From positions 1-58,714 of the forward strand of contig CAYXTB010000001.1 of NCBI GenBank assembly GCA_964468255.1: a stretch of DNA of 58,714 nucleotides, given 5' to 3'. Origin of the DNA: Candidatus Woesearchaeota archaeon (lineage in GTDB: Archaea; Nanobdellota; Nanobdellia; Pacearchaeales; GW2011-AR1). Positions within the stretch are counted from its first letter, which is position 1. Each line of letters opens with the position of its first letter. The notes beneath the pieces are model-generated. The model saw only the letters and a list, made by a program, of their open reading frames with translations, did no database searches and was not told where the DNA came from. Of the stretch, positions 1-58,714 are shown piece after piece. A program made the translations under genes and the position numbers.

Positions 1-64
1 ATTATTATAAGGAATTTAAGGAAATGGAAGATATAGAGAAATATCTGTTTATTTCGTGTATAAG

Positions 65-1011
65 CCACTGACATATGTCGTAGGGACATATGTGTTGAAT
101 CACGTAAATCTAATTGGGTGTTAATTATATGATTCTTTAATGAGGAAAGAAGAAATAAGAAAAGAATTCTTCAAGTTAAAGAATAAAGGACATTCTTACT
201 CACAATGTAAGAAATTAATTCTTGCTCAGTTTGGTTATGAAGTTACAGCAAGAACTTTGCAAAGATGGGAAAGAAGATTAAGAACTGATAAATGGGATTT
301 ACAGGACGAATCAAGAAGACCTAAAAGGATTCATTACAAAGTTTCTCCTGAGACAGAACGAGAGATTGTTTCTATCAAGAAGCAAACTGGATGGGGAGCA
401 GAAAAAATAGAAGATGTTGTTGAAATTGGGCATACAACAATAAACAAAATTCTAAACAGACACAGGCTAACAAAGCCAAATGAAAACAGGAAAAAAAGAA
501 TCAAATATATTCGATGGCAAAGAGAACATCCAAACTCTCTATGGCAGATGGATATTAGTGACCAAAAAGTAGACAGCAAATACTTGTTCGCTGTTATTGA
601 TGATTGCTCAAGAGATTGTCTGGGATTGTTTGAGTTAAACAATATTTCAACTGCAATCATAACAAAATTATTGGATGATATTATCAAGATTCATGGCAAG
701 TCAAGAGAAATTTTAACTGACAATGGGAATGTTTTCGGATTGAGAAGCAAACATAGCAAGTTTGATAGATGGTGCAACAGAAGAGGAATAAAGCATATTA
801 GAACTGCAATTCATTCTCCAACTACAACAGGAAAGATAGAAAGATTCTTCCAGACTCTTGAGAAAGAATTGCCTTTCTGCAAGAATAACTTAGAGCTATT
901 TAGAATGAGGTATAATCACTTCAGACCCCATTCTAGTCTGCAAGGGAAAGCCCCTGCAGAGGTATATTTTGCGTTTAATAAGCTATTTTAGCTTACGACA
1001 TATGTCTATGG
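65..1011 (+). mobile_element. IS element (IS481/IS3-like, single DDE transposase) with imperfect terminal inverted repeats
   Basis: A single rve-type transposase ORF (140-991) is flanked by inverted repeats. 65-82 CCACTGACATATGTCGTA matches the reverse complement of 994-1011 (CCATAGACATATGTCGTA) at 16/18, with a perfect 13-bp core GACATATGTCGTA (70-82 / 994-1006). No clear target-site duplication was seen. Confidence 0.6.
140..991 (+). CDS. DDE transposase / integrase-core (rve) protein with N-terminal HTH
   Basis: 283 aa. It has an N-terminal HTH-like segment (TARTLQRWERRL), a D..D..E-type pattern (WQMDISD, LTDNGNVF, GKIERFFQTLEKE) and the C-terminal RPHSSLQGKAP typical of rve-family transposases. 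Confidence 0.85.
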   Translation: MRKEEIRKEFFKLKNKGHSYSQCKKLILAQFGYEVTARTLQRWERRLRTDKWDLQDESRRPKRIHYKVSPETEREIVSIKKQTGWGAEKIEDVVEIGHTTINKILNRHRLTKPNENRKKRIKYIRWQREHPNSLWQMDISDQKVDSKYLFAVIDDCSRDCLGLFELNNISTAIITKLLDDIIKIHGKSREILTDNGNVFGLRSKHSKFDRWCNRRGIKHIRTAIHSPTTTGKIERFFQTLEKELPFCKNNLELFRMRYNHFRPHSSLQGKAPAEVYFAFNKLF

Positions 1012-1068
1012 ATTGCACAAAGAGTTTTGCATAGATATATTTAAATAAGGTTTATTTGGTTTGTTTTT

Positions 1069-2238
1069 ATGGATTTGGTTGAAGATTTGTATGGCCAGGA
1101 AGACGTCTCCTTAAGGAAAATATGGGCTAAATATCCATTTGGTCTGTTTAGTCCAGATATGGGTTTTCTTGGTTTTAAGAATGTTAGGCGCGCTATTGAA
1201 GGAAAAGATGCAACATTTTTTATAAATAATATAAGAAATAATTTCTTTCCTGATAAAAGTCCAGAAAAAGTTTTAGATGGAAAAAGAAATGCAATAAACA
1301 GAGGAATAAACTCATTAAATGCCTTATGCAGGACTCATGTTCCAGAAGCTTTTTCACATTTGCGTATAGAGGCCTTATCTGCGCCTTACAATCCACTCGA
1401 AACAATGAGTGAAGCAAGAGAAAAATGGATTAAAGCAAGAAACGGAATGAATTCTCTCTCTGAATTAGCTAAAAAAATGCTTGCTGAAGGTAAGGGGTTG
1501 CATGCGGGCTTAAGAAATCCAGGGGCATCATTTGAAGCTTATAACGCAGTAAGAAATTGGGGTATAGGGCACTTTATTTTGATAATCGACGAATCTCCGG
1601 AAGTTTTTCATTCAGTTCATTATGAAGCAGCGGTCAATAGATGGCTTTTTGAGCGGTTTAAATTTGCTAATCCTATACAGTTTTCTGAAGGAGTTTATTC
1701 ATGGGAAACCAGTGCAGGAGTAAAAGTTCTCGGAACACAAAAACAACCGTTTAGACATAGGGCGAAAATTTATGACGACTACGGCCAAATAAGGTACGAC
1801 TCGCTCCTTATTAAGATGTTCTCCAAAGAAGGATTTTTAGATAGAATACATGATAATTACGGCATAGAGTTGGTTGTTAAAACAGATCAAGATGCAGGCG
1901 ATTTGATCCATTATATTCGTTATAATTTAAGGGGCTCAGCGTCTCTTGAAAAATATGAACACGTAGAGAAAAAAGAACCACCAGCATTTTGCTGCGATAA
2001 ATTTGTTTTGCGTGTGCCAGTAAGAGTTTCCGAAAGAATACGAGAAGAAGATATTGACGGGGGGTCAACAACAATGTTTCCACTTGAAAAATATGTCCGT
2101 TTGCCGATAGAGGTGCAGGTAAGGCGTCCTGATGGTCAGTATGACCATGCCTTATACAAGAAGCAGCAATATATGAAGGTATTTCCTTTGTGGTACCCCC
2201 GCGCTATTTACGAGCCAATACTGAGAGAAACCGCTTAA
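1069..2238 (+). CDS. hypothetical protein; the C-terminal third has RelA/SpoT-like nucleotidyltransferase motifs (tentative)
   Basis: 389-aa ORF, visibly GC-richer than its neighbours. The pattern HRAKIY...SLLIKMFSK...RIHDNYGIELVV...DAGDLIHYI...PIEVQVRR...HALYKK resembles the R-x-K, D-x-x-G-x-R-h-h, E-h-Q-h-R-T and H-x-x-YK blocks of the RelA/SpoT synthetase fold. This was not verified by search. Confidence 0.6.
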   Translation: MDLVEDLYGQEDVSLRKIWAKYPFGLFSPDMGFLGFKNVRRAIEGKDATFFINNIRNNFFPDKSPEKVLDGKRNAINRGINSLNALCRTHVPEAFSHLRIEALSAPYNPLETMSEAREKWIKARNGMNSLSELAKKMLAEGKGLHAGLRNPGASFEAYNAVRNWGIGHFILIIDESPEVFHSVHYEAAVNRWLFERFKFANPIQFSEGVYSWETSAGVKVLGTQKQPFRHRAKIYDDYGQIRYDSLLIKMFSKEGFLDRIHDNYGIELVVKTDQDAGDLIHYIRYNLRGSASLEKYEHVEKKEPPAFCCDKFVLRVPVRVSERIREEDIDGGSTTMFPLEKYVRLPIEVQVRRPDGQYDHALYKKQQYMKVFPLWYPRAIYEPILRETA

Positions 2239-2617
2239 TCACTTTTTGCTGCATAAATGCAACATCCAAAGTTCCTATTTCTTTTGGAGCAACCCATTCA
2301 TATTGAGACGACTCTTTATTTATATTAACTTTACCAGAACTTTTCCCTAAAAAATAAGATATAATGTATTTTTTATTATTTGCGTCTGTTTCTGTTAAAT
2401 TTTCAGAGAAAAACAAAAATTCCAATGAATCTAGTAAAAGGCCAGTTTCTTCTTTTATTTCACGCCTGCATGCTTCCTTAGCACTTTCTCCTTCGTTAAT
2501 TTTTCCTCCAGGGAGAGACCAGCGATTAGGCCATTTTTGACTGCTTGCGCGCTTTAACAGAAGTATTCTTCCTTTACTATCTTGAATAACAACACGAACA
2601 ACATTAATTGAATTCAT
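2204..2617 (-). CDS. NUDIX hydrolase
   Basis: 137 aa with a canonical Nudix box, GGKINEGESAKEACRREIKEETGL (GX5EX7REUXEEXGU). Its 3' end overlaps the convergent ORF 1069-2238 by 35 nt. Confidence 0.88.
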   Translation of the reverse strand: MNSINVVRVVIQDSKGRILLLKRASSQKWPNRWSLPGGKINEGESAKEACRREIKEETGLLLDSLEFLFFSENLTETDANNKKYIISYFLGKSSGKVNINKESSQYEWVAPKEIGTLDVAFMQQKVIKRFLSVLARK

Positions 2618-2647
2618 AAATCGAGAATAGAAATAAATATTATAAAG

Positions 2648-4837
2648 CTATTGGTTCTCCGCCAGCCCCTTCCTCTGCCTTATCTTCCTTATGACATCAA
2701 ACTGCAGTTCTGCAGGCAGTTTCTGGAAGTGCTGGTCCATCAAAGAAGAAACGCCCCTGCCTTCTGTGGCAGACCTTAAGTCATTGCTCCATCCAATCAT
2801 TTCTGCAACAGGAATTTTAGCTTTTATGAAAGTGTCATTGCCTTCCTGATGAACATCAATTAAAATTCCTCTTTTTGAGCCTATCAATCCATTTACTGTT
2901 CCCATAAAATCAACAGGAACTTCAATCAAATGAGTTTGTATGGGCTCTAATATGACTGCGCCGCCTTTCTTTATAGACTCGTGCATTCCTAATCTTATCG
3001 CAGGATAAATCTGAGCAGGCCCCCTATGCATATGGTCTACGTGTAATTTTGCATCATGAAGAATGAATTTTGTCTTCATCAAAGGCTCTTTTGCTAGGGG
3101 ACCTCCGTCAATGACTAACCTCCATCCGTCAATAATAGATTCAATTACTTCTGGCAATAAGACAAGCCCTCTTGTTCTATCCTGAAAAACATTTCCCTTG
3201 TAGATTTCCAAGTACTGCCTCGCTTCTTCGTTGCTGATGCCAAGAGAAGAAAGCTTCTTCCAAACATCTTCTGCTTTCTTTTTCAGGCGCATCTCAGGCA
3301 ATGCCCCAGATTCAATCGCGTCGTAAACTTCTTCTTCCAAAGGCTCAGCGCTTACAAAGAAAATGTTGTGTCCATTAGGAGTTCTGACTTCAACTTCCGG
3401 GCTTGCTTTGGCAATGCTTTCCCTGTAAACAACAATAGGATTTCCTGTTTTAACTTCAAGCCCCTTTTCTGTCTTGATTCTGCCTTCTATAATCTCCAAG
3501 TGCAATTCACCCATTCCAGAAATAAGATTTTCGCCTGTTTCCTCATTGATTTCAATTTTAATGCTTGGGTCTTCTTTTCCTACTTTTCTCAATACTTCAA
3601 TCAGCTTCGGTAAATCAGCAGACCTGACGATTTCTATGCTCTTTGTAATGACTGGCTGGAAAATGTGCCTTATTTCCTCAAACGGCATCTGTTCGTTCAA
3701 TGTAATAGTATCTCCAACGTCAGAATTCAAGCCAGATATTGCCAGAACATTTCCAGCAGGCACAGATTCCATCTGCTCTGGCTTTATGCCGTTATAAACT
3801 AAAACCTGCTGAACCCTGTATTTTTTCTTGAACATGTTGGAATAAACTTCCATTCCATTCGTAATTGTTCCAGAATAAAGCCTGCCGGCAGAAACTTCTT
3901 TTCCTGACTTTGGCTCTATAACAATTTTTGTAATAATAAAAGCCACTTCTCCTTTGCTATTGCAATTCAATAAATCTTGACCGAATTTGCTGTTCAAATC
4001 GCCTCTCCATATTTTAGGAATTCTATATTTTTGGGCCTGAATAGGATTAGGTAAATGTTTTACAGCCATATCTAAAACAACTTCATGCAAGGGGGCATTT
4101 TTCCAAACCCATTTCTTTCTTTCTTCCTCTGGCATTTCATAAATTCTATAAACATCTTTGAATGAAATATTTTTCTTCTTCATGAAAGGAATTGACAAAG
4201 CCCAGTTCTCCCTTGCTGAGCCGAAAGCAACGCTTCCATCATTAACATTGACTTTCCATTTTTCCTTATACTCTGGTTCAGCAATCTGCATAATTTTATT
4301 ATTAAATTCATTTATTAATTTTATAAAGCGTTCTTGCATTTGCTCTGGCCCAAGCTTCAATTCTTTGATTAATCTATCAACTTTATTAATAAATAAGACT
4401 GGCTTTACTCTCTCTCTTAATGCCTGCTTCAAAACAGTTTCTGTTTGTGGCATAATTCCTTCAACTGCACAAACGAGAACGAAAGTTCCATCAATAGCTC
4501 TCATAGCTCTCGTTACATTTCCCCCAAAATCAACATGCCCTGGAGTATCAATTAAATTAATTAAATATTCTTTTCCCAGATATTCGTGAGCCATAGAAAC
4601 ATTTGCAGCATCAACTGTCATTAATCTTTCCTGCTCATCAGCATGCTGCCATGTGGTCATTCCTTCTTCTAAATCTCCTGCTGCTTTTGTTGACATTAAT
4701 CCTGCGGCAGCCAAAAGTACGTCCGTGAAAGCGGTTTTTCCATGGTGAATATGTGCGCTTGTAGCTACATTCCTGATATTTTCCTGCTGATTTGTCAATC
4801 TTTCAATTTTCCTTATGCTTGTTTCTTTTTCTGTCAT
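2648..4837 (-). CDS. fusA: translation elongation factor 2 (aEF-2)
   Basis: 729 aa. It has the GTPase motifs AHIHHGKT, DTPGH and NKVD, an HRGPAQ diphthamide-loop region, and lies downstream of rps12-rps7 as in archaeal str-type operons. Confidence 0.96.
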   Translation of the reverse strand: MTEKETSIRKIERLTNQQENIRNVATSAHIHHGKTAFTDVLLAAAGLMSTKAAGDLEEGMTTWQHADEQERLMTVDAANVSMAHEYLGKEYLINLIDTPGHVDFGGNVTRAMRAIDGTFVLVCAVEGIMPQTETVLKQALRERVKPVLFINKVDRLIKELKLGPEQMQERFIKLINEFNNKIMQIAEPEYKEKWKVNVNDGSVAFGSARENWALSIPFMKKKNISFKDVYRIYEMPEEERKKWVWKNAPLHEVVLDMAVKHLPNPIQAQKYRIPKIWRGDLNSKFGQDLLNCNSKGEVAFIITKIVIEPKSGKEVSAGRLYSGTITNGMEVYSNMFKKKYRVQQVLVYNGIKPEQMESVPAGNVLAISGLNSDVGDTITLNEQMPFEEIRHIFQPVITKSIEIVRSADLPKLIEVLRKVGKEDPSIKIEINEETGENLISGMGELHLEIIEGRIKTEKGLEVKTGNPIVVYRESIAKASPEVEVRTPNGHNIFFVSAEPLEEEVYDAIESGALPEMRLKKKAEDVWKKLSSLGISNEEARQYLEIYKGNVFQDRTRGLVLLPEVIESIIDGWRLVIDGGPLAKEPLMKTKFILHDAKLHVDHMHRGPAQIYPAIRLGMHESIKKGGAVILEPIQTHLIEVPVDFMGTVNGLIGSKRGILIDVHQEGNDTFIKAKIPVAEMIGWSNDLRSATEGRGVSSLMDQHFQKLPAELQFDVIRKIRQRKGLAENQ

Positions 4838-4875
4838 TTTTATCTCCTGATAAATTATATGTCTCCGTCGCCATT

Positions 4876-5772
4876 ATGGATGCAGAGAACAAAAGCTCAT
4901 ATAAAAAGAGCTTTTTAAAGATTTGTACGCTTTCAAAAATAATAAGGAATGCCAAGATAATTATACTTGCAATACTTATTAGTATTATGGATAAATTACT
5001 ATGGTTTCAGGATACTTCAGAGTGTAAAGATAAGATAGAAATGGAAAGTATAAACCTCAATGATTTAGAAAAGAGGCTTTCCTCTTCAGGATGTTTTGCT
5101 ATACCAAAGAAAGTTAGAGTAGGCCGTTATGAAATAGAAATTTACTTGGAAGATAAAAGGCCTCAATCGTCTAAAATGTCGCCTGCAGATGCCCTGGAAT
5201 TATCACAAAAATATGGAGATACTGGTTGGTTTCCAAAATCAGAAATAGAAGCTCTTATAGAGGGCAAAGGATTCGTCGTTGTTAGTGCAATGTTTGATCT
5301 CGGATATGTAAAAGACCATTTAGGTAAATTAGCAAAGAAGGAAAAAGGCATGTTCGCTCCTTATAGGCAAAGAATTGCAGAATATGAGTCTAAAATTTTT
5401 AAAATTGCTCAAGTTAATGACGATATTGAAATATTACATGAAAATGAATTTGGAGATGGATGGAATAATACATTTGTCATAACTTCAGGATATAAAGGAA
5501 TGATTTGTGTTGCTACAAAAGTTGCAGAATTATGCTCTCCAGGAATCCAGCCACCTGTAATGCATATATCTCAAAATCAACCTTCTTTTATAATAAAGGC
5601 GAAAAATGTTGTAGCAAGGAGTAATCGCCTAGTGCTAGTTAATTTATTTCACCCTCAAGGCGAGGCAAATCCATTTTATCAATGCCTTTTTCCCTATAAT
5701 ATACCTCTAAAAAAATTCTCTGAACTAGAAAGAAAATTCATAGAGGAAGTTAATCAGAGAATTATTGCTTGA
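4876..5772 (+). CDS. hypothetical protein (start uncertain: ATG at 4876, 4987 or 5041)
   Basis: The long ORF 4792-5772 was trimmed because its first 15 codons overlap the aEF-2 start on the other strand. No recognisable motifs. It ends 1 nt before the displaced rps7 3' remnant. Confidence 0.5.
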   Translation: MDAENKSSYKKSFLKICTLSKIIRNAKIIILAILISIMDKLLWFQDTSECKDKIEMESINLNDLEKRLSSSGCFAIPKKVRVGRYEIEIYLEDKRPQSSKMSPADALELSQKYGDTGWFPKSEIEALIEGKGFVVVSAMFDLGYVKDHLGKLAKKEKGMFAPYRQRIAEYESKIFKIAQVNDDIEILHENEFGDGWNNTFVITSGYKGMICVATKVAELCSPGIQPPVMHISQNQPSFIIKAKNVVARSNRLVLVNLFHPQGEANPFYQCLFPYNIPLKKFSELERKFIEEVNQRIIA

Positions 5773-5814
5773 TTATCTTGCAGCATCAGCCTGCTTTTCA
5801 GACTCATTTTTCTT
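5772..5814 (-). repeat. displaced duplicate of the rps7 3' end (last 13 codons plus stop)
   Basis: 5772-5814 matches 7086-7128 at 39/43 nt, with a perfect 29-nt core (5780-5808 = 7094-7122). Read on the minus strand it encodes KKNESEKQADAAR-stop, identical to the S7 C-terminus. All 4 mismatches are synonymous third-position changes. Confidence 0.85.
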
Positions 5815-6286
5815 TGTCCTTGTCCATTTTTTCTTTTAATCTATTTTTTAAGTTTTTCAATATATCTTTACCAACACTATTCCAAAAATTAGTTATCTCT
5901 CTTGCCTGTGAAACTGAGATTTTAAATCCTCTATAATTAGCACTGTGTCTTATTGATTTAAATCTTTCAAGAGAATTCAGCTTAACTTTTTGCTCGCTCG
6001 AAATAAAGTCTAAATTTAAGTATGTATCTTTTAACATCTCAATTGAAACTTCATGATTTTGTGGATTGTATCCTTCAATCCACCATAATGCATCTCCCAA
6101 TTGCCTAATAGACTCATAAATCTCTCTGAATATTGTAGTTGCCCCCTTTTCATTCAATTCCATTTCCAAAGCAACTTCTCCTGTATTTTTAGCAGATTCT
6201 ATTAATGATAAAGCCCTTTCTTTGTCAGAGCTTACCTTAAGTAATTGTTTTGATTTAATTAATTGGGAGATTCTATCTTCTTTCAT
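5804..6286 (-). CDS. HEPN-domain protein (toxin-like partner of the upstream MNT)
   Basis: 160 aa and helical. It has a C-terminal SIRHSANYRG block resembling the HEPN R-x-x-x-x-Y/H motif. Its start overlaps the stop of the upstream nucleotidyltransferase gene by 4 nt. Confidence 0.7.
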   Translation of the reverse strand: MKEDRISQLIKSKQLLKVSSDKERALSLIESAKNTGEVALEMELNEKGATTIFREIYESIRQLGDALWWIEGYNPQNHEVSIEMLKDTYLNLDFISSEQKVKLNSLERFKSIRHSANYRGFKISVSQAREITNFWNSVGKDILKNLKNRLKEKMDKDKEK

Positions 6287-6867
6287 GGTTTGACCTCTAA
6301 GAAACCCATTAGTACTATCCCATTAGCTATATTATTAAAAACATGCAGATCAGCGTTTTTTCTATTAAACTCGTGAATTTGTATTTTTTTGCCTATCTGT
6401 TTTTCAAATTCTGAAAGCTCTCTAAATCCAATAGTTTTATATTCTTTTATCTCTTCTCGTTCTATTGCTATATCTATATCAGAATTTGATATATCTTCAC
6501 CCTTTCTAAAGCTCCCAAAGAGAATAATTGCCTTGGGGTTGTTATACATTTTATTTAGAAATTCTACTAATCCGCTTTGATAAATAAAGTTAAGATTGTA
6601 TATTATTTTATTTTTTTTATAAATCCATTGTTCTCTGTTAGCCTTTATTCTCCATATTTTAGTAAGCTTTTCAATTTGAATAAATCCAGCAGATTCCAAT
6701 TGTCCAAGAATGCTTCCAACATTTGCTTTAGCTACTCCGGCTTCCTTTGCGATGTCGCTTAAGCTAAATTCTTTTTCAGGAAATCTATATAGTACTTCCA
6801 GAACTTTTTGTACTCCGGTTTCTATATAGAACTTACGATAATCATTAATACTATGTGGTTTCTTCAT
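6283..6867 (-). CDS. winged-helix DNA-binding domain fused to a minimal nucleotidyltransferase (MNT)
   Basis: 194 aa. The N-terminus is wHTH-like (FSLSDIAKEAGVAKANVGSILGQLESAGFIQ). The NTase motif is ILFGSFRKGEDISNSDIDIAI (G-S-x10-D-x-D). Confidence 0.8.
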   Translation of the reverse strand: MKKPHSINDYRKFYIETGVQKVLEVLYRFPEKEFSLSDIAKEAGVAKANVGSILGQLESAGFIQIEKLTKIWRIKANREQWIYKKNKIIYNLNFIYQSGLVEFLNKMYNNPKAIILFGSFRKGEDISNSDIDIAIEREEIKEYKTIGFRELSEFEKQIGKKIQIHEFNRKNADLHVFNNIANGIVLMGFLEVKP

Positions 6868-6906
6868 ATAACATACGTTATATTATAGATATATAAATGT
6901 TTCTAT

Positions 6907-7073
6907 TGTCAAGAACCCTCAGACTAAAGTCTGGGGCGTGTTTGGGTTCTTGAGCACCTCGAGAATTCTGTTTGCTTCTTCAAAAACTTTCAGTTTTTGA
7001 GGCCTCAAAAATCCGCAAAAGATTTTTGAAGTCTCACGGACTAAAGTAGGGAGTTTACGCAAACAGAATTCTC
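6907..7073. repeat. hairpin-rich repeat element, copy A (possible MITE or structured RNA)
   Basis: The terminal hairpin 6907-6957 is TGTCAAGAACCC...GGGTTCTTGAGCAC. A perfect 15-bp inverted repeat (GAGAATTCTGTTTGC 6961-6975 / GCAAACAGAATTCTC 7059-7073) encloses two hairpins. A 33-mer, TTCTTCAAAAACTTTCAGTTTTTGAGGCCTCAA (6976-7008), is identical to 31644-31676. Confidence 0.6.
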
Positions 7074-7086
7074 TCAGTATTAAAAA

Positions 7087-7722
7087 TTACCTCGCAGCAT
7101 CAGCCTGCTTTTCAGACTCATTCTTTTTTATCATACAATAGCTGTCTCCTCCTCCCTTTGCAGCAGCCATTATTTCATTTGCTAAAGTATCTGCCATCTT
7201 GTTTCTTTTGCCAAAGCTTTTAGCATAAGCCCCCTGTACTATCCACCTGATTGCTAAATTAATTCTTCTTATCGGACTCGTGTCTACAGCTTGAGGATAT
7301 CTTGCCCCTGCCTGTTCAATAACAGTTATCTCATCCCTTGGCGAGCCATTCTCAATTGCATTCACTAATATTTGTACGGGATTTTGCCCTGTTTTTTTCT
7401 CTACAATATCTAGGGCTATAAGTATTGTTTTCATATTTCTGTTGTATTTTCCAGAACTCCATGAAGTAATTATTTTATGTTTCTTTCCAACATGTCCTGG
7501 CACAGCCAATCTATTTGCTAATCTTTCTACAATTGAAGCTTTCAAATAAGCAAGCTTTTCCAACTGCCTGCCATAGGACTTCGCCAAAAGTTTTCCCCTT
7601 AGGTTGATATATGGCCTCAGAGCATTATCTTTAACTTTTACTTCTTCAGTTGAATATTTATCAAATAGTTTGAATTCTTTTTCTATTGTTTGTTCTTGCT
7701 TTATTTGTTCAGGCATTGCCAT
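7087..7722 (-). CDS. rps7: 30S ribosomal protein S7 (uS7)
   Basis: 211 aa. The sequence is archaeal uS7-like, and the gene sits immediately (1 nt) downstream of rps12. Confidence 0.93.
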   Translation of the reverse strand: MAMPEQIKQEQTIEKEFKLFDKYSTEEVKVKDNALRPYINLRGKLLAKSYGRQLEKLAYLKASIVERLANRLAVPGHVGKKHKIITSWSSGKYNRNMKTILIALDIVEKKTGQNPVQILVNAIENGSPRDEITVIEQAGARYPQAVDTSPIRRINLAIRWIVQGAYAKSFGKRNKMADTLANEIMAAAKGGGDSYCMIKKNESEKQADAAR

Positions 7723-7723
7723 T

Positions 7724-8146
7724 TTATCTTCTTCCCTTTTCTATCTTGCCCTTCCATAAAAGATGCAAGGGCTGTTCATTTACTTTAATTACTTTAAACC
7801 TGATTCCTGGAATATCTCCGAAAGAGCGCCCCATTCTTCCGCCTATTCTTTCTATAATAACTTCATCGTGTTCATCAATAAATTTCTGCGCTAAATTGCC
7901 TGGTATAAAGGCACCAACTTGAACTCCATTTTTAATTAATTGGACTTTGCAGCATTTTCTCATAGCAGAGTTAGGCTGTCTTGCTTCTTTTTGGAACTTT
8001 GATATTACAATTCCCCTGGCTTGGGAAGCTCCTTTAAGAGGATCTGCCTTTACCTTCAATCTAAGAATTTTTGTCTTGTAAGCTCTCTGGCTCCATCTAA
8101 ACTTTCTCTGCTTTTTCAGTATTCTTCTTGCGCTCATTAATCCCAT
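7724..8146 (-). CDS. rps12: 30S ribosomal protein S12 (uS12)
   Basis: 140 aa with the [13 protein letters not shown] block characteristic of uS12. It occupies the conserved nusA-rps12-rps7 position. Confidence 0.95.
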
Positions 8147-8274
8147 TTTTGTCGTTAATTAATAATTTATACTAGCAATTATGCTTAATTTTTTTGCTTT
8201 TTAAACCCTTCTCCTATAGGACGCTGTAGCATTAAAAAGTGTTATCGCCATACCTAAAGATTTAAAAATAAGTT

Positions 8275-8628
8275 ATGGGTGTCTTTCCGATGTTAGAAAA
8301 ATGGCTTAAAACTTTAGAAGAGAAGGAGAAAAGATTATTGCAAGAAGTGCCGAATTTGATTAGTGATACAAAAACTATTGATTTAGCCCAAAGGGAAATA
8401 AAAATAAACGCCCAATCATGTAGAAATTATCTTGAAAAACTTAGTAAAGAAAGCCCTTTTCCCCTCACAGATAAATTACGTGAAGTCCAAGAGATTTATG
8501 ATAAAAGTGAGAATGAGCATTATAGAGCGTTAACTAATCATATTAATGGTCATTTATGGCGTATGAATAAAGTTATTGAACAATTAAGGGAAGGCTGCTT
8601 TGAACCAGTATTTGCTCATAACTACTAA
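8275..8628 (+). CDS. hypothetical protein (helical / coiled-coil-like)
   Basis: 117-aa ORF on the opposite strand between nusA and rps12. No recognisable motifs. Confidence 0.45.
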   Translation: MGVFPMLEKWLKTLEEKEKRLLQEVPNLISDTKTIDLAQREIKINAQSCRNYLEKLSKESPFPLTDKLREVQEIYDKSENEHYRALTNHINGHLWRMNKVIEQLREGCFEPVFAHNY

Positions 8629-8686
8629 TACAAGTAATTAATACGACTAACTCTAATCAATCCTAACCGCTTGTTAATTCCTAAAT

Positions 8687-9103
8687 CTAAATAACCCTTA
8701 GCTCCAAGCCAAAAGTATTCTTTAAAATTTCCTTTAATTCTTCAAACCTTTTCTTTTCCCTGCCAAGAAGCATTGCTTTATTTTGCATGCTTCCTGCCAT
8801 GATTATTATTTCCTTATCTCCCAATTCCAGAGACCTAAACTGCACAGGGCTTACAATATCTCTAATAAATCTTTCTGCATCTGAAATTCCAGATGCCTCT
8901 TTTATTATTTTGACTTTCTTGCCTAATTTTTCTTGTATATATCTGACATTTGACGCATTTACACCGATAGCTTTTGAAACCAAAAATCCAGGAACTGCAA
9001 ATATAATTATTCCTTTATACATGAAGCATTTGCTTGTCTTTACCCTTGACTTTTCATCAAGCAAATTTATATAACGAATAGTTTGTAAGTCTAGAACTGC
9101 CAT
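8687..9103 (-). CDS. nusA: archaeal NusA-like KH-domain transcription termination/antitermination protein
   Basis: 138 aa, the size and composition of archaeal two-KH NusA. It lies at the conserved position between rpoA and rps12. Confidence 0.8.
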   Translation of the reverse strand: MAVLDLQTIRYINLLDEKSRVKTSKCFMYKGIIIFAVPGFLVSKAIGVNASNVRYIQEKLGKKVKIIKEASGISDAERFIRDIVSPVQFRSLELGDKEIIIMAGSMQNKAMLLGREKKRFEELKEILKNTFGLELRVI

Positions 9104-9415
9104 CTTCTTTTATAATTCTCTTTCTTTGAAGAAGTTTATAAACCTTGTTATCTTTTATGCTGGTTGAGGTGCAGGAATTGGCTTTGCTTTGTACTTGTCA
9201 GCCACTTCAGCTAGTTTTTCCAAGCCTTTTTTTTAACTTCTATATTCTCGCTATAGCAATAAAGTCCACTTAAAGCACCACCTATTAACCAAAGATATTC
9301 ATTTTTTCTACAAGTAAAGCCCCTTTCATTATTAAGCCATCAATAGCATCATAGGATTTTCAGATTATATTTGTCATAGAAAAATTAGCCTAATTTTATA
9401 TTTAAACATTTGTAA

Positions 9416-12400
9416 CTATTTTGCCTTAGCCTTTTTCTTTTCAAGCTTTGGGTTTACCAAAGGTCCAGTAACTTCAACTAACAGGCCAGGAAGCCCAGTT
9501 CCAACAGGAATTGGTTGGTTTAACAAGATATTTTCAATTACAGAGCTTAACTCATCTCTTGCTCCTTGTATTGTCGCATTAATGAATTGCTTGTCAGGAG
9601 TTTCAAAAGTTGCCCTGGCAAGAACGCTTGCTTTATCAGAAATAATCCCCATTCTTGTTACTCCCTTTACAATTCCAGAAGAAGTCATTGCATCTGCTAC
9701 TAACTTCAAATGCCTCTTATCTATATCAAGGCCTTGAGACTCAATTACTTTCTTGATTTCATTTATTATTATCTGTCTTGCTGCTTCTATTCCAAGAACA
9801 TTTGCAACGTCATGTATATCATTTGACAAAATCCTTTCTCTATCAATGCCTTTCACTTCCATTATATCTTTCAAGTTTGAGCCAGACGTCAAAATTACAT
9901 AATCTTTGCCTCTGCTTGCAATAACTACTTGAGTAACTTTCTTTACTCCGGATATTATTGTTTCCTTCATTTTTTCCTTCAGCTTGTAAATTGCTTTAAA
10001 ATCCAAGTCAACAACGTTAACTGTTATTTTTAAGTCATTTCCTTTTACACTGAATCCTTTTTCCTGTAATCTCTCAACTATTCTTTGCGGCCCAATATGA
10101 ACACTCTTTATCGCCTTATTATCAAGCAAAATTTCAATTTTTTTGTTTGCAAAATCTATCTTTATTTCATTTATTATCTCTTTTAGCTTCATTTCTTTGA
10201 TTTTTTCTGCTATTATTTTGGATTCCTTTTCATTATTGTATTCTTTTTCAAGGTAAATTTCCATTTGGGGTGTTGAAGGCTGTTTTCTTGCATCAAGAAT
10301 CTCAATTAGTCTTGGCAATCCTAAAGTTATTTGTACTTGCGCAACTCCAGCATGATGAAATACATTTAATACCATTTGAGTTGAGGCCTCCCCAAAGCTC
10401 TGGGCAGTAATCACTCCCACGCACTCTCCTGCAGGAATTTTATTGTCTTTTAGATGCAGTTTTGAAATATCTTTTCCATCTTCTCCGTAAATAAATTGCA
10501 CCACATTTTCTGACGCATCTCTTACAGTTCCATCATAAGCAACCTTTAAGTCTTGCAAAGCAGAAACTAATCTTCTATACAAATATCCGGACTTTGGAGT
10601 TCTCAAAGCAGTATCCATTAAGGAATCCCTTCCAGTAATGGCTCCAAAGAAGAACTCGCTTGGCTTCAAACCTTTAAAGTAAGATGACTTTATGAATCCA
10701 TGCGCCTCTGCTCCTATATCATCTTTTTTGAAGAATGAAAGCGTCCGGTCATTATATCCAAAATTAATTCTCTTGTTCCATAAAGATTGTTGCCCTACAC
10801 AGCACGCTATTTGAGTTATATTAAGCATACTTCCAGAAGCTTTTGAATTTATCATTTTGCTTACATTTCCATCTGCCGGGAAATACTGCTGAACAACTTT
10901 TCCTATTTCAGTTATGACTTCATTTAATACCTGCAAGATTTTAATTTCCATTGTTTCCTCAAGAGTTTCTCCAGGAAGGTGATTCATTTTTCCTTCCTCA
11001 TATTCTTTTACTAATTCATACGTCTCCTTCTCGGCCTGCTCTAAAATTTCAGATGTTATTTTCTTTACTTTATCAGATACATTTAAGTCTTGAACTGATA
11101 AAGTGTATCCTTTTCTTGACAAATGAAGGGCCCCAAGAATAAATGCTCTATTTATTGATTCAACTGTTGCCTCTCTCCCAAATTCTTTATCAATTATCTT
11201 TATCATCTCTCCTTCTTCTGCGCCGAATGAATTACTTGCAGTTATTTCATTAGGAATCCTTATGCTCGAGCCTTTTGGAATAATTTGGGCAAAAACTTCT
11301 CTTCCATCAATTTCTTTGCTTTTAATAGAATTAATAACTCCTGATGCATACAAAAGCTGGTCAGCCTCCATTTTGACTATCTTCTCTTTTCCTAAAATAT
11401 AAGCTCCAGTGATAGAATCAGCTATTGTGCCGACAAGATTTATATTATTTTTAGAAGAAATAATATTCTGATTTACATTTAGCAATATTTTCGCTTCTGC
11501 TTTTGCCTCTTCTGTCTGTGGGCTGTGAATATTCATGGCGTCTCCGTCATAATCAGCATTATAAGGGAAGGCAGCTGCAGGATGAAGCCTAAATGTCCTA
11601 TGAGGTAAAACCCTTGTATAATGAGTCATAAGGCTTTGCTTATGCAGGCTCGGATGTCTATTGAAAAGCACAATATCGTCATCTCTTAAATGCCTCTCAA
11701 CTTTATATCCAGGCCGTAACTCATTGCAAAGCTCTTCTTTCAATTCCTCTGTCACCCTTTTTCTCTTCCCATCAGGTCTTATAACATAATTAGCCCCAGG
11801 ATATTTTTCTCCCTGCTTGATAAGAAATTTCATTTCATCTATGTTCAATGAAGTAACAGTCTCGGCAACTGTAATTATCTTTGCAACTTCAAATGGAACT
11901 CCAACTTCATTTATCTTAATAAAAGGGTCAGGAGAAATGACTGTTCTTGCAGAATAATTAACTCTCTTTCCAGCAAGATTATGCCTAATCCTGCCTTCTT
12001 TGCCTTTTATTCTCTCTGTAATTGTTTTTAATGGCTGCCCAGACCTATGTCTTGCAGGAGGAATTCTTGAAATATTATTGTCAAAAAATGTTGTTATATG
12101 GTATTGCAATAAATCCCACAAGTCTTCTATGATTACCTCTGGAGCTCCTGCATTCAAGTTCTCCCATAGTCTTTGATTTGATCTTATAATGTCAGAAAGC
12201 TTATGAGTTAAATCGTCTTCACTTCTCTCTCCAGTATCTAAGGTAATTGAAGGCCTTACGGTTACAGAAGGTACAAGAAGCAGGGATAAGACAGCCCATT
12301 CAGGTCTGCACGTTTTAGGATTAACTCCTATTTTTTTCAATTCGTCATCTGGAATCAAAACAAGCCTGTCCCTTGCGTCAATCGAATTCAATCTTTTTTT

Positions 12401-12859
12401 TCCAAGCATAAATGTGCTGGGCTTCTCAAGTTTTACTCTTTCTATATTTTCAGAGCAATGAGGGCATCTCTTTGCGTCTCTTGCCTTCTTTGCTCTTAAT
12501 ACAGGATTTAATTCTTTCTGCTTTTCATCACTTAAAGTCAGTTTTCCGCATTTTGGGCAGAAACTTCTCAAGCATAATTCAATTAGAGGAATATATTTTA
12601 TGTGCAAAACCGGCCTTGCAAGCTCAATAGAGCCAGAATGTCCAGGGCATTCCTTAACTCTTTTTCCGCAAGTTCTGCATCTAACTCCAGGATCAATTGC
12701 TCCAAGCCTTAAATCCATCAATCCTCCATCAACAGGAAATCCATCAATATCATAAAGTTCAGGAGTTACAATTTTTGCCGTGCTAAGCTTCTTAATTTTC
12801 TCCGGGCTAAGCAGGGAAAATCTTAATGCCTTTACCTGTTTTCTGAAATGAACTTCCAT
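9416..12859 (-). CDS. rpoA: DNA-directed RNA polymerase subunit A, with A' and A'' parts fused in one ORF
   Basis: One uninterrupted 1147-aa ORF. A'-type motifs are the zinc ribbon CRTCGKRVKECPGH, RHPSLH, and the catalytic loop NADYDGDAMN at 11531-11560. A''-type trigger-loop motifs are GEASTQMVLNVFHHAGVA and TLGLPRLIEI. Confidence 0.95.
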   Translation of the reverse strand: MEVHFRKQVKALRFSLLSPEKIKKLSTAKIVTPELYDIDGFPVDGGLMDLRLGAIDPGVRCRTCGKRVKECPGHSGSIELARPVLHIKYIPLIELCLRSFCPKCGKLTLSDEKQKELNPVLRAKKARDAKRCPHCSENIERVKLEKPSTFMLGKKRLNSIDARDRLVLIPDDELKKIGVNPKTCRPEWAVLSLLLVPSVTVRPSITLDTGERSEDDLTHKLSDIIRSNQRLWENLNAGAPEVIIEDLWDLLQYHITTFFDNNISRIPPARHRSGQPLKTITERIKGKEGRIRHNLAGKRVNYSARTVISPDPFIKINEVGVPFEVAKIITVAETVTSLNIDEMKFLIKQGEKYPGANYVIRPDGKRKRVTEELKEELCNELRPGYKVERHLRDDDIVLFNRHPSLHKQSLMTHYTRVLPHRTFRLHPAAAFPYNADYDGDAMNIHSPQTEEAKAEAKILLNVNQNIISSKNNINLVGTIADSITGAYILGKEKIVKMEADQLLYASGVINSIKSKEIDGREVFAQIIPKGSSIRIPNEITASNSFGAEEGEMIKIIDKEFGREATVESINRAFILGALHLSRKGYTLSVQDLNVSDKVKKITSEILEQAEKETYELVKEYEEGKMNHLPGETLEETMEIKILQVLNEVITEIGKVVQQYFPADGNVSKMINSKASGSMLNITQIACCVGQQSLWNKRINFGYNDRTLSFFKKDDIGAEAHGFIKSSYFKGLKPSEFFFGAITGRDSLMDTALRTPKSGYLYRRLVSALQDLKVAYDGTVRDASENVVQFIYGEDGKDISKLHLKDNKIPAGECVGVITAQSFGEASTQMVLNVFHHAGVAQVQITLGLPRLIEILDARKQPSTPQMEIYLEKEYNNEKESKIIAEKIKEMKLKEIINEIKIDFANKKIEILLDNKAIKSVHIGPQRIVERLQEKGFSVKGNDLKITVNVVDLDFKAIYKLKEKMKETIISGVKKVTQVVIASRGKDYVILTSGSNLKDIMEVKGIDRERILSNDIHDVANVLGIEAARQIIINEIKKVIESQGLDIDKRHLKLVADAMTSSGIVKGVTRMGIISDKASVLARATFETPDKQFINATIQGARDELSSVIENILLNQPIPVGTGLPGLLVEVTGPLVNPKLEKKKAKAK

Positions 12860-12861
12860 TT

Positions 12862-12975
12862 TTAATTATTTTCTATCTTTGGTGTTAAAAGACTTTCAAT
12901 AGTATTTATTACGATAGATCGTCTTTCATCTTTTCCATGCAATTTTTTTATTAATTCATCAATATCTATTTTCAT
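12862..12975 (-). CDS. small ORF (37 aa) embedded between rpoB and rpoA
   Basis: Hand translation gives MKIDIDELIKKLHGKDERRSIVINTIESLLTPKIENN-stop. Its ATG is 1 nt after the stop of ORF 12977-13303, and its stop is 2 nt before the rpoA ATG. It falls below the ORF-track length cutoff. Confidence 0.4.
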   Translation of the reverse strand: MKIDIDELIKKLHGKDERRSIVINTIESLLTPKIENN

Positions 12976-12976
12976 G

Positions 12977-13303
12977 TTATGCTCTCCTCACAACAAACAT
13001 AGGATGATTGACTATTTCATCAATTGTTCCATATAAAATAACTCTTTTTCCAAAAACATCAATAATTCCTCCCAAACATCTGAATCTCTGATGTACTCCA
13101 TAATTTTCTACTAATCTCTTTTTAAGTTCTTCTTGGCTATTATCATGATCAAGATAACTATATGTGTCTTCCGAACCTTCTCCTACAGCTATATTAGATT
13201 GACCAAATCTTTTTCTATACGTAGTTTCATTAACTACAACAGCGTTCCACGCTTTTTCTGCCCTGCTTGCTAAAGTTTTAGCATCTATATTTTCTTTTGT
13301 CAT
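12977..13303 (-). CDS. hypothetical protein (108 aa) embedded between rpoB and rpoA
   Basis: The ATG at 13303 lies 2 nt after the rpoB stop codon (13306-13308). The gene is on the same strand and tightly packed. No recognisable motifs. Confidence 0.65.
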   Translation of the reverse strand: MTKENIDAKTLASRAEKAWNAVVVNETTYRKRFGQSNIAVGEGSEDTYSYLDHDNSQEELKKRLVENYGVHQRFRCLGGIIDVFGKRVILYGTIDEIVNHPMFVVRRA

Positions 13304-13305
13304 GT

Positions 13306-16300
13306 TTATTGCTCAAATTTATTTTTTAATTCAAACGTAGTATGAATTCCAAGGCCAAGAAGCTCATCAACTAAAAGCTTAAAGGCATATGAAATCTCAA
13401 TTGGCTCTGTCTCGTTGCTTGAGCATATAGAGCAGGTAACTTTATTTCTGATTGTATCTTCATATGTCATGTTTCCGCATTCTTTGCATACATAAATAGT
13501 TGTCTTGTCAGAATCATATCTCTCTTTTAGAAGCAAAGATGCTCCATGTCCTACTAATGCCTGCTGCTCCATTTCTCCTAATCTTAGTGCGCCTCCTCTT
13601 GATCTTCCTTCAACAGGCTGCCTTGTCAAAAGAGTAACTTTTCCAGATGCTCTTGCGTGCAGAACATTTTTAACCATATATTTAAGCTTAAGATAATACA
13701 TATTTCCAATGTAGATTTTAACGCTCATTTTCTTGCCGGTGATTCCATTATACATTGTTTCCTTTCCGTCATATGACATCCCAAGCTCTCTTAATTGAGA
13801 TTCTAATTCTTCAATGCTCGCCCCCGAAAATGGAGTTCCATCAATAATTTTTCCTGTGGTTGTAGCTGCCTTGCTAGCAAGAAGCTCCATAAGATATCCG
13901 ACGCTCATTCTGCTTGGGATACCATGAGGGTTAAACATTAAATCAGGCTTTATTCCTCTTGAAGTGAAAGGAATATCTTCTGAATCAGCTATTAATCCCA
14001 CAACTCCCTTCTGTCCGTGAGGAGCTGAGAATTTATCTCCAGGCTCAGGCAATCTACTATCTCTCGTTCTAGCCTGCGCAACTTTGTTTCCTTCTTGGTC
14101 AACTGTGATAAATACAGCATCTAATGTGCCTCTTTCTTCTTGCCTTATTGCCGAGCTTGCTTCTTTCTTTGACTGAATATTAATGTCCTTGGCTTCACTT
14201 AAGAATTTAGGGGGAGTGATCTTGCCTATTACAACATCTCCTTCGCTCATATCTGCTTCAGGGTATGCAATGCCGTCATCCTCTAAAAATCTGTATGAAT
14301 TTTCAGTTCTGTATCCGGAGACATCCTTTTCAGGTATAACAATTTCGTCTGACAAGCCTCCTGCATATTGCAATTCTGTCGCTCCATAAGGCCTGAAATA
14401 TGTGCTTCTTCCCATGCCTCTGTCAACACTCGCCCTGCTTAATACAACTGCATCTCCCATGTTATATCCTTCAAATGGCATTATCGCAACAACTAAATTC
14501 TGTCCAGCAGGATAGACTTTAAGAGTGTCATAAAGAAAGCTTCTCACAATTGGCTTTTGAGGATAGTGTAATATAGAAACATCTGTATCTAATCTCACTA
14601 AATAATTAGCAGAGTAAATGCCAAGGCTCTGTTTTAAGGTCTTGCTTCCCTTATTTAATCTTGAAGACTGATCATGATTTGCAAAAGGCACTAGCCCTGT
14701 GATTAATCCAAAAACATCTATCAAATCAACTTCAAGATGAGTATGCTCTTTTGTTATTTCGTCTGCTGCCAATGTAGTTAAGGCATTGTCCTCTTCTGCA
14801 GCATCAATATATTCAATCACCCCTTCATTTACAAGGTCTGTCCACTTCATCTTATTATTTTCAAGCAAAACAAGATGCTCATCTTTCAGCTTGCTTGCTC
14901 CATCTTCAACAACAATTAAAGGCCTTAGAACTCTACCAACTTCACTTGACATAGTTATCTGATCAAGGAACTTATCATTCCTAACACTCAACTCTTTTGG
15001 AAGCTCTCCATTTCTCCTCAATTTTCTAACATTTTTAGCAAATTCCTCCGGATTTTCTACAAAACCTATAAACCTTCCATTGAAGAAAACATCTTTTCCT
15101 TTTTCCTTATTGACTCCAAGTTCTCCGAATTTCTTCATTACATCTGATTCATTAAATTCAACTGCAGTTGATATTTTTGCTAAGATGGCTAGATTTTTTC
15201 TTAATCCAATTTCAGTTCCTTCTGGAGTTTCAGTAGGGCAGAATCTTCCATAATGTGTAGGATGCAAAGTCCTTGCCATGAAATTTTCCTGCTCTCCAGG
15301 AAGCATTGAAGAAACCCTCTGCAATTGTGAAAGCATTGCAAGATAGTTTGTCTTGTCCATGTTTTGAGTTACTCCGGATCTCTCTCCAATCCAGCTGCCT
15401 GTAGCTATGGCACTTTCAATCCTATGTGTAAATAAAGTGGACTTTGCAATTGTCTTTATAGAATAAAATTTCTTTCTCTTTGCAACTTTCTGCAATGAAT
15501 ACTGGATATCCCTTATTAATATTCCAATATTGACTCTGAATAAATCAGCCATTAAATCTCCAGATAATTTAACTCTCTTGTTTGCATAATGGTCTTTATC
15601 TGTTCTTATTTTTTCATTTTCCTTTGACCTTAAATAAAGCCTGACTAATCTGCATAAAGTAAGAGCTTTTTCAGCTCTGGATGCTTTTTCTAAACCTATA
15701 TGAGGAAGGAAAAATGAATCTATTCTTTGTTTCACTCTGTCCAATATTTCCTTTTTTGTTCCCTGAATTCCTGATTTCTCCGCTATATACACCATTGCAT
15801 CTTCAGCGCTCTGGATCCCAGAAAACTCATAAAGATTGACTATTAGGCAATCATTTTCATGCCCTATATTCTTGGCAATTTCAAATTCTTTTATCAAGCC
15901 AAGAGCTTTTAAGACAACTATAGCAGGAATATTTTTTATTCTGCTGAAGCTTAATTCCAATATCCCTTCTGATGTTTCTGATATTGTTGTCGGGATTCTG
16001 TAAGAGCCTCTTTGCGAGAATACTCTCAAAGTCAGGCCAAGCCTTCCTTCCTCGATAAATGGCTGATTAGCTGCTAAGTCCTCTGACATAACCATAACCC
16101 TCTCATTTCCGTTAATTATAAAATATCCTCCAGGATCAAGAGGATCCATAAAATTCTCTCTCAATTCATCCCTATTCATTCCATATGTGTTGCATACAGC
16201 GCTTCTTACCATTACTGGAATTCTCCCAATCTCAACTTCAGAGCTGTCGGTCTGCCCGCCATATTTTATAGTCAGCTCAACAAAAACAGGCGCAGAATAA

Positions 16301-16554
16301 GTTAAGCTTCTTAGCCTAGCTATTGCCGGAGTGATTTTGCTGCTGCTTCCGTCAGACTCTACGATATTAGGCTTTTCAATTCTGACTTTGCCAATCCTTA
16401 TTTCAACCTCTTCATTATTTATAGAATTGTTAATTTCATTGACTATCTGCTGCATTCTCTTATTTATGAAATCATTGAAAGAAATAATATTAGATTCAAC
16501 TAAAGAGTGCTGTTCAATATATTTTTTTACGAGTGTATTTTTTAGTTTTTGCAT
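13306..16554 (-). CDS. rpoB: DNA-directed RNA polymerase subunit B (unsplit)
   Basis: 1082 aa. It has the GDKFSAPHGQKGV block and a C-terminal zinc ribbon (CKECGNM...CSICS), and is collinear with archaeal RpoB / Rpb2. Confidence 0.97.
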   Translation of the reverse strand: MQKLKNTLVKKYIEQHSLVESNIISFNDFINKRMQQIVNEINNSINNEEVEIRIGKVRIEKPNIVESDGSSSKITPAIARLRSLTYSAPVFVELTIKYGGQTDSSEVEIGRIPVMVRSAVCNTYGMNRDELRENFMDPLDPGGYFIINGNERVMVMSEDLAANQPFIEEGRLGLTLRVFSQRGSYRIPTTISETSEGILELSFSRIKNIPAIVVLKALGLIKEFEIAKNIGHENDCLIVNLYEFSGIQSAEDAMVYIAEKSGIQGTKKEILDRVKQRIDSFFLPHIGLEKASRAEKALTLCRLVRLYLRSKENEKIRTDKDHYANKRVKLSGDLMADLFRVNIGILIRDIQYSLQKVAKRKKFYSIKTIAKSTLFTHRIESAIATGSWIGERSGVTQNMDKTNYLAMLSQLQRVSSMLPGEQENFMARTLHPTHYGRFCPTETPEGTEIGLRKNLAILAKISTAVEFNESDVMKKFGELGVNKEKGKDVFFNGRFIGFVENPEEFAKNVRKLRRNGELPKELSVRNDKFLDQITMSSEVGRVLRPLIVVEDGASKLKDEHLVLLENNKMKWTDLVNEGVIEYIDAAEEDNALTTLAADEITKEHTHLEVDLIDVFGLITGLVPFANHDQSSRLNKGSKTLKQSLGIYSANYLVRLDTDVSILHYPQKPIVRSFLYDTLKVYPAGQNLVVAIMPFEGYNMGDAVVLSRASVDRGMGRSTYFRPYGATELQYAGGLSDEIVIPEKDVSGYRTENSYRFLEDDGIAYPEADMSEGDVVIGKITPPKFLSEAKDINIQSKKEASSAIRQEERGTLDAVFITVDQEGNKVAQARTRDSRLPEPGDKFSAPHGQKGVVGLIADSEDIPFTSRGIKPDLMFNPHGIPSRMSVGYLMELLASKAATTTGKIIDGTPFSGASIEELESQLRELGMSYDGKETMYNGITGKKMSVKIYIGNMYYLKLKYMVKNVLHARASGKVTLLTRQPVEGRSRGGALRLGEMEQQALVGHGASLLLKERYDSDKTTIYVCKECGNMTYEDTIRNKVTCSICSSNETEPIEISYAFKLLVDELLGLGIHTTFELKNKFEQ

Positions 16555-16559
16555 TATTT

Positions 16560-16766
16560 TTAAGCTACAATCCTGAAATAAACATTTATTTTGTCTTCGT
16601 CTTTTCTTTCAATCTTAACTATATCTCCCTGCTCGTATCCTTCCGGAATTACAGGATCATCTTTCTTTATTTTTGGCAATTGTGAGATAGAAATGTTATA
16701 CTTTTCCAGTAACTGCTTCGCCTCATTTAGCTTCAGTTTGGTATGTTTTGGCTGTAGGATATGCAT
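16560..16766 (-). CDS. rpoH: DNA-directed RNA polymerase subunit H (Rpb5 C-terminal homologue)
   Basis: 68 aa. The motifs HILQPKHTKL, ISQLPKI, DPV and GDIVKIER are typical of RpoH. The gene lies 5 nt upstream of rpoB. Confidence 0.9.
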   Translation of the reverse strand: MHILQPKHTKLKLNEAKQLLEKYNISISQLPKIKKDDPVIPEGYEQGDIVKIERKDEDKINVYFRIVA

Positions 16767-16949
16767 CTTAGGATTTTTTATTTAGTTAAATTGCGATACC
16801 TAGCAGTACAATTAGCTAAATATAGGCAATATGAAAATTTACAAAACTGCCCTTTTAAACCTTTCGTAGATGTTAAGTCCAATATCAAACTTAATTATTG
16901 AGAAAGCTAATATAATTATTGCAAGCCAAATTTTCATAATTTTTGCTTT

Positions 16950-19415
16950 TTATTGCTTCTTCTTTTTCTTTAATTTTTTTAAAATACTTGCCTTATTTTT
17001 AATAATATACAACAAAGTTGCTATACACCCAATTATCAATAAAGAATAAATAATTAACTTATTTGTAGCAATTTTATTATTTGCAGAAATAGCACTCCCA
17101 GTTATTCCAGGACTTATCTCTTCTTTAAAATCATTATTTTCCTCTTCTGATGCTCTTACAGAAAGATTTTCCACATTATTCAATGAGCCATTGACAAATT
17201 CGTTATTTTCTGTCAAGTTATTTTTAGCTGTAATATTCTTAGTAATATTTACTACAATGCTTCCACTTCCTCCACCGCCTCCACCGCCTCCATCTCCGCC
17301 ACCAGAATTTTGCTGCTGTACAATCTGCTGGAATGGAAGAGAATTAATAGTTATATTTCTCCCTGTGCTTTGCGCGCTATTTCCAGCCTTATCAAGACAT
17401 GTAATGCTCCAGGTGTAATTTCCAAGAGCTAAAGCATAAGAAAAGCTCTGATTTTCTCCCTCCATTGAAATATTTGAATTTGTTGAAGCAACTGAGTCAT
17501 TAATTAACAAATCACAACGCTCAATACCGAAATTATCGCTCTTAATGTAAATAAATGAAATATTTGCAGATTTTGATGTTTCTTCATGATTTTCTTCTGG
17601 AAAGATAAGTTCAATTGCTGGAGCAGTTTTATCATAATTTAAAGTAAAATTATTTTCAGCAGTTCTTTTTGTTCCATTGCTGTTTTCAAACACGCAGTTC
17701 CATTCATAATTACTCTCATTTTCAAAATCATAAGAAAAGTTGCTTTTGTTTTCACCTACTTCAAAGCTCTTATTCTCATTATAAACTATTGACACATTAT
17801 TCCAGATGGAAAACACAACGCTAATAACTGGAGAGTCTGTTTCTGCTCTGCACGTAAATTCCTGCCTACTCTGATTGCTAAATAATTTATTTTCAGGACT
17901 CCCTAAATGAACATTAAAATTATCTATTTCAAAAGTGTGATTTTCCGACGCAGATGCCCTGTTCGAGAGAGCATCTTCAAACAAGCAATTCCACTCGTAA
18001 TTTCCATATTCTAACTTATCCAAGTTTACTTCAAAGCTATAATTCTCTCCCTCTATATTTCTGCTTTCATTATGCAACAAAGCAGAATCCTTCCACAAGA
18101 AAAATTCTGCTTTTGAGAGCTGCCAGTCATTAGCCATGCAAGAAAAGCTCAAATTCCTAGAAAAAAATCTCTCATTATCAGAAGGCTTTTCTAATACAAC
18201 TTCTGGCTTATCTGAATCCAAAGACAACAGAGCATTATCAATATCAATCCTTGAAAAATTAAGTCCTGTTGTGCTGTCTGAAATTGTTTTGCCTGTTTTT
18301 AATAATACATTTTCCAATTCAATAGGAGTTTTTCGCTCTTCTTTTCCAGAAAGATATTGATTTAAGAGCAAAATAGCCCCGGTGACATGAGGAGAAGCCA
18401 TGCTTGTGCCAGAATGACTCCTATAGCTACCATCAAGCCATGTTGAATTAATATTTACTCCTGGAGCAATTAGTTTTACTTTTGAATTTCTATTGCTTTG
18501 CCCCCAGAAATCGTCATTTTTGTCAGAAGCAGCAACTCTTATTACATTTTTTAAGCACGCTGGCCAAGGCAGCTCATTTATAGAGGCGCCATTTCCTGAT
18601 GAAACAACAACGCTGATATTTTTTTCAATTGCTTCATTAAATACAGCAGAAGGCAGAATATCGTCGCAAAACTCGCTATATAAGCTGTCTGTTCCCAAGC
18701 TTAAACTAATAACACTTACATTAAATTCTCCAGCTTCTGCTATGCACCATTCTACACCCTTAATAACATCTGATGCGCGGCCAAATCCCTGAGCGTCCAG
18801 AACCTTTGCTGATAGAATGTTAGATTCAGGAGCTACACCAGTTATCCTGCCATTAGAAGAAACAATTCCAGCAATATGCGTTCCATGCCCATTTTCGTCG
18901 TCAGGAATAGAATCATTATTCAAAAAATCATATCCTTCTTTGTAATTAGAAACTAAGTCAGGGTGCTGCGCATAAATTCCAGTGTCAATAATACATATGC
19001 TTTGCCCATTTCCTTTTAGTTGAGAGTTAAAAATCTTTTTATTCCAGGTTTTCTGGGCGCCAATAAGCTCTGTAGACTCTGAAAGCTCTGATTTAACAGG
19101 AAAATCATAATAAATTCTCTTTATTCCAGGATTTTTAGCCAGCTCATTGAGTTCAGCAGAATTTATTTCATAGCTTATTATCTCATTCTTTCCTGTTATT
19201 TTTTTTGCTCTTTCTCTGCCATCATTATCAGAAGCCTTATTTAAAAACTGCCCCTTTTCAAATTCCAAAATAACCCTGACTTTATCCTCGGTTTTCAGCT
19301 TTTCTTTTACTATTTTATCAACTTTCTCATTATCTATGTGCCCTGCACTGGCAATGCTAAAGAATATTCCAAAGAATACAATACACAAAAGCATTTTCAA
19401 GTATTTCTTTGTCAT
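16950..19415 (-). CDS. secreted, membrane-anchored subtilisin-like serine protease (S8) with Ig-like repeats
   Basis: 821 aa. It has an N-terminal signal peptide and the catalytic triad blocks IDTGI, HGTHIAG and GTSMASPHV. Three repeat modules follow (YEWNCLFED, YEWNCVFEN, YTWSITCLDKAGN), then a poly-Gly linker, a C-terminal TM helix and a Lys-rich tail. Confidence 0.9.
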   Translation of the reverse strand: MTKKYLKMLLCIVFFGIFFSIASAGHIDNEKVDKIVKEKLKTEDKVRVILEFEKGQFLNKASDNDGRERAKKITGKNEIISYEINSAELNELAKNPGIKRIYYDFPVKSELSESTELIGAQKTWNKKIFNSQLKGNGQSICIIDTGIYAQHPDLVSNYKEGYDFLNNDSIPDDENGHGTHIAGIVSSNGRITGVAPESNILSAKVLDAQGFGRASDVIKGVEWCIAEAGEFNVSVISLSLGTDSLYSEFCDDILPSAVFNEAIEKNISVVVSSGNGASINELPWPACLKNVIRVAASDKNDDFWGQSNRNSKVKLIAPGVNINSTWLDGSYRSHSGTSMASPHVTGAILLLNQYLSGKEERKTPIELENVLLKTGKTISDSTTGLNFSRIDIDNALLSLDSDKPEVVLEKPSDNERFFSRNLSFSCMANDWQLSKAEFFLWKDSALLHNESRNIEGENYSFEVNLDKLEYGNYEWNCLFEDALSNRASASENHTFEIDNFNVHLGSPENKLFSNQSRQEFTCRAETDSPVISVVFSIWNNVSIVYNENKSFEVGENKSNFSYDFENESNYEWNCVFENSNGTKRTAENNFTLNYDKTAPAIELIFPEENHEETSKSANISFIYIKSDNFGIERCDLLINDSVASTNSNISMEGENQSFSYALALGNYTWSITCLDKAGNSAQSTGRNITINSLPFQQIVQQQNSGGGDGGGGGGGGSGSIVVNITKNITAKNNLTENNEFVNGSLNNVENLSVRASEEENNDFKEEISPGITGSAISANNKIATNKLIIYSLLIIGCIATLLYIIKNKASILKKLKKKKKQ

Positions 19416-19454
19416 ATTAGGTATTCTAATAAAGACTAGGCAGATTATAAATTT

Positions 19455-20303
19455 TTATGCTCTATTTCTCTTTCTTATTAAAACAACACCAATAACAATT
19501 ACCAATATAATAATCAGCAATAACCAAGGAAATCCTGTGCTTTCAGCTCCGTTTTCGCCAATAGCTCTTCCTGTAATGCCACCCCATAATCGCGAAAAGA
19601 AAGATTCAGAATTTTCTTCTGCTGCGATACTGCCTGCCTCTGCTCCATTTCCAGAAGCAGAACATTCTCTCTGTTCTATAGGCTTTACCCTTTCTGTGCC
19701 GCACGCATTCAAGTCCTTGCATTGCCTGGTTTGCTTTTTATCAACGCAATCGCTCCAAAACGTGCATTCCCATAATTCAATGCATATTTGTCTAATAGGT
19801 GTTGCAGAACCTCCGCCTCCTCCGCCACCGCCACCTCCTCCTCCGCCCCCGCCATCGCCGCCAGCAACAGGAATTGGAGATGGTAACGGAGCACCACAAT
19901 CAGCGCTGCAAGTGTTTGAATTCTCATTTCCCAAACAATAATTATCTCCGCAACTTGTTTCTATCTCTAAATTAAGATTAGTATACCCATTATTCTGGAA
20001 AACAAGGTTTTGAACAGACTTATAGTTGACAGAAATATTCATTATTTTTCCAGCCCTGTTTCCGTCAGGGTCTTCCACATTAAAAACATCAGGTGAATAT
20101 CCAAATTTTCCATTTTTCGTGAAAGTCGTGTAAGTATCTCCTTGGACTTGTACGATTACTCCAGTTCCATCAGGAACAGGCGCGCTGTTAATCGTCACAC
20201 TGCCATAAAGCTGGTGCGGAGTTCCAGGAGCAGCAGATATAGTCCCTAGCAGAAAGATAACTAACGCAAAAGAAAATAAGCTTGATAATGCTGTTTTTTT
20301 CAT
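19455..20303 (-). CDS. secreted Cys-rich surface protein with poly-Gly linker and C-terminal TM anchor
   Basis: Trimmed to MKKTALSSLFSFALVIFLLGTISA (signal peptide). The upstream extension to 20435 overlaps the 3' end of the preceding gene. It contains CGDNYC...CSADCG, a run of 14 Gly, WECTFWSDC...QTRQC...CG, and the tail GFPWLLLIIILVIVIGVVLIRKRNRA. Confidence 0.7.
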   Translation of the reverse strand: MKKTALSSLFSFALVIFLLGTISAAPGTPHQLYGSVTINSAPVPDGTGVIVQVQGDTYTTFTKNGKFGYSPDVFNVEDPDGNRAGKIMNISVNYKSVQNLVFQNNGYTNLNLEIETSCGDNYCLGNENSNTCSADCGAPLPSPIPVAGGDGGGGGGGGGGGGGGGSATPIRQICIELWECTFWSDCVDKKQTRQCKDLNACGTERVKPIEQRECSASGNGAEAGSIAAEENSESFFSRLWGGITGRAIGENGAESTGFPWLLLIIILVIVIGVVLIRKRNRA

Positions 20304-20347
20304 AGTTATTCTCTTTGTGAGAGATTTATAAATATTTAGTTGCTGGA

Positions 20348-23300
20348 CTAAAATCCAAAAAACCCGCACGTGTTTGAAGGCCCGTATAGATAATCTTCTT
20401 CTGGATTTGCTGCGCTCGTTTTGAGGAATATCCAATATCCTGCTCCAGGAGCCATGTTATCAAATCTTTCTACAGATATCCATTGGTTAGGATTTCTAAG
20501 CTCGCAATAAGTTTGCAGATTACTCCAGCGAGGACTGTTGCCAAAGCCTACAGGCTCTACAAGAGAATCAAGAGCGCAAATTGCTCTCTTTCCATCTGCT
20601 CCATCATCGCAGTCATAATTAGCTAATCTCTCTTCTTCTTCATCTTCATTGCCATAATACCCAATCAAGTTCCAGCCAGGCTCAAGTTCTCTTGCAGGAG
20701 GTGTTACTGCTCCAGGGCTGAATAAGCTTCCTCCGATTACAAGCTCGTCATAATCTCTCGATAATATCCAATATCCATGTCCAGGATGTACTTCAAATAA
20801 ATTGCTTGTATCTTCGTGTCCTGGCCTGTAAACAAACCATTTTCCAGCTGTCCCGTTGTGGGCCTCATAAGCCCAGACAACGTCAATGTTATCTGCAATG
20901 CTCTCAAATACTTTTGTAATGTTATTATCAGTCAAGACAAATGGAACTGAAATCAAATTCCACTTCTTGTTTATTTTTATCTTAAACTGCCTACCCTCAA
21001 CTTTGAATTTCTCTTCATCAACAGGACCAATATTTCCAAGAGCATCCTCGCAATAGAACTTTAAGTTATGCTCTGATTCTTCGTTGAAGTAAATTGTAAA
21101 TGGCGCTTCTGCTCCTGAAACAAAGCAATACCCATTTTCCTGCATTTCTCCCCCAACTTCTTCACAATATTCTTCCGTAATATCATCGCCGTCAAAATCA
21201 ACTTGGAAGTAAACTTTTTCTTTTCCAACAGGATGTGGGCCTGTTTCTTTGCAGTCAAGAGTTATTGGCGTATCAAGAGTAACTTTCCAGCATTCTATCT
21301 CGCCATTTTCTCTAGACCAGCAGCGCTCTGTCTCCTCAGGATAAAATACACTAAGAGGATCTCCATTTTCCCCAGGAGTCCAGAGGCTCTTTGGTTCTCC
21401 AACTGTTTTATTCGGCTCTGGTGCTGACAAATCAACATAAGCGCACTGCTTCTTGATTTGCTCTGTTTTATTAACATTATCAACGCTGTAATATTCAATC
21501 AAATGGCAGGATTCTTGATTCTTGTACTTCGGAATTCCTATCCATGGCTCCCATTCTCCTCTTCCTTCAGCTCGCTGGCATAGCTCTTGATTTCTGCAGT
21601 ATTGCTCTTCAACTAAAGTATTTCTATACCACGTCACATTTACTCCAGACGGATGCGGTTGAGGGTCATAAGCAGAAAACCATATCTGCGTATTATTGCT
21701 AATCCATTCTTCTCTAGTTTCCTCATTTATAATTATTGGCTCTCCGTATCTCTTCGTTGTTAGAGGAGGAGTTTTATCAACGATAAATTGCTCTTCGTCA
21801 TGCACTCTATTTCCAAGCGCATCTCTGCATTCTATAATTAATCTATGTCTTGATTCTTCAGGGAAATGAACAATGAAATTGCTTCCAAGTCCCTGCCCGC
21901 CAAATATCGGATCTCCGCCATCAACAGTATAAGCCCATCTGCAGCTAACATCATTAACAGGATGCGGCTCTGGATCAGTAACTTCAACGCTTATATTAGT
22001 AACACCATCAATATAACAACTATCTTCTTCATTTTCAGGAGGGCAATCTCCATACCAAGGACCAACTATTGTTTTCTTAATCTTTGGAGATTGAGATTCA
22101 ACAACAAATATTTCTTTGTCAACTTCTCCCTCATTTCCTAAAGCATCAACGCAATAAGCTTCTAAGACATGCCGAGAATCTTCCTTCTTTGTTACAACAG
22201 CAGAACCTTCTTCTTCTATATATGGAGGAATCTCTGTCGCATTTTCTAAATAATCTCTGTAGAATAATGTTGCGTGTTCAACAGGATGCTGTCCTCCATC
22301 AACACATCTCAAAGATATTTCAGTATTTTGCGTGATATAATAATCACAATTTTCTCCCTCTCTGCATTTTACTGCCGGCTCTCCAACTTCTTTTACAACG
22401 TCAGGTCCGGTATTATCAACAAACACGCATTGTCTATTAATATATTCTATATTATTTAATTTATCAACAGCATAAAACTCAATGAGATGGCAAGATTCTT
22501 CATTCTTGAATATTATGCCGTTATCTCCATCAATTTCATTCCAATCTCCTTCTCCTTCAAATTGTCTGCACGCGGCGATGCATTCCTCATCATCAACTTC
22601 TCTCAACAAAGTATTTCTCCATGTAATATTTTGTACGCCGACTTTGTTGTCAGTAGAATTAAATATTACAGGAGTGCTTGTGTTTATCCAGTGATAAAGG
22701 CCATTATCTATGAAAGGCTCTCCGTAAGTCTTTTCTGTCATAGGAGGCGTTGAATCAACCAAGAACGTCTCAATATCTTCTACTCTATTGCCCAAAGCAT
22801 CATTGCATGTTATTTCCAAGTCGTGCGTTGAATCTTCTCTAAATATAATTCTCTGTTCTTCACTGAATAAGCCAGATTCAACTAAGCACCTTCCATTATC
22901 ATCTATTTCTTCACATTCCGCAGTATTATTATGCCACCACACATTATAATTGCACTCTACTCTATCAACAGCGTGAATAGGCTCTTGGTCTTCAACAAAA
23001 ATATCAACTCCACTCTGCTCATTATCAGCGACATAACAGCTATCATTGCTGTCAGGCTTAGGAGGGCATTGTCCAAGCCAATTACCAAACATTCTCTTAG
23101 TTATATTTGGAGCAGCACTATCAACTTTATAATATTGAGTATGAACTGGAGTTTTCTTTTCTACTGCGTCTTCGCAGTAATATTCTAAGTTATGCATTGA
23201 ATCTTCTTCAAAGAAGAAATCAAAATCAATTGATGGACCAACTTCTTGCGGTATGCCTTGTCTGCAGCAATACCCTTCTTCATTTAAGTTTTCTGCGCCA

Positions 23301-24946
23301 TTGCAATACTGCTCTGTAATATATCTCCATTGAGGATAGTCATAAGATACTTTAAAGCATAATTTAACATCTCCAGACGGATGTGGCTGCTGGTCTTCGC
23401 ATGTAAATTTAATTGACATATTTTGCGTTATCCAGTGGAATTCACCTTCAGGATTTTGTTGAGTAAAGAAATTGTCTCTATCAAAATCAAGAATAGCATT
23501 TCCATTATCTTTTTCTAATAATGGAGGAGTTTTATCAACAAAGAAGCAGTTTGTGTTCATGCCTTCAACGTTTCCAAGATCATCAACTGCAAAGAACTGC
23601 AAAATATGGCATGATTCCTCGTCTTTTTGTATAGGTGTTCCATTATAAAGGTGCCATCTTGTATCAAATCCTTTATATTCACATTGCTCATGTATACTCT
23701 CTTCAACGCATTCTTCCCAGGTATCAAAAGTATTGCAAGCCCAATCAACACCTACTTCATGTGGAAAGCTGCAATTATTAGTGCAATATTCTTGCATATC
23801 ATTAATACATTGGGCTGTTTGAGGATAGTCATAAGGAGAACGTAATGGTGGATAGCATCTTTGTTGAGGGGACGAGCAAACATCCTCTGCTGGAGAAAGA
23901 ATATTCGCATACCATATTTTATCAACGCCAATATTACAATGATTTTCTGTAGGATCAGGGTCACTGCTTGTTAAAGTTACTGTTGTAACCCCATCAATCC
24001 ATTCGACACCATTCTCAATTTTCTTAGGTCCATTAAAGCTCTTGTTTGTTTCAGGAGGCGTTCCGTCAACTTTGTCTAATTCAACAATAGTATTAGACGG
24101 ATTGCCTGCTTTGTCGTAGCATACAGCTATAATTTTATGTTGAGAGTCTTCATTAAATTGCAAAGGCCAGTGTGTTTCATTCGCATCTGTATCATTCCTA
24201 TCACTATAAATGGAATCACTGCCGTCAATTAAGACTTCCCATTTGCAATAGTCTATGCCAGTATTGCATTTATCAGTCGTTTCGTTATCAAAAGCCCAGA
24301 ACTCTATAATAGAATTATTAGTTATCCAATAATCACATTCCTCTCCTTCTCCACACGTAATATTTGGCTCTCCAACCATTTTTTCTAATTCTGGTTCTGA
24401 GCAGTCAACTCTTAAATCACGATAAGTATTTACTTCAGTTCCATTGCCACTCCCAGTGACAATTGCCTCATTATCAAGAGTAGTTATTCTAAAAGTGCTT
24501 TTACAATCTGATTGGTTAACGCTTGCCTCGAATGTAAAGTTGAGGCTCTCTCCAACATCTATAGTATTGCTTGCTTGAGGGTCTGTTACATATTCGCAAT
24601 ACAAACCAAATTGAAAACCTAAAGAGTTCCAGCCAGAAGGTGCTAACCCACAAGTTAGACTATTAATATTAGGAGGGGCTTTGTAAATTTTAACATTATA
24701 TATGCCATATCCTCCGGTATTATTGATATTAACAGTAAATTGAGTTTGTAAATCTTGATTGCAATTTGCAATATTTGGGCTGAGAGTTATTTCTGGAGTA
24801 TGCGCAAAAGTTCCTATGCCATCAGAAAAAACATTGGCAGAAAAAACAGCTATGGCAAATACTGCTGTCAACATTAAAGTGAGGAGGTTAAAGCTTCCTG
24901 CGCCGAGCTTCACTTTCTTTTTTATAAAGATTGATGCAGGCACCAT
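20348..24946 (-). CDS. giant Cys-rich extracellular repeat protein (putative adhesin, HYR/Ig-like D-x-x-G-N modules)
   Basis: 1532 aa with an N-terminal signal/TM segment (LLTLMLTAVFAIAVFSANVFS). Nine modules each end in an ES-x-H...D-x-(L/A)-G-N-type block, for example ESCHLIEFYAVDKLNN and DSRHVLEAYCVDALGN. The distinct C-terminal domain of about 250 aa starts at KKWNLISVPF. Confidence 0.85.
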   Translation of the reverse strand: MVPASIFIKKKVKLGAGSFNLLTLMLTAVFAIAVFSANVFSDGIGTFAHTPEITLSPNIANCNQDLQTQFTVNINNTGGYGIYNVKIYKAPPNINSLTCGLAPSGWNSLGFQFGLYCEYVTDPQASNTIDVGESLNFTFEASVNQSDCKSTFRITTLDNEAIVTGSGNGTEVNTYRDLRVDCSEPELEKMVGEPNITCGEGEECDYWITNNSIIEFWAFDNETTDKCNTGIDYCKWEVLIDGSDSIYSDRNDTDANETHWPLQFNEDSQHKIIAVCYDKAGNPSNTIVELDKVDGTPPETNKSFNGPKKIENGVEWIDGVTTVTLTSSDPDPTENHCNIGVDKIWYANILSPAEDVCSSPQQRCYPPLRSPYDYPQTAQCINDMQEYCTNNCSFPHEVGVDWACNTFDTWEECVEESIHEQCEYKGFDTRWHLYNGTPIQKDEESCHILQFFAVDDLGNVEGMNTNCFFVDKTPPLLEKDNGNAILDFDRDNFFTQQNPEGEFHWITQNMSIKFTCEDQQPHPSGDVKLCFKVSYDYPQWRYITEQYCNGAENLNEEGYCCRQGIPQEVGPSIDFDFFFEEDSMHNLEYYCEDAVEKKTPVHTQYYKVDSAAPNITKRMFGNWLGQCPPKPDSNDSCYVADNEQSGVDIFVEDQEPIHAVDRVECNYNVWWHNNTAECEEIDDNGRCLVESGLFSEEQRIIFREDSTHDLEITCNDALGNRVEDIETFLVDSTPPMTEKTYGEPFIDNGLYHWINTSTPVIFNSTDNKVGVQNITWRNTLLREVDDEECIAACRQFEGEGDWNEIDGDNGIIFKNEESCHLIEFYAVDKLNNIEYINRQCVFVDNTGPDVVKEVGEPAVKCREGENCDYYITQNTEISLRCVDGGQHPVEHATLFYRDYLENATEIPPYIEEEGSAVVTKKEDSRHVLEAYCVDALGNEGEVDKEIFVVESQSPKIKKTIVGPWYGDCPPENEEDSCYIDGVTNISVEVTDPEPHPVNDVSCRWAYTVDGGDPIFGGQGLGSNFIVHFPEESRHRLIIECRDALGNRVHDEEQFIVDKTPPLTTKRYGEPIIINEETREEWISNNTQIWFSAYDPQPHPSGVNVTWYRNTLVEEQYCRNQELCQRAEGRGEWEPWIGIPKYKNQESCHLIEYYSVDNVNKTEQIKKQCAYVDLSAPEPNKTVGEPKSLWTPGENGDPLSVFYPEETERCWSRENGEIECWKVTLDTPITLDCKETGPHPVGKEKVYFQVDFDGDDITEEYCEEVGGEMQENGYCFVSGAEAPFTIYFNEESEHNLKFYCEDALGNIGPVDEEKFKVEGRQFKIKINKKWNLISVPFVLTDNNITKVFESIADNIDVVWAYEAHNGTAGKWFVYRPGHEDTSNLFEVHPGHGYWILSRDYDELVIGGSLFSPGAVTPPARELEPGWNLIGYYGNEDEEEERLANYDCDDGADGKRAICALDSLVEPVGFGNSPRWSNLQTYCELRNPNQWISVERFDNMAPGAGYWIFLKTSAANPEEDYLYGPSNTCGFFGF

Positions 24947-24968
24947 TGACCCTTACAACATCAGACAC

Positions 24969-24977
24969 TTTATATAT
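24969..24977 (-). promoter_or_regulatory. candidate TATA box for the giant surface-protein gene
   Basis: TTTATATAT lies 23-31 nt upstream of the ATG at 24946, a spacing compatible with an archaeal TATA box and a leaderless or short-leader mRNA. This rests on sequence pattern only. Confidence 0.3.
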
Positions 24978-25062
24978 CTTTTTATTTTTTAAAGTGAAAA
25001 ATGTTCTTACTTCAATCCAATAAAAATTTTGTAAAATAAAATAATTAATATCTCATTAACTT

Positions 25063-25284
25063 TCATTTTCTATCAATACCCATTACAATCAGCACAATTG
25101 CTATCAGTAAATACAATAATAGTATAAAAGGATTGTGAAAGATTACTATTCCTAAAAGGCTGTCCTCAACAATATAATTAGCTCCGCTTTCTGTATTAAT
25201 TTTAACAAAATAGCTTAGAGCTAAAAATACTGAAATTGCCAGGCCAAAATAAAGCCAAATTTTCTTTTTTATTTTATCTTTCAT
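25063..25284 (-). CDS. small membrane protein (two predicted TM helices)
   Basis: 73-aa ORF with two hydrophobic stretches. No family recognised. Confidence 0.4.
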   Translation of the reverse strand: MKDKIKKKIWLYFGLAISVFLALSYFVKINTESGANYIVEDSLLGIVIFHNPFILLLYLLIAIVLIVMGIDRK

Positions 25285-25363
25285 AAGGCATCCTAATAAA
25301 GATTTGTATACGTAAATCTTTAAATACTCTTACCTGCTCAAAATCATATAAAAAGAGGAAAAT

Positions 25364-25555
25364 ATGGCGAAGAATTGTATTTACTGCAAGAATAATATCG
25401 ATGAAAATTCAGTAATTGATTTCTGCCAGCGCTGCGGAATTGGAGTCTGGGGAGAAAAGATGCTTGCAGCTATTGTGCAGAGCATGGAAAAAGCCAGGGA
25501 TTCAGGAGATTTACACCAAGGCTCTGTTACGAACACTGTAATCACACAGAGATAA
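25364..25555 (+). CDS. small zinc-ribbon protein
   Basis: 63 aa with a CIYC...CQRC pair of CxxC knuckles. Confidence 0.55.
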   Translation: MAKNCIYCKNNIDENSVIDFCQRCGIGVWGEKMLAAIVQSMEKARDSGDLHQGSVTNTVITQR

Positions 25556-25589
25556 AAAGCTTTTTAAACCGCTTCTTTTACCTAAGTAT

Positions 25590-25847
25590 ATGCCAAAGCA
25601 TAAGAACCCAAGGCAAAAAGGAAAAATACCATTCAGCAAGTATTTTCAAGAATTCAAGACAGGAGATTCTGTAGCAGTGTCTATAGAACTTAGCATTCCG
25701 TTCCCTTACTTGAAAAGGATCCAGGGAAGAACCGGAAAGGTAATTGAAAAAAAAGGCTCTTCATATTATGTTGAGATTCCTGATTTAGGCAAATCAAAGC
25801 GATACTTAATAAAGCCAATTCACCTGAAAAAAATCTTAGCAAAATAA
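25590..25847 (+). CDS. rpl21e: 50S ribosomal protein L21e
   Basis: 85 aa with the N-terminus MPKHKNPRQKGK...F..GD.V typical of eL21. It is followed by rpoF and DUF655, as in the conserved archaeal cluster. Confidence 0.88.
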   Translation: MPKHKNPRQKGKIPFSKYFQEFKTGDSVAVSIELSIPFPYLKRIQGRTGKVIEKKGSSYYVEIPDLGKSKRYLIKPIHLKKILAK

Positions 25848-25848
25848 A

Positions 25849-26148
25849 ATGATACTAAATAGAAAACCTCTCACTCTTGCAGCCGCAAAATCCATGATTA
25901 AAAACTTGGATGAAAAAAAAGAATTGAATGCTTACATGAAGAAGTTCTCTTCTTTAACAAGTGAAAAAGCTGGAAAGCTTTTTGACGAAATAAAAACATT
26001 GAATAATCATAAGCTTAAGGAAGAAGGTATAGTAAAAATTGTGGATTTCCTGCCAAAAGATTCAGAGGATTTAAATAAGTTTCTTCCAGAAACAGGATTT
26101 TCAGAAGAGGAATCAAATGTTATTCTTGAAATTACAAAGAAATATTGA
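25849..26148 (+). CDS. rpoF: RNA polymerase subunit F (Rpb4 homologue), probable
   Basis: 99 aa, helical and acidic. It sits at the conserved position between rpl21e and the DUF655 gene. Confidence 0.6.
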   Translation: MILNRKPLTLAAAKSMIKNLDEKKELNAYMKKFSSLTSEKAGKLFDEIKTLNNHKLKEEGIVKIVDFLPKDSEDLNKFLPETGFSEEESNVILEITKKY

Positions 26149-26690
26149 AAATGACAGAGAAAGAAGATTATGCAATAGTATTAGATTATCTCCCATACGG
26201 CTATCCGATTGGCGGGAAAATGACTTCGATAGCCCAAGCTATAGGCGAGAAAACTCTTATCATTCTTGAATTAATCCCTAGAAGAGGAGTTTCCTTGGAA
26301 GTAAAAGAAAAGGTTTATATAGGCCCTGAAAAGAGAGATAAGATATATTACATTGCAGGCCGGCTTTCGAAAGAAAAGCTGACAGAGACTGCGAAGATCC
26401 AACTGCAGGAATTCATTGGGAAAGTAGTTGCGGAGCAGGAAAAGAAGTTTGTGGATTTCTTTAACAACGCTCAAGCGATAAATACAAGGCTACATCAAAT
26501 AGAACTTCTGCCAGGATTTGGAAAAAAACACACAAAGGAAATTTTGGAAGCAAGAGAGAAAAAATCTTTTGAGTCCTTTGAGAACATAAAAAGCAGAGTA
26601 AAGAATTTACCTGACCCGAAAAAAGCCGTTGAAAAAAGGCTGATTGAAGAGCTTTTAGAAAAACAAAGGTTCCATCTCTTTGCAAGATAA
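26145..26690 (+). CDS. DUF655 / COG1491-type nucleic-acid-binding protein (OB fold plus HhH)
   Basis: 181 aa. It has the VLDYLPYG N-terminal block and a C-terminal helix-hairpin-helix-like LLPGFGKKHTKEIL. Its start overlaps the rpoF stop (ATGA). Confidence 0.7.
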   Translation: MKMTEKEDYAIVLDYLPYGYPIGGKMTSIAQAIGEKTLIILELIPRRGVSLEVKEKVYIGPEKRDKIYYIAGRLSKEKLTETAKIQLQEFIGKVVAEQEKKFVDFFNNAQAINTRLHQIELLPGFGKKHTKEILEAREKKSFESFENIKSRVKNLPDPKKAVEKRLIEELLEKQRFHLFAR

Positions 26691-26691
26691 A

Positions 26692-27219
26692 ATGACAGAA
26701 AAAATAGAAAAACAAAAGAAAGAAAAGAGGAAGTTGGAGAAGGCTGAAAAGCAGGAAAAACATAAGCCTAATTTAGAAGAAGAAAGAAGCGAGATGTTAG
26801 TTAGAATTCATGGCTATGACATCCCTGGCTCAAAAAATGTTTATGCTGGGTTGACAAGAATAAAAGGAATTTCGTGGGCGGTATCAAATGCAGTTTGTTT
26901 GAAGCTTGACCTGGCAAAGAGCAAAAAAGTTTCTGAGCTGACAAAAGCTGACATTGCCAAAATAGAAAAATTCCTTGAGAATCCTGAAATGCCTGATTTC
27001 ATGAAGAATAGAAGACTTGACAATGAAACAGGAAAAACAGAGCATTACTTAAGCTCTGATTTAGATATTAAAAAGGAATTTGACATTAAGAGACTGAAAG
27101 AAATTCGCTCCTATAGAGGATTAAGACATGCTTTGAAATTGCCATCAAGGGGCCAGAGAACAAGGTCTCATTTTAGAAATAGAGGAATAACTTTGGGAGT
27201 TAAAAAGAAGAAAGCATGA
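26692..27219 (+). CDS. rps13: 30S ribosomal protein S13 (uS13) with Lys/Glu-rich N-terminal extension (alternative start 26794)
   Basis: The core is [24 protein letters not shown]...RGLRH...RGQRTR. The ATG at 26692 follows the DUF655 stop. The track ORF starts at a TTG at 26680. Confidence 0.88.
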
Positions 27220-27731
27220 TAAGAAAAAAGAAACTTTATGTCAAGCCAAGAAAGTCCTATGAAAAAGCCAGGATTCTAGAAGAGAATAAACTTTTGCAGA
27301 AATATGCTCTTAAAAATAAGAGAGAAATCTGGAAAACTCTGGCTAAAGTCAATTATTTCAGGCACAGGGCGATGGATCTTGTTAAAAAATCCAGGGAAGA
27401 ACAGGAAGTGTTTTTCAAAAAACTTAACAATCTTGGATTAAAAGTAAAAAGTGTTGCAGATATTTTAGCTTTAAAAGTTGAAAATATATTAGAAAGACGC
27501 CTTCCGTCCATTATTTTCAGAAAAGGCTATTCAAAAACTGCGAAAGAGGCAAGACAGCTTGTTTCCCATAGAAAAATCCTGGTAAATGGCAGAATTGTTG
27601 ATGTTCCTAGCTACATTGTTTCAGTTGCAGAAGAAAATAATATTTTTCTAAAACAAAGGAAAAAAGAACAAACAAAAATGCCGGAAAAAGAAAATAAAGA
27701 TGAATTGAGCATTCAAAATAGAGAAGCATGA
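27216..27731 (+). CDS. rps4: 30S ribosomal protein S4 (uS4)
   Basis: 171 aa. It has an S4 RNA-binding domain ([27 protein letters not shown]). There is an ATGA overlap with rps13. Confidence 0.9.
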
Positions 27732-28219
27732 AAATGGAAGAAAAACAACTTAAAGCAGAAAATGAGGCAAAGGAAGAAATACCTGAGAAACTGAAAGAGA
27801 AAGAATTGAAATATCCTGAAATTTTGGAAGAAAAAGAAAATAAAGATGAAAAAACAGGAATTGCATACATATTCACTTCTTCGAATAATACTATAGTTCA
27901 TATAACTGACTTATCAGGAAATACAATTTCCAGAGTTAGCGGAGGAATGGTTACAAAACATTCTAGATTGAAGGCTGACCCTACAGTTGCCATGTTCGTG
28001 GCAAGGAAAGCAGCTGAGAGGGCAAAAGATGTAGGAATTAGTGCTCTTTATATAAGAATGAGAGCCAAGACAGGAAGCATTGGACTTGGTCCTGGAGTTC
28101 ATTCTGCCATAAGAAGCCTAGGCAAACTAGGATTCCGCATTATAAATATTCTTGATACTACAAGAGTGCCAAGAGGTGGGCCGAAGAAGAAAGGCGGCAA
28201 GAGAGGTAGAAGAGTTTGA
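27728..28219 (+). CDS. rps11: 30S ribosomal protein S11 (uS11) with a ~45-aa Lys/Glu-rich N-terminal extension
   Basis: The core is [22 protein letters not shown]...[10 protein letters not shown]. There is no internal Met before the core, so the extension appears to be genuine. Confidence 0.9.
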
Positions 28220-28397
28220 TTTTCTTGCAAGGCGATTGGTATATTATTTAAAGTTTTTCTTTAAAAAAGTTTTATAAATCTTGCTTTTTATTATTTGGCT
28301 ATTTTCCATAAGCTTTCAAATAAGCTCTAAAAACCTTTAAAAACCATCTTCTCCCTGGAAGGAAAGGATTTAAAAGTCATCTTTTACAAATAATAAA

Positions 28398-29096
28398 ATG
28401 GAAGTCATTGAAAAAACACCTGAGAAATTAGTTTTAAAAATGGATGCAAATGAATCTTTGGCGAATGCAATCAGAAGGTCTGTAAGCGAGATTCCTGTTC
28501 TAGCAATAGATGAAGTTGAGATTTTTAAGAATGATTCTGCATTATATGATGAAGTTCTGGCTCATAGGCTTGGCCTTTTAGTGTTAAAAACTGAAAAGTC
28601 AATGTCTTCAAAAACGAAAATCGACCTTAAATTGTCAAAAACAGGGCCGTGCACGGTTTATGCGGAAGATTTTCAAGGTTCTGCTGATGTAGTTTATGGA
28701 AAAACGCCTATAACAATTCTTGGAGAGAATCACAAACTAGAATTGGTTGCGACAGCTGCTCTTGGAAAAGGAATTGAACACGCAAAATATATCCCTGGAT
28801 TATGCTATTACCGGCATCTTCTTGAGGTAAAATCATCTGCTGATATAGACAAAATAATCCAGAAGTCAAAACCTCTAGTTTTCAAAGCTGAAAAAACAGG
28901 AAATAAATGGCTTTGCGACTTAAATGATGCTGAAGTAAAAGAAATAGAAAAAATTGATAGTGGGGCTATTAAAGATTCCCAGGAGATTTTGTTTGTCATT
29001 GATTCTTATGGGACCATGCCTACAAAAGATATTTTTACAAAAGCAATTGGAGCTTTGGAAGATAATTTAGATGAGTTTGAGAAAGCTGTTAAATAA
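28398..29096 (+). CDS. rpoD: DNA-directed RNA polymerase subunit D (Rpb3 homologue)
   Basis: 232 aa with the LANAIRRSVSEIPVLAIDEVEIFKNDSAL block typical of RpoD/Rpb3. It follows rps13-rps4-rps11 as in archaea. No Fe-S cysteine cluster is evident. Confidence 0.85.
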   Translation: MEVIEKTPEKLVLKMDANESLANAIRRSVSEIPVLAIDEVEIFKNDSALYDEVLAHRLGLLVLKTEKSMSSKTKIDLKLSKTGPCTVYAEDFQGSADVVYGKTPITILGENHKLELVATAALGKGIEHAKYIPGLCYYRHLLEVKSSADIDKIIQKSKPLVFKAEKTGNKWLCDLNDAEVKEIEKIDSGAIKDSQEILFVIDSYGTMPTKDIFTKAIGALEDNLDEFEKAVK

Positions 29097-29209
29097 ATTA
29101 TCTGTTATAATGATCAGGATGATTAGATTGATTTACTTATTAAATGGACAGAATTATTCTTGCAAATATAACAAAAACTTTAAATCCCCTTGATTATTTA
29201 TCCTTTCAC

Positions 29210-29293
29210 GCGGGGATGCCGGAGCGGTCAAACGGGCGACGTTAAGGCCGTCGTAGCTTAGTGCTTGCGAAGGTTCGAATCCTTCTCCCCGCA
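29210..29293 (+). tRNA. class II tRNA (long variable arm), tRNA-Leu; anticodon reads AAG by canonical numbering
   Basis: Acceptor GCGGGGA/TCCCCGC, T arm GAAGG-TTCGAAT-CCTTC, anticodon stem CGACG/CGTCG with loop TTAAGGC, a 17-nt variable arm, and discriminator A. No encoded CCA. Confidence 0.8.
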
Positions 29294-29326
29294 TAGATTT
29301 AAATATGTTAAAAAAGGCATAAAATA

Positions 29327-29656
29327 ATGACAGACATTGCAGCTCTTGTTGCAGAGGCAGACGGAAAAAAGCTGGCTGGGCTTTTAAATGCCGTAGAATC
29401 AGAAGGCACTGAAAATTTATTTCACGGCGCATTTAATAATGAAAGCTGGGAATATATTGTTACCGACATGCTAAATGCAAGTACTGACAGAACTTCTTTT
29501 GTTCCATTGAGAGAAATAGACCCTTATTATGATTCAGAAGGAATGATTAAAGTAGGTTATCTTAGAAGAACTGAAAAAGGTTATGAATTAACAGAAGCAG
29601 GTTTGCAAAAAATAAGCCGATATTTGTCTTTAAAAATGAACGAGCTGGTTTTATAA
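29327..29656 (+). CDS. hypothetical protein (C-terminal winged-helix-like GYLRRTEKGYELTEAG)
   Basis: 109-aa ORF. It shares the pattern [FW]VP[LI].EI.P...GYL...GY with the next ORF. Confidence 0.5.
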   Translation: MTDIAALVAEADGKKLAGLLNAVESEGTENLFHGAFNNESWEYIVTDMLNASTDRTSFVPLREIDPYYDSEGMIKVGYLRRTEKGYELTEAGLQKISRYLSLKMNELVL

Positions 29657-29707
29657 AAGCTAAATCAGCATAGTTTTAAATAGATAATAACTTTAACAAA
29701 GAAGACG

Positions 29708-30091
29708 ATGATAAAGCGAGAGATGGTTGAGGCCGTTATTAGGGCCGCGCTGCTTCAGCATTTTACCAATTCTAATGCATCTCAAAGATCTGCTTGTAAT
29801 AATATATGTCCTTATGATTTCTTGCCTGCAGACAGGGGCGGCGATCCGTATGGAGGATTATTATGCAACCCGCACTTGGAAGGAATTGCTCTTCTTTTTA
29901 TAGCTAAAAGCCAGGACGAAGGGCACTGGGTTCCTATAGCAGAAATTAAGCCTGATGAACACGCAAAAGAACTTACTGCCCAAGGCTATTTAAATCAAGT
30001 GCCTGGCGGCTACGTGCCTGCACCTGAAGTCTTGTTGCGTATTTGGAATTGTGAAAGGGCTTTTTATTTCGAAAAGCCGCACCGAGTCTGA
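29708..30091 (+). CDS. hypothetical protein, paralogue of 29327-29656
   Basis: 127-aa ORF, visibly GC-richer than its surroundings. It contains HWVPIAEIKPDEH...LTAQGYLNQVPGGYVPAPE. Confidence 0.5.
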   Translation: MIKREMVEAVIRAALLQHFTNSNASQRSACNNICPYDFLPADRGGDPYGGLLCNPHLEGIALLFIAKSQDEGHWVPIAEIKPDEHAKELTAQGYLNQVPGGYVPAPEVLLRIWNCERAFYFEKPHRV

Positions 30092-30222
30092 TATAACGAG
30101 AAACTTAAATTTTTTCTCATAGCTATTTAACTTTCTCGAATATAGCAAACTAATCTTTGAGGAAATATTCACATCGCTTGCTATAGATAGCTTTAAAACA
30201 AATTATTTCTCTTTTATAATGA

Positions 30223-30297
30223 GCTCCCGTAGCTCAGCCCGGATAGAGCATTTGGGTCCTAACCAAAGGGTCGCAGGTTCAAATCCTGCCGGGAGCG
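30223..30297 (+). tRNA. tRNA-Arg (anticodon CCU)
   Basis: Cloverleaf: acceptor GCTCCCG/CGGGAGC, D arm GCTC-AGCCCGGATA-GAGC, anticodon stem TTTGG/CCAAA with loop GTCCTAA, T arm GCAGG-TTCAAAT-CCTGC, and discriminator G. Confidence 0.8.
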
Positions 30298-30312
30298 TTT
30301 TATAGAAATGTT

Positions 30313-30340
30313 TATATAGTCCTATTAATAGGACTATATA
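30313..30340. promoter_or_regulatory. perfect 28-bp palindrome upstream of the wHTH-MNT gene (candidate operator)
   Basis: TATATAGTCCTATT|AATAGGACTATATA spans 30313-30340. A third half-site-like copy, ATATAGGAC, lies at 30348-30356, 7 nt before the ATG at 30363. Confidence 0.45.
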
Positions 30341-30362
30341 GGTCTAAATATAGGACATTAAC

Positions 30363-30995
30363 ATGTATATCTTCAATGAAGAACATAAGATAGGCAAGGC
30401 TTTTCTAGAAAAGCCTTGGAAAAAGCTTACTTATTTGGAAGTGCGAAAGCTCTCGGGAAAAAAGTCTAAGAGTTATATTTATCGCGCACTAAACCATCTA
30501 ATGCATAACGAAATTATTATGACTGAACAAGTTGGCAGGTCTCTTTTATACTATCCGACACTGAATTTTTTACAGACGCAGTCTTACTTAGGGTCATTAA
30601 ATGAGCATCTTTCTTGGCAGGCAACCCATATACACAGCAATATCTTAGAAAGACTTGCTGATAAAATTATCAAAATTACGCCCTTTTTTATCTTGATTGT
30701 TGCTGGTAGCTATGCCAATAGAACACAGACAAAAAAATCAGACCTTGATGTCGTTATTATTTGCGACGACAAAATTAACCCGAAAACTATAATGGCTGAA
30801 ATTAAATTGGAGAGTGTTATGAGCATTCCACAAGTGCATCCTTTTGTTTTTACAAAAAAAGAATTTTTAGAGATGCTTACAAATAAAGGAATTAATTATG
30901 GAAAGGAAGTTGTAAATAATAATATGATTTTTTTCGGCGGAGAAAATTACTATAACATAATTAACGAGGCTATACAACATGGATTTAGAGGTTAG
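30363..30995 (+). CDS. winged-helix domain fused to a minimal nucleotidyltransferase (MNT)
   Basis: 210 aa with the NTase motif VAGSYANRTQTKKSDLDVVIICDD. It has the same architecture as 6283-6867. Confidence 0.78.
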   Translation: MYIFNEEHKIGKAFLEKPWKKLTYLEVRKLSGKKSKSYIYRALNHLMHNEIIMTEQVGRSLLYYPTLNFLQTQSYLGSLNEHLSWQATHIHSNILERLADKIIKITPFFILIVAGSYANRTQTKKSDLDVVIICDDKINPKTIMAEIKLESVMSIPQVHPFVFTKKEFLEMLTNKGINYGKEVVNNNMIFFGGENYYNIINEAIQHGFRG

Positions 30996-31455
30996 TCTAT
31001 TATTTGAAAGAGCAGAGAATGAGCTTCTTGCGGCTGAAGTACTTAAAAAGCTGAGTGAAGAAGCTGAAGCAAAGCAAGTCTTGGAAGTGCCTGCTGCAAC
31101 TACTTTTTATAGTTCTGTAATAAACCATGCTTATTACGCAATATTCTATAGCGCTAAGGCTTATCTAACTTTTAAAGGGTTTAAACTTCCAGAGCAAGGC
31201 CAACATCAGGCTGTTTATTATGAATTTAAGCGATTTGTGCAAAAAGGAGATCTTAAAAAAGAGTTGCTTGACTTATACGATGAAGTAAAGACTAAAGCTG
31301 AAACTTTGCTCTCGATTATACAAGAGGAAAGAGGCAAACGCGAAGAATATACATATAAAACTCTTCCTCAAGCAAACAAGGAGCCTGCGGAAAATTCCCT
31401 AAAGAATGCTCGCCTTTTTGTTTCACATATGAGGAGATTCAGCGAGAAAATATAA
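30979..31455 (+). CDS. HEPN-domain protein (partner of the MNT)
   Basis: 158 aa and helical, with an HAYYAIFYSAKAYL block typical of HEPN (PF05168-like). It overlaps the MNT gene by 17 nt. Confidence 0.68.
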   Translation: MDLEVSLLFERAENELLAAEVLKKLSEEAEAKQVLEVPAATTFYSSVINHAYYAIFYSAKAYLTFKGFKLPEQGQHQAVYYEFKRFVQKGDLKKELLDLYDEVKTKAETLLSIIQEERGKREEYTYKTLPQANKEPAENSLKNARLFVSHMRRFSEKI

Positions 31456-31508
31456 AGCTGAGACGATTATAGCAATATTTAAAACCACATATTAAATACT
31501 AAATATAA

Positions 31509-31611
31509 GCGCGATTAGTTAAATGGCAGAATAGCTGGTTTCCAAAATATAATGACTAATAGGCTATATTGAAACAACCAGCGGACACGGGTTCGATTCC
31601 CGTATCGCGCA
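31509..31611 (+). tRNA. intron-containing tRNA, most likely tRNA-Gly (UCC); Trp (CCA) is a less likely alternative
   Basis: Acceptor GCGCGAT/ATCGCGC, D arm GTTA-AATGGCA-GAAT with A14, G18G19 and A21, and T arm ACGGG-TTCGATT-CCCGT. The anticodon stem GCTGG/CCAGC encloses 39 nt, that is a 7-nt loop TTTCCAA plus a ~32-nt intron at about 37/38. Discriminator A. Confidence 0.75.
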
Positions 31612-31643
31612 TTTAAATCAAAAAAACGATGACAGGCACTCGT

Positions 31644-31778
31644 TTCTTCAAAAACTTTCAGTTTTTGAGGCCTCAAGAACTTCGTTCTTGAAGTTTGGAT
31701 GCAGCAAATTTGAAAAATTTGCTGAACAGAAAATGCAAGGCATTTTCTTGTGCTCAAGGAAATCAAATTCCTTGACAT
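31644..31778. repeat. hairpin-rich repeat element, copy B (five consecutive hairpins)
   Basis: The 33-mer 31644-31676 is identical to 6976-7008. The hairpins are TCAAAAACT/AGTTTTTGA, TCAAGAAC/GTTCTTGA, CAGCAAATTT/AAATTTGCTG, AGAAAATGC/GCATTTTCT and the terminal GTGCTCAAGGAA-ATCAAA-TTCCTTGACAT (31750-31778). Confidence 0.6.
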
Positions 31779-31833
31779 AAATAAATTTGATAAAGAGTAA
31801 ATTTAAAAGCACTTTAAATATATCTTATTTATA

Positions 31834-32742
31834 ATGGAAAATCAACAACCGCATCAGCAATTAGTACATCCTAAAAGCTGGTATGACAGAAACTATAAAT
31901 TGATTCTTATTATTCCTATTTTACTTTTATTTTTGTCCTTGGCTTATCTTTTTGTTTTTTACGCAAAAAATGGAGATATTCTGCATAAAGATGTTTCTTT
32001 AACTGGAGGAACAACTGTAACTGTCTTTGATTCTAATGTTGACATAGATGATTTAAAGAACTCGCTAAATGAGAATTTTCCTGACTTAATTGTAAGGCAA
32101 ATATCTGATATAAGGACAGGAACACTGCATGGCTTCTTTGTTGAAACTAACACGGAGGCTGAAAGTATAAAAAAAGCGCTTGAAGAGTATTTAGGATACC
32201 AATTAACAAATGATAATTCCAATGTTGAATTCTCCGGCTCTTCTTTGTCGTCTGGATTCTATCAGCAGTTAAGGCTCTCTATTATAATAGCGTTTGTGCT
32301 GATGGCAATAGTTGTCTTTTTTATTTTTAGGACATTTGTTCCAAGCTTAGCTGTTATCTTAGCTGGTTTTGCAGATATTGTTATGACTCTTGCTTTGGTT
32401 GATATGCTGGGAATTAGGATTTCGGCAGCTGGGATTATTGCATTTCTAATGCTTATAGGATATTCTGTTGATACTGACATCCTTCTAACAACCAGAGTAT
32501 TAAAAAATCGTGAAGGAAGTGTTAATGAAAGAATATTTGGTGCATTCAAGACTGGTATAACAATGACAATAGCGGCAATTGCGACTGTGGGAGTTTCTTT
32601 GGCAATTATTTATAATTTCTCTGACACCTTGAGGCAGATATTTGGAATCATGCTAATAGGTCTTTGCTTTGATATTATCAATACATGGGTTGCAAATGCA
32701 TCTATATTAAAATGGTATACGGAGGCAAAGAAAATATCATGA
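31834..32742 (+). CDS. secF: protein-export membrane protein SecF
   Basis: 302 aa with an N-terminal TM helix, a periplasmic-type domain and a C-terminal multi-TM bundle. An ATGA overlap links it to the following secD-like gene. Confidence 0.8.
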   Translation: MENQQPHQQLVHPKSWYDRNYKLILIIPILLLFLSLAYLFVFYAKNGDILHKDVSLTGGTTVTVFDSNVDIDDLKNSLNENFPDLIVRQISDIRTGTLHGFFVETNTEAESIKKALEEYLGYQLTNDNSNVEFSGSSLSSGFYQQLRLSIIIAFVLMAIVVFFIFRTFVPSLAVILAGFADIVMTLALVDMLGIRISAAGIIAFLMLIGYSVDTDILLTTRVLKNREGSVNERIFGAFKTGITMTIAAIATVGVSLAIIYNFSDTLRQIFGIMLIGLCFDIINTWVANASILKWYTEAKKIS

Positions 32743-34241
32743 AAATAGGATGGAGAATATGGATTCTTATTATTGCAATTTTATTATCTGTCTTGGCGAT
32801 AAAGCCTAGCTTTGAGTCAGGAATTTTGGTAAAATCAGTAGACGCCGATTCGGAAATTTTTCAAGATGGATTGAGAAGCGGAGAGATTATAAAATCTATA
32901 AATGGGCAGACAATTGAAAGCAAAGAAGATTATGCCAAATCCATAAGCAATATTTTCAAAGATAATGAGACGAAAAGGGTTGATATAAAGACAAAAGATA
33001 GTGAATATACTTTATTTACAAATCAAACTCCTGAGATAACCATAGATGATATTCCTAGAACAAGAATTAAGACCGGCTTGGATTTAAAAGGCGGGGCGAG
33101 AGCATTGGTGCAGCCTGATGTTTCTATTAATGATGCTCAATTGGATGATTTAATTGCAATAAGCAGAAACAAGTTTAATGTTTATGGATTAAGCGATGTG
33201 CAAATTAAAGGAGTCAGTGATTTGTCAGGAAATAAATTCATGCTAGTAGAAGTTGCCGGGGCAACTCCTGATGATTTGCAAGAGTTAGTGGCACAGCAGG
33301 GAAAGTTTGAAGCTAAGATTGGAAATAAGACTGTTTTTGAGGGCGGGAAAAGAGATGTGAGTAGTGTATGCAGAAATGATGCGACTTGTTCTGGAGTATA
33401 TCAATGCTCAGCTGTTGAAGGAGGATATAGCTGCACTTTTAGGTTTACAGTTTATTTAATAGAAGAAGCTGCGCAAAGGCATGCAGATATAACTAAAAAC
33501 ATCCAGGTAGATGAGAGCGGGCAGTATTTGTCAGAAAAGCTCTATCTTTATGTTGATGACAAAGAAGTTGATTCTTTACTCATAAGCCTTGATTTGAAAG
33601 GGCAAGTAACCACTCAAATTTCTATCCAGGGGCCTGGAACAGGAAAAACTCAGGAAGAAGCCCTGCAAAACGCAAGAGAGAGCATGAATAAATTGCAGAC
33701 TGTATTGATTACAGGAAGCCTGCCTTACAAGCTGAATATTGTTAAACTTGATACTATATCACCTAGTTTAGGAAATGAATTTATAAAATTAATATTGATA
33801 GCTGGAGCAGCTTCTTTAATAGTTGTTAGTATCCTTATATTCGTAAGATACAGGAAATTTAAGGCATCCTTGGCTCTGCTCTTAACTTCATTTTCAGAAC
33901 TTATAATTATACTTGGATTTGCTGCACTTATCAAATGGAATCTTGACTTGCCTTCAATTGCAGGCATTTTAGCTACTATTGGAACTGGAGTTGACAGCCA
34001 GATTGTCATTCTAGATGAAGCTAAAAGAGGAAAGCATATAGGAATTAAAGAAAGAATCAAAAGAGGGCTTTTCATCATTGCGTCTTCTTATGCAACTTCT
34101 CTTGCCTCCTTAATTCCTTTATATTGGGCAGGAGCAGGCTTGTTCAAAGGCTTTGCAATTACAACTATTGTTGGAATAACTGCCGGCATATTAATTTCAA
34201 GACCTGCATTCGCAGAAATGATAAGAAAAATGGAAGAGTAA
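32739..34241 (+). CDS. secD: protein-export membrane protein SecD
   Basis: Trimmed to MKIGWRIWILIIAILL (ATG 32739). It has a large extracytoplasmic domain (GLDLKGGARALV) and a C-terminal 5-6 TM bundle. Confidence 0.8.
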   Translation: MKIGWRIWILIIAILLSVLAIKPSFESGILVKSVDADSEIFQDGLRSGEIIKSINGQTIESKEDYAKSISNIFKDNETKRVDIKTKDSEYTLFTNQTPEITIDDIPRTRIKTGLDLKGGARALVQPDVSINDAQLDDLIAISRNKFNVYGLSDVQIKGVSDLSGNKFMLVEVAGATPDDLQELVAQQGKFEAKIGNKTVFEGGKRDVSSVCRNDATCSGVYQCSAVEGGYSCTFRFTVYLIEEAAQRHADITKNIQVDESGQYLSEKLYLYVDDKEVDSLLISLDLKGQVTTQISIQGPGTGKTQEEALQNARESMNKLQTVLITGSLPYKLNIVKLDTISPSLGNEFIKLILIAGAASLIVVSILIFVRYRKFKASLALLLTSFSELIIILGFAALIKWNLDLPSIAGILATIGTGVDSQIVILDEAKRGKHIGIKERIKRGLFIIASSYATSLASLIPLYWAGAGLFKGFAITTIVGITAGILISRPAFAEMIRKMEE

Positions 34242-34425
34242 ACTCTTCTTTAATAATCTCAAATAGTTATATTCGTCACTAAAAATGCAATAATTATCTC
34301 TAATCCCTCAATATTCTATATATTAGATTGATTTATTATTAATAAAATAGACAATTATATTTGATTTCCATAACGTTTTAAAACTCACCTTAATAGATAT
34401 AATAATAAAAGGTACAAAAATAAAA

Positions 34426-34863
34426 ATGCTGCCAAGATGGCATGTTTTGCTTGGAATATTATTTGCCCTACTAATCTTAATTATAAATCCTAACATCAAT
34501 AAGTTTTATATCATCCTTGTTTTTTTGGCTTCTGTATTTATTGACTTTGACCATTATCTTGTGGCAGTAAATAAAACAGGGAAAGCAGGGCTATTTCCTG
34601 CTTTTGACTATTATAAAAGAACCTCTGTTATACAGAAAAAAGAAAGGTCAAGAGGAATAAGAAGAAGAGGAGACTTCCATGTTTTTCATACACTAGAATT
34701 CCATTTGCTAGTCTTATTGCTTGGCTTTTTATGGATCGGCTTCCTTTTCATTTTTATAGGAATGCTTTTTCATTCATTATGCGACATCGTCTATTTGATT
34801 AAAAAGGATTATCTTTACAGAAGAGAGTTTTTCTTGGTTAATTGGATTAGAAAAAAGATTTGA
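34426..34863 (+). CDS. membrane protein, possibly a DUF457-type membrane-bound metal-dependent hydrolase
   Basis: 145 aa and hydrophobic, with His-rich positions (DFDHY, HVFHTLEFH). The functional call is weak. Confidence 0.45.
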   Translation: MLPRWHVLLGILFALLILIINPNINKFYIILVFLASVFIDFDHYLVAVNKTGKAGLFPAFDYYKRTSVIQKKERSRGIRRRGDFHVFHTLEFHLLVLLLGFLWIGFLFIFIGMLFHSLCDIVYLIKKDYLYRREFFLVNWIRKKI

Positions 34864-34870
34864 TATTATG

Positions 34871-35146
34871 CTAAAGAAAACTCACAAATCCCTTCGCGAG
34901 AAGGAAAAAAGCTGGAATCCAGAGCAAAATTGATGGAAGCATAAAAAAAATGGAGAGCAGAAGGACTATGGAAGAAAAAAAGTCGATAACACTTAAAATA
35001 TTCCCCTTAAAGACAAAAAGGCCTTTGAAGAAAAGCAAAACAGCGCAGAAAATTAAATAAGGGGAAAAGACAGAGATACCGAAAATAAGCATTAAAAAAG
35101 CCAGGGCTGAAACTAAATCTATACCTCCTAATATCTTGACTAGCAT
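34871..35146 (-). CDS. small membrane protein (about 3 TM helices)
   Basis: Trimmed to the internal Met (MLVKILGG...) so that it does not overlap the start of the divergent gene at 35188. Confidence 0.35.
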   Translation of the reverse strand: MLVKILGGIDLVSALAFLMLIFGISVFSPYLIFCAVLLFFKGLFVFKGNILSVIDFFSSIVLLLSIFFMLPSILLWIPAFFLLAKGFVSFL

Positions 35147-35187
35147 GAAAAACTGGCAAAAAGAGAGTTTATATAGTTTTATTTTTT

Positions 35188-35922
35188 GTGAAAAAGGTGA
35201 AACTGAATCTTTATGAGCATGAATTAAGAAAGAATAAGAACTCAATTATAGAGATATTTGGGCTTCCAAAGTCAGGGAAAACAAGCCTGATGAAAGAGCT
35301 TAAAAGCAGAGGATTTAATGTTGCGCTTTCGAAATACCAGAGGAATCCAAACAATCCTGAAGACAGGAATGTTGTTAAAACAGAATCAACTCTAAAAAAA
35401 ACTTTATTCTTCTTAAGGCATTTTTTGATGCATCCTTGGAAATCTATTTATTTATTTTACAAGCTAAACAGCAACTGGATTATTATTCCAGGATTAAATG
35501 GCATTGACTATATTAAAATAGGCATTATGAGAAACAAATACCTTGCTGCCGTTCTTGGAAGATATTATCTAGTAGAAAAGATGAATGAAAAAATTTTTAT
35601 TGATGAATTTATTTTCCAGAGTTTGTTTATGATTCTTCAGAAAAAGTCAGATGAAAAGGAAATAAAAAGAGTTTTGAGATGCCTTCCTGAAGCTTATAAG
35701 ATACTTGTTATTGAAATAGATAAAAAAGAAAGGGAAAGAAGGATGAGAAAAAGCATCTCTGAGGGGCAGACCATAATATTAAAAAATGAGTATATAAAAG
35801 ATAGAGATAAAAATCAGACTTTCAATTATGATATTATAAAAAGAATCATGGATAAGGAATATGGGCCTACTAAGAAGATGAGCAAAAAGGATTTGTTTAA
35901 ATTAAAATATTCTGGCGAATAA
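35188..35922 (+). CDS. P-loop NTPase / kinase-like protein (paralogue group 1 of 4)
   Basis: 244 aa with a GTG start and the Walker A motif GLPKSGKTS near the N-terminus. Confidence 0.6.
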   Translation: MKKVKLNLYEHELRKNKNSIIEIFGLPKSGKTSLMKELKSRGFNVALSKYQRNPNNPEDRNVVKTESTLKKTLFFLRHFLMHPWKSIYLFYKLNSNWIIIPGLNGIDYIKIGIMRNKYLAAVLGRYYLVEKMNEKIFIDEFIFQSLFMILQKKSDEKEIKRVLRCLPEAYKILVIEIDKKERERRMRKSISEGQTIILKNEYIKDRDKNQTFNYDIIKRIMDKEYGPTKKMSKKDLFKLKYSGE

Positions 35923-36068
35923 TTATCTCCAATTACTCATTACCTATCGTTATTATAATACGTTATACTTAACCATCTATATTTATACATCATAATTATT
36001 TACGATGCGAAAAACAATATGAAAAGGAGAAGCATATTGTTTAAATAGCCTTGATTTTACCTAAAAAA

Positions 36069-37469
36069 ATGCAAAAAACCATTATATTAGGGGCAGGGCC
36101 TGCAGGGCTTGCAGTCGCCTATAAGATTTCAGAAGAAGGCAAAGAATCGTTAATTATTGAAAAGGAAAAGAGAGTTGGCGGGCTTTCTAAGTCATTTAAA
36201 TATAAGGGATTTACTTTTGATATAGGCCCACATTTATTCAAGACAAGAAATAAAGAAATAACTGCGCTCTGGGATGTAATGTCAAAAAAGAAATATGCTG
36301 ATAATAAACATGCGCCTGCAATGCTTTACAATAAAAAAGTATATGAAAGCATGACTGATATTATCTATAGCCTTCCAAAACTTAAATTTCTTGCTGCTGC
36401 TTTAAGCACACTTTCTGCAAAAATATTTGATAAGAAAATTAATTCTGGAGAAGATTGGATATCTGCAACAAGAGGCAGGATTATTTATAAAAAATTTTAC
36501 AAACCGAGAGAAGAAAAATTCTGGGGAACGAGCCTGGATAAAATAGATAAAGAATGGTATGAAAAAAGATTCGGAGAGCATAAATTAAAAGGCTTATTTG
36601 CAGGATTCAAAAACAGGATTCTCGGAAAATCTGGAAATAATAGAGCAATAGACACAACATATCATCCTCAAAAAGGGGCTGGAAGCATGTATGAGGCACT
36701 TGCTTCCATTATAAAGAAAAGAAAAAAAAGCAGGTTTATTTTCAATTCTGTTCCTGAAAAGATAAAACATAAAGGAAAGAAGATAAAATCAATTATTATT
36801 AGAAATTTAAAAACTGGCAGATTAAGAGAGATTAAGGCAGGAGAATTAATATCAAGCATTCCTATAATGGAATTAATTAAAAAGCTTGAGCCAAAAGCTC
36901 CGGAAGAAATACTTGAAATCTGCAAAGAATTAAAATATAGGGATTTAATTCTGGTTAATTTAATTGCTGAATTAAAAGGAGAAATGAAACATAGCTTCTT
37001 TAATGTTTATTCAAATGATATTAAGGCATTTAGAATAACGAATTTTGAGAATCTTTCTGAAAAAATGGGAAACGGGACAAAAATGAAGCCAATATGCATT
37101 GAATATAATTGCCTCAAAAATGATTTCTTATGGAATATGAATAAAAAGAAAATTATAGAAATGGCAAAGGAAGAGCTGGAAAAAATTGGATTTACAAAAA
37201 AAAACAAGATAAAGAATGGCTTTGTAGTTAAAATTGAGAATGCCTACCCAATACACTCAATTGGCTTTCAGGAAAAAACTAGGAAATTAAGGGAATATTT
37301 AATGAGATTTGAGAATTTGCAGAGCATTGGCAGAAATGGAGTATTTACTTATAATCAAATGAGGCATTCAGTTGAATCAGGATTAAGGGCAGGGGAAAAA
37401 GCCCTTGGAATAAGAAAAGATTTTGGAAAAATAGAAACAACTGATGAGGGAAGGGATGTTCTGGATTGA
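36069..37469 (+). CDS. FAD/NAD(P)-dependent oxidoreductase (amine oxidase / UDP-galactopyranose mutase-like fold)
   Basis: It has the Rossmann dinucleotide motif IILGAGPAGLAVAY...IIEKEKRVGG. The start was moved to the ATG at 36069 because the track ORF starts at a TTG at 36051. Confidence 0.75.
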   Translation: MQKTIILGAGPAGLAVAYKISEEGKESLIIEKEKRVGGLSKSFKYKGFTFDIGPHLFKTRNKEITALWDVMSKKKYADNKHAPAMLYNKKVYESMTDIIYSLPKLKFLAAALSTLSAKIFDKKINSGEDWISATRGRIIYKKFYKPREEKFWGTSLDKIDKEWYEKRFGEHKLKGLFAGFKNRILGKSGNNRAIDTTYHPQKGAGSMYEALASIIKKRKKSRFIFNSVPEKIKHKGKKIKSIIIRNLKTGRLREIKAGELISSIPIMELIKKLEPKAPEEILEICKELKYRDLILVNLIAELKGEMKHSFFNVYSNDIKAFRITNFENLSEKMGNGTKMKPICIEYNCLKNDFLWNMNKKKIIEMAKEELEKIGFTKKNKIKNGFVVKIENAYPIHSIGFQEKTRKLREYLMRFENLQSIGRNGVFTYNQMRHSVESGLRAGEKALGIRKDFGKIETTDEGRDVLD

Positions 37470-37508
37470 GTAAAGAGATAAATTTAAAAGTTTAAGATAG
37501 GAAGCAAG

Positions 37509-38639
37509 ATGATGATAAACTGCGGGAAATTTTATAAAGCACTTATAGATAGAAAGATAGAGTTTTTTACAGGAGTTCCTGATTCTTTGTTAAAAGATAT
37601 ATGCGCTTACATAACTGATAATACTCCTAAAGAAAGAAATATTATTGCTGCAAATGAGGGAGGAGCAATTGCCCTTGCTTCTGGATATTATTTAGCAACT
37701 GGAAAAATGCCTTTGGTTTACATGCAGAATTCTGGACAGGGAAATTCCATCAATCCTTTAGCTTCTTTAACAGACAAGGAAGTTTATAGCATTCCAATGC
37801 TGTTAATGATAGGATGGAGGGGAGAGCCGGGAAAGGAAGACGAGCCGCAACATAGAAAACAGGGCAGGATTACTTTAGATTTATTAAAAGTCCTTGAAAT
37901 TCCATATGAAATATTGTCTGATAAGAGCAATGGAATTGAGGATTACATTGACCGGGCGGTTACTCATATGAAAAAGAAAAACAGCTCTTATGCGTTCGTC
38001 GTGAGAAAAGGAACATTTGAGTCGTATGCTTTGAAAAATGACGGGGAGGAAAGGTACAAATTAACAAGAGAAGAAGCAATAAAATTGGCTGCCGAAAAAT
38101 TGGATGGAAGAGAAGTTATAATTTCTACAACCGGCATGATTTCAAGAGAGCTTTTTGAATATAGAAAGGGCAAAAATCAAAATTTGGGTAGAGATTTTTT
38201 AACAGTGGGATCAATGGGGCATGCTTCCCAGATAGCTCTCGGCATTGCGTTATCAAAGCCAAACAGAGAAGTTTATTGTTTTGACGGGGATGGCTCTGTA
38301 ATAATGCATCTTGGCTCTCTTGCTGTTATCGGAGAAAAAAAGCCGAGAAATTTTAAGCATATAGTTTTTAATAATGGAGTGCATGATTCAGTTGGCGGTC
38401 AACCAACTGCCGGCTTCTCAATAAATATCCCTGAAATTGCAAAGGCATGTGGTTACAAAGAAACATGGAGCGCTGAAACAGCCGAAGAAGCTGAGGAAAA
38501 GATAGAATTGCTGAAGAAAGCTGAAGGCCCTTCTCTTCTTGAAATAAAGGTCAGAAAGGGGCATAGAAAAAATCTCAGCAGACCAGACAAGAGCCCAGAG
38601 GAAAATAAAAATAATTTCATGAATTTCCTTGAAGAATAG
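37509..38639 (+). CDS. aepY: phosphonopyruvate decarboxylase
   Basis: 376 aa. It has the N-terminal FFTGVPDSLLKD block and the ThDP motif GDGSVIMHLGSL...VFNNGVHDSVGGQPT, both typical of Ppd. It is flanked by the AEP transaminase gene and lies near the PEP mutase gene. Confidence 0.85.
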   Translation: MMINCGKFYKALIDRKIEFFTGVPDSLLKDICAYITDNTPKERNIIAANEGGAIALASGYYLATGKMPLVYMQNSGQGNSINPLASLTDKEVYSIPMLLMIGWRGEPGKEDEPQHRKQGRITLDLLKVLEIPYEILSDKSNGIEDYIDRAVTHMKKKNSSYAFVVRKGTFESYALKNDGEERYKLTREEAIKLAAEKLDGREVIISTTGMISRELFEYRKGKNQNLGRDFLTVGSMGHASQIALGIALSKPNREVYCFDGDGSVIMHLGSLAVIGEKKPRNFKHIVFNNGVHDSVGGQPTAGFSINIPEIAKACGYKETWSAETAEEAEEKIELLKKAEGPSLLEIKVRKGHRKNLSRPDKSPEENKNNFMNFLEE

Positions 38640-38787
38640 CTAATTCAGCAAATATTATATCTTAATTATCTGCAGTTCTCTAACATTATCTTCATTAAGT
38701 TAATTATTGTTTCTAATTTCAGATATAATTCCTAGTTTGCTCTTAAAGATAGGGCAAGAGAATAAATATATTTATAAAAGGAGCAAA

Positions 38788-39936
38788 ATGCTGAATAAGA
38801 TGGAACCTCTGGAATTAAAAGTTAAGAGAAATATATTGTTAAATCCTGGGCCTGGAACAACGACTTACAGCGTTAAAATGGCTCAATTAGTTCCCGATAT
38901 CTGTCATAGAGAGAAGGAATTCTGCCTTCTTCTTGATGGTATAAGAAAAGACCTTGTTAAAATAGCCTCTAAAAGCCAAGAGGATCATACTGCTGTTCTT
39001 TTTGCAGGTTCTGGGACTGCTGCTGTTGAATCAGTTATAATATCTGCCATACCCGATAATAAAAAACTTCTTGTCATTAATAATGGGGCGTATGGAGACA
39101 GAATTGCAAAAATAGCCAGAACATTTGGAATAAATTTAGAGGAGCAAAAATATTCTTGGAATCAAGGGCCTGATTTGGAGAGAGTAAGGAGAGCTGTAAG
39201 TGAAAGTGGAATTGAATATATCGCGGCAGTCCATCATGAAACAACCTCTGGATTGCTAAATCCTATAAGAAAGCTCGGAGAAATAGCAAAGGCAAATGGA
39301 TGCAAATTTATTGTAGATGCAATGTCCAGCTTTGCAGGGATTGCTTTTAAAATGGAAGAGAATAATATAGATTACTTAATTTCCTCTGCAAACAAATGCT
39401 TACAAGGAATGCCTGGCATTTCATTTGTTATAGCAAAAAAAGATGAAATTGAAAAATTAAAAGATGGAAAAAAGAAATGTTTTTATCTTGATTTGCATGC
39501 GCAATATGAATCCTTGGAAAAACAGCAGCAAATGCGCTTTACTCCTCCTGTTCAAACTGCCTATGCATTGAGAAAGGCAATAGACGAGTTTTTTGAGGAA
39601 GGAGCTGAAAGAAGGCAGGAAAGATATTTCAAAAGCTGGCAGACTCTTACATCTGGATTGCATGAAATAGGATTTAAGCTTTTAATTGAAGATGAAAGGA
39701 TGCAGTCAAGAATATTGACTTCTGTAGTTGAGCCTAAGAATCAAGAGTATGATTTTGATAGACTGCATGATAGATTATATGAAAAAGGATTTACTATTTA
39801 TCCAGGCAAAATTGGAAACATGAATACATTTAGAATAGCAAATATGGGAGCAATAGATTATAGAGATATTGAAAACTTCCTTTCTGCTTTAAAAGATTCT
39901 TTAAAATGTATGGGAATTGAGAAATTAGTTTATTAA
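38788..39936 (+). CDS. phnW: 2-aminoethylphosphonate:pyruvate aminotransferase (class V aminotransferase)
   Basis: It has NPGPGTTT near the N-terminus and the PLP-lysine block SSANKCLQGMPG. The start was set at the ATG at 38788, which is preceded by AAAGGAG. The track ORF begins at a TTG at 38707. Confidence 0.8.
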   Translation: MLNKMEPLELKVKRNILLNPGPGTTTYSVKMAQLVPDICHREKEFCLLLDGIRKDLVKIASKSQEDHTAVLFAGSGTAAVESVIISAIPDNKKLLVINNGAYGDRIAKIARTFGINLEEQKYSWNQGPDLERVRRAVSESGIEYIAAVHHETTSGLLNPIRKLGEIAKANGCKFIVDAMSSFAGIAFKMEENNIDYLISSANKCLQGMPGISFVIAKKDEIEKLKDGKKKCFYLDLHAQYESLEKQQQMRFTPPVQTAYALRKAIDEFFEEGAERRQERYFKSWQTLTSGLHEIGFKLLIEDERMQSRILTSVVEPKNQEYDFDRLHDRLYEKGFTIYPGKIGNMNTFRIANMGAIDYRDIENFLSALKDSLKCMGIEKLVY

Positions 39937-39977
39937 ACTTTCATAATATTTATATATGGAGCTTTGCAGGAAGAAAA

Positions 39978-40838
39978 ATGGAAGCACAAGGAAAAACGCG
40001 GGAAGAAGAACAGAAAGATTTTTTTAGGGAGAATTGCTATTTGCTCGTGAGAGATTTTTTCTCTGAAGAACAAGTCAGGTTATTAAGAAGATATGCTGAT
40101 GAAATGGGCGAGCAATCGCAAAGAGTATTGAATGCTGCCCCACAATCAAGTATGGATATTAATTCTTTTCAAAATGCATTTAAAGGATTAATAGTTGTGC
40201 CAGAAAAAGAAAAGCCTAATCAGGTATGCAGAGTAGAGGATATGCTTTCGTATAGCAGAGGCCTTTATCATTTGGTCTTGGGAAGCGTTACTCCTTTTAT
40301 TTCAGATGTTCTTGGGGAAGAATATGTTCCATTCAAGGATAAGCTTAACTTCAAATGGCCTGGAGGAGGAGCTTTTAAGCCTCATCAAGATTATCCTGCT
40401 TATGACTTGTTTGGGCCGAAAGAGCATGTAACTGCTATGATAAGCATTGATCCATCAACTTTGGAAAATGGCTGCCTTAAAGTTGCCCATAATTACAGGA
40501 AGCCTTTAATAGCAAATGAAAGAATAGAGCAAAAATCTTTATTGCTGGGAAAACCAATAATACCATATAATGGAGATACTATGGAGCAAGAATTTGTTGA
40601 TGTGTTTGATTGGAGGCCTATTGCAACAATGCCAAGGGATTTATTAATATTTGATTCCTATGTTCCTCATGCATCTGAGGCAAATGCCAGCAATTTCCCA
40701 AGAAGAGCAATGTTCATAACGCACAACAGGCTTGCTGAAGGAGAATGGAGAAAAGCATATTACGATTTGAAGAGGAGAGACCCCTTAAATCCTAAGTTTC
40801 ATTTTGCAAATCCAACTACAAAGAGAGAGGAAAAGTAA
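39978..40838 (+). CDS. PhyH-family Fe(II)/2-oxoglutarate dioxygenase
   Basis: 286 aa with an HQD facial-triad start (KPHQDYPAY) and a distal His (YVPHASEAN). It sits inside the phosphonate cluster, where PhnY*-type AEP hydroxylases belong to this family. Confidence 0.7.
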   Translation: MEAQGKTREEEQKDFFRENCYLLVRDFFSEEQVRLLRRYADEMGEQSQRVLNAAPQSSMDINSFQNAFKGLIVVPEKEKPNQVCRVEDMLSYSRGLYHLVLGSVTPFISDVLGEEYVPFKDKLNFKWPGGGAFKPHQDYPAYDLFGPKEHVTAMISIDPSTLENGCLKVAHNYRKPLIANERIEQKSLLLGKPIIPYNGDTMEQEFVDVFDWRPIATMPRDLLIFDSYVPHASEANASNFPRRAMFITHNRLAEGEWRKAYYDLKRRDPLNPKFHFANPTTKREEK

Positions 40839-40865
40839 TAAATAGTGTTTTTTTCTTTGATTTAA

Positions 40866-41393
40866 ATGAAAGGAAAATTAATAGTTTTTGAGGGAGCTGA
40901 CGGCTCTGGAAAAACATCTACAATAGATGCTCTAATGCCTCTGTTGGAAAACCATGGATTTTCTGTTAAGAGAATTTATTTTAGCTCTTTATTGAGAAAA
41001 AGGACTATATTAAGAAGGGCCTTTTCACTTTTTGGAAAGCTGCTCCTGGCTTATTTCAGTTTAATTACCGGAAAATTAATTTTAGCTGATAGGTATATTT
41101 ATTTAACATTCAGGAAAAATGAAATATTGAAAAAAATAGTAAGAACTTTATATCCTAGGGCTGACAAGGTTTTTGTTATGAAGGCAAGCCCTAAAGTATT
41201 AAGAAAAAGGAGGGAGATTTATGAGGGAATTGGGAATAAGCTTTTAAAAAGAAAGGCTGAATTGCAAAGCATTAAAGAGATAAATGAATTGTATAGAATC
41301 TACGAATCTGTACCTAAAGCAATAGTAATCAATATGGAAAAGCCGAGAAAATCAAATTTAAATATTATAATAAATGAAATAAAACAATTATAA
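40866..41393 (+). CDS. thymidylate-kinase-like P-loop kinase (paralogue group 2 of 4)
   Basis: 175 aa with the blocks LIVFEGADGSGKTS, LADRYIYLTFRKN and VFVMKASPKVLRKRR. Confidence 0.7.
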   Translation: MKGKLIVFEGADGSGKTSTIDALMPLLENHGFSVKRIYFSSLLRKRTILRRAFSLFGKLLLAYFSLITGKLILADRYIYLTFRKNEILKKIVRTLYPRADKVFVMKASPKVLRKRREIYEGIGNKLLKRKAELQSIKEINELYRIYESVPKAIVINMEKPRKSNLNIIINEIKQL

Positions 41394-41395
41394 AA

Positions 41396-42283
41396 ATGAG
41401 AAATAATAACACTTTATCTAGAGTTTTTGATGCTTTTAATGGAAAAAAGGCCAGTTATATTGTTAGGACTAGCTATGAAAAATTGCCTTACTCATTGAAT
41501 GGGAAAGATGTTGATTTGCTTGTTGCAAGAGAGGATTTTCTAATTGTGAGAGAAATTTTGAAAAAAGAGGGATTTATTTTTTATCCTTTTACAGAGCCGC
41601 ATTATCTCTATTATTTCTATGATTCAAAATTAGGATTAATAGAGATTGATATTTTGCTTGCTTCTAAAATTCCAAAAAGAAAAAAGTACAGGAATTTTTA
41701 TATACTGAAAGAAGAAAAGAAATATAATTATAATAAAAGCTTTCCCTATAAATTAAAAACAGGAATAAAAAGAAAACTACACTTTTTATTTAAGGGCAAG
41801 CTTGTGTGCTTTATAGGTCCTGATGGCTCTGGAAAAACGACATCTATGAATGCTGTTTTTGATTCATTGAAAAATTTTCCTGTTAGAAAAGAAAGAATGC
41901 TCTTTGGGGCTTTAAAACCTTCTCCAATCCAGAGAGCATTGAGCAGAATTGGAAGCATAATTAAGGTTTATATGAATATATTTTCAGGAAAACTAACTTT
42001 GACTGACCGCTATTTATATCTAACTTTCAGGAAAAGTCATCCTATCTTTAGAAAGATTTTCAGGGCAATTGCACCGAAGCCGAATATTGTTTTTGTAATG
42101 AAAGCTTCTTACTCTTTGCTAAAGAAGAGAAGAAAAGATGATGTATTAGATGAGAAGACAGTAAATGATTTGTATAGATTATTTGAGAAAATTAAAAATG
42201 CCGAATGGATTGATACTTCTAAAAATTACAAGAAAAATATTGATTTTATGATTAAAAGGGTTCTTGATTTATATAGAAGATAA
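41396..42283 (+). CDS. two-domain protein: N-terminal nucleotidyltransferase-like region plus Tmk-like P-loop kinase (paralogue group 3 of 4)
   Basis: 295 aa. The N-terminus has GKDVDLLVAREDF. The C-terminus has FIGPDGSGKTT, LTDRYLYLTFRKS and VFVMKASYSLLKKRR, closely parallel to 40866-41393. Confidence 0.65.
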   Translation: MRNNNTLSRVFDAFNGKKASYIVRTSYEKLPYSLNGKDVDLLVAREDFLIVREILKKEGFIFYPFTEPHYLYYFYDSKLGLIEIDILLASKIPKRKKYRNFYILKEEKKYNYNKSFPYKLKTGIKRKLHFLFKGKLVCFIGPDGSGKTTSMNAVFDSLKNFPVRKERMLFGALKPSPIQRALSRIGSIIKVYMNIFSGKLTLTDRYLYLTFRKSHPIFRKIFRAIAPKPNIVFVMKASYSLLKKRRKDDVLDEKTVNDLYRLFEKIKNAEWIDTSKNYKKNIDFMIKRVLDLYRR

Positions 42284-42335
42284 ATAAAGAATTTAATTTC
42301 ATTTTATATATAAAGCCCTTACCCTTAGAAAGTAG

Positions 42336-42773
42336 ATGAAAAAGGAGACAGGAACAATAACGCCAGAAGAGACTACTAATAACATTTTAAATCTTAATTC
42401 ATTTTGTATTATAGCCACTGCATCTGAAAAAGGAGAGCCAGAAGCGGCAACTATTGAATACATGAGAGGAGATGAGTATGATTTATATTTCAAAACATTT
42501 AGTGACAGCAGGAAATATAAAAATCTCTGCTTAAATCATAGGGCAAGCATTGTTGTAAATTTTCTGCCGCATTCTTTGCAGATGAATGGTATTATTTTCG
42601 AATTAGAAGGCAACGAAAAGGAGAAGATTAAAGAAAGATTTATGAAAGAGAACGGAAAGGAAAATTGGTATAATTATCCTGAAACCAAATTTCTTAAATT
42701 TTCTCCTAATTGGATAAGGCTTTTTGTGCCAAACAAATTTTTTCCTATAAAGCAGATTATTAATAAAACTTAA
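42336..42773 (+). CDS. pyridoxamine 5'-phosphate oxidase-like FMN-binding split-barrel protein
   Basis: 145 aa. The pattern FCIIATASEKGEPEAATIEY...LYFKTFSDSRKYKNL..N.RASIVV is typical of the PNPOx-like family. Confidence 0.65.
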   Translation: MKKETGTITPEETTNNILNLNSFCIIATASEKGEPEAATIEYMRGDEYDLYFKTFSDSRKYKNLCLNHRASIVVNFLPHSLQMNGIIFELEGNEKEKIKERFMKENGKENWYNYPETKFLKFSPNWIRLFVPNKFFPIKQIINKT

Positions 42774-42822
42774 AGCATTATTTAGCTATCATTATAATTA
42801 TCTTATACACTGATGTAATTGT

Positions 42823-42861
42823 CAGCAATTCTCTTGTGCTCAAGGTCAAGTTCCTTGACAT
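42823..42861. repeat. hairpin repeat element, copy C (solo terminal module)
   Basis: CAGCAATTCTCTTGTGCTCAAGG-TCAAG-TTCCTTGACAT matches the right end of copy B (31745-31778). It also matches the reverse complement of the left end of copy A. Confidence 0.55.
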
Positions 42862-42948
42862 GATAAATTACCTATAAATAAACTGAAAGGATTGAACTAT
42901 AAGATAAAGTACAGGTATATTTAAAAAAGGCTCTATTTCTTGAATTAA

Positions 42949-43764
42949 ATGGATAATAAATTAAAAGAATTGGTTATAAAAGAATATGACAGCGATTTTG
43001 CCAAAAAGTCGTATGAGAAGATTATAAAAGAAGGGCTTTTTGAGAGCGAGAAATATTTTATTGGCAAGTATTTCAAGAAAAAAGAGAAGGTTCTTGACAT
43101 AGGATGCGGGACAGGAAGAGCATCTATCCAGTTGCATAAGCTTGGATATAAAATGACTGGCATTGATATAGTTAAAAGCATGATTGAAAAAGCCAAAGAG
43201 ATTGCTAAAAGAAATAAGCTGAAAATAAAATATAAGGTTGGAGACGCAACTTCATTGCAATTTAAAGACAAAGAGTTTGATTATGCCTTATTCACATATC
43301 AAGGATGGACTAAGATTCCAGGAAAAGAAAACAGGCAAAAAGCCTTGAATGAGGCATTTAGGGTATTAAAGAAGGGAGGAATATTTTTATTGACTGCAAG
43401 AAGAAGAATATGGACTGGAAGGCATTTATTTATATGGCTCTGGAACTGGATAAGATTTTACATATTAAAAAGAATTGGATTTAAAATCTGGGAAAAAGAT
43501 TTCGGCGACAGAATGTGGATTGATAAAGGATTCATCAAATGGCTAAAATCCAGGATTTTGAAGAGCATCGGATTTAAAATTGAGGATAATTATGCAAGAT
43601 ATAATACAAATCAATATTACCATATTCCTTCTGTTGAGGAAGTAAAAAGGCAGATAAGAGCTTCTGGATTTAAAATTTTAGAGATAAATAACAGGATAGA
43701 AAGGCAAAAATGGCAGAAAGCCAATAAGCATAGCCCATTATTTTATGTCTGCGAGAAAATTTAA
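42949..43764 (+). CDS. class I SAM-dependent methyltransferase
   Basis: It has the motif I block VLDIGCGTGRASIQL and the post-I acidic residue (GIDIV). The C-terminus contains an internally repeated GFKIWEKDF / GFKIEDNY segment. Confidence 0.8.
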   Translation: MDNKLKELVIKEYDSDFAKKSYEKIIKEGLFESEKYFIGKYFKKKEKVLDIGCGTGRASIQLHKLGYKMTGIDIVKSMIEKAKEIAKRNKLKIKYKVGDATSLQFKDKEFDYALFTYQGWTKIPGKENRQKALNEAFRVLKKGGIFLLTARRRIWTGRHLFIWLWNWIRFYILKRIGFKIWEKDFGDRMWIDKGFIKWLKSRILKSIGFKIEDNYARYNTNQYYHIPSVEEVKRQIRASGFKILEINNRIERQKWQKANKHSPLFYVCEKI

Positions 43765-45479
43765 ACTTTATTAAAATACTGGCTTAAAAGAACAAAATCA
43801 TTTTCATTATGAAGCTCAAGCCAGCCCTTATGAGTCTCAATGAAATTTATTTTGAAGCCTCTATATATCATTTCCTGGAAAATGTCTGTAAAATCAGCTT
43901 TATGAATTGATTCTACTTCATGAAAAGAGCCTTTATGATTTAAAATGCAGTCTTCATAAACCTTGATAAAATTCTTTGCTCCTTCTTCTGTAAATTTTAT
44001 AAAGCTTAAAGCTTCATGAGTTGCTTCATTTATGTCTATCTTCTTTCCTATTTTCTTTACTTCATTATTTTTTGGCTTTATCTCTCTCAAAGCAAAGGAT
44101 GATTCTTTCGCTGCAATCAAATCAAGTTCTTTATCTATATTATGCTTATGATAAGCATAAGAATTATCAGCAACTATAACAATGTCTCCTTCTGCTTTCA
44201 ATAGATTAGACATTAATTTATTATCAAAAATAATATCTGGATTAATATAAATAAAGCCCAATTTCATCTTATTTTTTGCGAGCATCATGCCGTATAAGGC
44301 ATAAGTTTCCTGCCATTTTTCATTCCTTATGTAATTAGCTCCAGGAATGTTAAACATTTCTGCCTTATAGCCAGTTACGACATTTATATCAGAAAGACCT
44401 GCTTCTTTTAGCAGATCTATTTGTTTCTGAAGCAAAGGAGTGCCATTTATTTTTACAAGAGCTTTTGGAATATCTCCTTGGTTTAATTTTACAGGAAGAA
44501 AATCGTGACCTGCTGCAGTAATTATGACTGGCAGAGAAATAGATCTTAATTTGTCTTTTTCGGTTATATCAGTAAAACCTACAATTTCAAAGACTTTCTT
44601 TAATGGAACACAGAGAGAATTCGCTTCATAAGACCTATCATTGAATAAAATTGACTCGCAAGCTTTTTCCATAGAATGATATGCTGACCTTAAAAGATGA
44701 TTGGCATGGATAACAATGTTGAAACCAAGCTCTCTCAATTCAGAATCATAAATTCTATTATATGTTGTCGGAACTGCTACTAATGGCTTGCCGAAGCCGA
44801 TTGTATTTGAAAATAGGGATTTATATCTCTTTGCGAACTCTATTATTTTCTCTGGAGAATCGTCTTTGGAATGAATCATTATTCCATCAACTCCTGCTTT
44901 TAAATAAATTTCAGCTCTTTTTAATGCATCATCTAAATCCTTGCCGGCTATAAAACTCTCAATTCTGGCAATTATCATGAAATCTCTGAATTTTTGCACT
45001 TTCTTGCCTGCTTTTATTTTTTCCGCAAATATTTTTGGATCTTCTAAATCTTGCTTTGCCCCTTGGAAAAGAGAGTTTCTTTTTGGAAATATTTTGTCCT
45101 CTATTATAACTGCTGAAACTCCTATGGCCTCCAATCTTGGAATCAAATATTCAAATTGGCTTATATCTCCTCCTGTATCGCCGTCAAATATAATTGGCTT
45201 TGAAGTGACTCTTGTAATTTGCTCTGTTGTTGATAGTCTGGAATCCATGCTGACTAGTTCCACATCTGGCATGCCTTTTGAGGCAGAATCTGTCAAAGAG
45301 GATTCCCAAAGAGCATCAAATTCTAAAGATTCAAGATCTTTTTCTATTTTGAGATCATTTGCTATTATTCCTGATAGTCCATTATGCACTTCTATTGCTC
45401 TGATAAAGCCTTTTCTATTTAATATTTCCTTCAACTTGGGTATTCTTTCAGATGATGAAATTAGGTTCTTTAATGTCAT
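43761..45479 (-). CDS. aepX: phosphoenolpyruvate mutase fused to a C-terminal nucleotidyltransferase domain
   Basis: 572 aa. The N-terminal half has EVHNGLSGIIAN and the diagnostic EDKIFPKRNS block of PEP mutase. The C-terminal half has an NTP-transferase-like start, VIITAAGHDF...PKALVKINGTPLL. Confidence 0.85.
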   Translation of the reverse strand: MTLKNLISSSERIPKLKEILNRKGFIRAIEVHNGLSGIIANDLKIEKDLESLEFDALWESSLTDSASKGMPDVELVSMDSRLSTTEQITRVTSKPIIFDGDTGGDISQFEYLIPRLEAIGVSAVIIEDKIFPKRNSLFQGAKQDLEDPKIFAEKIKAGKKVQKFRDFMIIARIESFIAGKDLDDALKRAEIYLKAGVDGIMIHSKDDSPEKIIEFAKRYKSLFSNTIGFGKPLVAVPTTYNRIYDSELRELGFNIVIHANHLLRSAYHSMEKACESILFNDRSYEANSLCVPLKKVFEIVGFTDITEKDKLRSISLPVIITAAGHDFLPVKLNQGDIPKALVKINGTPLLQKQIDLLKEAGLSDINVVTGYKAEMFNIPGANYIRNEKWQETYALYGMMLAKNKMKLGFIYINPDIIFDNKLMSNLLKAEGDIVIVADNSYAYHKHNIDKELDLIAAKESSFALREIKPKNNEVKKIGKKIDINEATHEALSFIKFTEEGAKNFIKVYEDCILNHKGSFHEVESIHKADFTDIFQEMIYRGFKINFIETHKGWLELHNENDFVLLSQYFNKV

Positions 45480-45605
45480 TTTTTGTAAAAATTCAATATT
45501 ATGAGGTTTTATAAATATATATGAAAGATGATTCCATAGACTTGTATTATCTGTTACAATGATTCTTGTTTGGGATATTAGAGGGCAATCATAAATGTTT
45601 ATAAA

Positions 45606-46382
45606 ATGCCTTTTATTGATTTTTCTATGGATAATTCAAAGTACCATGTCTTAATTTTAGCTGCTGGAAAAAGCACAAGATTGGCTCATTTAACTAGAGG
45701 AAAGCCAAAATGCTTTTTGGAAATAGGAGGAAAAAGCATAATTGGACGCATGCTTGACTGCCTTAGTGAAAGAGGAATTAAGGAAGCGACTATAGTTATA
45801 GGCTATATGAGTGAATTTTTTATGAAAACCCTTGGAAATAAATACAAAAATATTGATATTGATTATATAGTAATGGATGATTATGCGACTACTCTGCATG
45901 GATGGGGGTTTTATCTTACCAAAGATAGATGGCAAAAAAGTAAAAAGCCAGTTATCTTTATGGACGCAGATAATATTTTTGATCCAAAATTAATAGATAA
46001 GCTTTTGGAAGAAAATAATGATAATGTTTCCTTAATTGATAACAATCCAGAGAACAAGAATACTGAAGAAGAGCTTGTTATTGGAGATAAAGAAGAAATA
46101 AAAGGCTTTGAAAGAGGAATCTTTTCAAAAGATAAGAAGTTCCTCGGTGAATTCGTCGGAATAAACAAATTTTCTCCTGAATTTATGGAAAACTTGTATA
46201 AGTTTATGGACTCTTTAGGAGATAAAATTAAGATCCTTAAATATGAAAAAGTCTTTGATAAATTCATTAATTTCACCAAAAATAAAATTAATTATTTAAA
46301 AACCGGCGGATTGAAATGGGTAAATGTTAATAATGAATATAGCTTTGAAAAAGCAAAAAAATTAGCCTTGTTTGAATTTTAA
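45606..46382 (+). CDS. sugar/alcohol-phosphate nucleotidyltransferase (LicC-like)
   Basis: 258 aa with the N-terminal ILAAGKSTRL...GKPKCFLEIGGKSII signature of the NTP_transferase family. Confidence 0.78.
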   Translation: MPFIDFSMDNSKYHVLILAAGKSTRLAHLTRGKPKCFLEIGGKSIIGRMLDCLSERGIKEATIVIGYMSEFFMKTLGNKYKNIDIDYIVMDDYATTLHGWGFYLTKDRWQKSKKPVIFMDADNIFDPKLIDKLLEENNDNVSLIDNNPENKNTEEELVIGDKEEIKGFERGIFSKDKKFLGEFVGINKFSPEFMENLYKFMDSLGDKIKILKYEKVFDKFINFTKNKINYLKTGGLKWVNVNNEYSFEKAKKLALFEF

Positions 46383-47039
46383 TTAGTATTTTCTATAGAC
46401 CCAGAACTTAAATATCCAAAAGGCGTTTGCTATTAGGCCGAATATAAATAACAGTGGCAGACTTGCAAAAAATATTGATATAGAGACCAGCCATCTTTGG
46501 ATACCATCTGTAAATCCTATAACTATTTTTCTTTTTCCAAATAATTTCTCTCTAACACTTTTTGCTATTTTATTTTTTTGCTTGAAAAAGGCAGCAGCGT
46601 AACCTGCGCTTAGGATTACCATAAACAGGCCAAACATTGCAAACAGGCCAACCCATATGTTTCCTAAAAAGTAGCCTGCAAAGAAAACAATTAGCGTGAA
46701 GCCGACTGTTCCTACAACACTGTCTAAATAAGCCCCGAAATTCCCATATTTCTTTCCCTTCTTGTAAGCATAATATCTCGCAACGTCCCCATCGCAACAG
46801 TCTAAAACGGCGGCAAGATGGACAAGAATCCCTGCAAAAATCCATTGATTTATATACATAAGATAAATAACTAGAAAATCGGCCAGAACAACTAATATAT
46901 TTACTATTATTGGCGATACTCTCAAAGAAATAAAAATCATGTTAAGGAAGATTGAAATTCTCCTGTAAAAATAATAGTCCATCCAAACCTCTGGATGATA
47001 ATCTTTTCTTAGATTTTTCAGCTCTTTGTATAATGACAT
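46383..47039 (-). CDS. CDP-alcohol phosphatidyltransferase family membrane protein
   Basis: 218 aa with multiple TM helices. It has DCCDGDVARY...G...D, matching the D-G-x2-A-R...G-x3-D-x3-D family motif. Confidence 0.8.
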   Translation of the reverse strand: MSLYKELKNLRKDYHPEVWMDYYFYRRISIFLNMIFISLRVSPIIVNILVVLADFLVIYLMYINQWIFAGILVHLAAVLDCCDGDVARYYAYKKGKKYGNFGAYLDSVVGTVGFTLIVFFAGYFLGNIWVGLFAMFGLFMVILSAGYAAAFFKQKNKIAKSVREKLFGKRKIVIGFTDGIQRWLVSISIFFASLPLLFIFGLIANAFWIFKFWVYRKY

Positions 47040-47102
47040 AACTCAATCTATTAATATGCATTTATAAGCATTGGCATTTTTACCCGTAATAGACATTTAT
47101 TT

Positions 47103-47807
47103 TTATATTTCTGGTTTATAAAATATTAAATTACATTTTGATGGGTAACCGTTTTTATATCTTAATGACTTCTGCAAAAATCCATAAAAACCATAGTCCT
47201 GTAACAAATCAAATATTTTCCCAAATGAAGTAATACCTTTATGTGCTCTTTGCAAATGCTTTTCTATTATAATAACATCAATTTCTTTTAATCTGTTCTG
47301 AAAACCTTTCAGTGCTTCATACTCTGCTCCTTCAACATCTATCTTTAACAAACATGGTTCAATTATCTTTATAGGCAAATGATCAAATCTCCTTTTATTA
47401 ACTTTTATTTTTTTAACTATTTCATTATCATAATCTATATTATGTTCAGAGTATTCAAACAAGGAGCTGTTAGCACTTCTTCTCTTATTTATATAGAATA
47501 TGCATTTGTTCTCGTCTTTATCCCATAAAGCGATTGGAAATGCCACCGCACCATATTTTTTAGCAACAGAATCGCATAAATCCTTTATAGGATCAATAGC
47601 ATAAATAAATCGCGCGTTCGGAAACAAAGATTTAAATGCTTTTATGTAAGATCCTTCATTACAACCCGCATCAATATATGTTTTAAAATCTTTTTTTGAA
47701 ATGTCTCTCGCCCATAAAATCTCAAAATAAGCGGCAGGTTTTACTTTCTTAATTAAAGATAAAATTGCCTTTGGTTGTTCTATCGCATTAATTATTTTTT
47801 GTTTCAT
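47103..47807 (-). CDS. FkbM-family methyltransferase
   Basis: It has the blocks IDAGCNEGSY and LLKIDVEGAEYEALKG. The start was trimmed to MKQKII (ATG 47807). Confidence 0.78.
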   Translation of the reverse strand: MKQKIINAIEQPKAILSLIKKVKPAAYFEILWARDISKKDFKTYIDAGCNEGSYIKAFKSLFPNARFIYAIDPIKDLCDSVAKKYGAVAFPIALWDKDENKCIFYINKRRSANSSLFEYSEHNIDYDNEIVKKIKVNKRRFDHLPIKIIEPCLLKIDVEGAEYEALKGFQNRLKEIDVIIIEKHLQRAHKGITSFGKIFDLLQDYGFYGFLQKSLRYKNGYPSKCNLIFYKPEI

Positions 47808-47877
47808 TGTTTTAACATCTTGTTTATGACAAAATTGGAGCAAAAGGGTTTATAAAACTCTCTTTTATAATGAATGA

Positions 47878-49401
47878 ATGAAAGAAAATAAAAAGATAAG
47901 CATAGCAAATCAAGCAATAGGAAACTCTATATTAGATATTATATCCTCATTTGTACAAAGAATAGGCGGCCTGATATTTACAATTATTGTTGCAAGAATT
48001 CTGATGCCTGAAGGATTTGGAATTTATGGCCTCGCAATTTCAATAGCTTCTGTATTTATGGTTTTTGGAAAGATGGGAATTGATGAGACATTTATCAGAT
48101 ATTTCTCAGAATTTTCTAGGAATAAGAAGATGGCAAGCGCTTATTTTAAATTTATAATGAAAATTAAGTTAATTGTTCTTCTTGTGTTATTAACAATTAT
48201 CTTTTTAAGTTCGCATGTATTAGTAAATTTAGTATTTAAAAAACCAGCTCTTTTTCTTCCTCTTCTTCTCTGCGCAGGATACATGTTCATTCTCTCCATA
48301 GAAGGACTCTTTACCTCATTCTTTATAGCAATAAGGAAAATAAAATATGTTGTGTATAAAGAAAGCCTGTTCCAATTCTTAAGAATAATACTTGTTGTTA
48401 TAATGGTTGCCATATTTGTTAAAAATCCTGACATTATTAACACATTTTTATCTCTGATATTGGCTTCCATTGTTACTTTTCTTTTTGTAATATTTAAAAT
48501 AAAGGCAATGTCTCCCAATTTGTTCAAAAAAGCTGGAAAATTGGATAAAAAAGATAAAAAAAGAATAATTCACTTCTTTGGTTATTTCACATTTACTTCA
48601 ATTTCATTAGTTTTCTTTGGAAATATAGATAGTGTAATGATTGGTTATCTTATAGAAAATGCAAGTGCAATTGGATTTTACAAGGCTGCATTTACAATCT
48701 CATCAAGTATAGCCGGATTTTTAGGATTTGGAATGGTTTTATTGCCTTTATTTATTCAAAAGAAGAAGAAACTTGAATATGTTTATAATATTGTATTAAA
48801 ATATTTAATGATTCTGGCTATTCCTGCCACATTCGGTATAATAGCACTGGCAAGCCATTTTGTTGTTCTTATATATGATTATGAATATATAGAATCAACG
48901 CTGCCACTTATATTTCTTGCATTTACAATAATCTTGACTGTTTATGTAAGTTCTGTAGTGCAATTATTCCTAACAAAAGAAAAGCCACAAGGTTATTTTA
49001 AACTGCTTTTATCTGTAATTATAATAAATATTATACTAAATTATATTTTAATAACTTCTTTGTTAAGATACTCAATTATATGGGGTGTTAGTGGAGCAGC
49101 AATTGCAACTGTTTTAAGCTGGCTTATTTATGCTGTTGGAATTAATATTTTAGCAAAAAAGAAATTAGGCATAAGAACAAAGATAAGAGTTATGATTAAA
49201 CCTTTTTTCGCCTCTCTAGTGATGTTTGCAGTTATTTATCTTATAAAAAAACAATATTACGATATAAGCCTATTGTCAGGATTTCTGCTTGTAATTACTG
49301 GGGCAGTTATTTATCTTATAATTATGCTCGTAATTAAAGGTATTGTAAAAGAGGATATTTTAATATTTAGAGATTTTATTAAAAACAGTAATTTGATTTG
49401 A
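47878..49401 (+). CDS. polysaccharide/oligosaccharide flippase (Wzx-like, MOP superfamily)
   Basis: 507 aa with about 12-14 predicted TM helices. The size and hydrophobic pattern fit polysaccharide biosynthesis transporters, and the gene sits in a glycosylation cluster. Confidence 0.7.
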   Translation: MKENKKISIANQAIGNSILDIISSFVQRIGGLIFTIIVARILMPEGFGIYGLAISIASVFMVFGKMGIDETFIRYFSEFSRNKKMASAYFKFIMKIKLIVLLVLLTIIFLSSHVLVNLVFKKPALFLPLLLCAGYMFILSIEGLFTSFFIAIRKIKYVVYKESLFQFLRIILVVIMVAIFVKNPDIINTFLSLILASIVTFLFVIFKIKAMSPNLFKKAGKLDKKDKKRIIHFFGYFTFTSISLVFFGNIDSVMIGYLIENASAIGFYKAAFTISSSIAGFLGFGMVLLPLFIQKKKKLEYVYNIVLKYLMILAIPATFGIIALASHFVVLIYDYEYIESTLPLIFLAFTIILTVYVSSVVQLFLTKEKPQGYFKLLLSVIIINIILNYILITSLLRYSIIWGVSGAAIATVLSWLIYAVGINILAKKKLGIRTKIRVMIKPFFASLVMFAVIYLIKKQYYDISLLSGFLLVITGAVIYLIIMLVIKGIVKEDILIFRDFIKNSNLI

Positions 49402-49590
49402 TATTATTTTTCTGTGAGTGCATGTTAGTTTATATGTCAACTAACCAGTGATTCTTAACATTGTATCAAGGAGGAAAAATGAAGATATCTTATGTTAAAC
49501 AGAATTTAACGAGAATGTAATAACTATCAATTATGTTAAGTTTGATATTAGACTTAATATTATAGATAATTTTAAAAGGAAGTCTTTATT

Positions 49591-50370
49591 GTGAGCAGAA
49601 TGATTTTTAAGATTAGGCAGTGCTTAGAAGTGATTAGAATAATAAAAAATTTTCCTCTATATTTTGCAAACTATTTCAAACTGGTTAATAAAAAATATAT
49701 TATTTATAAGTTAAGAAATGGCATTAAATATAAAACAAGGTCTGGCACTACAGACCGAGGAATAATTAATGAGATATTTATTTATAAAGAGTATAATCCA
49801 AGAGGATTTGAAATTAAAAAGGATGATGTTGTAATAGATATTGGCGGGCATATAGGAATATTTACAATTCTTGCCTCAAAACTTGCTGAGAATGGAAAGA
49901 TATATGTTTTTGAGCCCATGCCAGAGAATTTTAATCTTCTTTTAGAGAATATCAGAATTAATAATAGAAGTAATGTAGTCGCTTTCAAAAAAGCAGTTGC
50001 TAGTAAAAATGAAAAAAAAGATCTTTTTCTCTCAGAAGGGGAAAATAAGGGAGGAAACTCATTTTATAAGAAAAATGAAAATTCTAGGAAAATAGAAGTT
50101 GAAACCTTGGCTTTTCAAGATTTTATCAAGAAAAATAAGATAAAAAAGATAGATTTTTTGAAAATGGATTGCGAGGGAGGTGAATATGACATTTTATTTA
50201 AATGCCCTAAGGAAACATTGAAGAAAATTAGCAAAATAAGCATGGAATACCATAATCTTAGCAATAAAAATAATGGCGAAAGATTAAAGGCATTTCTGGA
50301 AAAATCTGGATTTATAGTAATAAAGAAAGAATTGAGAAAAAGGGGTATGATTTATGCAAAGAGAGAATAA
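49591..50370 (+). CDS. FkbM-family methyltransferase
   Basis: It has the blocks VVIDIGGHIGIFT and FLKMDCEGGEYDILF. It has a GTG start; an alternative ATG lies at 49600. Confidence 0.78.
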   Translation: MSRMIFKIRQCLEVIRIIKNFPLYFANYFKLVNKKYIIYKLRNGIKYKTRSGTTDRGIINEIFIYKEYNPRGFEIKKDDVVIDIGGHIGIFTILASKLAENGKIYVFEPMPENFNLLLENIRINNRSNVVAFKKAVASKNEKKDLFLSEGENKGGNSFYKKNENSRKIEVETLAFQDFIKKNKIKKIDFLKMDCEGGEYDILFKCPKETLKKISKISMEYHNLSNKNNGERLKAFLEKSGFIVIKKELRKRGMIYAKRE

Positions 50371-50378
50371 CAATGTTT

Positions 50379-51389
50379 TTAAGATTTTTTTGCTAAAATC
50401 TCATCTATTTTTTCTGTTATTTCGCTAACTTTTATCTTTTTAAGCTCAGCATAAATGTAATGCCCATTTTTCCCAAGAGGCTCTATATATTCCAAAGGAA
50501 GATATTTCTCTATAAGGGCAAGAGTTGGGGATCTTCCAACCCATGCTATATGCATCGGACCGCCATCATGCGCTATAATTAAGCTACTTTTTTTAAAAAG
50601 TAAATAAAGAACCCTTAAATTTTCCTTTATTAATACAATAATTTGCGGATGTTTTTTCTTTAACCAATCAATTTTCTTTTTATCTGTTCCTAATATTAAA
50701 ATCTTTTTTTCTGGATAATTTTTTTCAAAATGCTTTATTAACAAATCAAATTTTTCTATTGGCATTGCTTTTTTTTCCATGCTACTATCTGGAACAATAC
50801 ATATAAACTGCTTCTTCTTTAAACCATTCTTTTTCATAAGCTTATTCGTATATTTTTCATCTCCTTTATCAGTCCAAATTTCTGGCCAGTAATTTTTTCT
50901 ATTCAAACCTAGTCCATTATTAATTAAATCAAGTCTTTGTAAAACACAATGCCTTTTTTTATTTTCATAATCTTTTTTTGTCTTGCCGTAGTGCAAAAGA
51001 AATTTTCCATAATATTGGCTGTAAAAGCCTATTCTATATTTAATCCCTGGCAGAAACATAAGGAAAAAGATGTTAGAAAAACTGCCACGTAGCTCTACAC
51101 CAAGGTCATATTTTTCTTTCCTGATTTTTATAGAGGCTTTTAAATATGATAAGAAGTCTTTAAAAGTTCTTGGCGCAGAATTTAAAACTATAATCTCTTC
51201 AAAGTAAGGGTTTTTTTCAACTAAAGATTTATTCAATTCAGAGCAAACTAGAGTTATCTTTGCTTTGGGAAATTCCTCCCTTAATTCCCTAAACACGTTA
51301 GAAGACAAAATAATGTCCCCTATCATATCATTTTTTATCAAAAGTATTTTCTTTACTTTCTTCTTGTCAAAATATTTGTTTAAAAGCAT
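50379..51389 (-). CDS. glycosyltransferase family 9 (heptosyltransferase-like)
   Basis: 336 aa. The N-terminus has KKILLIKNDMIGDIILS and the C-terminus has IIAHDGGPMHIAWVGRSPTLALI, both typical of GT9. Confidence 0.75.
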   Translation of the reverse strand: MLLNKYFDKKKVKKILLIKNDMIGDIILSSNVFRELREEFPKAKITLVCSELNKSLVEKNPYFEEIIVLNSAPRTFKDFLSYLKASIKIRKEKYDLGVELRGSFSNIFFLMFLPGIKYRIGFYSQYYGKFLLHYGKTKKDYENKKRHCVLQRLDLINNGLGLNRKNYWPEIWTDKGDEKYTNKLMKKNGLKKKQFICIVPDSSMEKKAMPIEKFDLLIKHFEKNYPEKKILILGTDKKKIDWLKKKHPQIIVLIKENLRVLYLLFKKSSLIIAHDGGPMHIAWVGRSPTLALIEKYLPLEYIEPLGKNGHYIYAELKKIKVSEITEKIDEILAKKS

Positions 51390-51474
51390 TTTTTTATAAG
51401 CTTAGGGCTATTTTTAAATTTAACACTTATATTTAAAAAGCAGAGATTATTAAAATTTTCATTACACAAATAAG

Positions 51475-52260
51475 ATGAACGGAAAACAACAAATGAGTGA
51501 TAAGGAATTTGCAGAATGGATGCGTGAATTTTACAATAAAAAAGCAAAAAGCGTTTTTAAAGGAGATTATGAATGCTACAGATGGTTCAGTACGCCCATA
51601 AAAAAAAGGCAATATGCTTTTACTACTTTAAGCTTACTTTATCATTTGAGAGATATAAGATTCAAAAATTGTCTTGAAATCGGATGCGGTGCAGGAACAT
51701 GGACAAAACTTCTAATCAAAAAATATCCAAAAGCGAGATTTACTTGTCTGGATATTTCAAAAGAAATGATAAAACAATTTAAAATTAAAATCAAATCAAA
51801 AAGAGTTAAAATAATAATAAATAATTTCTTGGATCAGGAGTTTAAAAGTAAATATGATTTTATATTCTGCTCAAGAGCTATTGAATATATTCCAAACAAG
51901 CCAGAAGTAATAAAAAAGTTTTATGAGCTTCTTCTTCCAGGAGGAAATGGAATAATTGTGAGCTCTTCACCGCATCCTGTTTTCTTTCGCATTAAGAAAC
52001 TATTTAAAAGAAAGATTAATCTACAGCATACACAAAGAATATCTGTAAAAGATTTGTATAAATTGTTAAAAAATGCTGGTTTTGTAAATATTGAGTTCTA
52101 TCCTATTCTCTTCAGTGAGCTTAAGGTGATACCAACAAAAAGACTCTTTAAGAATTTATATAAAAAAAAATTCGGCATATTATCTAGAATTTTCGCTACC
52201 GGCTACATAACAAAGTTTAAAAAATTCGTTTATTCTGAAGAAAAGAATGAAAAAATTTAA
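51475..52260 (+). CDS. class I SAM-dependent methyltransferase
   Basis: It has the motif I block CLEIGCGAGTWTKLL and the post-I residue CLDIS. Confidence 0.8.
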   Translation: MNGKQQMSDKEFAEWMREFYNKKAKSVFKGDYECYRWFSTPIKKRQYAFTTLSLLYHLRDIRFKNCLEIGCGAGTWTKLLIKKYPKARFTCLDISKEMIKQFKIKIKSKRVKIIINNFLDQEFKSKYDFIFCSRAIEYIPNKPEVIKKFYELLLPGGNGIIVSSSPHPVFFRIKKLFKRKINLQHTQRISVKDLYKLLKNAGFVNIEFYPILFSELKVIPTKRLFKNLYKKKFGILSRIFATGYITKFKKFVYSEEKNEKI

Positions 52261-52831
52261 AATAGTATTTATCGGAGCAGAGGAAAGCGGCAAGACAACA
52301 TTTATCAATTACATAAAAGAAGAACTTGAAAAGGAAGGAAAAAAAGTAAGTATCTTGTTAATGGGCTGGAAAAATTTTATAAATCCTTTTTTAAGAATCT
52401 TTTCAAAGATGTATCTAAAAAATAAAAAAGGTTCTGCAAGCCGGAGAATTATAGAACATAAAAAAAGATCTTTCCTTTTTTTTATGATATATTATTCTGA
52501 GCTTTGGTTAAGATATATGAAAGCTCTTCTTTCCAAAAATAATATTATACTTATTGATAGATATTTTTACGATGAACTTGCCTTTGCAAATGGAATAAAA
52601 TTTAAGATATTCAAATTAATAACGCCTGAGCCAGACTTATGCATAATAATGGTGGCTCCTGTTTCTGTTATGAGAAAAAGGGGGCTATTAGTAAATAAAA
52701 AAGACTTTTATGGTTTTTATGAAAGACTTAAAAGAGTTGCAAAATTAGGAAATTTAATCTACATTAATAGCTCTAAAAATTTAAAAAATAATTACTTTAT
52801 CTTAAGAAATGCAATCTCTAAATTTATATGA
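52247..52831 (+). CDS. thymidylate-kinase-like P-loop kinase (paralogue group 4 of 4)
   Basis: 194 aa with the blocks IVFIGAEESGKTT, LIDRYFYDELAF and CIIMVAPVSVMRKRG. It overlaps the preceding methyltransferase gene by 14 nt. Confidence 0.65.
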   Translation: MKKFKIVFIGAEESGKTTFINYIKEELEKEGKKVSILLMGWKNFINPFLRIFSKMYLKNKKGSASRRIIEHKKRSFLFFMIYYSELWLRYMKALLSKNNIILIDRYFYDELAFANGIKFKIFKLITPEPDLCIIMVAPVSVMRKRGLLVNKKDFYGFYERLKRVAKLGNLIYINSSKNLKNNYFILRNAISKFI

Positions 52832-53000
52832 AGTTAAATTCTGTAACTCGCTGTTTCTTATGAATAGGATATTTTTAGAATCTTTTTAGCATTGAAGGAT
52901 TCTGTTAGATTAAAAGGTAATGAACTGACTAAATAGTTATAAAAAGCCTATTGAAGCGCAGTATAAGAATCTATAAAAACTAATATTGGAAAAAGGGTTT

Positions 53001-53381
53001 ATGATAAAATGGCTTGAAAGAAGAAATAAAATTTCTTGGCTTATAACTTTGCTAATAGCTGCTGCTATTTCCTATATATCTACAATTACCTTCCCTTCTT
53101 CTCCTTATTCTGGGTTTGGAATAAAAGCAATTTTGTATCACATAATTGCCTTTTTCCTTTTTACCATTTTTTTAATGGCTTCTCTATCAAAAGGAAAATC
53201 TAGAATTTTATTAATTATAGCTTTTTTCATCTCTCTTTTTTATGGAGTAATTGATGAATTGCATCAGTCTTTTGTTCCTGGAAGAGATGCTTCTTTATAT
53301 GATTTTATGTTAAATTCTATTGGCATTATTTATGCTTTCTTTATTTATATGATTTCCTTGGCTTATAGAAAGAATAAGTAG
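53001..53381 (+). CDS. VanZ-like membrane protein
   Basis: It has four hydrophobic helices and the GVIDELHQSFVPGRDASLYDFMLNSIG block typical of the VanZ family. The start was set at the ATG at 53001; the track ORF starts at a TTG at 52986. Confidence 0.7.
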   Translation: MIKWLERRNKISWLITLLIAAAISYISTITFPSSPYSGFGIKAILYHIIAFFLFTIFLMASLSKGKSRILLIIAFFISLFYGVIDELHQSFVPGRDASLYDFMLNSIGIIYAFFIYMISLAYRKNK

Positions 53382-53427
53382 AAGTGAATGCATAAATGCT
53401 TATAAAGCCCTGCTCTCAGGGATTTTC

Positions 53428-54570
53428 ATGAGAAAATTAAAAATTGCGCATGTATGCTCTGAATATTTTCCTGCTATAAGCGGAGTTGGACAGGTAGTTG
53501 AGGAATTGGCTAAAAGGCAGGCAAAAGAAGGGCACGAAGTGCATGTTTTTGCTCCTGATTGGGATAAGAAAAAGAGAATAAAAATAAAAGAAGAAATAAT
53601 TGGCGGAATTTTTGTGCATAGATGTAGGCATATAGCAAGAATTGCAAATTTTGCCAGTATTTGGCCGTCTGTCTTCTTTAGAATTTTAAAAGGAAATTTT
53701 GATATCGTGCATAGCCATGTTTTTGGGCATCTGCATTTTGTGCTTGCTGCTTTTGCTTCAAAAATGAAAAAAGCAAAGCATATACATACAACCCATTGCC
53801 CATGGACAGATGCTTACAGGTCATTATTAGGAAGAATCGGAATTTTAATTAGCTATAATATTTTTTCAAGAATTGCATTGAAAATGACTGATAAAATAAT
53901 TGCAATAACCCCTTGGGAAATTGATTTTATCAAAAAATATGGGGGGAAAAAAGAGCAGATAAATATATTGCCTAATGGAATGAGCAATGATTTCTTTAAA
54001 AAAATAAAGAAAAATGATTTCAAAAGGAAAAATGGGATAAAAGGAAAAATGATTTTGTTCTTTGGAAGATTAAATGTGACAAAAGGGCCTGATAAATTTG
54101 TTGATATTGCAAAGCTTGTTTTAAAGGAAAGAAATGCAAGTTTTGTTATAAGAGGGCCTGATGAGGGCATGCTTGAAATTGTGAAGAATAAAATAGGAAA
54201 TGAAAAAAGAATTAAGCTGATGGAAGCGACAAGAGATAGAAAAGAAATATTGAAAATGTATCAATCTGCTGATATTTTTGTAATGCCGAGCTTCAGAGAA
54301 GGTCTTCCTTTAACTTTGTTTGAAGCAATGGCTTCTGGAATTCCAGTAGTTGCTTCTCCTGTAAATGGAATTCCGTTTGAAATGAAGGAAAAGGAGAATG
54401 GATTTCTTGTTGAGTATGAAAATAATGAAAAATTTTCACAAAGAATAAAAGAATTACTTGATAATAAGAAGCTAAGAGATAAAATGAGGAGAAATAATAT
54501 AAAAAAGGCAAAGAATTACAGATGGGATGATATATGTAAAAAGACTCTGGAGATTTATGAAATAGAATAA
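53428..54570 (+). CDS. glycosyltransferase family 4 (GT-B, retaining)
   Basis: 380 aa with the C-terminal EGLPLTLFEAMASGIPVVAS block (E-x7-E). Confidence 0.85.
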   Translation: MRKLKIAHVCSEYFPAISGVGQVVEELAKRQAKEGHEVHVFAPDWDKKKRIKIKEEIIGGIFVHRCRHIARIANFASIWPSVFFRILKGNFDIVHSHVFGHLHFVLAAFASKMKKAKHIHTTHCPWTDAYRSLLGRIGILISYNIFSRIALKMTDKIIAITPWEIDFIKKYGGKKEQINILPNGMSNDFFKKIKKNDFKRKNGIKGKMILFFGRLNVTKGPDKFVDIAKLVLKERNASFVIRGPDEGMLEIVKNKIGNEKRIKLMEATRDRKEILKMYQSADIFVMPSFREGLPLTLFEAMASGIPVVASPVNGIPFEMKEKENGFLVEYENNEKFSQRIKELLDNKKLRDKMRRNNIKKAKNYRWDDICKKTLEIYEIE

Positions 54571-54653
54571 AAATATTTGGCTAAATTTTATTTACTGATA
54601 TGTGACAAAAGTTCTGATTAAGCTTTATATATAGAGGTTATAGATTTATTGAT

Positions 54654-55598
54654 ATGATATTAGAAGATGACGTCTTAAGCTTTGATAGTCCTGGCAGATT
54701 TAGGACAAGAAGAGTATTGGCAAGAGAAAAAATATCTCAAAGAAAAGGTAAGGAATCTTATTTTGATTTGACACCTATTGGCAAGGACCTAAATTTTGAT
54801 TATATGACTGCCGGTAGAGTTAAAGTCGGGGCTAGTGAAATAGCTGGCAATCTTAAGGGCAGAGGGCATCTTTTCGCTAATTTAGGAGTTGGAGGAGTTT
54901 TTGTTATTAATATTGAAGGTAGAGTTTACTTGATCGGCTTAAATCAGGACAGGCCAGAATTTGGCGATTCTGTTGTTAATTTTATATCTGGATATGTACA
55001 TTCAAACCATCTAGGAAAGCCAAAAAAAGCTTTGGATGAGGAAATCTCTGAAGAGCTTTTGCTTGTAACAAAAGACTGGAAATTAGTCAGATTCTCAAGA
55101 TATGGATATGGACTACCAAGAACTTTTGAAAGTAAATTTGAGGATTATCGACAGAAAATAGATATTCATGATGGTATTGGATTTAAACTACCAAACTTAA
55201 AGCAGGTAGCAATAGAAGGCAAAAATTTAGAAAACGCAGGTGTATTTTTTGAGCCCGCCAGAAATGCGGCAAAAATTATTTATTTTGGAAGATTTGAACA
55301 TGAGATTGACTTTAGGGGACAGGGTATTTCTATGAATAATGGAAGAGATAGATTTAATTATGATGAAAAAAGAATTGAAATAATATACAAACCTGGAAAT
55401 ATTTTATTATTTGCTTTGGAAAACGAAGCACTTACTGATGGAGTTTATAAGATGCTTAATGGAAACTTGACTGCTCTTAATCCTAGAGCATTAGTATTAA
55501 ACGAGGCATTCAACATAGACGAGAGAGGACTAGCTAGGGGAAGTCAAATAAAATTAATGGATTATCTTAAAATGCAGAAGAGTAGCAGAGAAGCATGA
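54654..55598 (+). CDS. hypothetical protein
   Basis: 314-aa ORF with coding-like composition and no recognisable motif. It lies between the GT4 gene and the NDP-sugar module. Confidence 0.5.
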   Translation: MILEDDVLSFDSPGRFRTRRVLAREKISQRKGKESYFDLTPIGKDLNFDYMTAGRVKVGASEIAGNLKGRGHLFANLGVGGVFVINIEGRVYLIGLNQDRPEFGDSVVNFISGYVHSNHLGKPKKALDEEISEELLLVTKDWKLVRFSRYGYGLPRTFESKFEDYRQKIDIHDGIGFKLPNLKQVAIEGKNLENAGVFFEPARNAAKIIYFGRFEHEIDFRGQGISMNNGRDRFNYDEKRIEIIYKPGNILLFALENEALTDGVYKMLNGNLTALNPRALVLNEAFNIDERGLARGSQIKLMDYLKMQKSSREA

Positions 55599-55645
55599 AA
55601 ATAAATAAAAGGAATGTTTAAAAGCAAGGCATATTTAAAATTTCA

Positions 55646-56536
55646 ATGACAGAAGAAGACAAAACTATCTTATTGGCTGCAGACCACAATGGAGTTGAGC
55701 TGAAAAAGCACTTGACAGATTATTTAAAGAGTATGGGCTATAAATGCATTGATTTGGGCCCATTTAATGACAAGCAAAAGGTAGATTATACTGACTATGC
55801 GTTTCAACTCGGAAATATCATAAATAATGGAGACGCCAAAAGAGGAATTTTAATATGCGGGACAGGAGTTGGAATGAGCATTGCTGCAAACAGATTTCCT
55901 AATGTAAGGGCTGCTTTGATACATAATTTAGAAAGCGCTCCAAAAAGCAGGGAGCATAATGATTCAAATGTGCTTTGTTTGGGAGCATGGATTACTGCCC
56001 CTGAAATAGCGAAACAAATTCTTGATAGCTGGATTAATGCTTCATTTGAAGAGGGAAGGCATGTGAAAAGAGTTGAAAAGATTTCTGAGCATAAACCAAA
56101 TAAAATTGTTTTTACAAATGGAGTTTTTGATGTTTTACATAAAGGACATATTGAACTGCTGAATTTTTCCAAAAGTTTAGGCGATAAACTAATTGTAGGA
56201 ATAAATTCTGACAGAGCGACTAAAGAGCTTAAGGGAGCTACCAGACCTATTAATAATGAAGAGGACAGAAAAAAAGTCCTTGAATCAATAAAAGAAGTCG
56301 ATGAAGTTGTGATTTTTGATGACACAAAAACAATTGATATTATAAGCAAAATAAAGCCCCATATTGTTGTTAAAGGAGGAGAGTGGACTGCTGAAGAAGT
56401 AAGAAAAAGAGACCAGATTCCTGACGAAATTGAAATAAAAATATGCCCACTTAAAAAAGATTATTCAACGACAAATATATTGAAAAGAGCGCATGAAAAG
56501 GGCTGGATAAAGAAAGATGAAGCTAATAATAATTAG
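55646..56536 (+). CDS. fusion of an RpiB/LacA-type sugar-phosphate isomerase with a cytidylyltransferase-fold nucleotidyltransferase (RfaE domain II-like)
   Basis: 296 aa. The N-terminal ~145 aa has AADHNGVELK, GILICGTGVGMSIAANRF, HNDSNVLCLG and EGRHVKRV (RpiB). The C-terminus has FTNGVFDVLHKGHIELL (H-x-G-H) and VVKGGEW. Confidence 0.82.
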   Translation: MTEEDKTILLAADHNGVELKKHLTDYLKSMGYKCIDLGPFNDKQKVDYTDYAFQLGNIINNGDAKRGILICGTGVGMSIAANRFPNVRAALIHNLESAPKSREHNDSNVLCLGAWITAPEIAKQILDSWINASFEEGRHVKRVEKISEHKPNKIVFTNGVFDVLHKGHIELLNFSKSLGDKLIVGINSDRATKELKGATRPINNEEDRKKVLESIKEVDEVVIFDDTKTIDIISKIKPHIVVKGGEWTAEEVRKRDQIPDEIEIKICPLKKDYSTTNILKRAHEKGWIKKDEANNN

Positions 56537-56586
56537 CATATATTTCAATACCATAAATGTTTTAAAGCTATTATATAAGTGATTTT

Positions 56587-57576
56587 ATGGAAACTTTGGA
56601 TAGAATTGCAGTTCAAGAGGTATTTAATGGCTTTGTGGATAAGAGAGTTTTGGTTGTTGGAGACTCTATTTTGGACAGGCATGTTTATGGGGAGGTTATA
56701 GGAACTTCATTAGAAACCCCGACATTGAAATTGAAACATGGAAGGACAGAAATTTCATATGGCGGAGCTGCAAATGTTGTAAACAATATTCTCGGCTTGG
56801 GAGGAAGAGTTGACTTTATAACTCTTCTTGGCAATGACCAGGGCGCGGAACATTTTAGGCAATTCAAACACGAAAATCTTAGATTTCATCCTGTAATTGA
56901 ACCTGGAAGGACAACAACTGTAAAAGAAAGAACATGGGCAATGAGAGGAAATACTTCTTATAAAGTATTGCAAGTTGATTATTTAGACAATAGAGATATT
57001 AGCGATAAATCTCTTAAAGAAATTAGAGATAAATTTATGCAAGCAGTTCAACAAAGTTATATTGTTCTTTTTGTTGATTATAAACATGGTATGATGACTC
57101 CTACTCTAATGAGGTATTTGCAACAGTGTTCTAGAAGAGTTGGAAAGAAGACAATTGCAACTTTCCAGCTTTCTCAAAGAGACATAAAACCAGAAGATTA
57201 TGCAGGAAATTATCTTGTATGCATGAATGCAAAAGAAGCAAAAGCGATTGATCCTGCGTTCTCTCCTGACGTAGAATTTTCTGAATTGGAAAGAAAATTA
57301 AAAACACATATCTGCGTAACTCTTGGAAATAAGGGCTCTGTTTTATATTTAAATGGCAAAACATACAAGGCAGATGCAATCAAAGTTGAAGAAAAAGATT
57401 CATGCGGAGCAGGAGATTCTTTTTTAGCTGCCTTGGCTTTAGGAGATATTGAAAAACATCCTATAGAATCCTTGTATATTGCAAATGCGTGGGCTGGCTT
57501 GTTTGTGCAGCAAATAGGAACAACTGTACCAAAAAAAGAAGACTTGATTAGTATGTTCAAGAATCAACATGGATAA
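56587..57576 (+). CDS. PfkB-family sugar(-phosphate) kinase (RfaE domain I / heptose-7-phosphate kinase-like)
   Basis: 329 aa with the blocks VLVVGDSILDRHVYGEV, GGAANVVNNILGLGG and DSCGAGDSFLAALA. Confidence 0.8.
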   Translation: METLDRIAVQEVFNGFVDKRVLVVGDSILDRHVYGEVIGTSLETPTLKLKHGRTEISYGGAANVVNNILGLGGRVDFITLLGNDQGAEHFRQFKHENLRFHPVIEPGRTTTVKERTWAMRGNTSYKVLQVDYLDNRDISDKSLKEIRDKFMQAVQQSYIVLFVDYKHGMMTPTLMRYLQQCSRRVGKKTIATFQLSQRDIKPEDYAGNYLVCMNAKEAKAIDPAFSPDVEFSELERKLKTHICVTLGNKGSVLYLNGKTYKADAIKVEEKDSCGAGDSFLAALALGDIEKHPIESLYIANAWAGLFVQQIGTTVPKKEDLISMFKNQHG

Positions 57577-58291
57577 TAATTTTAGAGCAAGAGTTGTGGA
57601 CGCGAATAAGGCATTATATGATAAAGGACTTGTCGCTGATAAAGTACTTACTTGGGGCAATGCAAGTGCGTATGATAAAAAAACCGGACTAGTTCATATA
57701 AAGCCATCTGGTGTTCCTTACGATTGTCTTAGTGTAGAAAAAATTGTGGCTGTTAATTTTCAAGGAAAATTTGAAGGCAAACATAAGCCTTCTGTTGACA
57801 CACCTACGCATATTGAATTATATAAGGCTTTTCCTGAAATAAGCGGAATTGTGCATACTCACTCTCATTATGCAACTGTTTTTGCGCAGGTAAAAATGCC
57901 GATTCCATGCTTGGGAACAACACATGCCGACTATTTTAGAGGAAATATTCCTATCAGCCTGGAATTAAGTGAAGAAGAAATAGAAAAAAATTATGAGCAA
58001 TCAATTGGAAAGAGAATAGCAGAATCGCTTAGAACTTTAAAATTAAATCCGCTAGAGATAAGAGCAATGTTGATACCGAGCCATGGAATATTTACATGGG
58101 GGAAAACAATAGAAGAAGCTTTGAAATGCGCGGTTGTTGCCGAAGAAGTTGCAAGGCTTGCTTATCATCAGATATTGCTTGAAAGAGCTTCTGGTTTTGA
58201 TGTGAATACTCCAAAAGAAAAGCTTAAAAGCAAGCACTGGAAGAGAATGCAAGGAAAAAGAAGATATTACGGACAGGAGGAGAAAAAATAA
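57569..58291 (+). CDS. class II aldolase/epimerase (L-ribulose-5-phosphate 4-epimerase-like)
   Basis: 240 aa with the AraD-like blocks WGNASAYD, IKPSGVPY, PSVDTPTHIELY and GIVHTHSHYATVFAQ. Confidence 0.8.
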   Translation: MDNNFRARVVDANKALYDKGLVADKVLTWGNASAYDKKTGLVHIKPSGVPYDCLSVEKIVAVNFQGKFEGKHKPSVDTPTHIELYKAFPEISGIVHTHSHYATVFAQVKMPIPCLGTTHADYFRGNIPISLELSEEEIEKNYEQSIGKRIAESLRTLKLNPLEIRAMLIPSHGIFTWGKTIEEALKCAVVAEEVARLAYHQILLERASGFDVNTPKEKLKSKHWKRMQGKRRYYGQEEKK

Positions 58292-58714
58292 TGGCATATG
58301 GATTAAATATTCAAGATGTGGAAAAAAACAGAAAAAGAGCTGAATTAAAAGCAACAGATCTTGGACACTCTGCTCTTGTTGTTGATGAGCCTGAATTTGG
58401 ATTAGTGAAAATGCATGCTGAAAAAGGAAAAAATGGATTATGGCATGACACAAACAGACATGGATTTTTTTATATTGAAGAAGGAAGAGTCATAGTAAGA
58501 ATTAATGCAGGTGGGAAAAAATTTGAAATTCCTCTTGGAAAAGGAGAAGTGTTAAAAATGGAAAGAGGAATTAGATACAAACTTCAGGCAGAAGATGAAA
58601 GCACACTTTATGTCTTTTTAGGAAAATATGAATATCATAAACCGCAAGATGAGCTGGACTTGTCATGTTCAGATCCAGTTGTTTCTAAAACTCATGATTT
58701 TAGAGATAAATATT
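58291..58714 (+). CDS. hypothetical protein, possibly a cupin-like small beta-barrel (3' end truncated by the window)
   Basis: The reading frame is open from the ATG at 58291 (TAATG overlap with the previous gene) to the window end (141 codons, MAYGLNIQDVEKNRK...). It was hand-translated and is absent from the ORF track because it has no stop. Confidence 0.55.
   Translation, partial: MAYGLNIQDVEKNRKRAELKATDLGHSALVVDEPEFGLVKMHAEKGKNGLWHDTNRHGFFYIEEGRVIVRINAGGKKFEIPLGKGEVLKMERGIRYKLQAEDESTLYVFLGKYEYHKPQDELDLSCSDPVVSKTHDFRDKY

What the first reader, a model, noticed from the sequence alone, without database searches (positions are those of the whole stretch)
43761..47039. PEP mutase-nucleotidyltransferase fusion next to a CDP-alcohol phosphatidyltransferase: a possible archaeal phosphonolipid route
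The 572-aa protein joins a PEP mutase to a C-terminal NTP-transferase domain. A second LicC-like nucleotidyltransferase (45606-46382) and a CDP-alcohol phosphatidyltransferase-family membrane enzyme (46383-47039, DCCDGDVARY) lie immediately beside it. In bacteria, Ppm fused or clustered with phosphonate cytidylyltransferases makes CMP-AEP. In eukaryotes, CDP-alcohol-family phosphotransferases use CMP-AEP to make phosphonolipids. By analogy this trio could install an AEP-type headgroup on an archaeal lipid or lipid-linked glycan. That chemistry has not, to my knowledge, been established for this kind of archaeon.
Basis: inference. Interest (0 to 1): 0.58.

Follow-up and report, generated by a model that had tools for sequence, protein, structure and literature searches.

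The report
Archaeal aminoethylphosphonate surface-decoration gene cluster
A tiny symbiont-type (DPANN) archaeon has a full gene set to make the carbon-phosphorus compound aminoethylphosphonate, activate it with CMP and probably attach it to a membrane-bound surface molecule; the kind of cluster is known from bacteria, but its transferase lacks a supposedly essential catalytic residue.

Summary
Window 43761-45479(-) is a PEP mutase with a C-terminal nucleotidyltransferase domain. 45606-46382(+) is a LicC/PntC-type nucleotidyltransferase. 46383-47039(-) is a 218-aa, six-helix CDP-alcohol phosphotransferase carrying DCCDGDVARY.

The link between transferase and phosphonate is real. Of 23 loci of this small transferase family, 15 carry a phosphonate-specific gene. 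In 23 ppm-bearing DPANN genomes, 16 of 50 CDP-OH genes lie within about 14 kb of ppm (about 1 expected).

The parts list mirrors the catalogued bacterial "Burkholderiales_CDP-OH / Group 1 phosphonolipid" cluster and a trio noted in Borg elements. This scan has logged similar DPANN cassettes in at least 20 other genomes. It is a new variant, not a new kind.

Two features stand out:
- The transferase family invariably has Gly in place of the fourth signature Asp, the proposed catalytic base.
- It is the only CDP-OH gene in a genome with no detectable lipid-synthesis genes.

The acceptor is unknown. Context favours a lipid-linked glycan or glycolipid over a core lipid: GT4, GT9, a MOP flippase, FkbM methyltransferases, AglB elsewhere in the genome, and a minimal six-helix architecture.

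The parts
37509..38639 (+). Phosphonopyruvate decarboxylase (Ppd)
   Evidence: TIGR03297 equivalog scores 503.2 bits against a cut-off of 312.5. It is 38-63% identical to the Ppd genes next to ppm in L001, L002, L004 and L005.
38707..39936 (+). 2-aminoethylphosphonate:pyruvate aminotransferase (AEPT, PhnW/AepZ type)
   Evidence: TIGR03301 scores 438.8 bits against a cut-off of 360.8. PDB matches: the AEPT domain of 6pd1 at E 7e-93 and PhnW structures at E 1e-75 to 1e-79.
39978..40838 (+). PhyH-family Fe(II)/2OG dioxygenase, a candidate phosphonate alpha-hydroxylase (PhnY*-like). It may convert AEP to 1-hydroxy-AEP.
   Evidence: PF05721, E 2e-17. Its only NCBIfam hit is NF052437 methylphosphonate hydroxylase, E 4e-36, 124.7 bits, far below the cut-off of 500. 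It shows no sequence similarity to the Burkholderiales cluster oxygenase. The function is inferred.
42949..43764 (+). Class I SAM methyltransferase. It may N- or O-methylate the phosphonate or the glycan. Its membership in the pathway is uncertain.
   Evidence: Methyltransf_25/31/11, E about 1e-23. Its 3' end overlaps the ppm stop by 4 bp.
43761..45479 (-). PEP mutase (residues about 1-305) fused to a C-terminal PF12804 nucleotidyltransferase domain (residues about 310-572)
   Evidence: TIGR02320 scores 336.3 bits against 319.55. The EDKIFPKRNS motif is present. The PDB PEP mutases 5unc and 1m1b match, and LicC matches residues 311-428. The fused domain lacks the (S/T)R of the GxG(T/S)R loop and reads AAGHDFLP.
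45606..46382 (+). Stand-alone LicC/PntC-type nucleotidyltransferase, the candidate AEP cytidylyltransferase
   Evidence: PF12804 and PF00483. The best PDB hits are LicC 1jyk and Tde1415 PntC 6pd1. It aligns over its full length with the Mycetohabitans cluster PntC at E 5e-14. It has the canonical LILAAGKSTRL loop.
46383..47039 (-). Six-helix CDP-alcohol phosphotransferase homologue lacking the fourth signature Asp. It is the candidate phosphonyl (AEP) transferase.
   Evidence: PF01066 scores 33.8 bits against 22. HMMER aligns G110 with D4 of AF2299. G110 is invariant in 15 homologues. The AF2 model has pLDDT 83 and its best fold match is AF2299 4o6n, TMq 0.73. It is the only PF01066 gene found in the genome.
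47103..47843 (-). FkbM-family methyltransferase, 63 bp upstream of the transferase gene on the same strand and probably in the same operon
   Evidence: PF05050, E 2e-14, and TIGR01444. The layout CDPOH-FkbM-GT9-FkbM-Wzx recurs in L126 and L120.
47878..49401 (+). MOP/Wzx-type polysaccharide flippase
   Evidence: PF01943, E 8e-26, and PF13440. Homologues lie near the transferase in L001, L002, L003, L112, L126 and L127.
49591..50370 (+). Second FkbM-family methyltransferase
   Evidence: PF05050, E 2e-22, and TIGR01444 at 111 bits.
50379..51389 (-). GT9 (heptosyltransferase-family) glycosyltransferase
   Evidence: PF01075, E 1.5e-17. Homologues (26-54% identical) lie in L001, L002, L005, L120 and L126.
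51475..52831 (+). SAM methyltransferase (51475-52260) plus a Tmk-like P-loop protein (52247-52831). This pair directly abuts the transferase gene in related loci.
   Evidence: Pfam hits are. The pair is 58-62% and 46-50% identical to copies next to CDPOH in L001, L002 and L112. The role is unknown.
53428..54570 (+). GT4 glycosyltransferase, a conserved neighbour of this transferase family
   Evidence: PF00534 and PF13439. Homologues (23-68% identical) directly abut CDPOH in L003, L004, L005, L119, L124, L125 and L128. Orthologues (57-65% identical) lie about 1 kb (G189) and 2.4 kb (G354) from the sister-clade CDP-OH gene.

Best explanation
This is a phosphonate surface-decoration module inside a glycan-biosynthesis island of a lipid-auxotrophic DPANN archaeon.

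Steps 1-3, supported by equivalog-level family matches:
- PEP is converted to phosphonopyruvate by the Ppm domain.
- Phosphonopyruvate is converted to phosphonoacetaldehyde by Ppd.
- Phosphonoacetaldehyde is converted to 2-aminoethylphosphonate by AEPT.

Step 4, inferred: optional tailoring. The PhyH dioxygenase may make 1-hydroxy-AEP, and the methyltransferases may methylate.

Step 5, inferred from homology to LicC and Tde-PntC: the stand-alone nucleotidyltransferase joins CTP and the phosphonate to give a CMP-phosphonate. The role of the divergent Ppm-fused domain is unclear.

Step 6, inferred from conserved synteny and fold: the 218-aa CDP-alcohol-phosphotransferase homologue binds the CMP-phosphonate as a CDP-alcohol analogue. 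It transfers the phosphonyl group to a hydroxyl, or possibly a phosphate oxygen, of a membrane-associated acceptor and releases CMP. The most likely acceptor is the sugar of a polyprenyl-phosphate-linked glycan or a glycolipid built by the neighbouring GT4 and GT9 enzymes.

Step 7, inferred: the MOP flippase exports the product, and AglB or another route displays it.

Because the usual catalytic base (D4) is Gly, the chemistry of step 6 must differ in detail from characterised family members.

My odds: about 0.75 that the transferase moves a nucleotide-activated phosphonate to some membrane-associated acceptor, and about 0.45 that the acceptor is a glycan or glycolipid sugar rather than a core lipid.
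For: AEP core: Ppm, Ppd and AEPT all score above curated equivalog cut-offs.

Nucleotidyltransferase: LicC and Tde1415-PntC are its best solved relatives. It is homologous to the Burkholderiales cluster PntC.

Transferase-phosphonate link:
- In 4 of 5 genome loci the family sits within 5 kb of ppm, ppd and an NTase. The fifth (L003) has PhnD (PF12974, E 1e-77), ABC components and two PF01467 cytidylyltransferases instead.
- In 17 metagenome loci, 9 carry ppm, ppd, AEPT, Fe-ADH or PhnD. Four of the rest are contigs under 2.1 kb with an adjacent NTase or CTase.
- In 23 ppm-positive DPANN genomes, 16 of 50 PF01066 matches lie within about 14 kb of ppm (binomial P about 3e-13).
- In 4 of those genomes, as in this one, the only PF01066 gene is the one beside ppm.
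- The downstream tailoring enzyme varies (AEPT, ALDH, Fe-ADH) while the NTase and transferase stay. This fits a transferase acting on nucleotide-activated phosphonates in general.

Fold: AF2299 and DIPPS are the nearest structures. Both use soluble CDP-alcohol donors (PMC4634129).

Glycan context:
- GT4, GT9, MOP flippase and FkbM genes flank the transferase here and in relatives.
- AglB immediately follows the transferase gene in L116.
- AglB is present in this genome, while CarS, GGGPS and UbiA were not found.
- The enzyme has six helices only. Lipid-acceptor family members typically carry 3-4 extra helices (PMC4634129).
Against: - No member of this transferase clade, nor the bacterial 'phosphonolipid' CDP-OH enzymes, has been assayed. 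The acceptor is therefore pure inference.
- D4, the proposed catalytic base and Mg-2 ligand, is Gly. D93N nearly abolishes MtPIPS activity (PMC4634129, PMC6506517). The protein could be slow, could use another mechanism, or might not be a transferase.
- The window's protein also has PIIVN where relatives have the cytosine-binding (A/P)NxxT.
- No CDP-alcohol phosphotransferase is known to use a glycan acceptor. All characterised ones use lipids or small polar alcohols.
- The sister clade in G189 and G354 also has D4->Gly, in genomes with no ppm or PhnD found. The clade is therefore not strictly phosphonate-specific.
- The genome is only 75% complete, so the missing lipid genes are not proven absent.
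Confidence: 0.55

Rival explanations
1. Phosphonolipid route. The transferase performs a Kennedy-type reaction, joining CMP-AEP and archaeol or another core lipid scavenged from the host to give an AEP-archaeol phosphonolipid. This would remodel borrowed membranes.
For: - The parts list matches the bacterial 'Group 1 phosphonolipid / Burkholderiales_CDP-OH' core: Ppm-PntC fusion, Ppd, AEPT, an oxygenase, a second PntC and a CDP-OH gene (PMC8942020; locus L077).
- Every characterised membrane CDP-alcohol phosphotransferase makes or uses a lipid or a small alcohol.
- It is the only PF01066 gene in the genome.
- Eukaryotes make AEP lipids from CMP-AEP with this enzyme family (background knowledge).
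Against: - It has only six helices and 218 aa. Lipid-acceptor members (CPT, EPT) carry extra C-terminal helices (PMC4634129).
- No lipid-synthesis genes that could supply free archaeol were found.
- It is always embedded in glycan islands and often abuts a GT4.
- The bacterial cluster's LPG_synthase_TM partner was not found here.
- The bacterial CDP-OH enzyme keeps D4 and resembles this one only at motif level (E 0.048).
- The bacterial product itself has never been characterised (PMC8942020).
Confidence: 0.2
2. The D4-less protein does not transfer onto a membrane acceptor. In one version it makes a soluble phosphonate diester, as DIPP synthase does with two soluble substrates. In another it is a CMP-phosphonate-binding protein with a different or much reduced activity, such as a hydrolase or a carrier or flippase partner.
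For: - The nearest structures, AF2299 and DIPPS, handle only soluble substrates (PMC4634129).
- Loss of D4 nearly abolishes transfer in MtPIPS while leaving binding intact (PMC4634129).
- D4 is replaced by G, S, N, A, T or H in 13 of 16 ppm-proximal homologues.
Against: - The family is strongly conserved. D1, D2, D3, G1, AR and G2 are all invariant, and so is a basic loop spanning residues 152-182.
- The gene is consistently placed at the end of the activation genes and next to glycosyltransferases and flippases.
- A reduced genome is unlikely to keep an inert membrane protein.
Confidence: 0.12
3. Reverse polarity. The enzyme uses a lipid donor, either CDP-archaeol or the reverse reaction on host phospholipids with CMP. 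The hydroxyl of 1-hydroxy-AEP or HEP is the acceptor, giving an archaetidyl-O-phosphonate head group.
For: - Six-helix family members typically pair any donor with a soluble alcohol acceptor (PMC4634129).
- A dioxygenase here, or an Fe-ADH in L005, L117, L122 and L123, would provide a hydroxylated phosphonate.
Against: - No CarS was found.
- Nucleotidyltransferases are invariably retained next to the transferase, including in the importer-fed loci. That points to a nucleotide-activated phosphonate donor.
- The ALDH-type loci (L002, L112) would yield phosphonoacetate, which has no hydroxyl.
Confidence: 0.05
4. The transferase is an ordinary archaetidyl head-group synthase (serine, inositol-phosphate or glycerol-phosphate) that merely happens to lie next to the phosphonate genes.
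For: Weak NCBIfam similarity to archaetidylinositol-phosphate synthase (41.5 bits) and archaetidylserine synthase (23.4 bits).
Against: - Both scores are far below the cut-offs of 180 and 240.
- D4 is missing.
- No CarS was found.
- Linkage to ppm, ppd, NTase or PhnD recurs across loci.
- In a rough tree, the ppm-distal, D4-bearing copies group apart from the ppm-linked ones, though support is weak at 0.5-0.6.
Confidence: 0.03

Closest known systems
'Burkholderiales_CDP-OH' / Group 1 phosphonolipid gene clusters (Yu et al. 2013; Li & Horsman 2022, PMC8942020). The example examined here is Mycetohabitans rhizoxinica pBRH01, locus L077.
   Same: Both have Ppm with a C-terminal PF12804 NTase fusion (97% of the query is covered), Ppd, AEPT, an Fe/2OG oxygenase, a second stand-alone PntC-like NTase (E 5e-14) and a small CDP-alcohol phosphotransferase (about 230 aa). 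In both cases the product is uncharacterised.
   Different: - The host is an archaeon (DPANN).
- The transferase is not orthologous (motif-level similarity only, E 0.048) and lacks D4, which the bacterial one keeps.
- The oxygenase belongs to a different family (PhyH; no similarity).
- No LPG_synthase_TM partner is present.
- The cluster is embedded in a glycan island with a MOP flippase, GT4, GT9 and FkbM methyltransferases.
Phosphonyl tailoring (Pnt) pathway with PntC cytidylyltransferases of Treponema denticola, Atopobium rimae and Olsenella uli (Rice et al. 2019, PMC6697681)
   Same: AEP is made by Ppm, Ppd and AEPT and activated as CMP-AEP by a LicC-like PF12804 enzyme. Ppm is fused to an NTase, as in about 60% of Ppm proteins. 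A second NTase lies within a few genes. The neighbourhood is cell-surface glycan biosynthesis.
   Different: The bacterial clusters carry LicD-like phosphotransferases for the final transfer. Here that position is taken by a CDP-alcohol-phosphotransferase homologue. The substrate preference of the archaeal NTases is untested.
AF2299 and IPCT-DIPPS of Archaeoglobus fulgidus (PDB 4o6m/4o6n/4q7c, 4mnd)
   Same: These are the best sequence and fold matches (E 1e-6; TMq 0.73). They share the six-helix core and the preference for soluble CDP-alcohol donors that a CMP-phosphonate donor would require.
   Different: The archaeal protein has no N-terminal cytosolic cytidylyltransferase-like domain. D4 is Gly. 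There are 13 residues between AR and G2 rather than 8. A family-specific invariant Asp54 and a basic loop (residues 152-182) are present.
Cobalt Borg genes 308, 319 and 320 (Methanoperedens extrachromosomal element; bioRxiv 10.1101/2024.11.05.622173)
   Same: This is also an archaeal setting. It has a Ppm-cytidylyltransferase fusion, a PntC-AEPT-like protein and a short CDP-alcohol phosphotransferase lacking the cytosolic domain, next to lipid-II-type (MOP) flippases in a glycoconjugate region.
   Different: The Borg protein is reported to have an exactly conserved active site, whereas D4 is lost here.
Eukaryotic choline/ethanolamine phosphotransferases (CHPT1, CEPT1; PDB 8gyw)
   Same: They belong to the same superfamily.
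   Different: The fold match is poor (rank 34, E 2.1). They have a 10-helix architecture with a lipid-acceptor module and a complete D1-D4 signature.

Membership tests
PEP mutase (Ppm, TIGR02320) | Score above the curated equivalog cut-off | tested here: met
   336.3 bits against a cut-off of 319.55.
PEP mutase (Ppm, TIGR02320) | EDKxxxxxNS motif, which separates Ppm from other isocitrate-lyase-family enzymes (PMC6697681) | tested here: met
   EDKIFPKRNS is present in the translation.
PEP mutase (Ppm, TIGR02320) | A coupled phosphonopyruvate-consuming enzyme nearby | tested here: met
   Ppd at 37509-38639; TIGR03297 scores 503 bits against 312.5.
PntC / LicC-type phosphonate cytidylyltransferase (PF12804) | NTP_transf_3 fold with the N-terminal GxG(T/S)R nucleotide loop | tested here: met
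   The stand-alone 45606-46382 protein meets it: PF12804 at 38.2 bits against 27, with the loop LILAAGKSTRL. The Ppm-fused domain does not: it scores 30.8 bits against 27 but its loop reads AAGHDFLP, without the (S/T)R.
PntC / LicC-type phosphonate cytidylyltransferase (PF12804) | Closest characterised relatives are LicC or PntC rather than sugar-1-phosphate NTases | tested here: met
   The top PDB hits are 1jyk LicC (E 3e-10) and 6pd1 Tde1415 (E 3e-9, over 200 residues). NCBIfam hits to AglF and GlmU cover only the N-terminal part and fall far below their cut-offs.
PntC / LicC-type phosphonate cytidylyltransferase (PF12804) | Preference for AEP and CTP | not testable with these tools
   According to Rice et al. 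2019 the specificity determinants are steric, not a sequence motif. An enzyme assay is needed.
CDP-alcohol phosphotransferase (PF01066) | Pfam score above the gathering threshold, and the six-helix fold | tested here: met
   33.8 bits against 22. The AF2 model has pLDDT 83 and matches AF2299 at TMq 0.73, followed by DIPPS and PIPS.
CDP-alcohol phosphotransferase (PF01066) | Eight 'absolutely conserved' signature residues, D1xxD2G1xxAR...G2xxxD3xxxD4 (PMC4634129) | tested here: not met
   Seven of the eight are present. D4 is Gly110, which HMMER aligns to D4 of AF2299. Gly110 is invariant in 15 homologues and in about the top 20 representative clusters.
CDP-alcohol phosphotransferase (PF01066) | P(D/N)xx(T/S) cytosine-binding motif at the start of TM1 (PMC4634129) | tested here: not met
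   The window protein and its 84%-identical relative read PIIVN. The other family members read (A/P)NxxT.
Archaetidylserine / archaetidylinositol-phosphate synthases | NCBIfam equivalog cut-offs, and availability of a CDP-archaeol donor (CarS) | tested here: not met
   NF040950 scores 41.5 bits against 180, and NF038087 scores 23.4 against 240. No PF01864 CarS, PF01884 GGGPS or PF01040 UbiA was found in the 75%-complete genome.
Kennedy-type choline/ethanolamine phosphotransferase (lipid acceptor) | Additional 3-4 C-terminal transmembrane helices forming the lipid-acceptor module (PMC4634129) | tested here: not met
   The protein has 218 aa and six membrane helices in the model. CEPT1 8gyw matches only at rank 34, E 2.1.
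Burkholderiales_CDP-OH / Group 1 phosphonolipid cluster (seven-gene core, PMC8942020) | Ppm-PntC fusion, Ppd, AEPT, a second PntC, an Fe/2OG oxygenase, a CDP-OH transferase and a second phospholipid-type gene (LPG_synthase_TM in L077) | tested here: inconclusive
   Six of the seven functional slots are filled. The oxygenase and the transferase are not orthologous to the bacterial ones. No ORF scanned between 30 and 58 kb has an LPG_synthase_TM domain.

The most novel reading that the evidence does not exclude
The D4-less CDP-alcohol-phosphotransferase branch may be the long-missing 'phosphonyl transferase' of nucleotide-activated phosphonate pathways, working by a non-canonical mechanism. In this lipid-auxotrophic DPANN archaeon it would put AEP-type head groups directly onto lipids scavenged from the host. 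The result would be the first archaeal phosphonolipids, made by head-group remodelling of borrowed membranes. The mechanism could use an anionic nucleophile such as a polyprenyl phosphate or a lipid phosphate, or substrate-assisted catalysis, so that no enzyme base is needed.
Probability: 0.2. Interest if true: 0.8.

Novelty: new variant of a known kind. Interest (0 to 1): 0.5.

Why it matters
The step that moves a CMP-activated phosphonate onto its final acceptor has not been biochemically defined in any organism. That includes the abundant Burkholderia 'phosphonolipid' clusters.

This archaeal cluster offers a compact, testable candidate: 218 aa with no extra domains. It is tied to phosphonate genes by synteny across many DPANN genomes, including importer-fed versions.

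The consistent loss of the proposed catalytic-base Asp in ppm-linked homologues bears on the accepted mechanism of CDP-alcohol phosphotransferases. The counts are 13 of 16 ppm-proximal against 3 of 25 ppm-distal.

About 6% of the sampled genomes of this DPANN phylum encode Ppm, and these organisms are abundant in aquatic and sediment habitats. Their phosphonate-decorated surfaces could therefore be an overlooked source of environmental C-P compounds. They could also be a way for episymbionts to resist phosphatases or host recognition.

Tried and rejected
I could not look up the genomic context of database homologues P0004-P0019 or of the 150 representative hits. I used genome, metagenome and genome-search loci instead.
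- Standard head-group synthase: rejected (scores, no CarS, D4 missing).
- Orthology with the Burkholderiales CDP-OH enzyme and oxygenase: rejected.
- D4->Gly as a strict marker of phosphonate chemistry: rejected. The sister clade in G189 and G354 has it without ppm or PhnD.
- A clean phylogenetic split between housekeeping and ppm-linked CDP-OH genes appears in a FastTree tree, but with only 0.52-0.60 support, so I do not rely on it.
- Literature search for an assayed bacterial or archaeal phosphonolipid or phosphonoglycan CDP-OH transferase found none in the held library.
- Sequence-based prediction of NTase substrate: abandoned, because Rice et al. describe steric, not motif, determinants.
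- Model coordinates are not exposed. I could not test whether the invariant Asp54 or the basic loop sits at the D4 position.
- The ESM Atlas only returned generic CDP-OH clusters.
- The PDB gave no informative relative for the PhyH dioxygenase.

Full report
**What is there**

The three ORFs of the finding exist as described.
- 43761-45479(-) encodes 572 aa. Its N-terminal 300 residues are a PEP mutase: PF13714 at E 3e-51, and TIGR02320 at 336.3 bits against a cut-off of 319.55. The Ppm-specific EDKxxxxxNS motif is present as EDKIFPKRNS.
- Its C-terminal 260 residues are a PF12804 nucleotidyltransferase (NTase) domain that matches LicC.
- 45606-46382(+) is a stand-alone PF12804/PF00483 NTase. 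Its best solved relatives are LicC (1jyk) and the PntC domain of Treponema denticola Tde1415 (6pd1).
- 46383-47039(-) is a 218-aa PF01066 protein with DCCDGDVARY at residues 80-89.

The rest of the AEP pathway lies 4-8 kb upstream on the + strand.
- Phosphonopyruvate decarboxylase, 37509-38639: TIGR03297 at 503 bits against 312.5.
- AEP:pyruvate aminotransferase, 38707-39936: TIGR03301 at 439 bits against 360.8, and E 7e-93 to the AEPT domain of 6pd1.
- A PhyH-family dioxygenase, 39978-40838. Its only NCBIfam hit is the PhnY*-type methylphosphonate hydroxylase, at E 4e-36 but far below cut-off.

Downstream of the transferase lies a glycan island:
- an FkbM methyltransferase that is probably co-operonic;
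- a MOP/Wzx flippase;
- a second FkbM methyltransferase;
- a GT9;
- a methyltransferase plus Tmk-like pair;
- VanZ;
- a GT4;
- a heptose-like NDP-sugar module.

**Organism**

- The assembly is 511,694 bp in 17 contigs and 75% complete.
- The relatives of the transferase are in MAGs labelled Woesearchaeota, Pacearchaeota and Nanoarchaeota. This is therefore a DPANN archaeon.
- The transferase is the only PF01066 gene found in the genome.
- CDP-archaeol synthase, GGGP synthase and UbiA-type prenyltransferases were not found.
- An AglB/STT3 oligosaccharyltransferase is present on another contig.
- Absences carry the 75% completeness caveat.

**Is the transferase really tied to phosphonates?**

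Yes, by several independent lines.

(i) Five genome loci of the family.
- L001, L002, L004 and L005 place the transferase within 5 kb of ppm, ppd and an NTase.
- L003 has no ppm on its 11-kb contig. It has a PhnD-type phosphonate-binding protein (PF12974, E 1e-77), an ABC ATPase, a permease and two PF01467 cytidylyltransferases directly upstream of the transferase. This looks like a salvage version.

(ii) Seventeen metagenome loci.
- Nine carry ppm, ppd, AEPT, a Ppd-adjacent Fe-ADH, or PhnD.
- Four of the others are contigs under 2.1 kb on which the one visible neighbour is an NTase or CTase.
- L126 reproduces the window's layout.

(iii) Phylum-wide sampling.
- In a sample of 400 genomes of the phylum, about 24 encode a full-scoring Ppm. 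None of the 27 genomes from the window's own family do.
- In 23 of these ppm-positive genomes there are 50 PF01066 matches, and 16 lie within about 14 kb of ppm, in 12 genomes. About 1 would be expected by chance (binomial P about 3e-13). Related genomes are not independent, so that P value is generous.
- In four of those genomes the ppm-adjacent copy is the only PF01066 gene.

(iv) The tailoring enzyme between Ppd and the NTase varies.
- It is AEPT here and in L004, L124, L125 and L126.
- It is an aldehyde dehydrogenase in L002 and L112.
- It is an Fe-alcohol dehydrogenase in L005, L117, L122 and L123.
- The NTase and the transferase persist throughout. This fits an enzyme that handles nucleotide-activated phosphonates in general.

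**The transferase is atypical**

- HMMER aligns it to AF2299 with D80, D83, G84, A87, R88, G102 and D106 on the signature positions, but with Gly110 on D4.
- Gly110 is invariant in 15 homologues and in about the 20 best representative clusters of a 1.84-billion-protein library. In that library the family is small: 12 clusters at E <= 1e-30.
- D4 is the proposed catalytic base and Mg-2 ligand. D93N nearly abolishes MtPIPS activity without affecting binding (PMC4634129, PMC6506517).
- Among the DPANN genomes examined, 13 of 16 ppm-proximal CDP-OH genes lack an acidic residue at D4 (replaced by G, S, N, A, T or H). Only 3 of 25 ppm-distal genes lack it. Fisher P is 1e-5, or 0.002 when collapsed to genera.
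- The loss is not strictly a phosphonate trait. The sister clade of the family (SH support 0.92), in G189 and G354, also has Gly there, and those genomes have no ppm or PhnD. These sister genes again sit in a glycan cluster, next to an orthologue of the window's GT4.
- The window's protein and its nearest relative also have PIIVN where the other family members keep the cytosine-binding (A/P)NxxT.
- The AF2 model (pLDDT 83) has the six-helix core only. Its best matches are AF2299 (TMq 0.73) and DIPPS, followed by PIP synthases. CEPT1 is a poor match.

**Which acceptor?**

This is inference.

Points favouring a glycan or glycolipid sugar:
- The gene always lies in a glycan island.
- A GT4 directly abuts it in seven related loci.
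- FkbM, GT9 and MOP flippase genes recur around it.
- AglB follows it in L116.
- The genome has AglB but no detectable core-lipid synthesis genes.
- Clarke et al. note that six-helix members take polar acceptors, whereas lipid-acceptor members have 3-4 extra helices (PMC4634129).
- An invariant Lys/Arg-rich loop (residues 152-182) would suit an anionic acceptor that bears a phosphate, such as a polyprenyl-phosphate-linked sugar.

Points favouring a core lipid:
- The parts list matches the bacterial 'Group 1 phosphonolipid' cluster (PMC8942020; L077).
- No family member is known to use a glycan acceptor.

I put glycan or glycolipid at about 0.45, core lipid at about 0.2, and soluble or non-transferase roles at about 0.12. 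The remainder is split among the other rivals.

**Comparison with known systems**

- Ppm-NTase fusions are the norm, at about 60% of Ppm proteins (PMC6697681).
- The Burkholderiales_CDP-OH core has a Ppm-PntC fusion, Ppd, AEPT, an oxygenase, a second PntC, a CDP-OH gene and an LPG_synthase_TM gene. It is the closest catalogued cluster.
- Its CDP-OH enzyme keeps D4 and shows only motif-level similarity to this one (E 0.048). Its oxygenase is unrelated. Its PntC is homologous (E 5e-14). The archaeal cluster is therefore an analogous assembly from partly non-orthologous parts.
- A 2024 preprint noted a Ppm-CTase fusion, a PntC-AEPT and a short CDP-alcohol phosphotransferase next to MOP flippases in a Borg element.
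- Earlier notes of this scan report similar DPANN cassettes in at least 20 other genomes, covering HEP, methylphosphonate, importer-fed and His-variant versions. My own loci independently reproduce the HEP, importer-fed and His-variant forms.

**Fused NTase**

The Ppm-fused NTase domains here and in L004 lack the (S/T)R of the nucleotide loop. All stand-alone copies keep it. I therefore assign cytidylyl activation to 45606-46382 and leave the fused domain's role open. Why phosphonate clusters keep two NTases is unexplained.

**Data caveat**

The tally includes one unpublished genome (G360). No claim in this report rests on it.

**Verdict**

This is a real, well-supported AEP biosynthesis, activation and transfer module in a DPANN glycan island. 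It is a new variant of a known kind.

The phosphonolipid reading is possible but is not the favoured one.

The most useful product of this work is a compact candidate for the uncharacterised phosphonyl-transfer step, together with the finding that ppm-linked homologues systematically lack the canonical catalytic Asp.

Noticed in passing
L067:10286-11656(+), L068:5881-7248(-), L075:7367-8788(-): Proteins of about 456 aa with cupin and HTH_31 hits sit in DPANN ppm loci. This is the architecture of HEPD/MPnS-type enzymes, so some DPANN may make methylphosphonate or hydroxymethylphosphonate. Only Pfam was run on them.
   Followed up: no
L055:7343-8866(-), and homologues in L056, L061, L063, L064: Genes of about 500 aa with a weak PF00884 'Sulfatase' hit (the EptA/LtaS superfamily) occur only in ppm loci that have no CDP-OH gene. 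They may be an alternative phosphonate transferase. The numbers are small.
   Followed up: partly
L003:5284-8016 and L121:254-1609: A PhnD-type phosphonate-binding protein, ABC components and PF01467 cytidylyltransferases lie directly upstream of the same transferase family, with no ppm on the contig. This looks like an importer-fed salvage version.
   Followed up: partly
L003:9902-11218, L125:1068-2381, L127:1911-3227, L128:7489-8667: A B12-binding radical SAM enzyme (Fom3/PhpK-like architecture) sits next to the GT4-transferase pair in several loci. It may C- or P-methylate a CMP-phosphonate.
   Followed up: no
window 43761-44560 (NTase domain of the Ppm fusion): The fused NTase domain lacks the (S/T)R of the GxG(T/S)R loop and reads AAGHDFLP, as does its L004 orthologue. 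Stand-alone NTases in all loci keep the loop. The fused domain may be catalytically altered.
   Followed up: partly
window 51475-52831; also 35188-35922, 40866-42283: A methyltransferase plus Tmk-like P-loop pair abuts the transferase gene in L001, L002 and L112. The window holds three further Tmk-like paralogues. Their role is unknown; CMP/CDP recycling or phosphonate phosphorylation are guesses.
   Followed up: no
window 55646-58713: An RpiB-cytidylyl/adenylyltransferase fusion (RfaE domain II-like, 151 bits), a PfkB kinase, a class II aldolase and a cupin protein lie near the GT9. This looks like a heptose-like NDP-sugar module.
   Followed up: no
G222:C14:62231-64240 (L081): Two adjacent ORFs of about 345 aa each carry two PF01066 matches. 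These are tandem-duplicated CDP-OH domains within one protein, and both visible signature motifs retain D4.
   Followed up: no
window 30363-31455 and L001:10708-11818: Nucleotidyltransferase/HEPN (MNT-HEPN type) pairs occur in the window. In L001 one is inserted between the NTase and the transferase of the phosphonate cluster.
   Followed up: no
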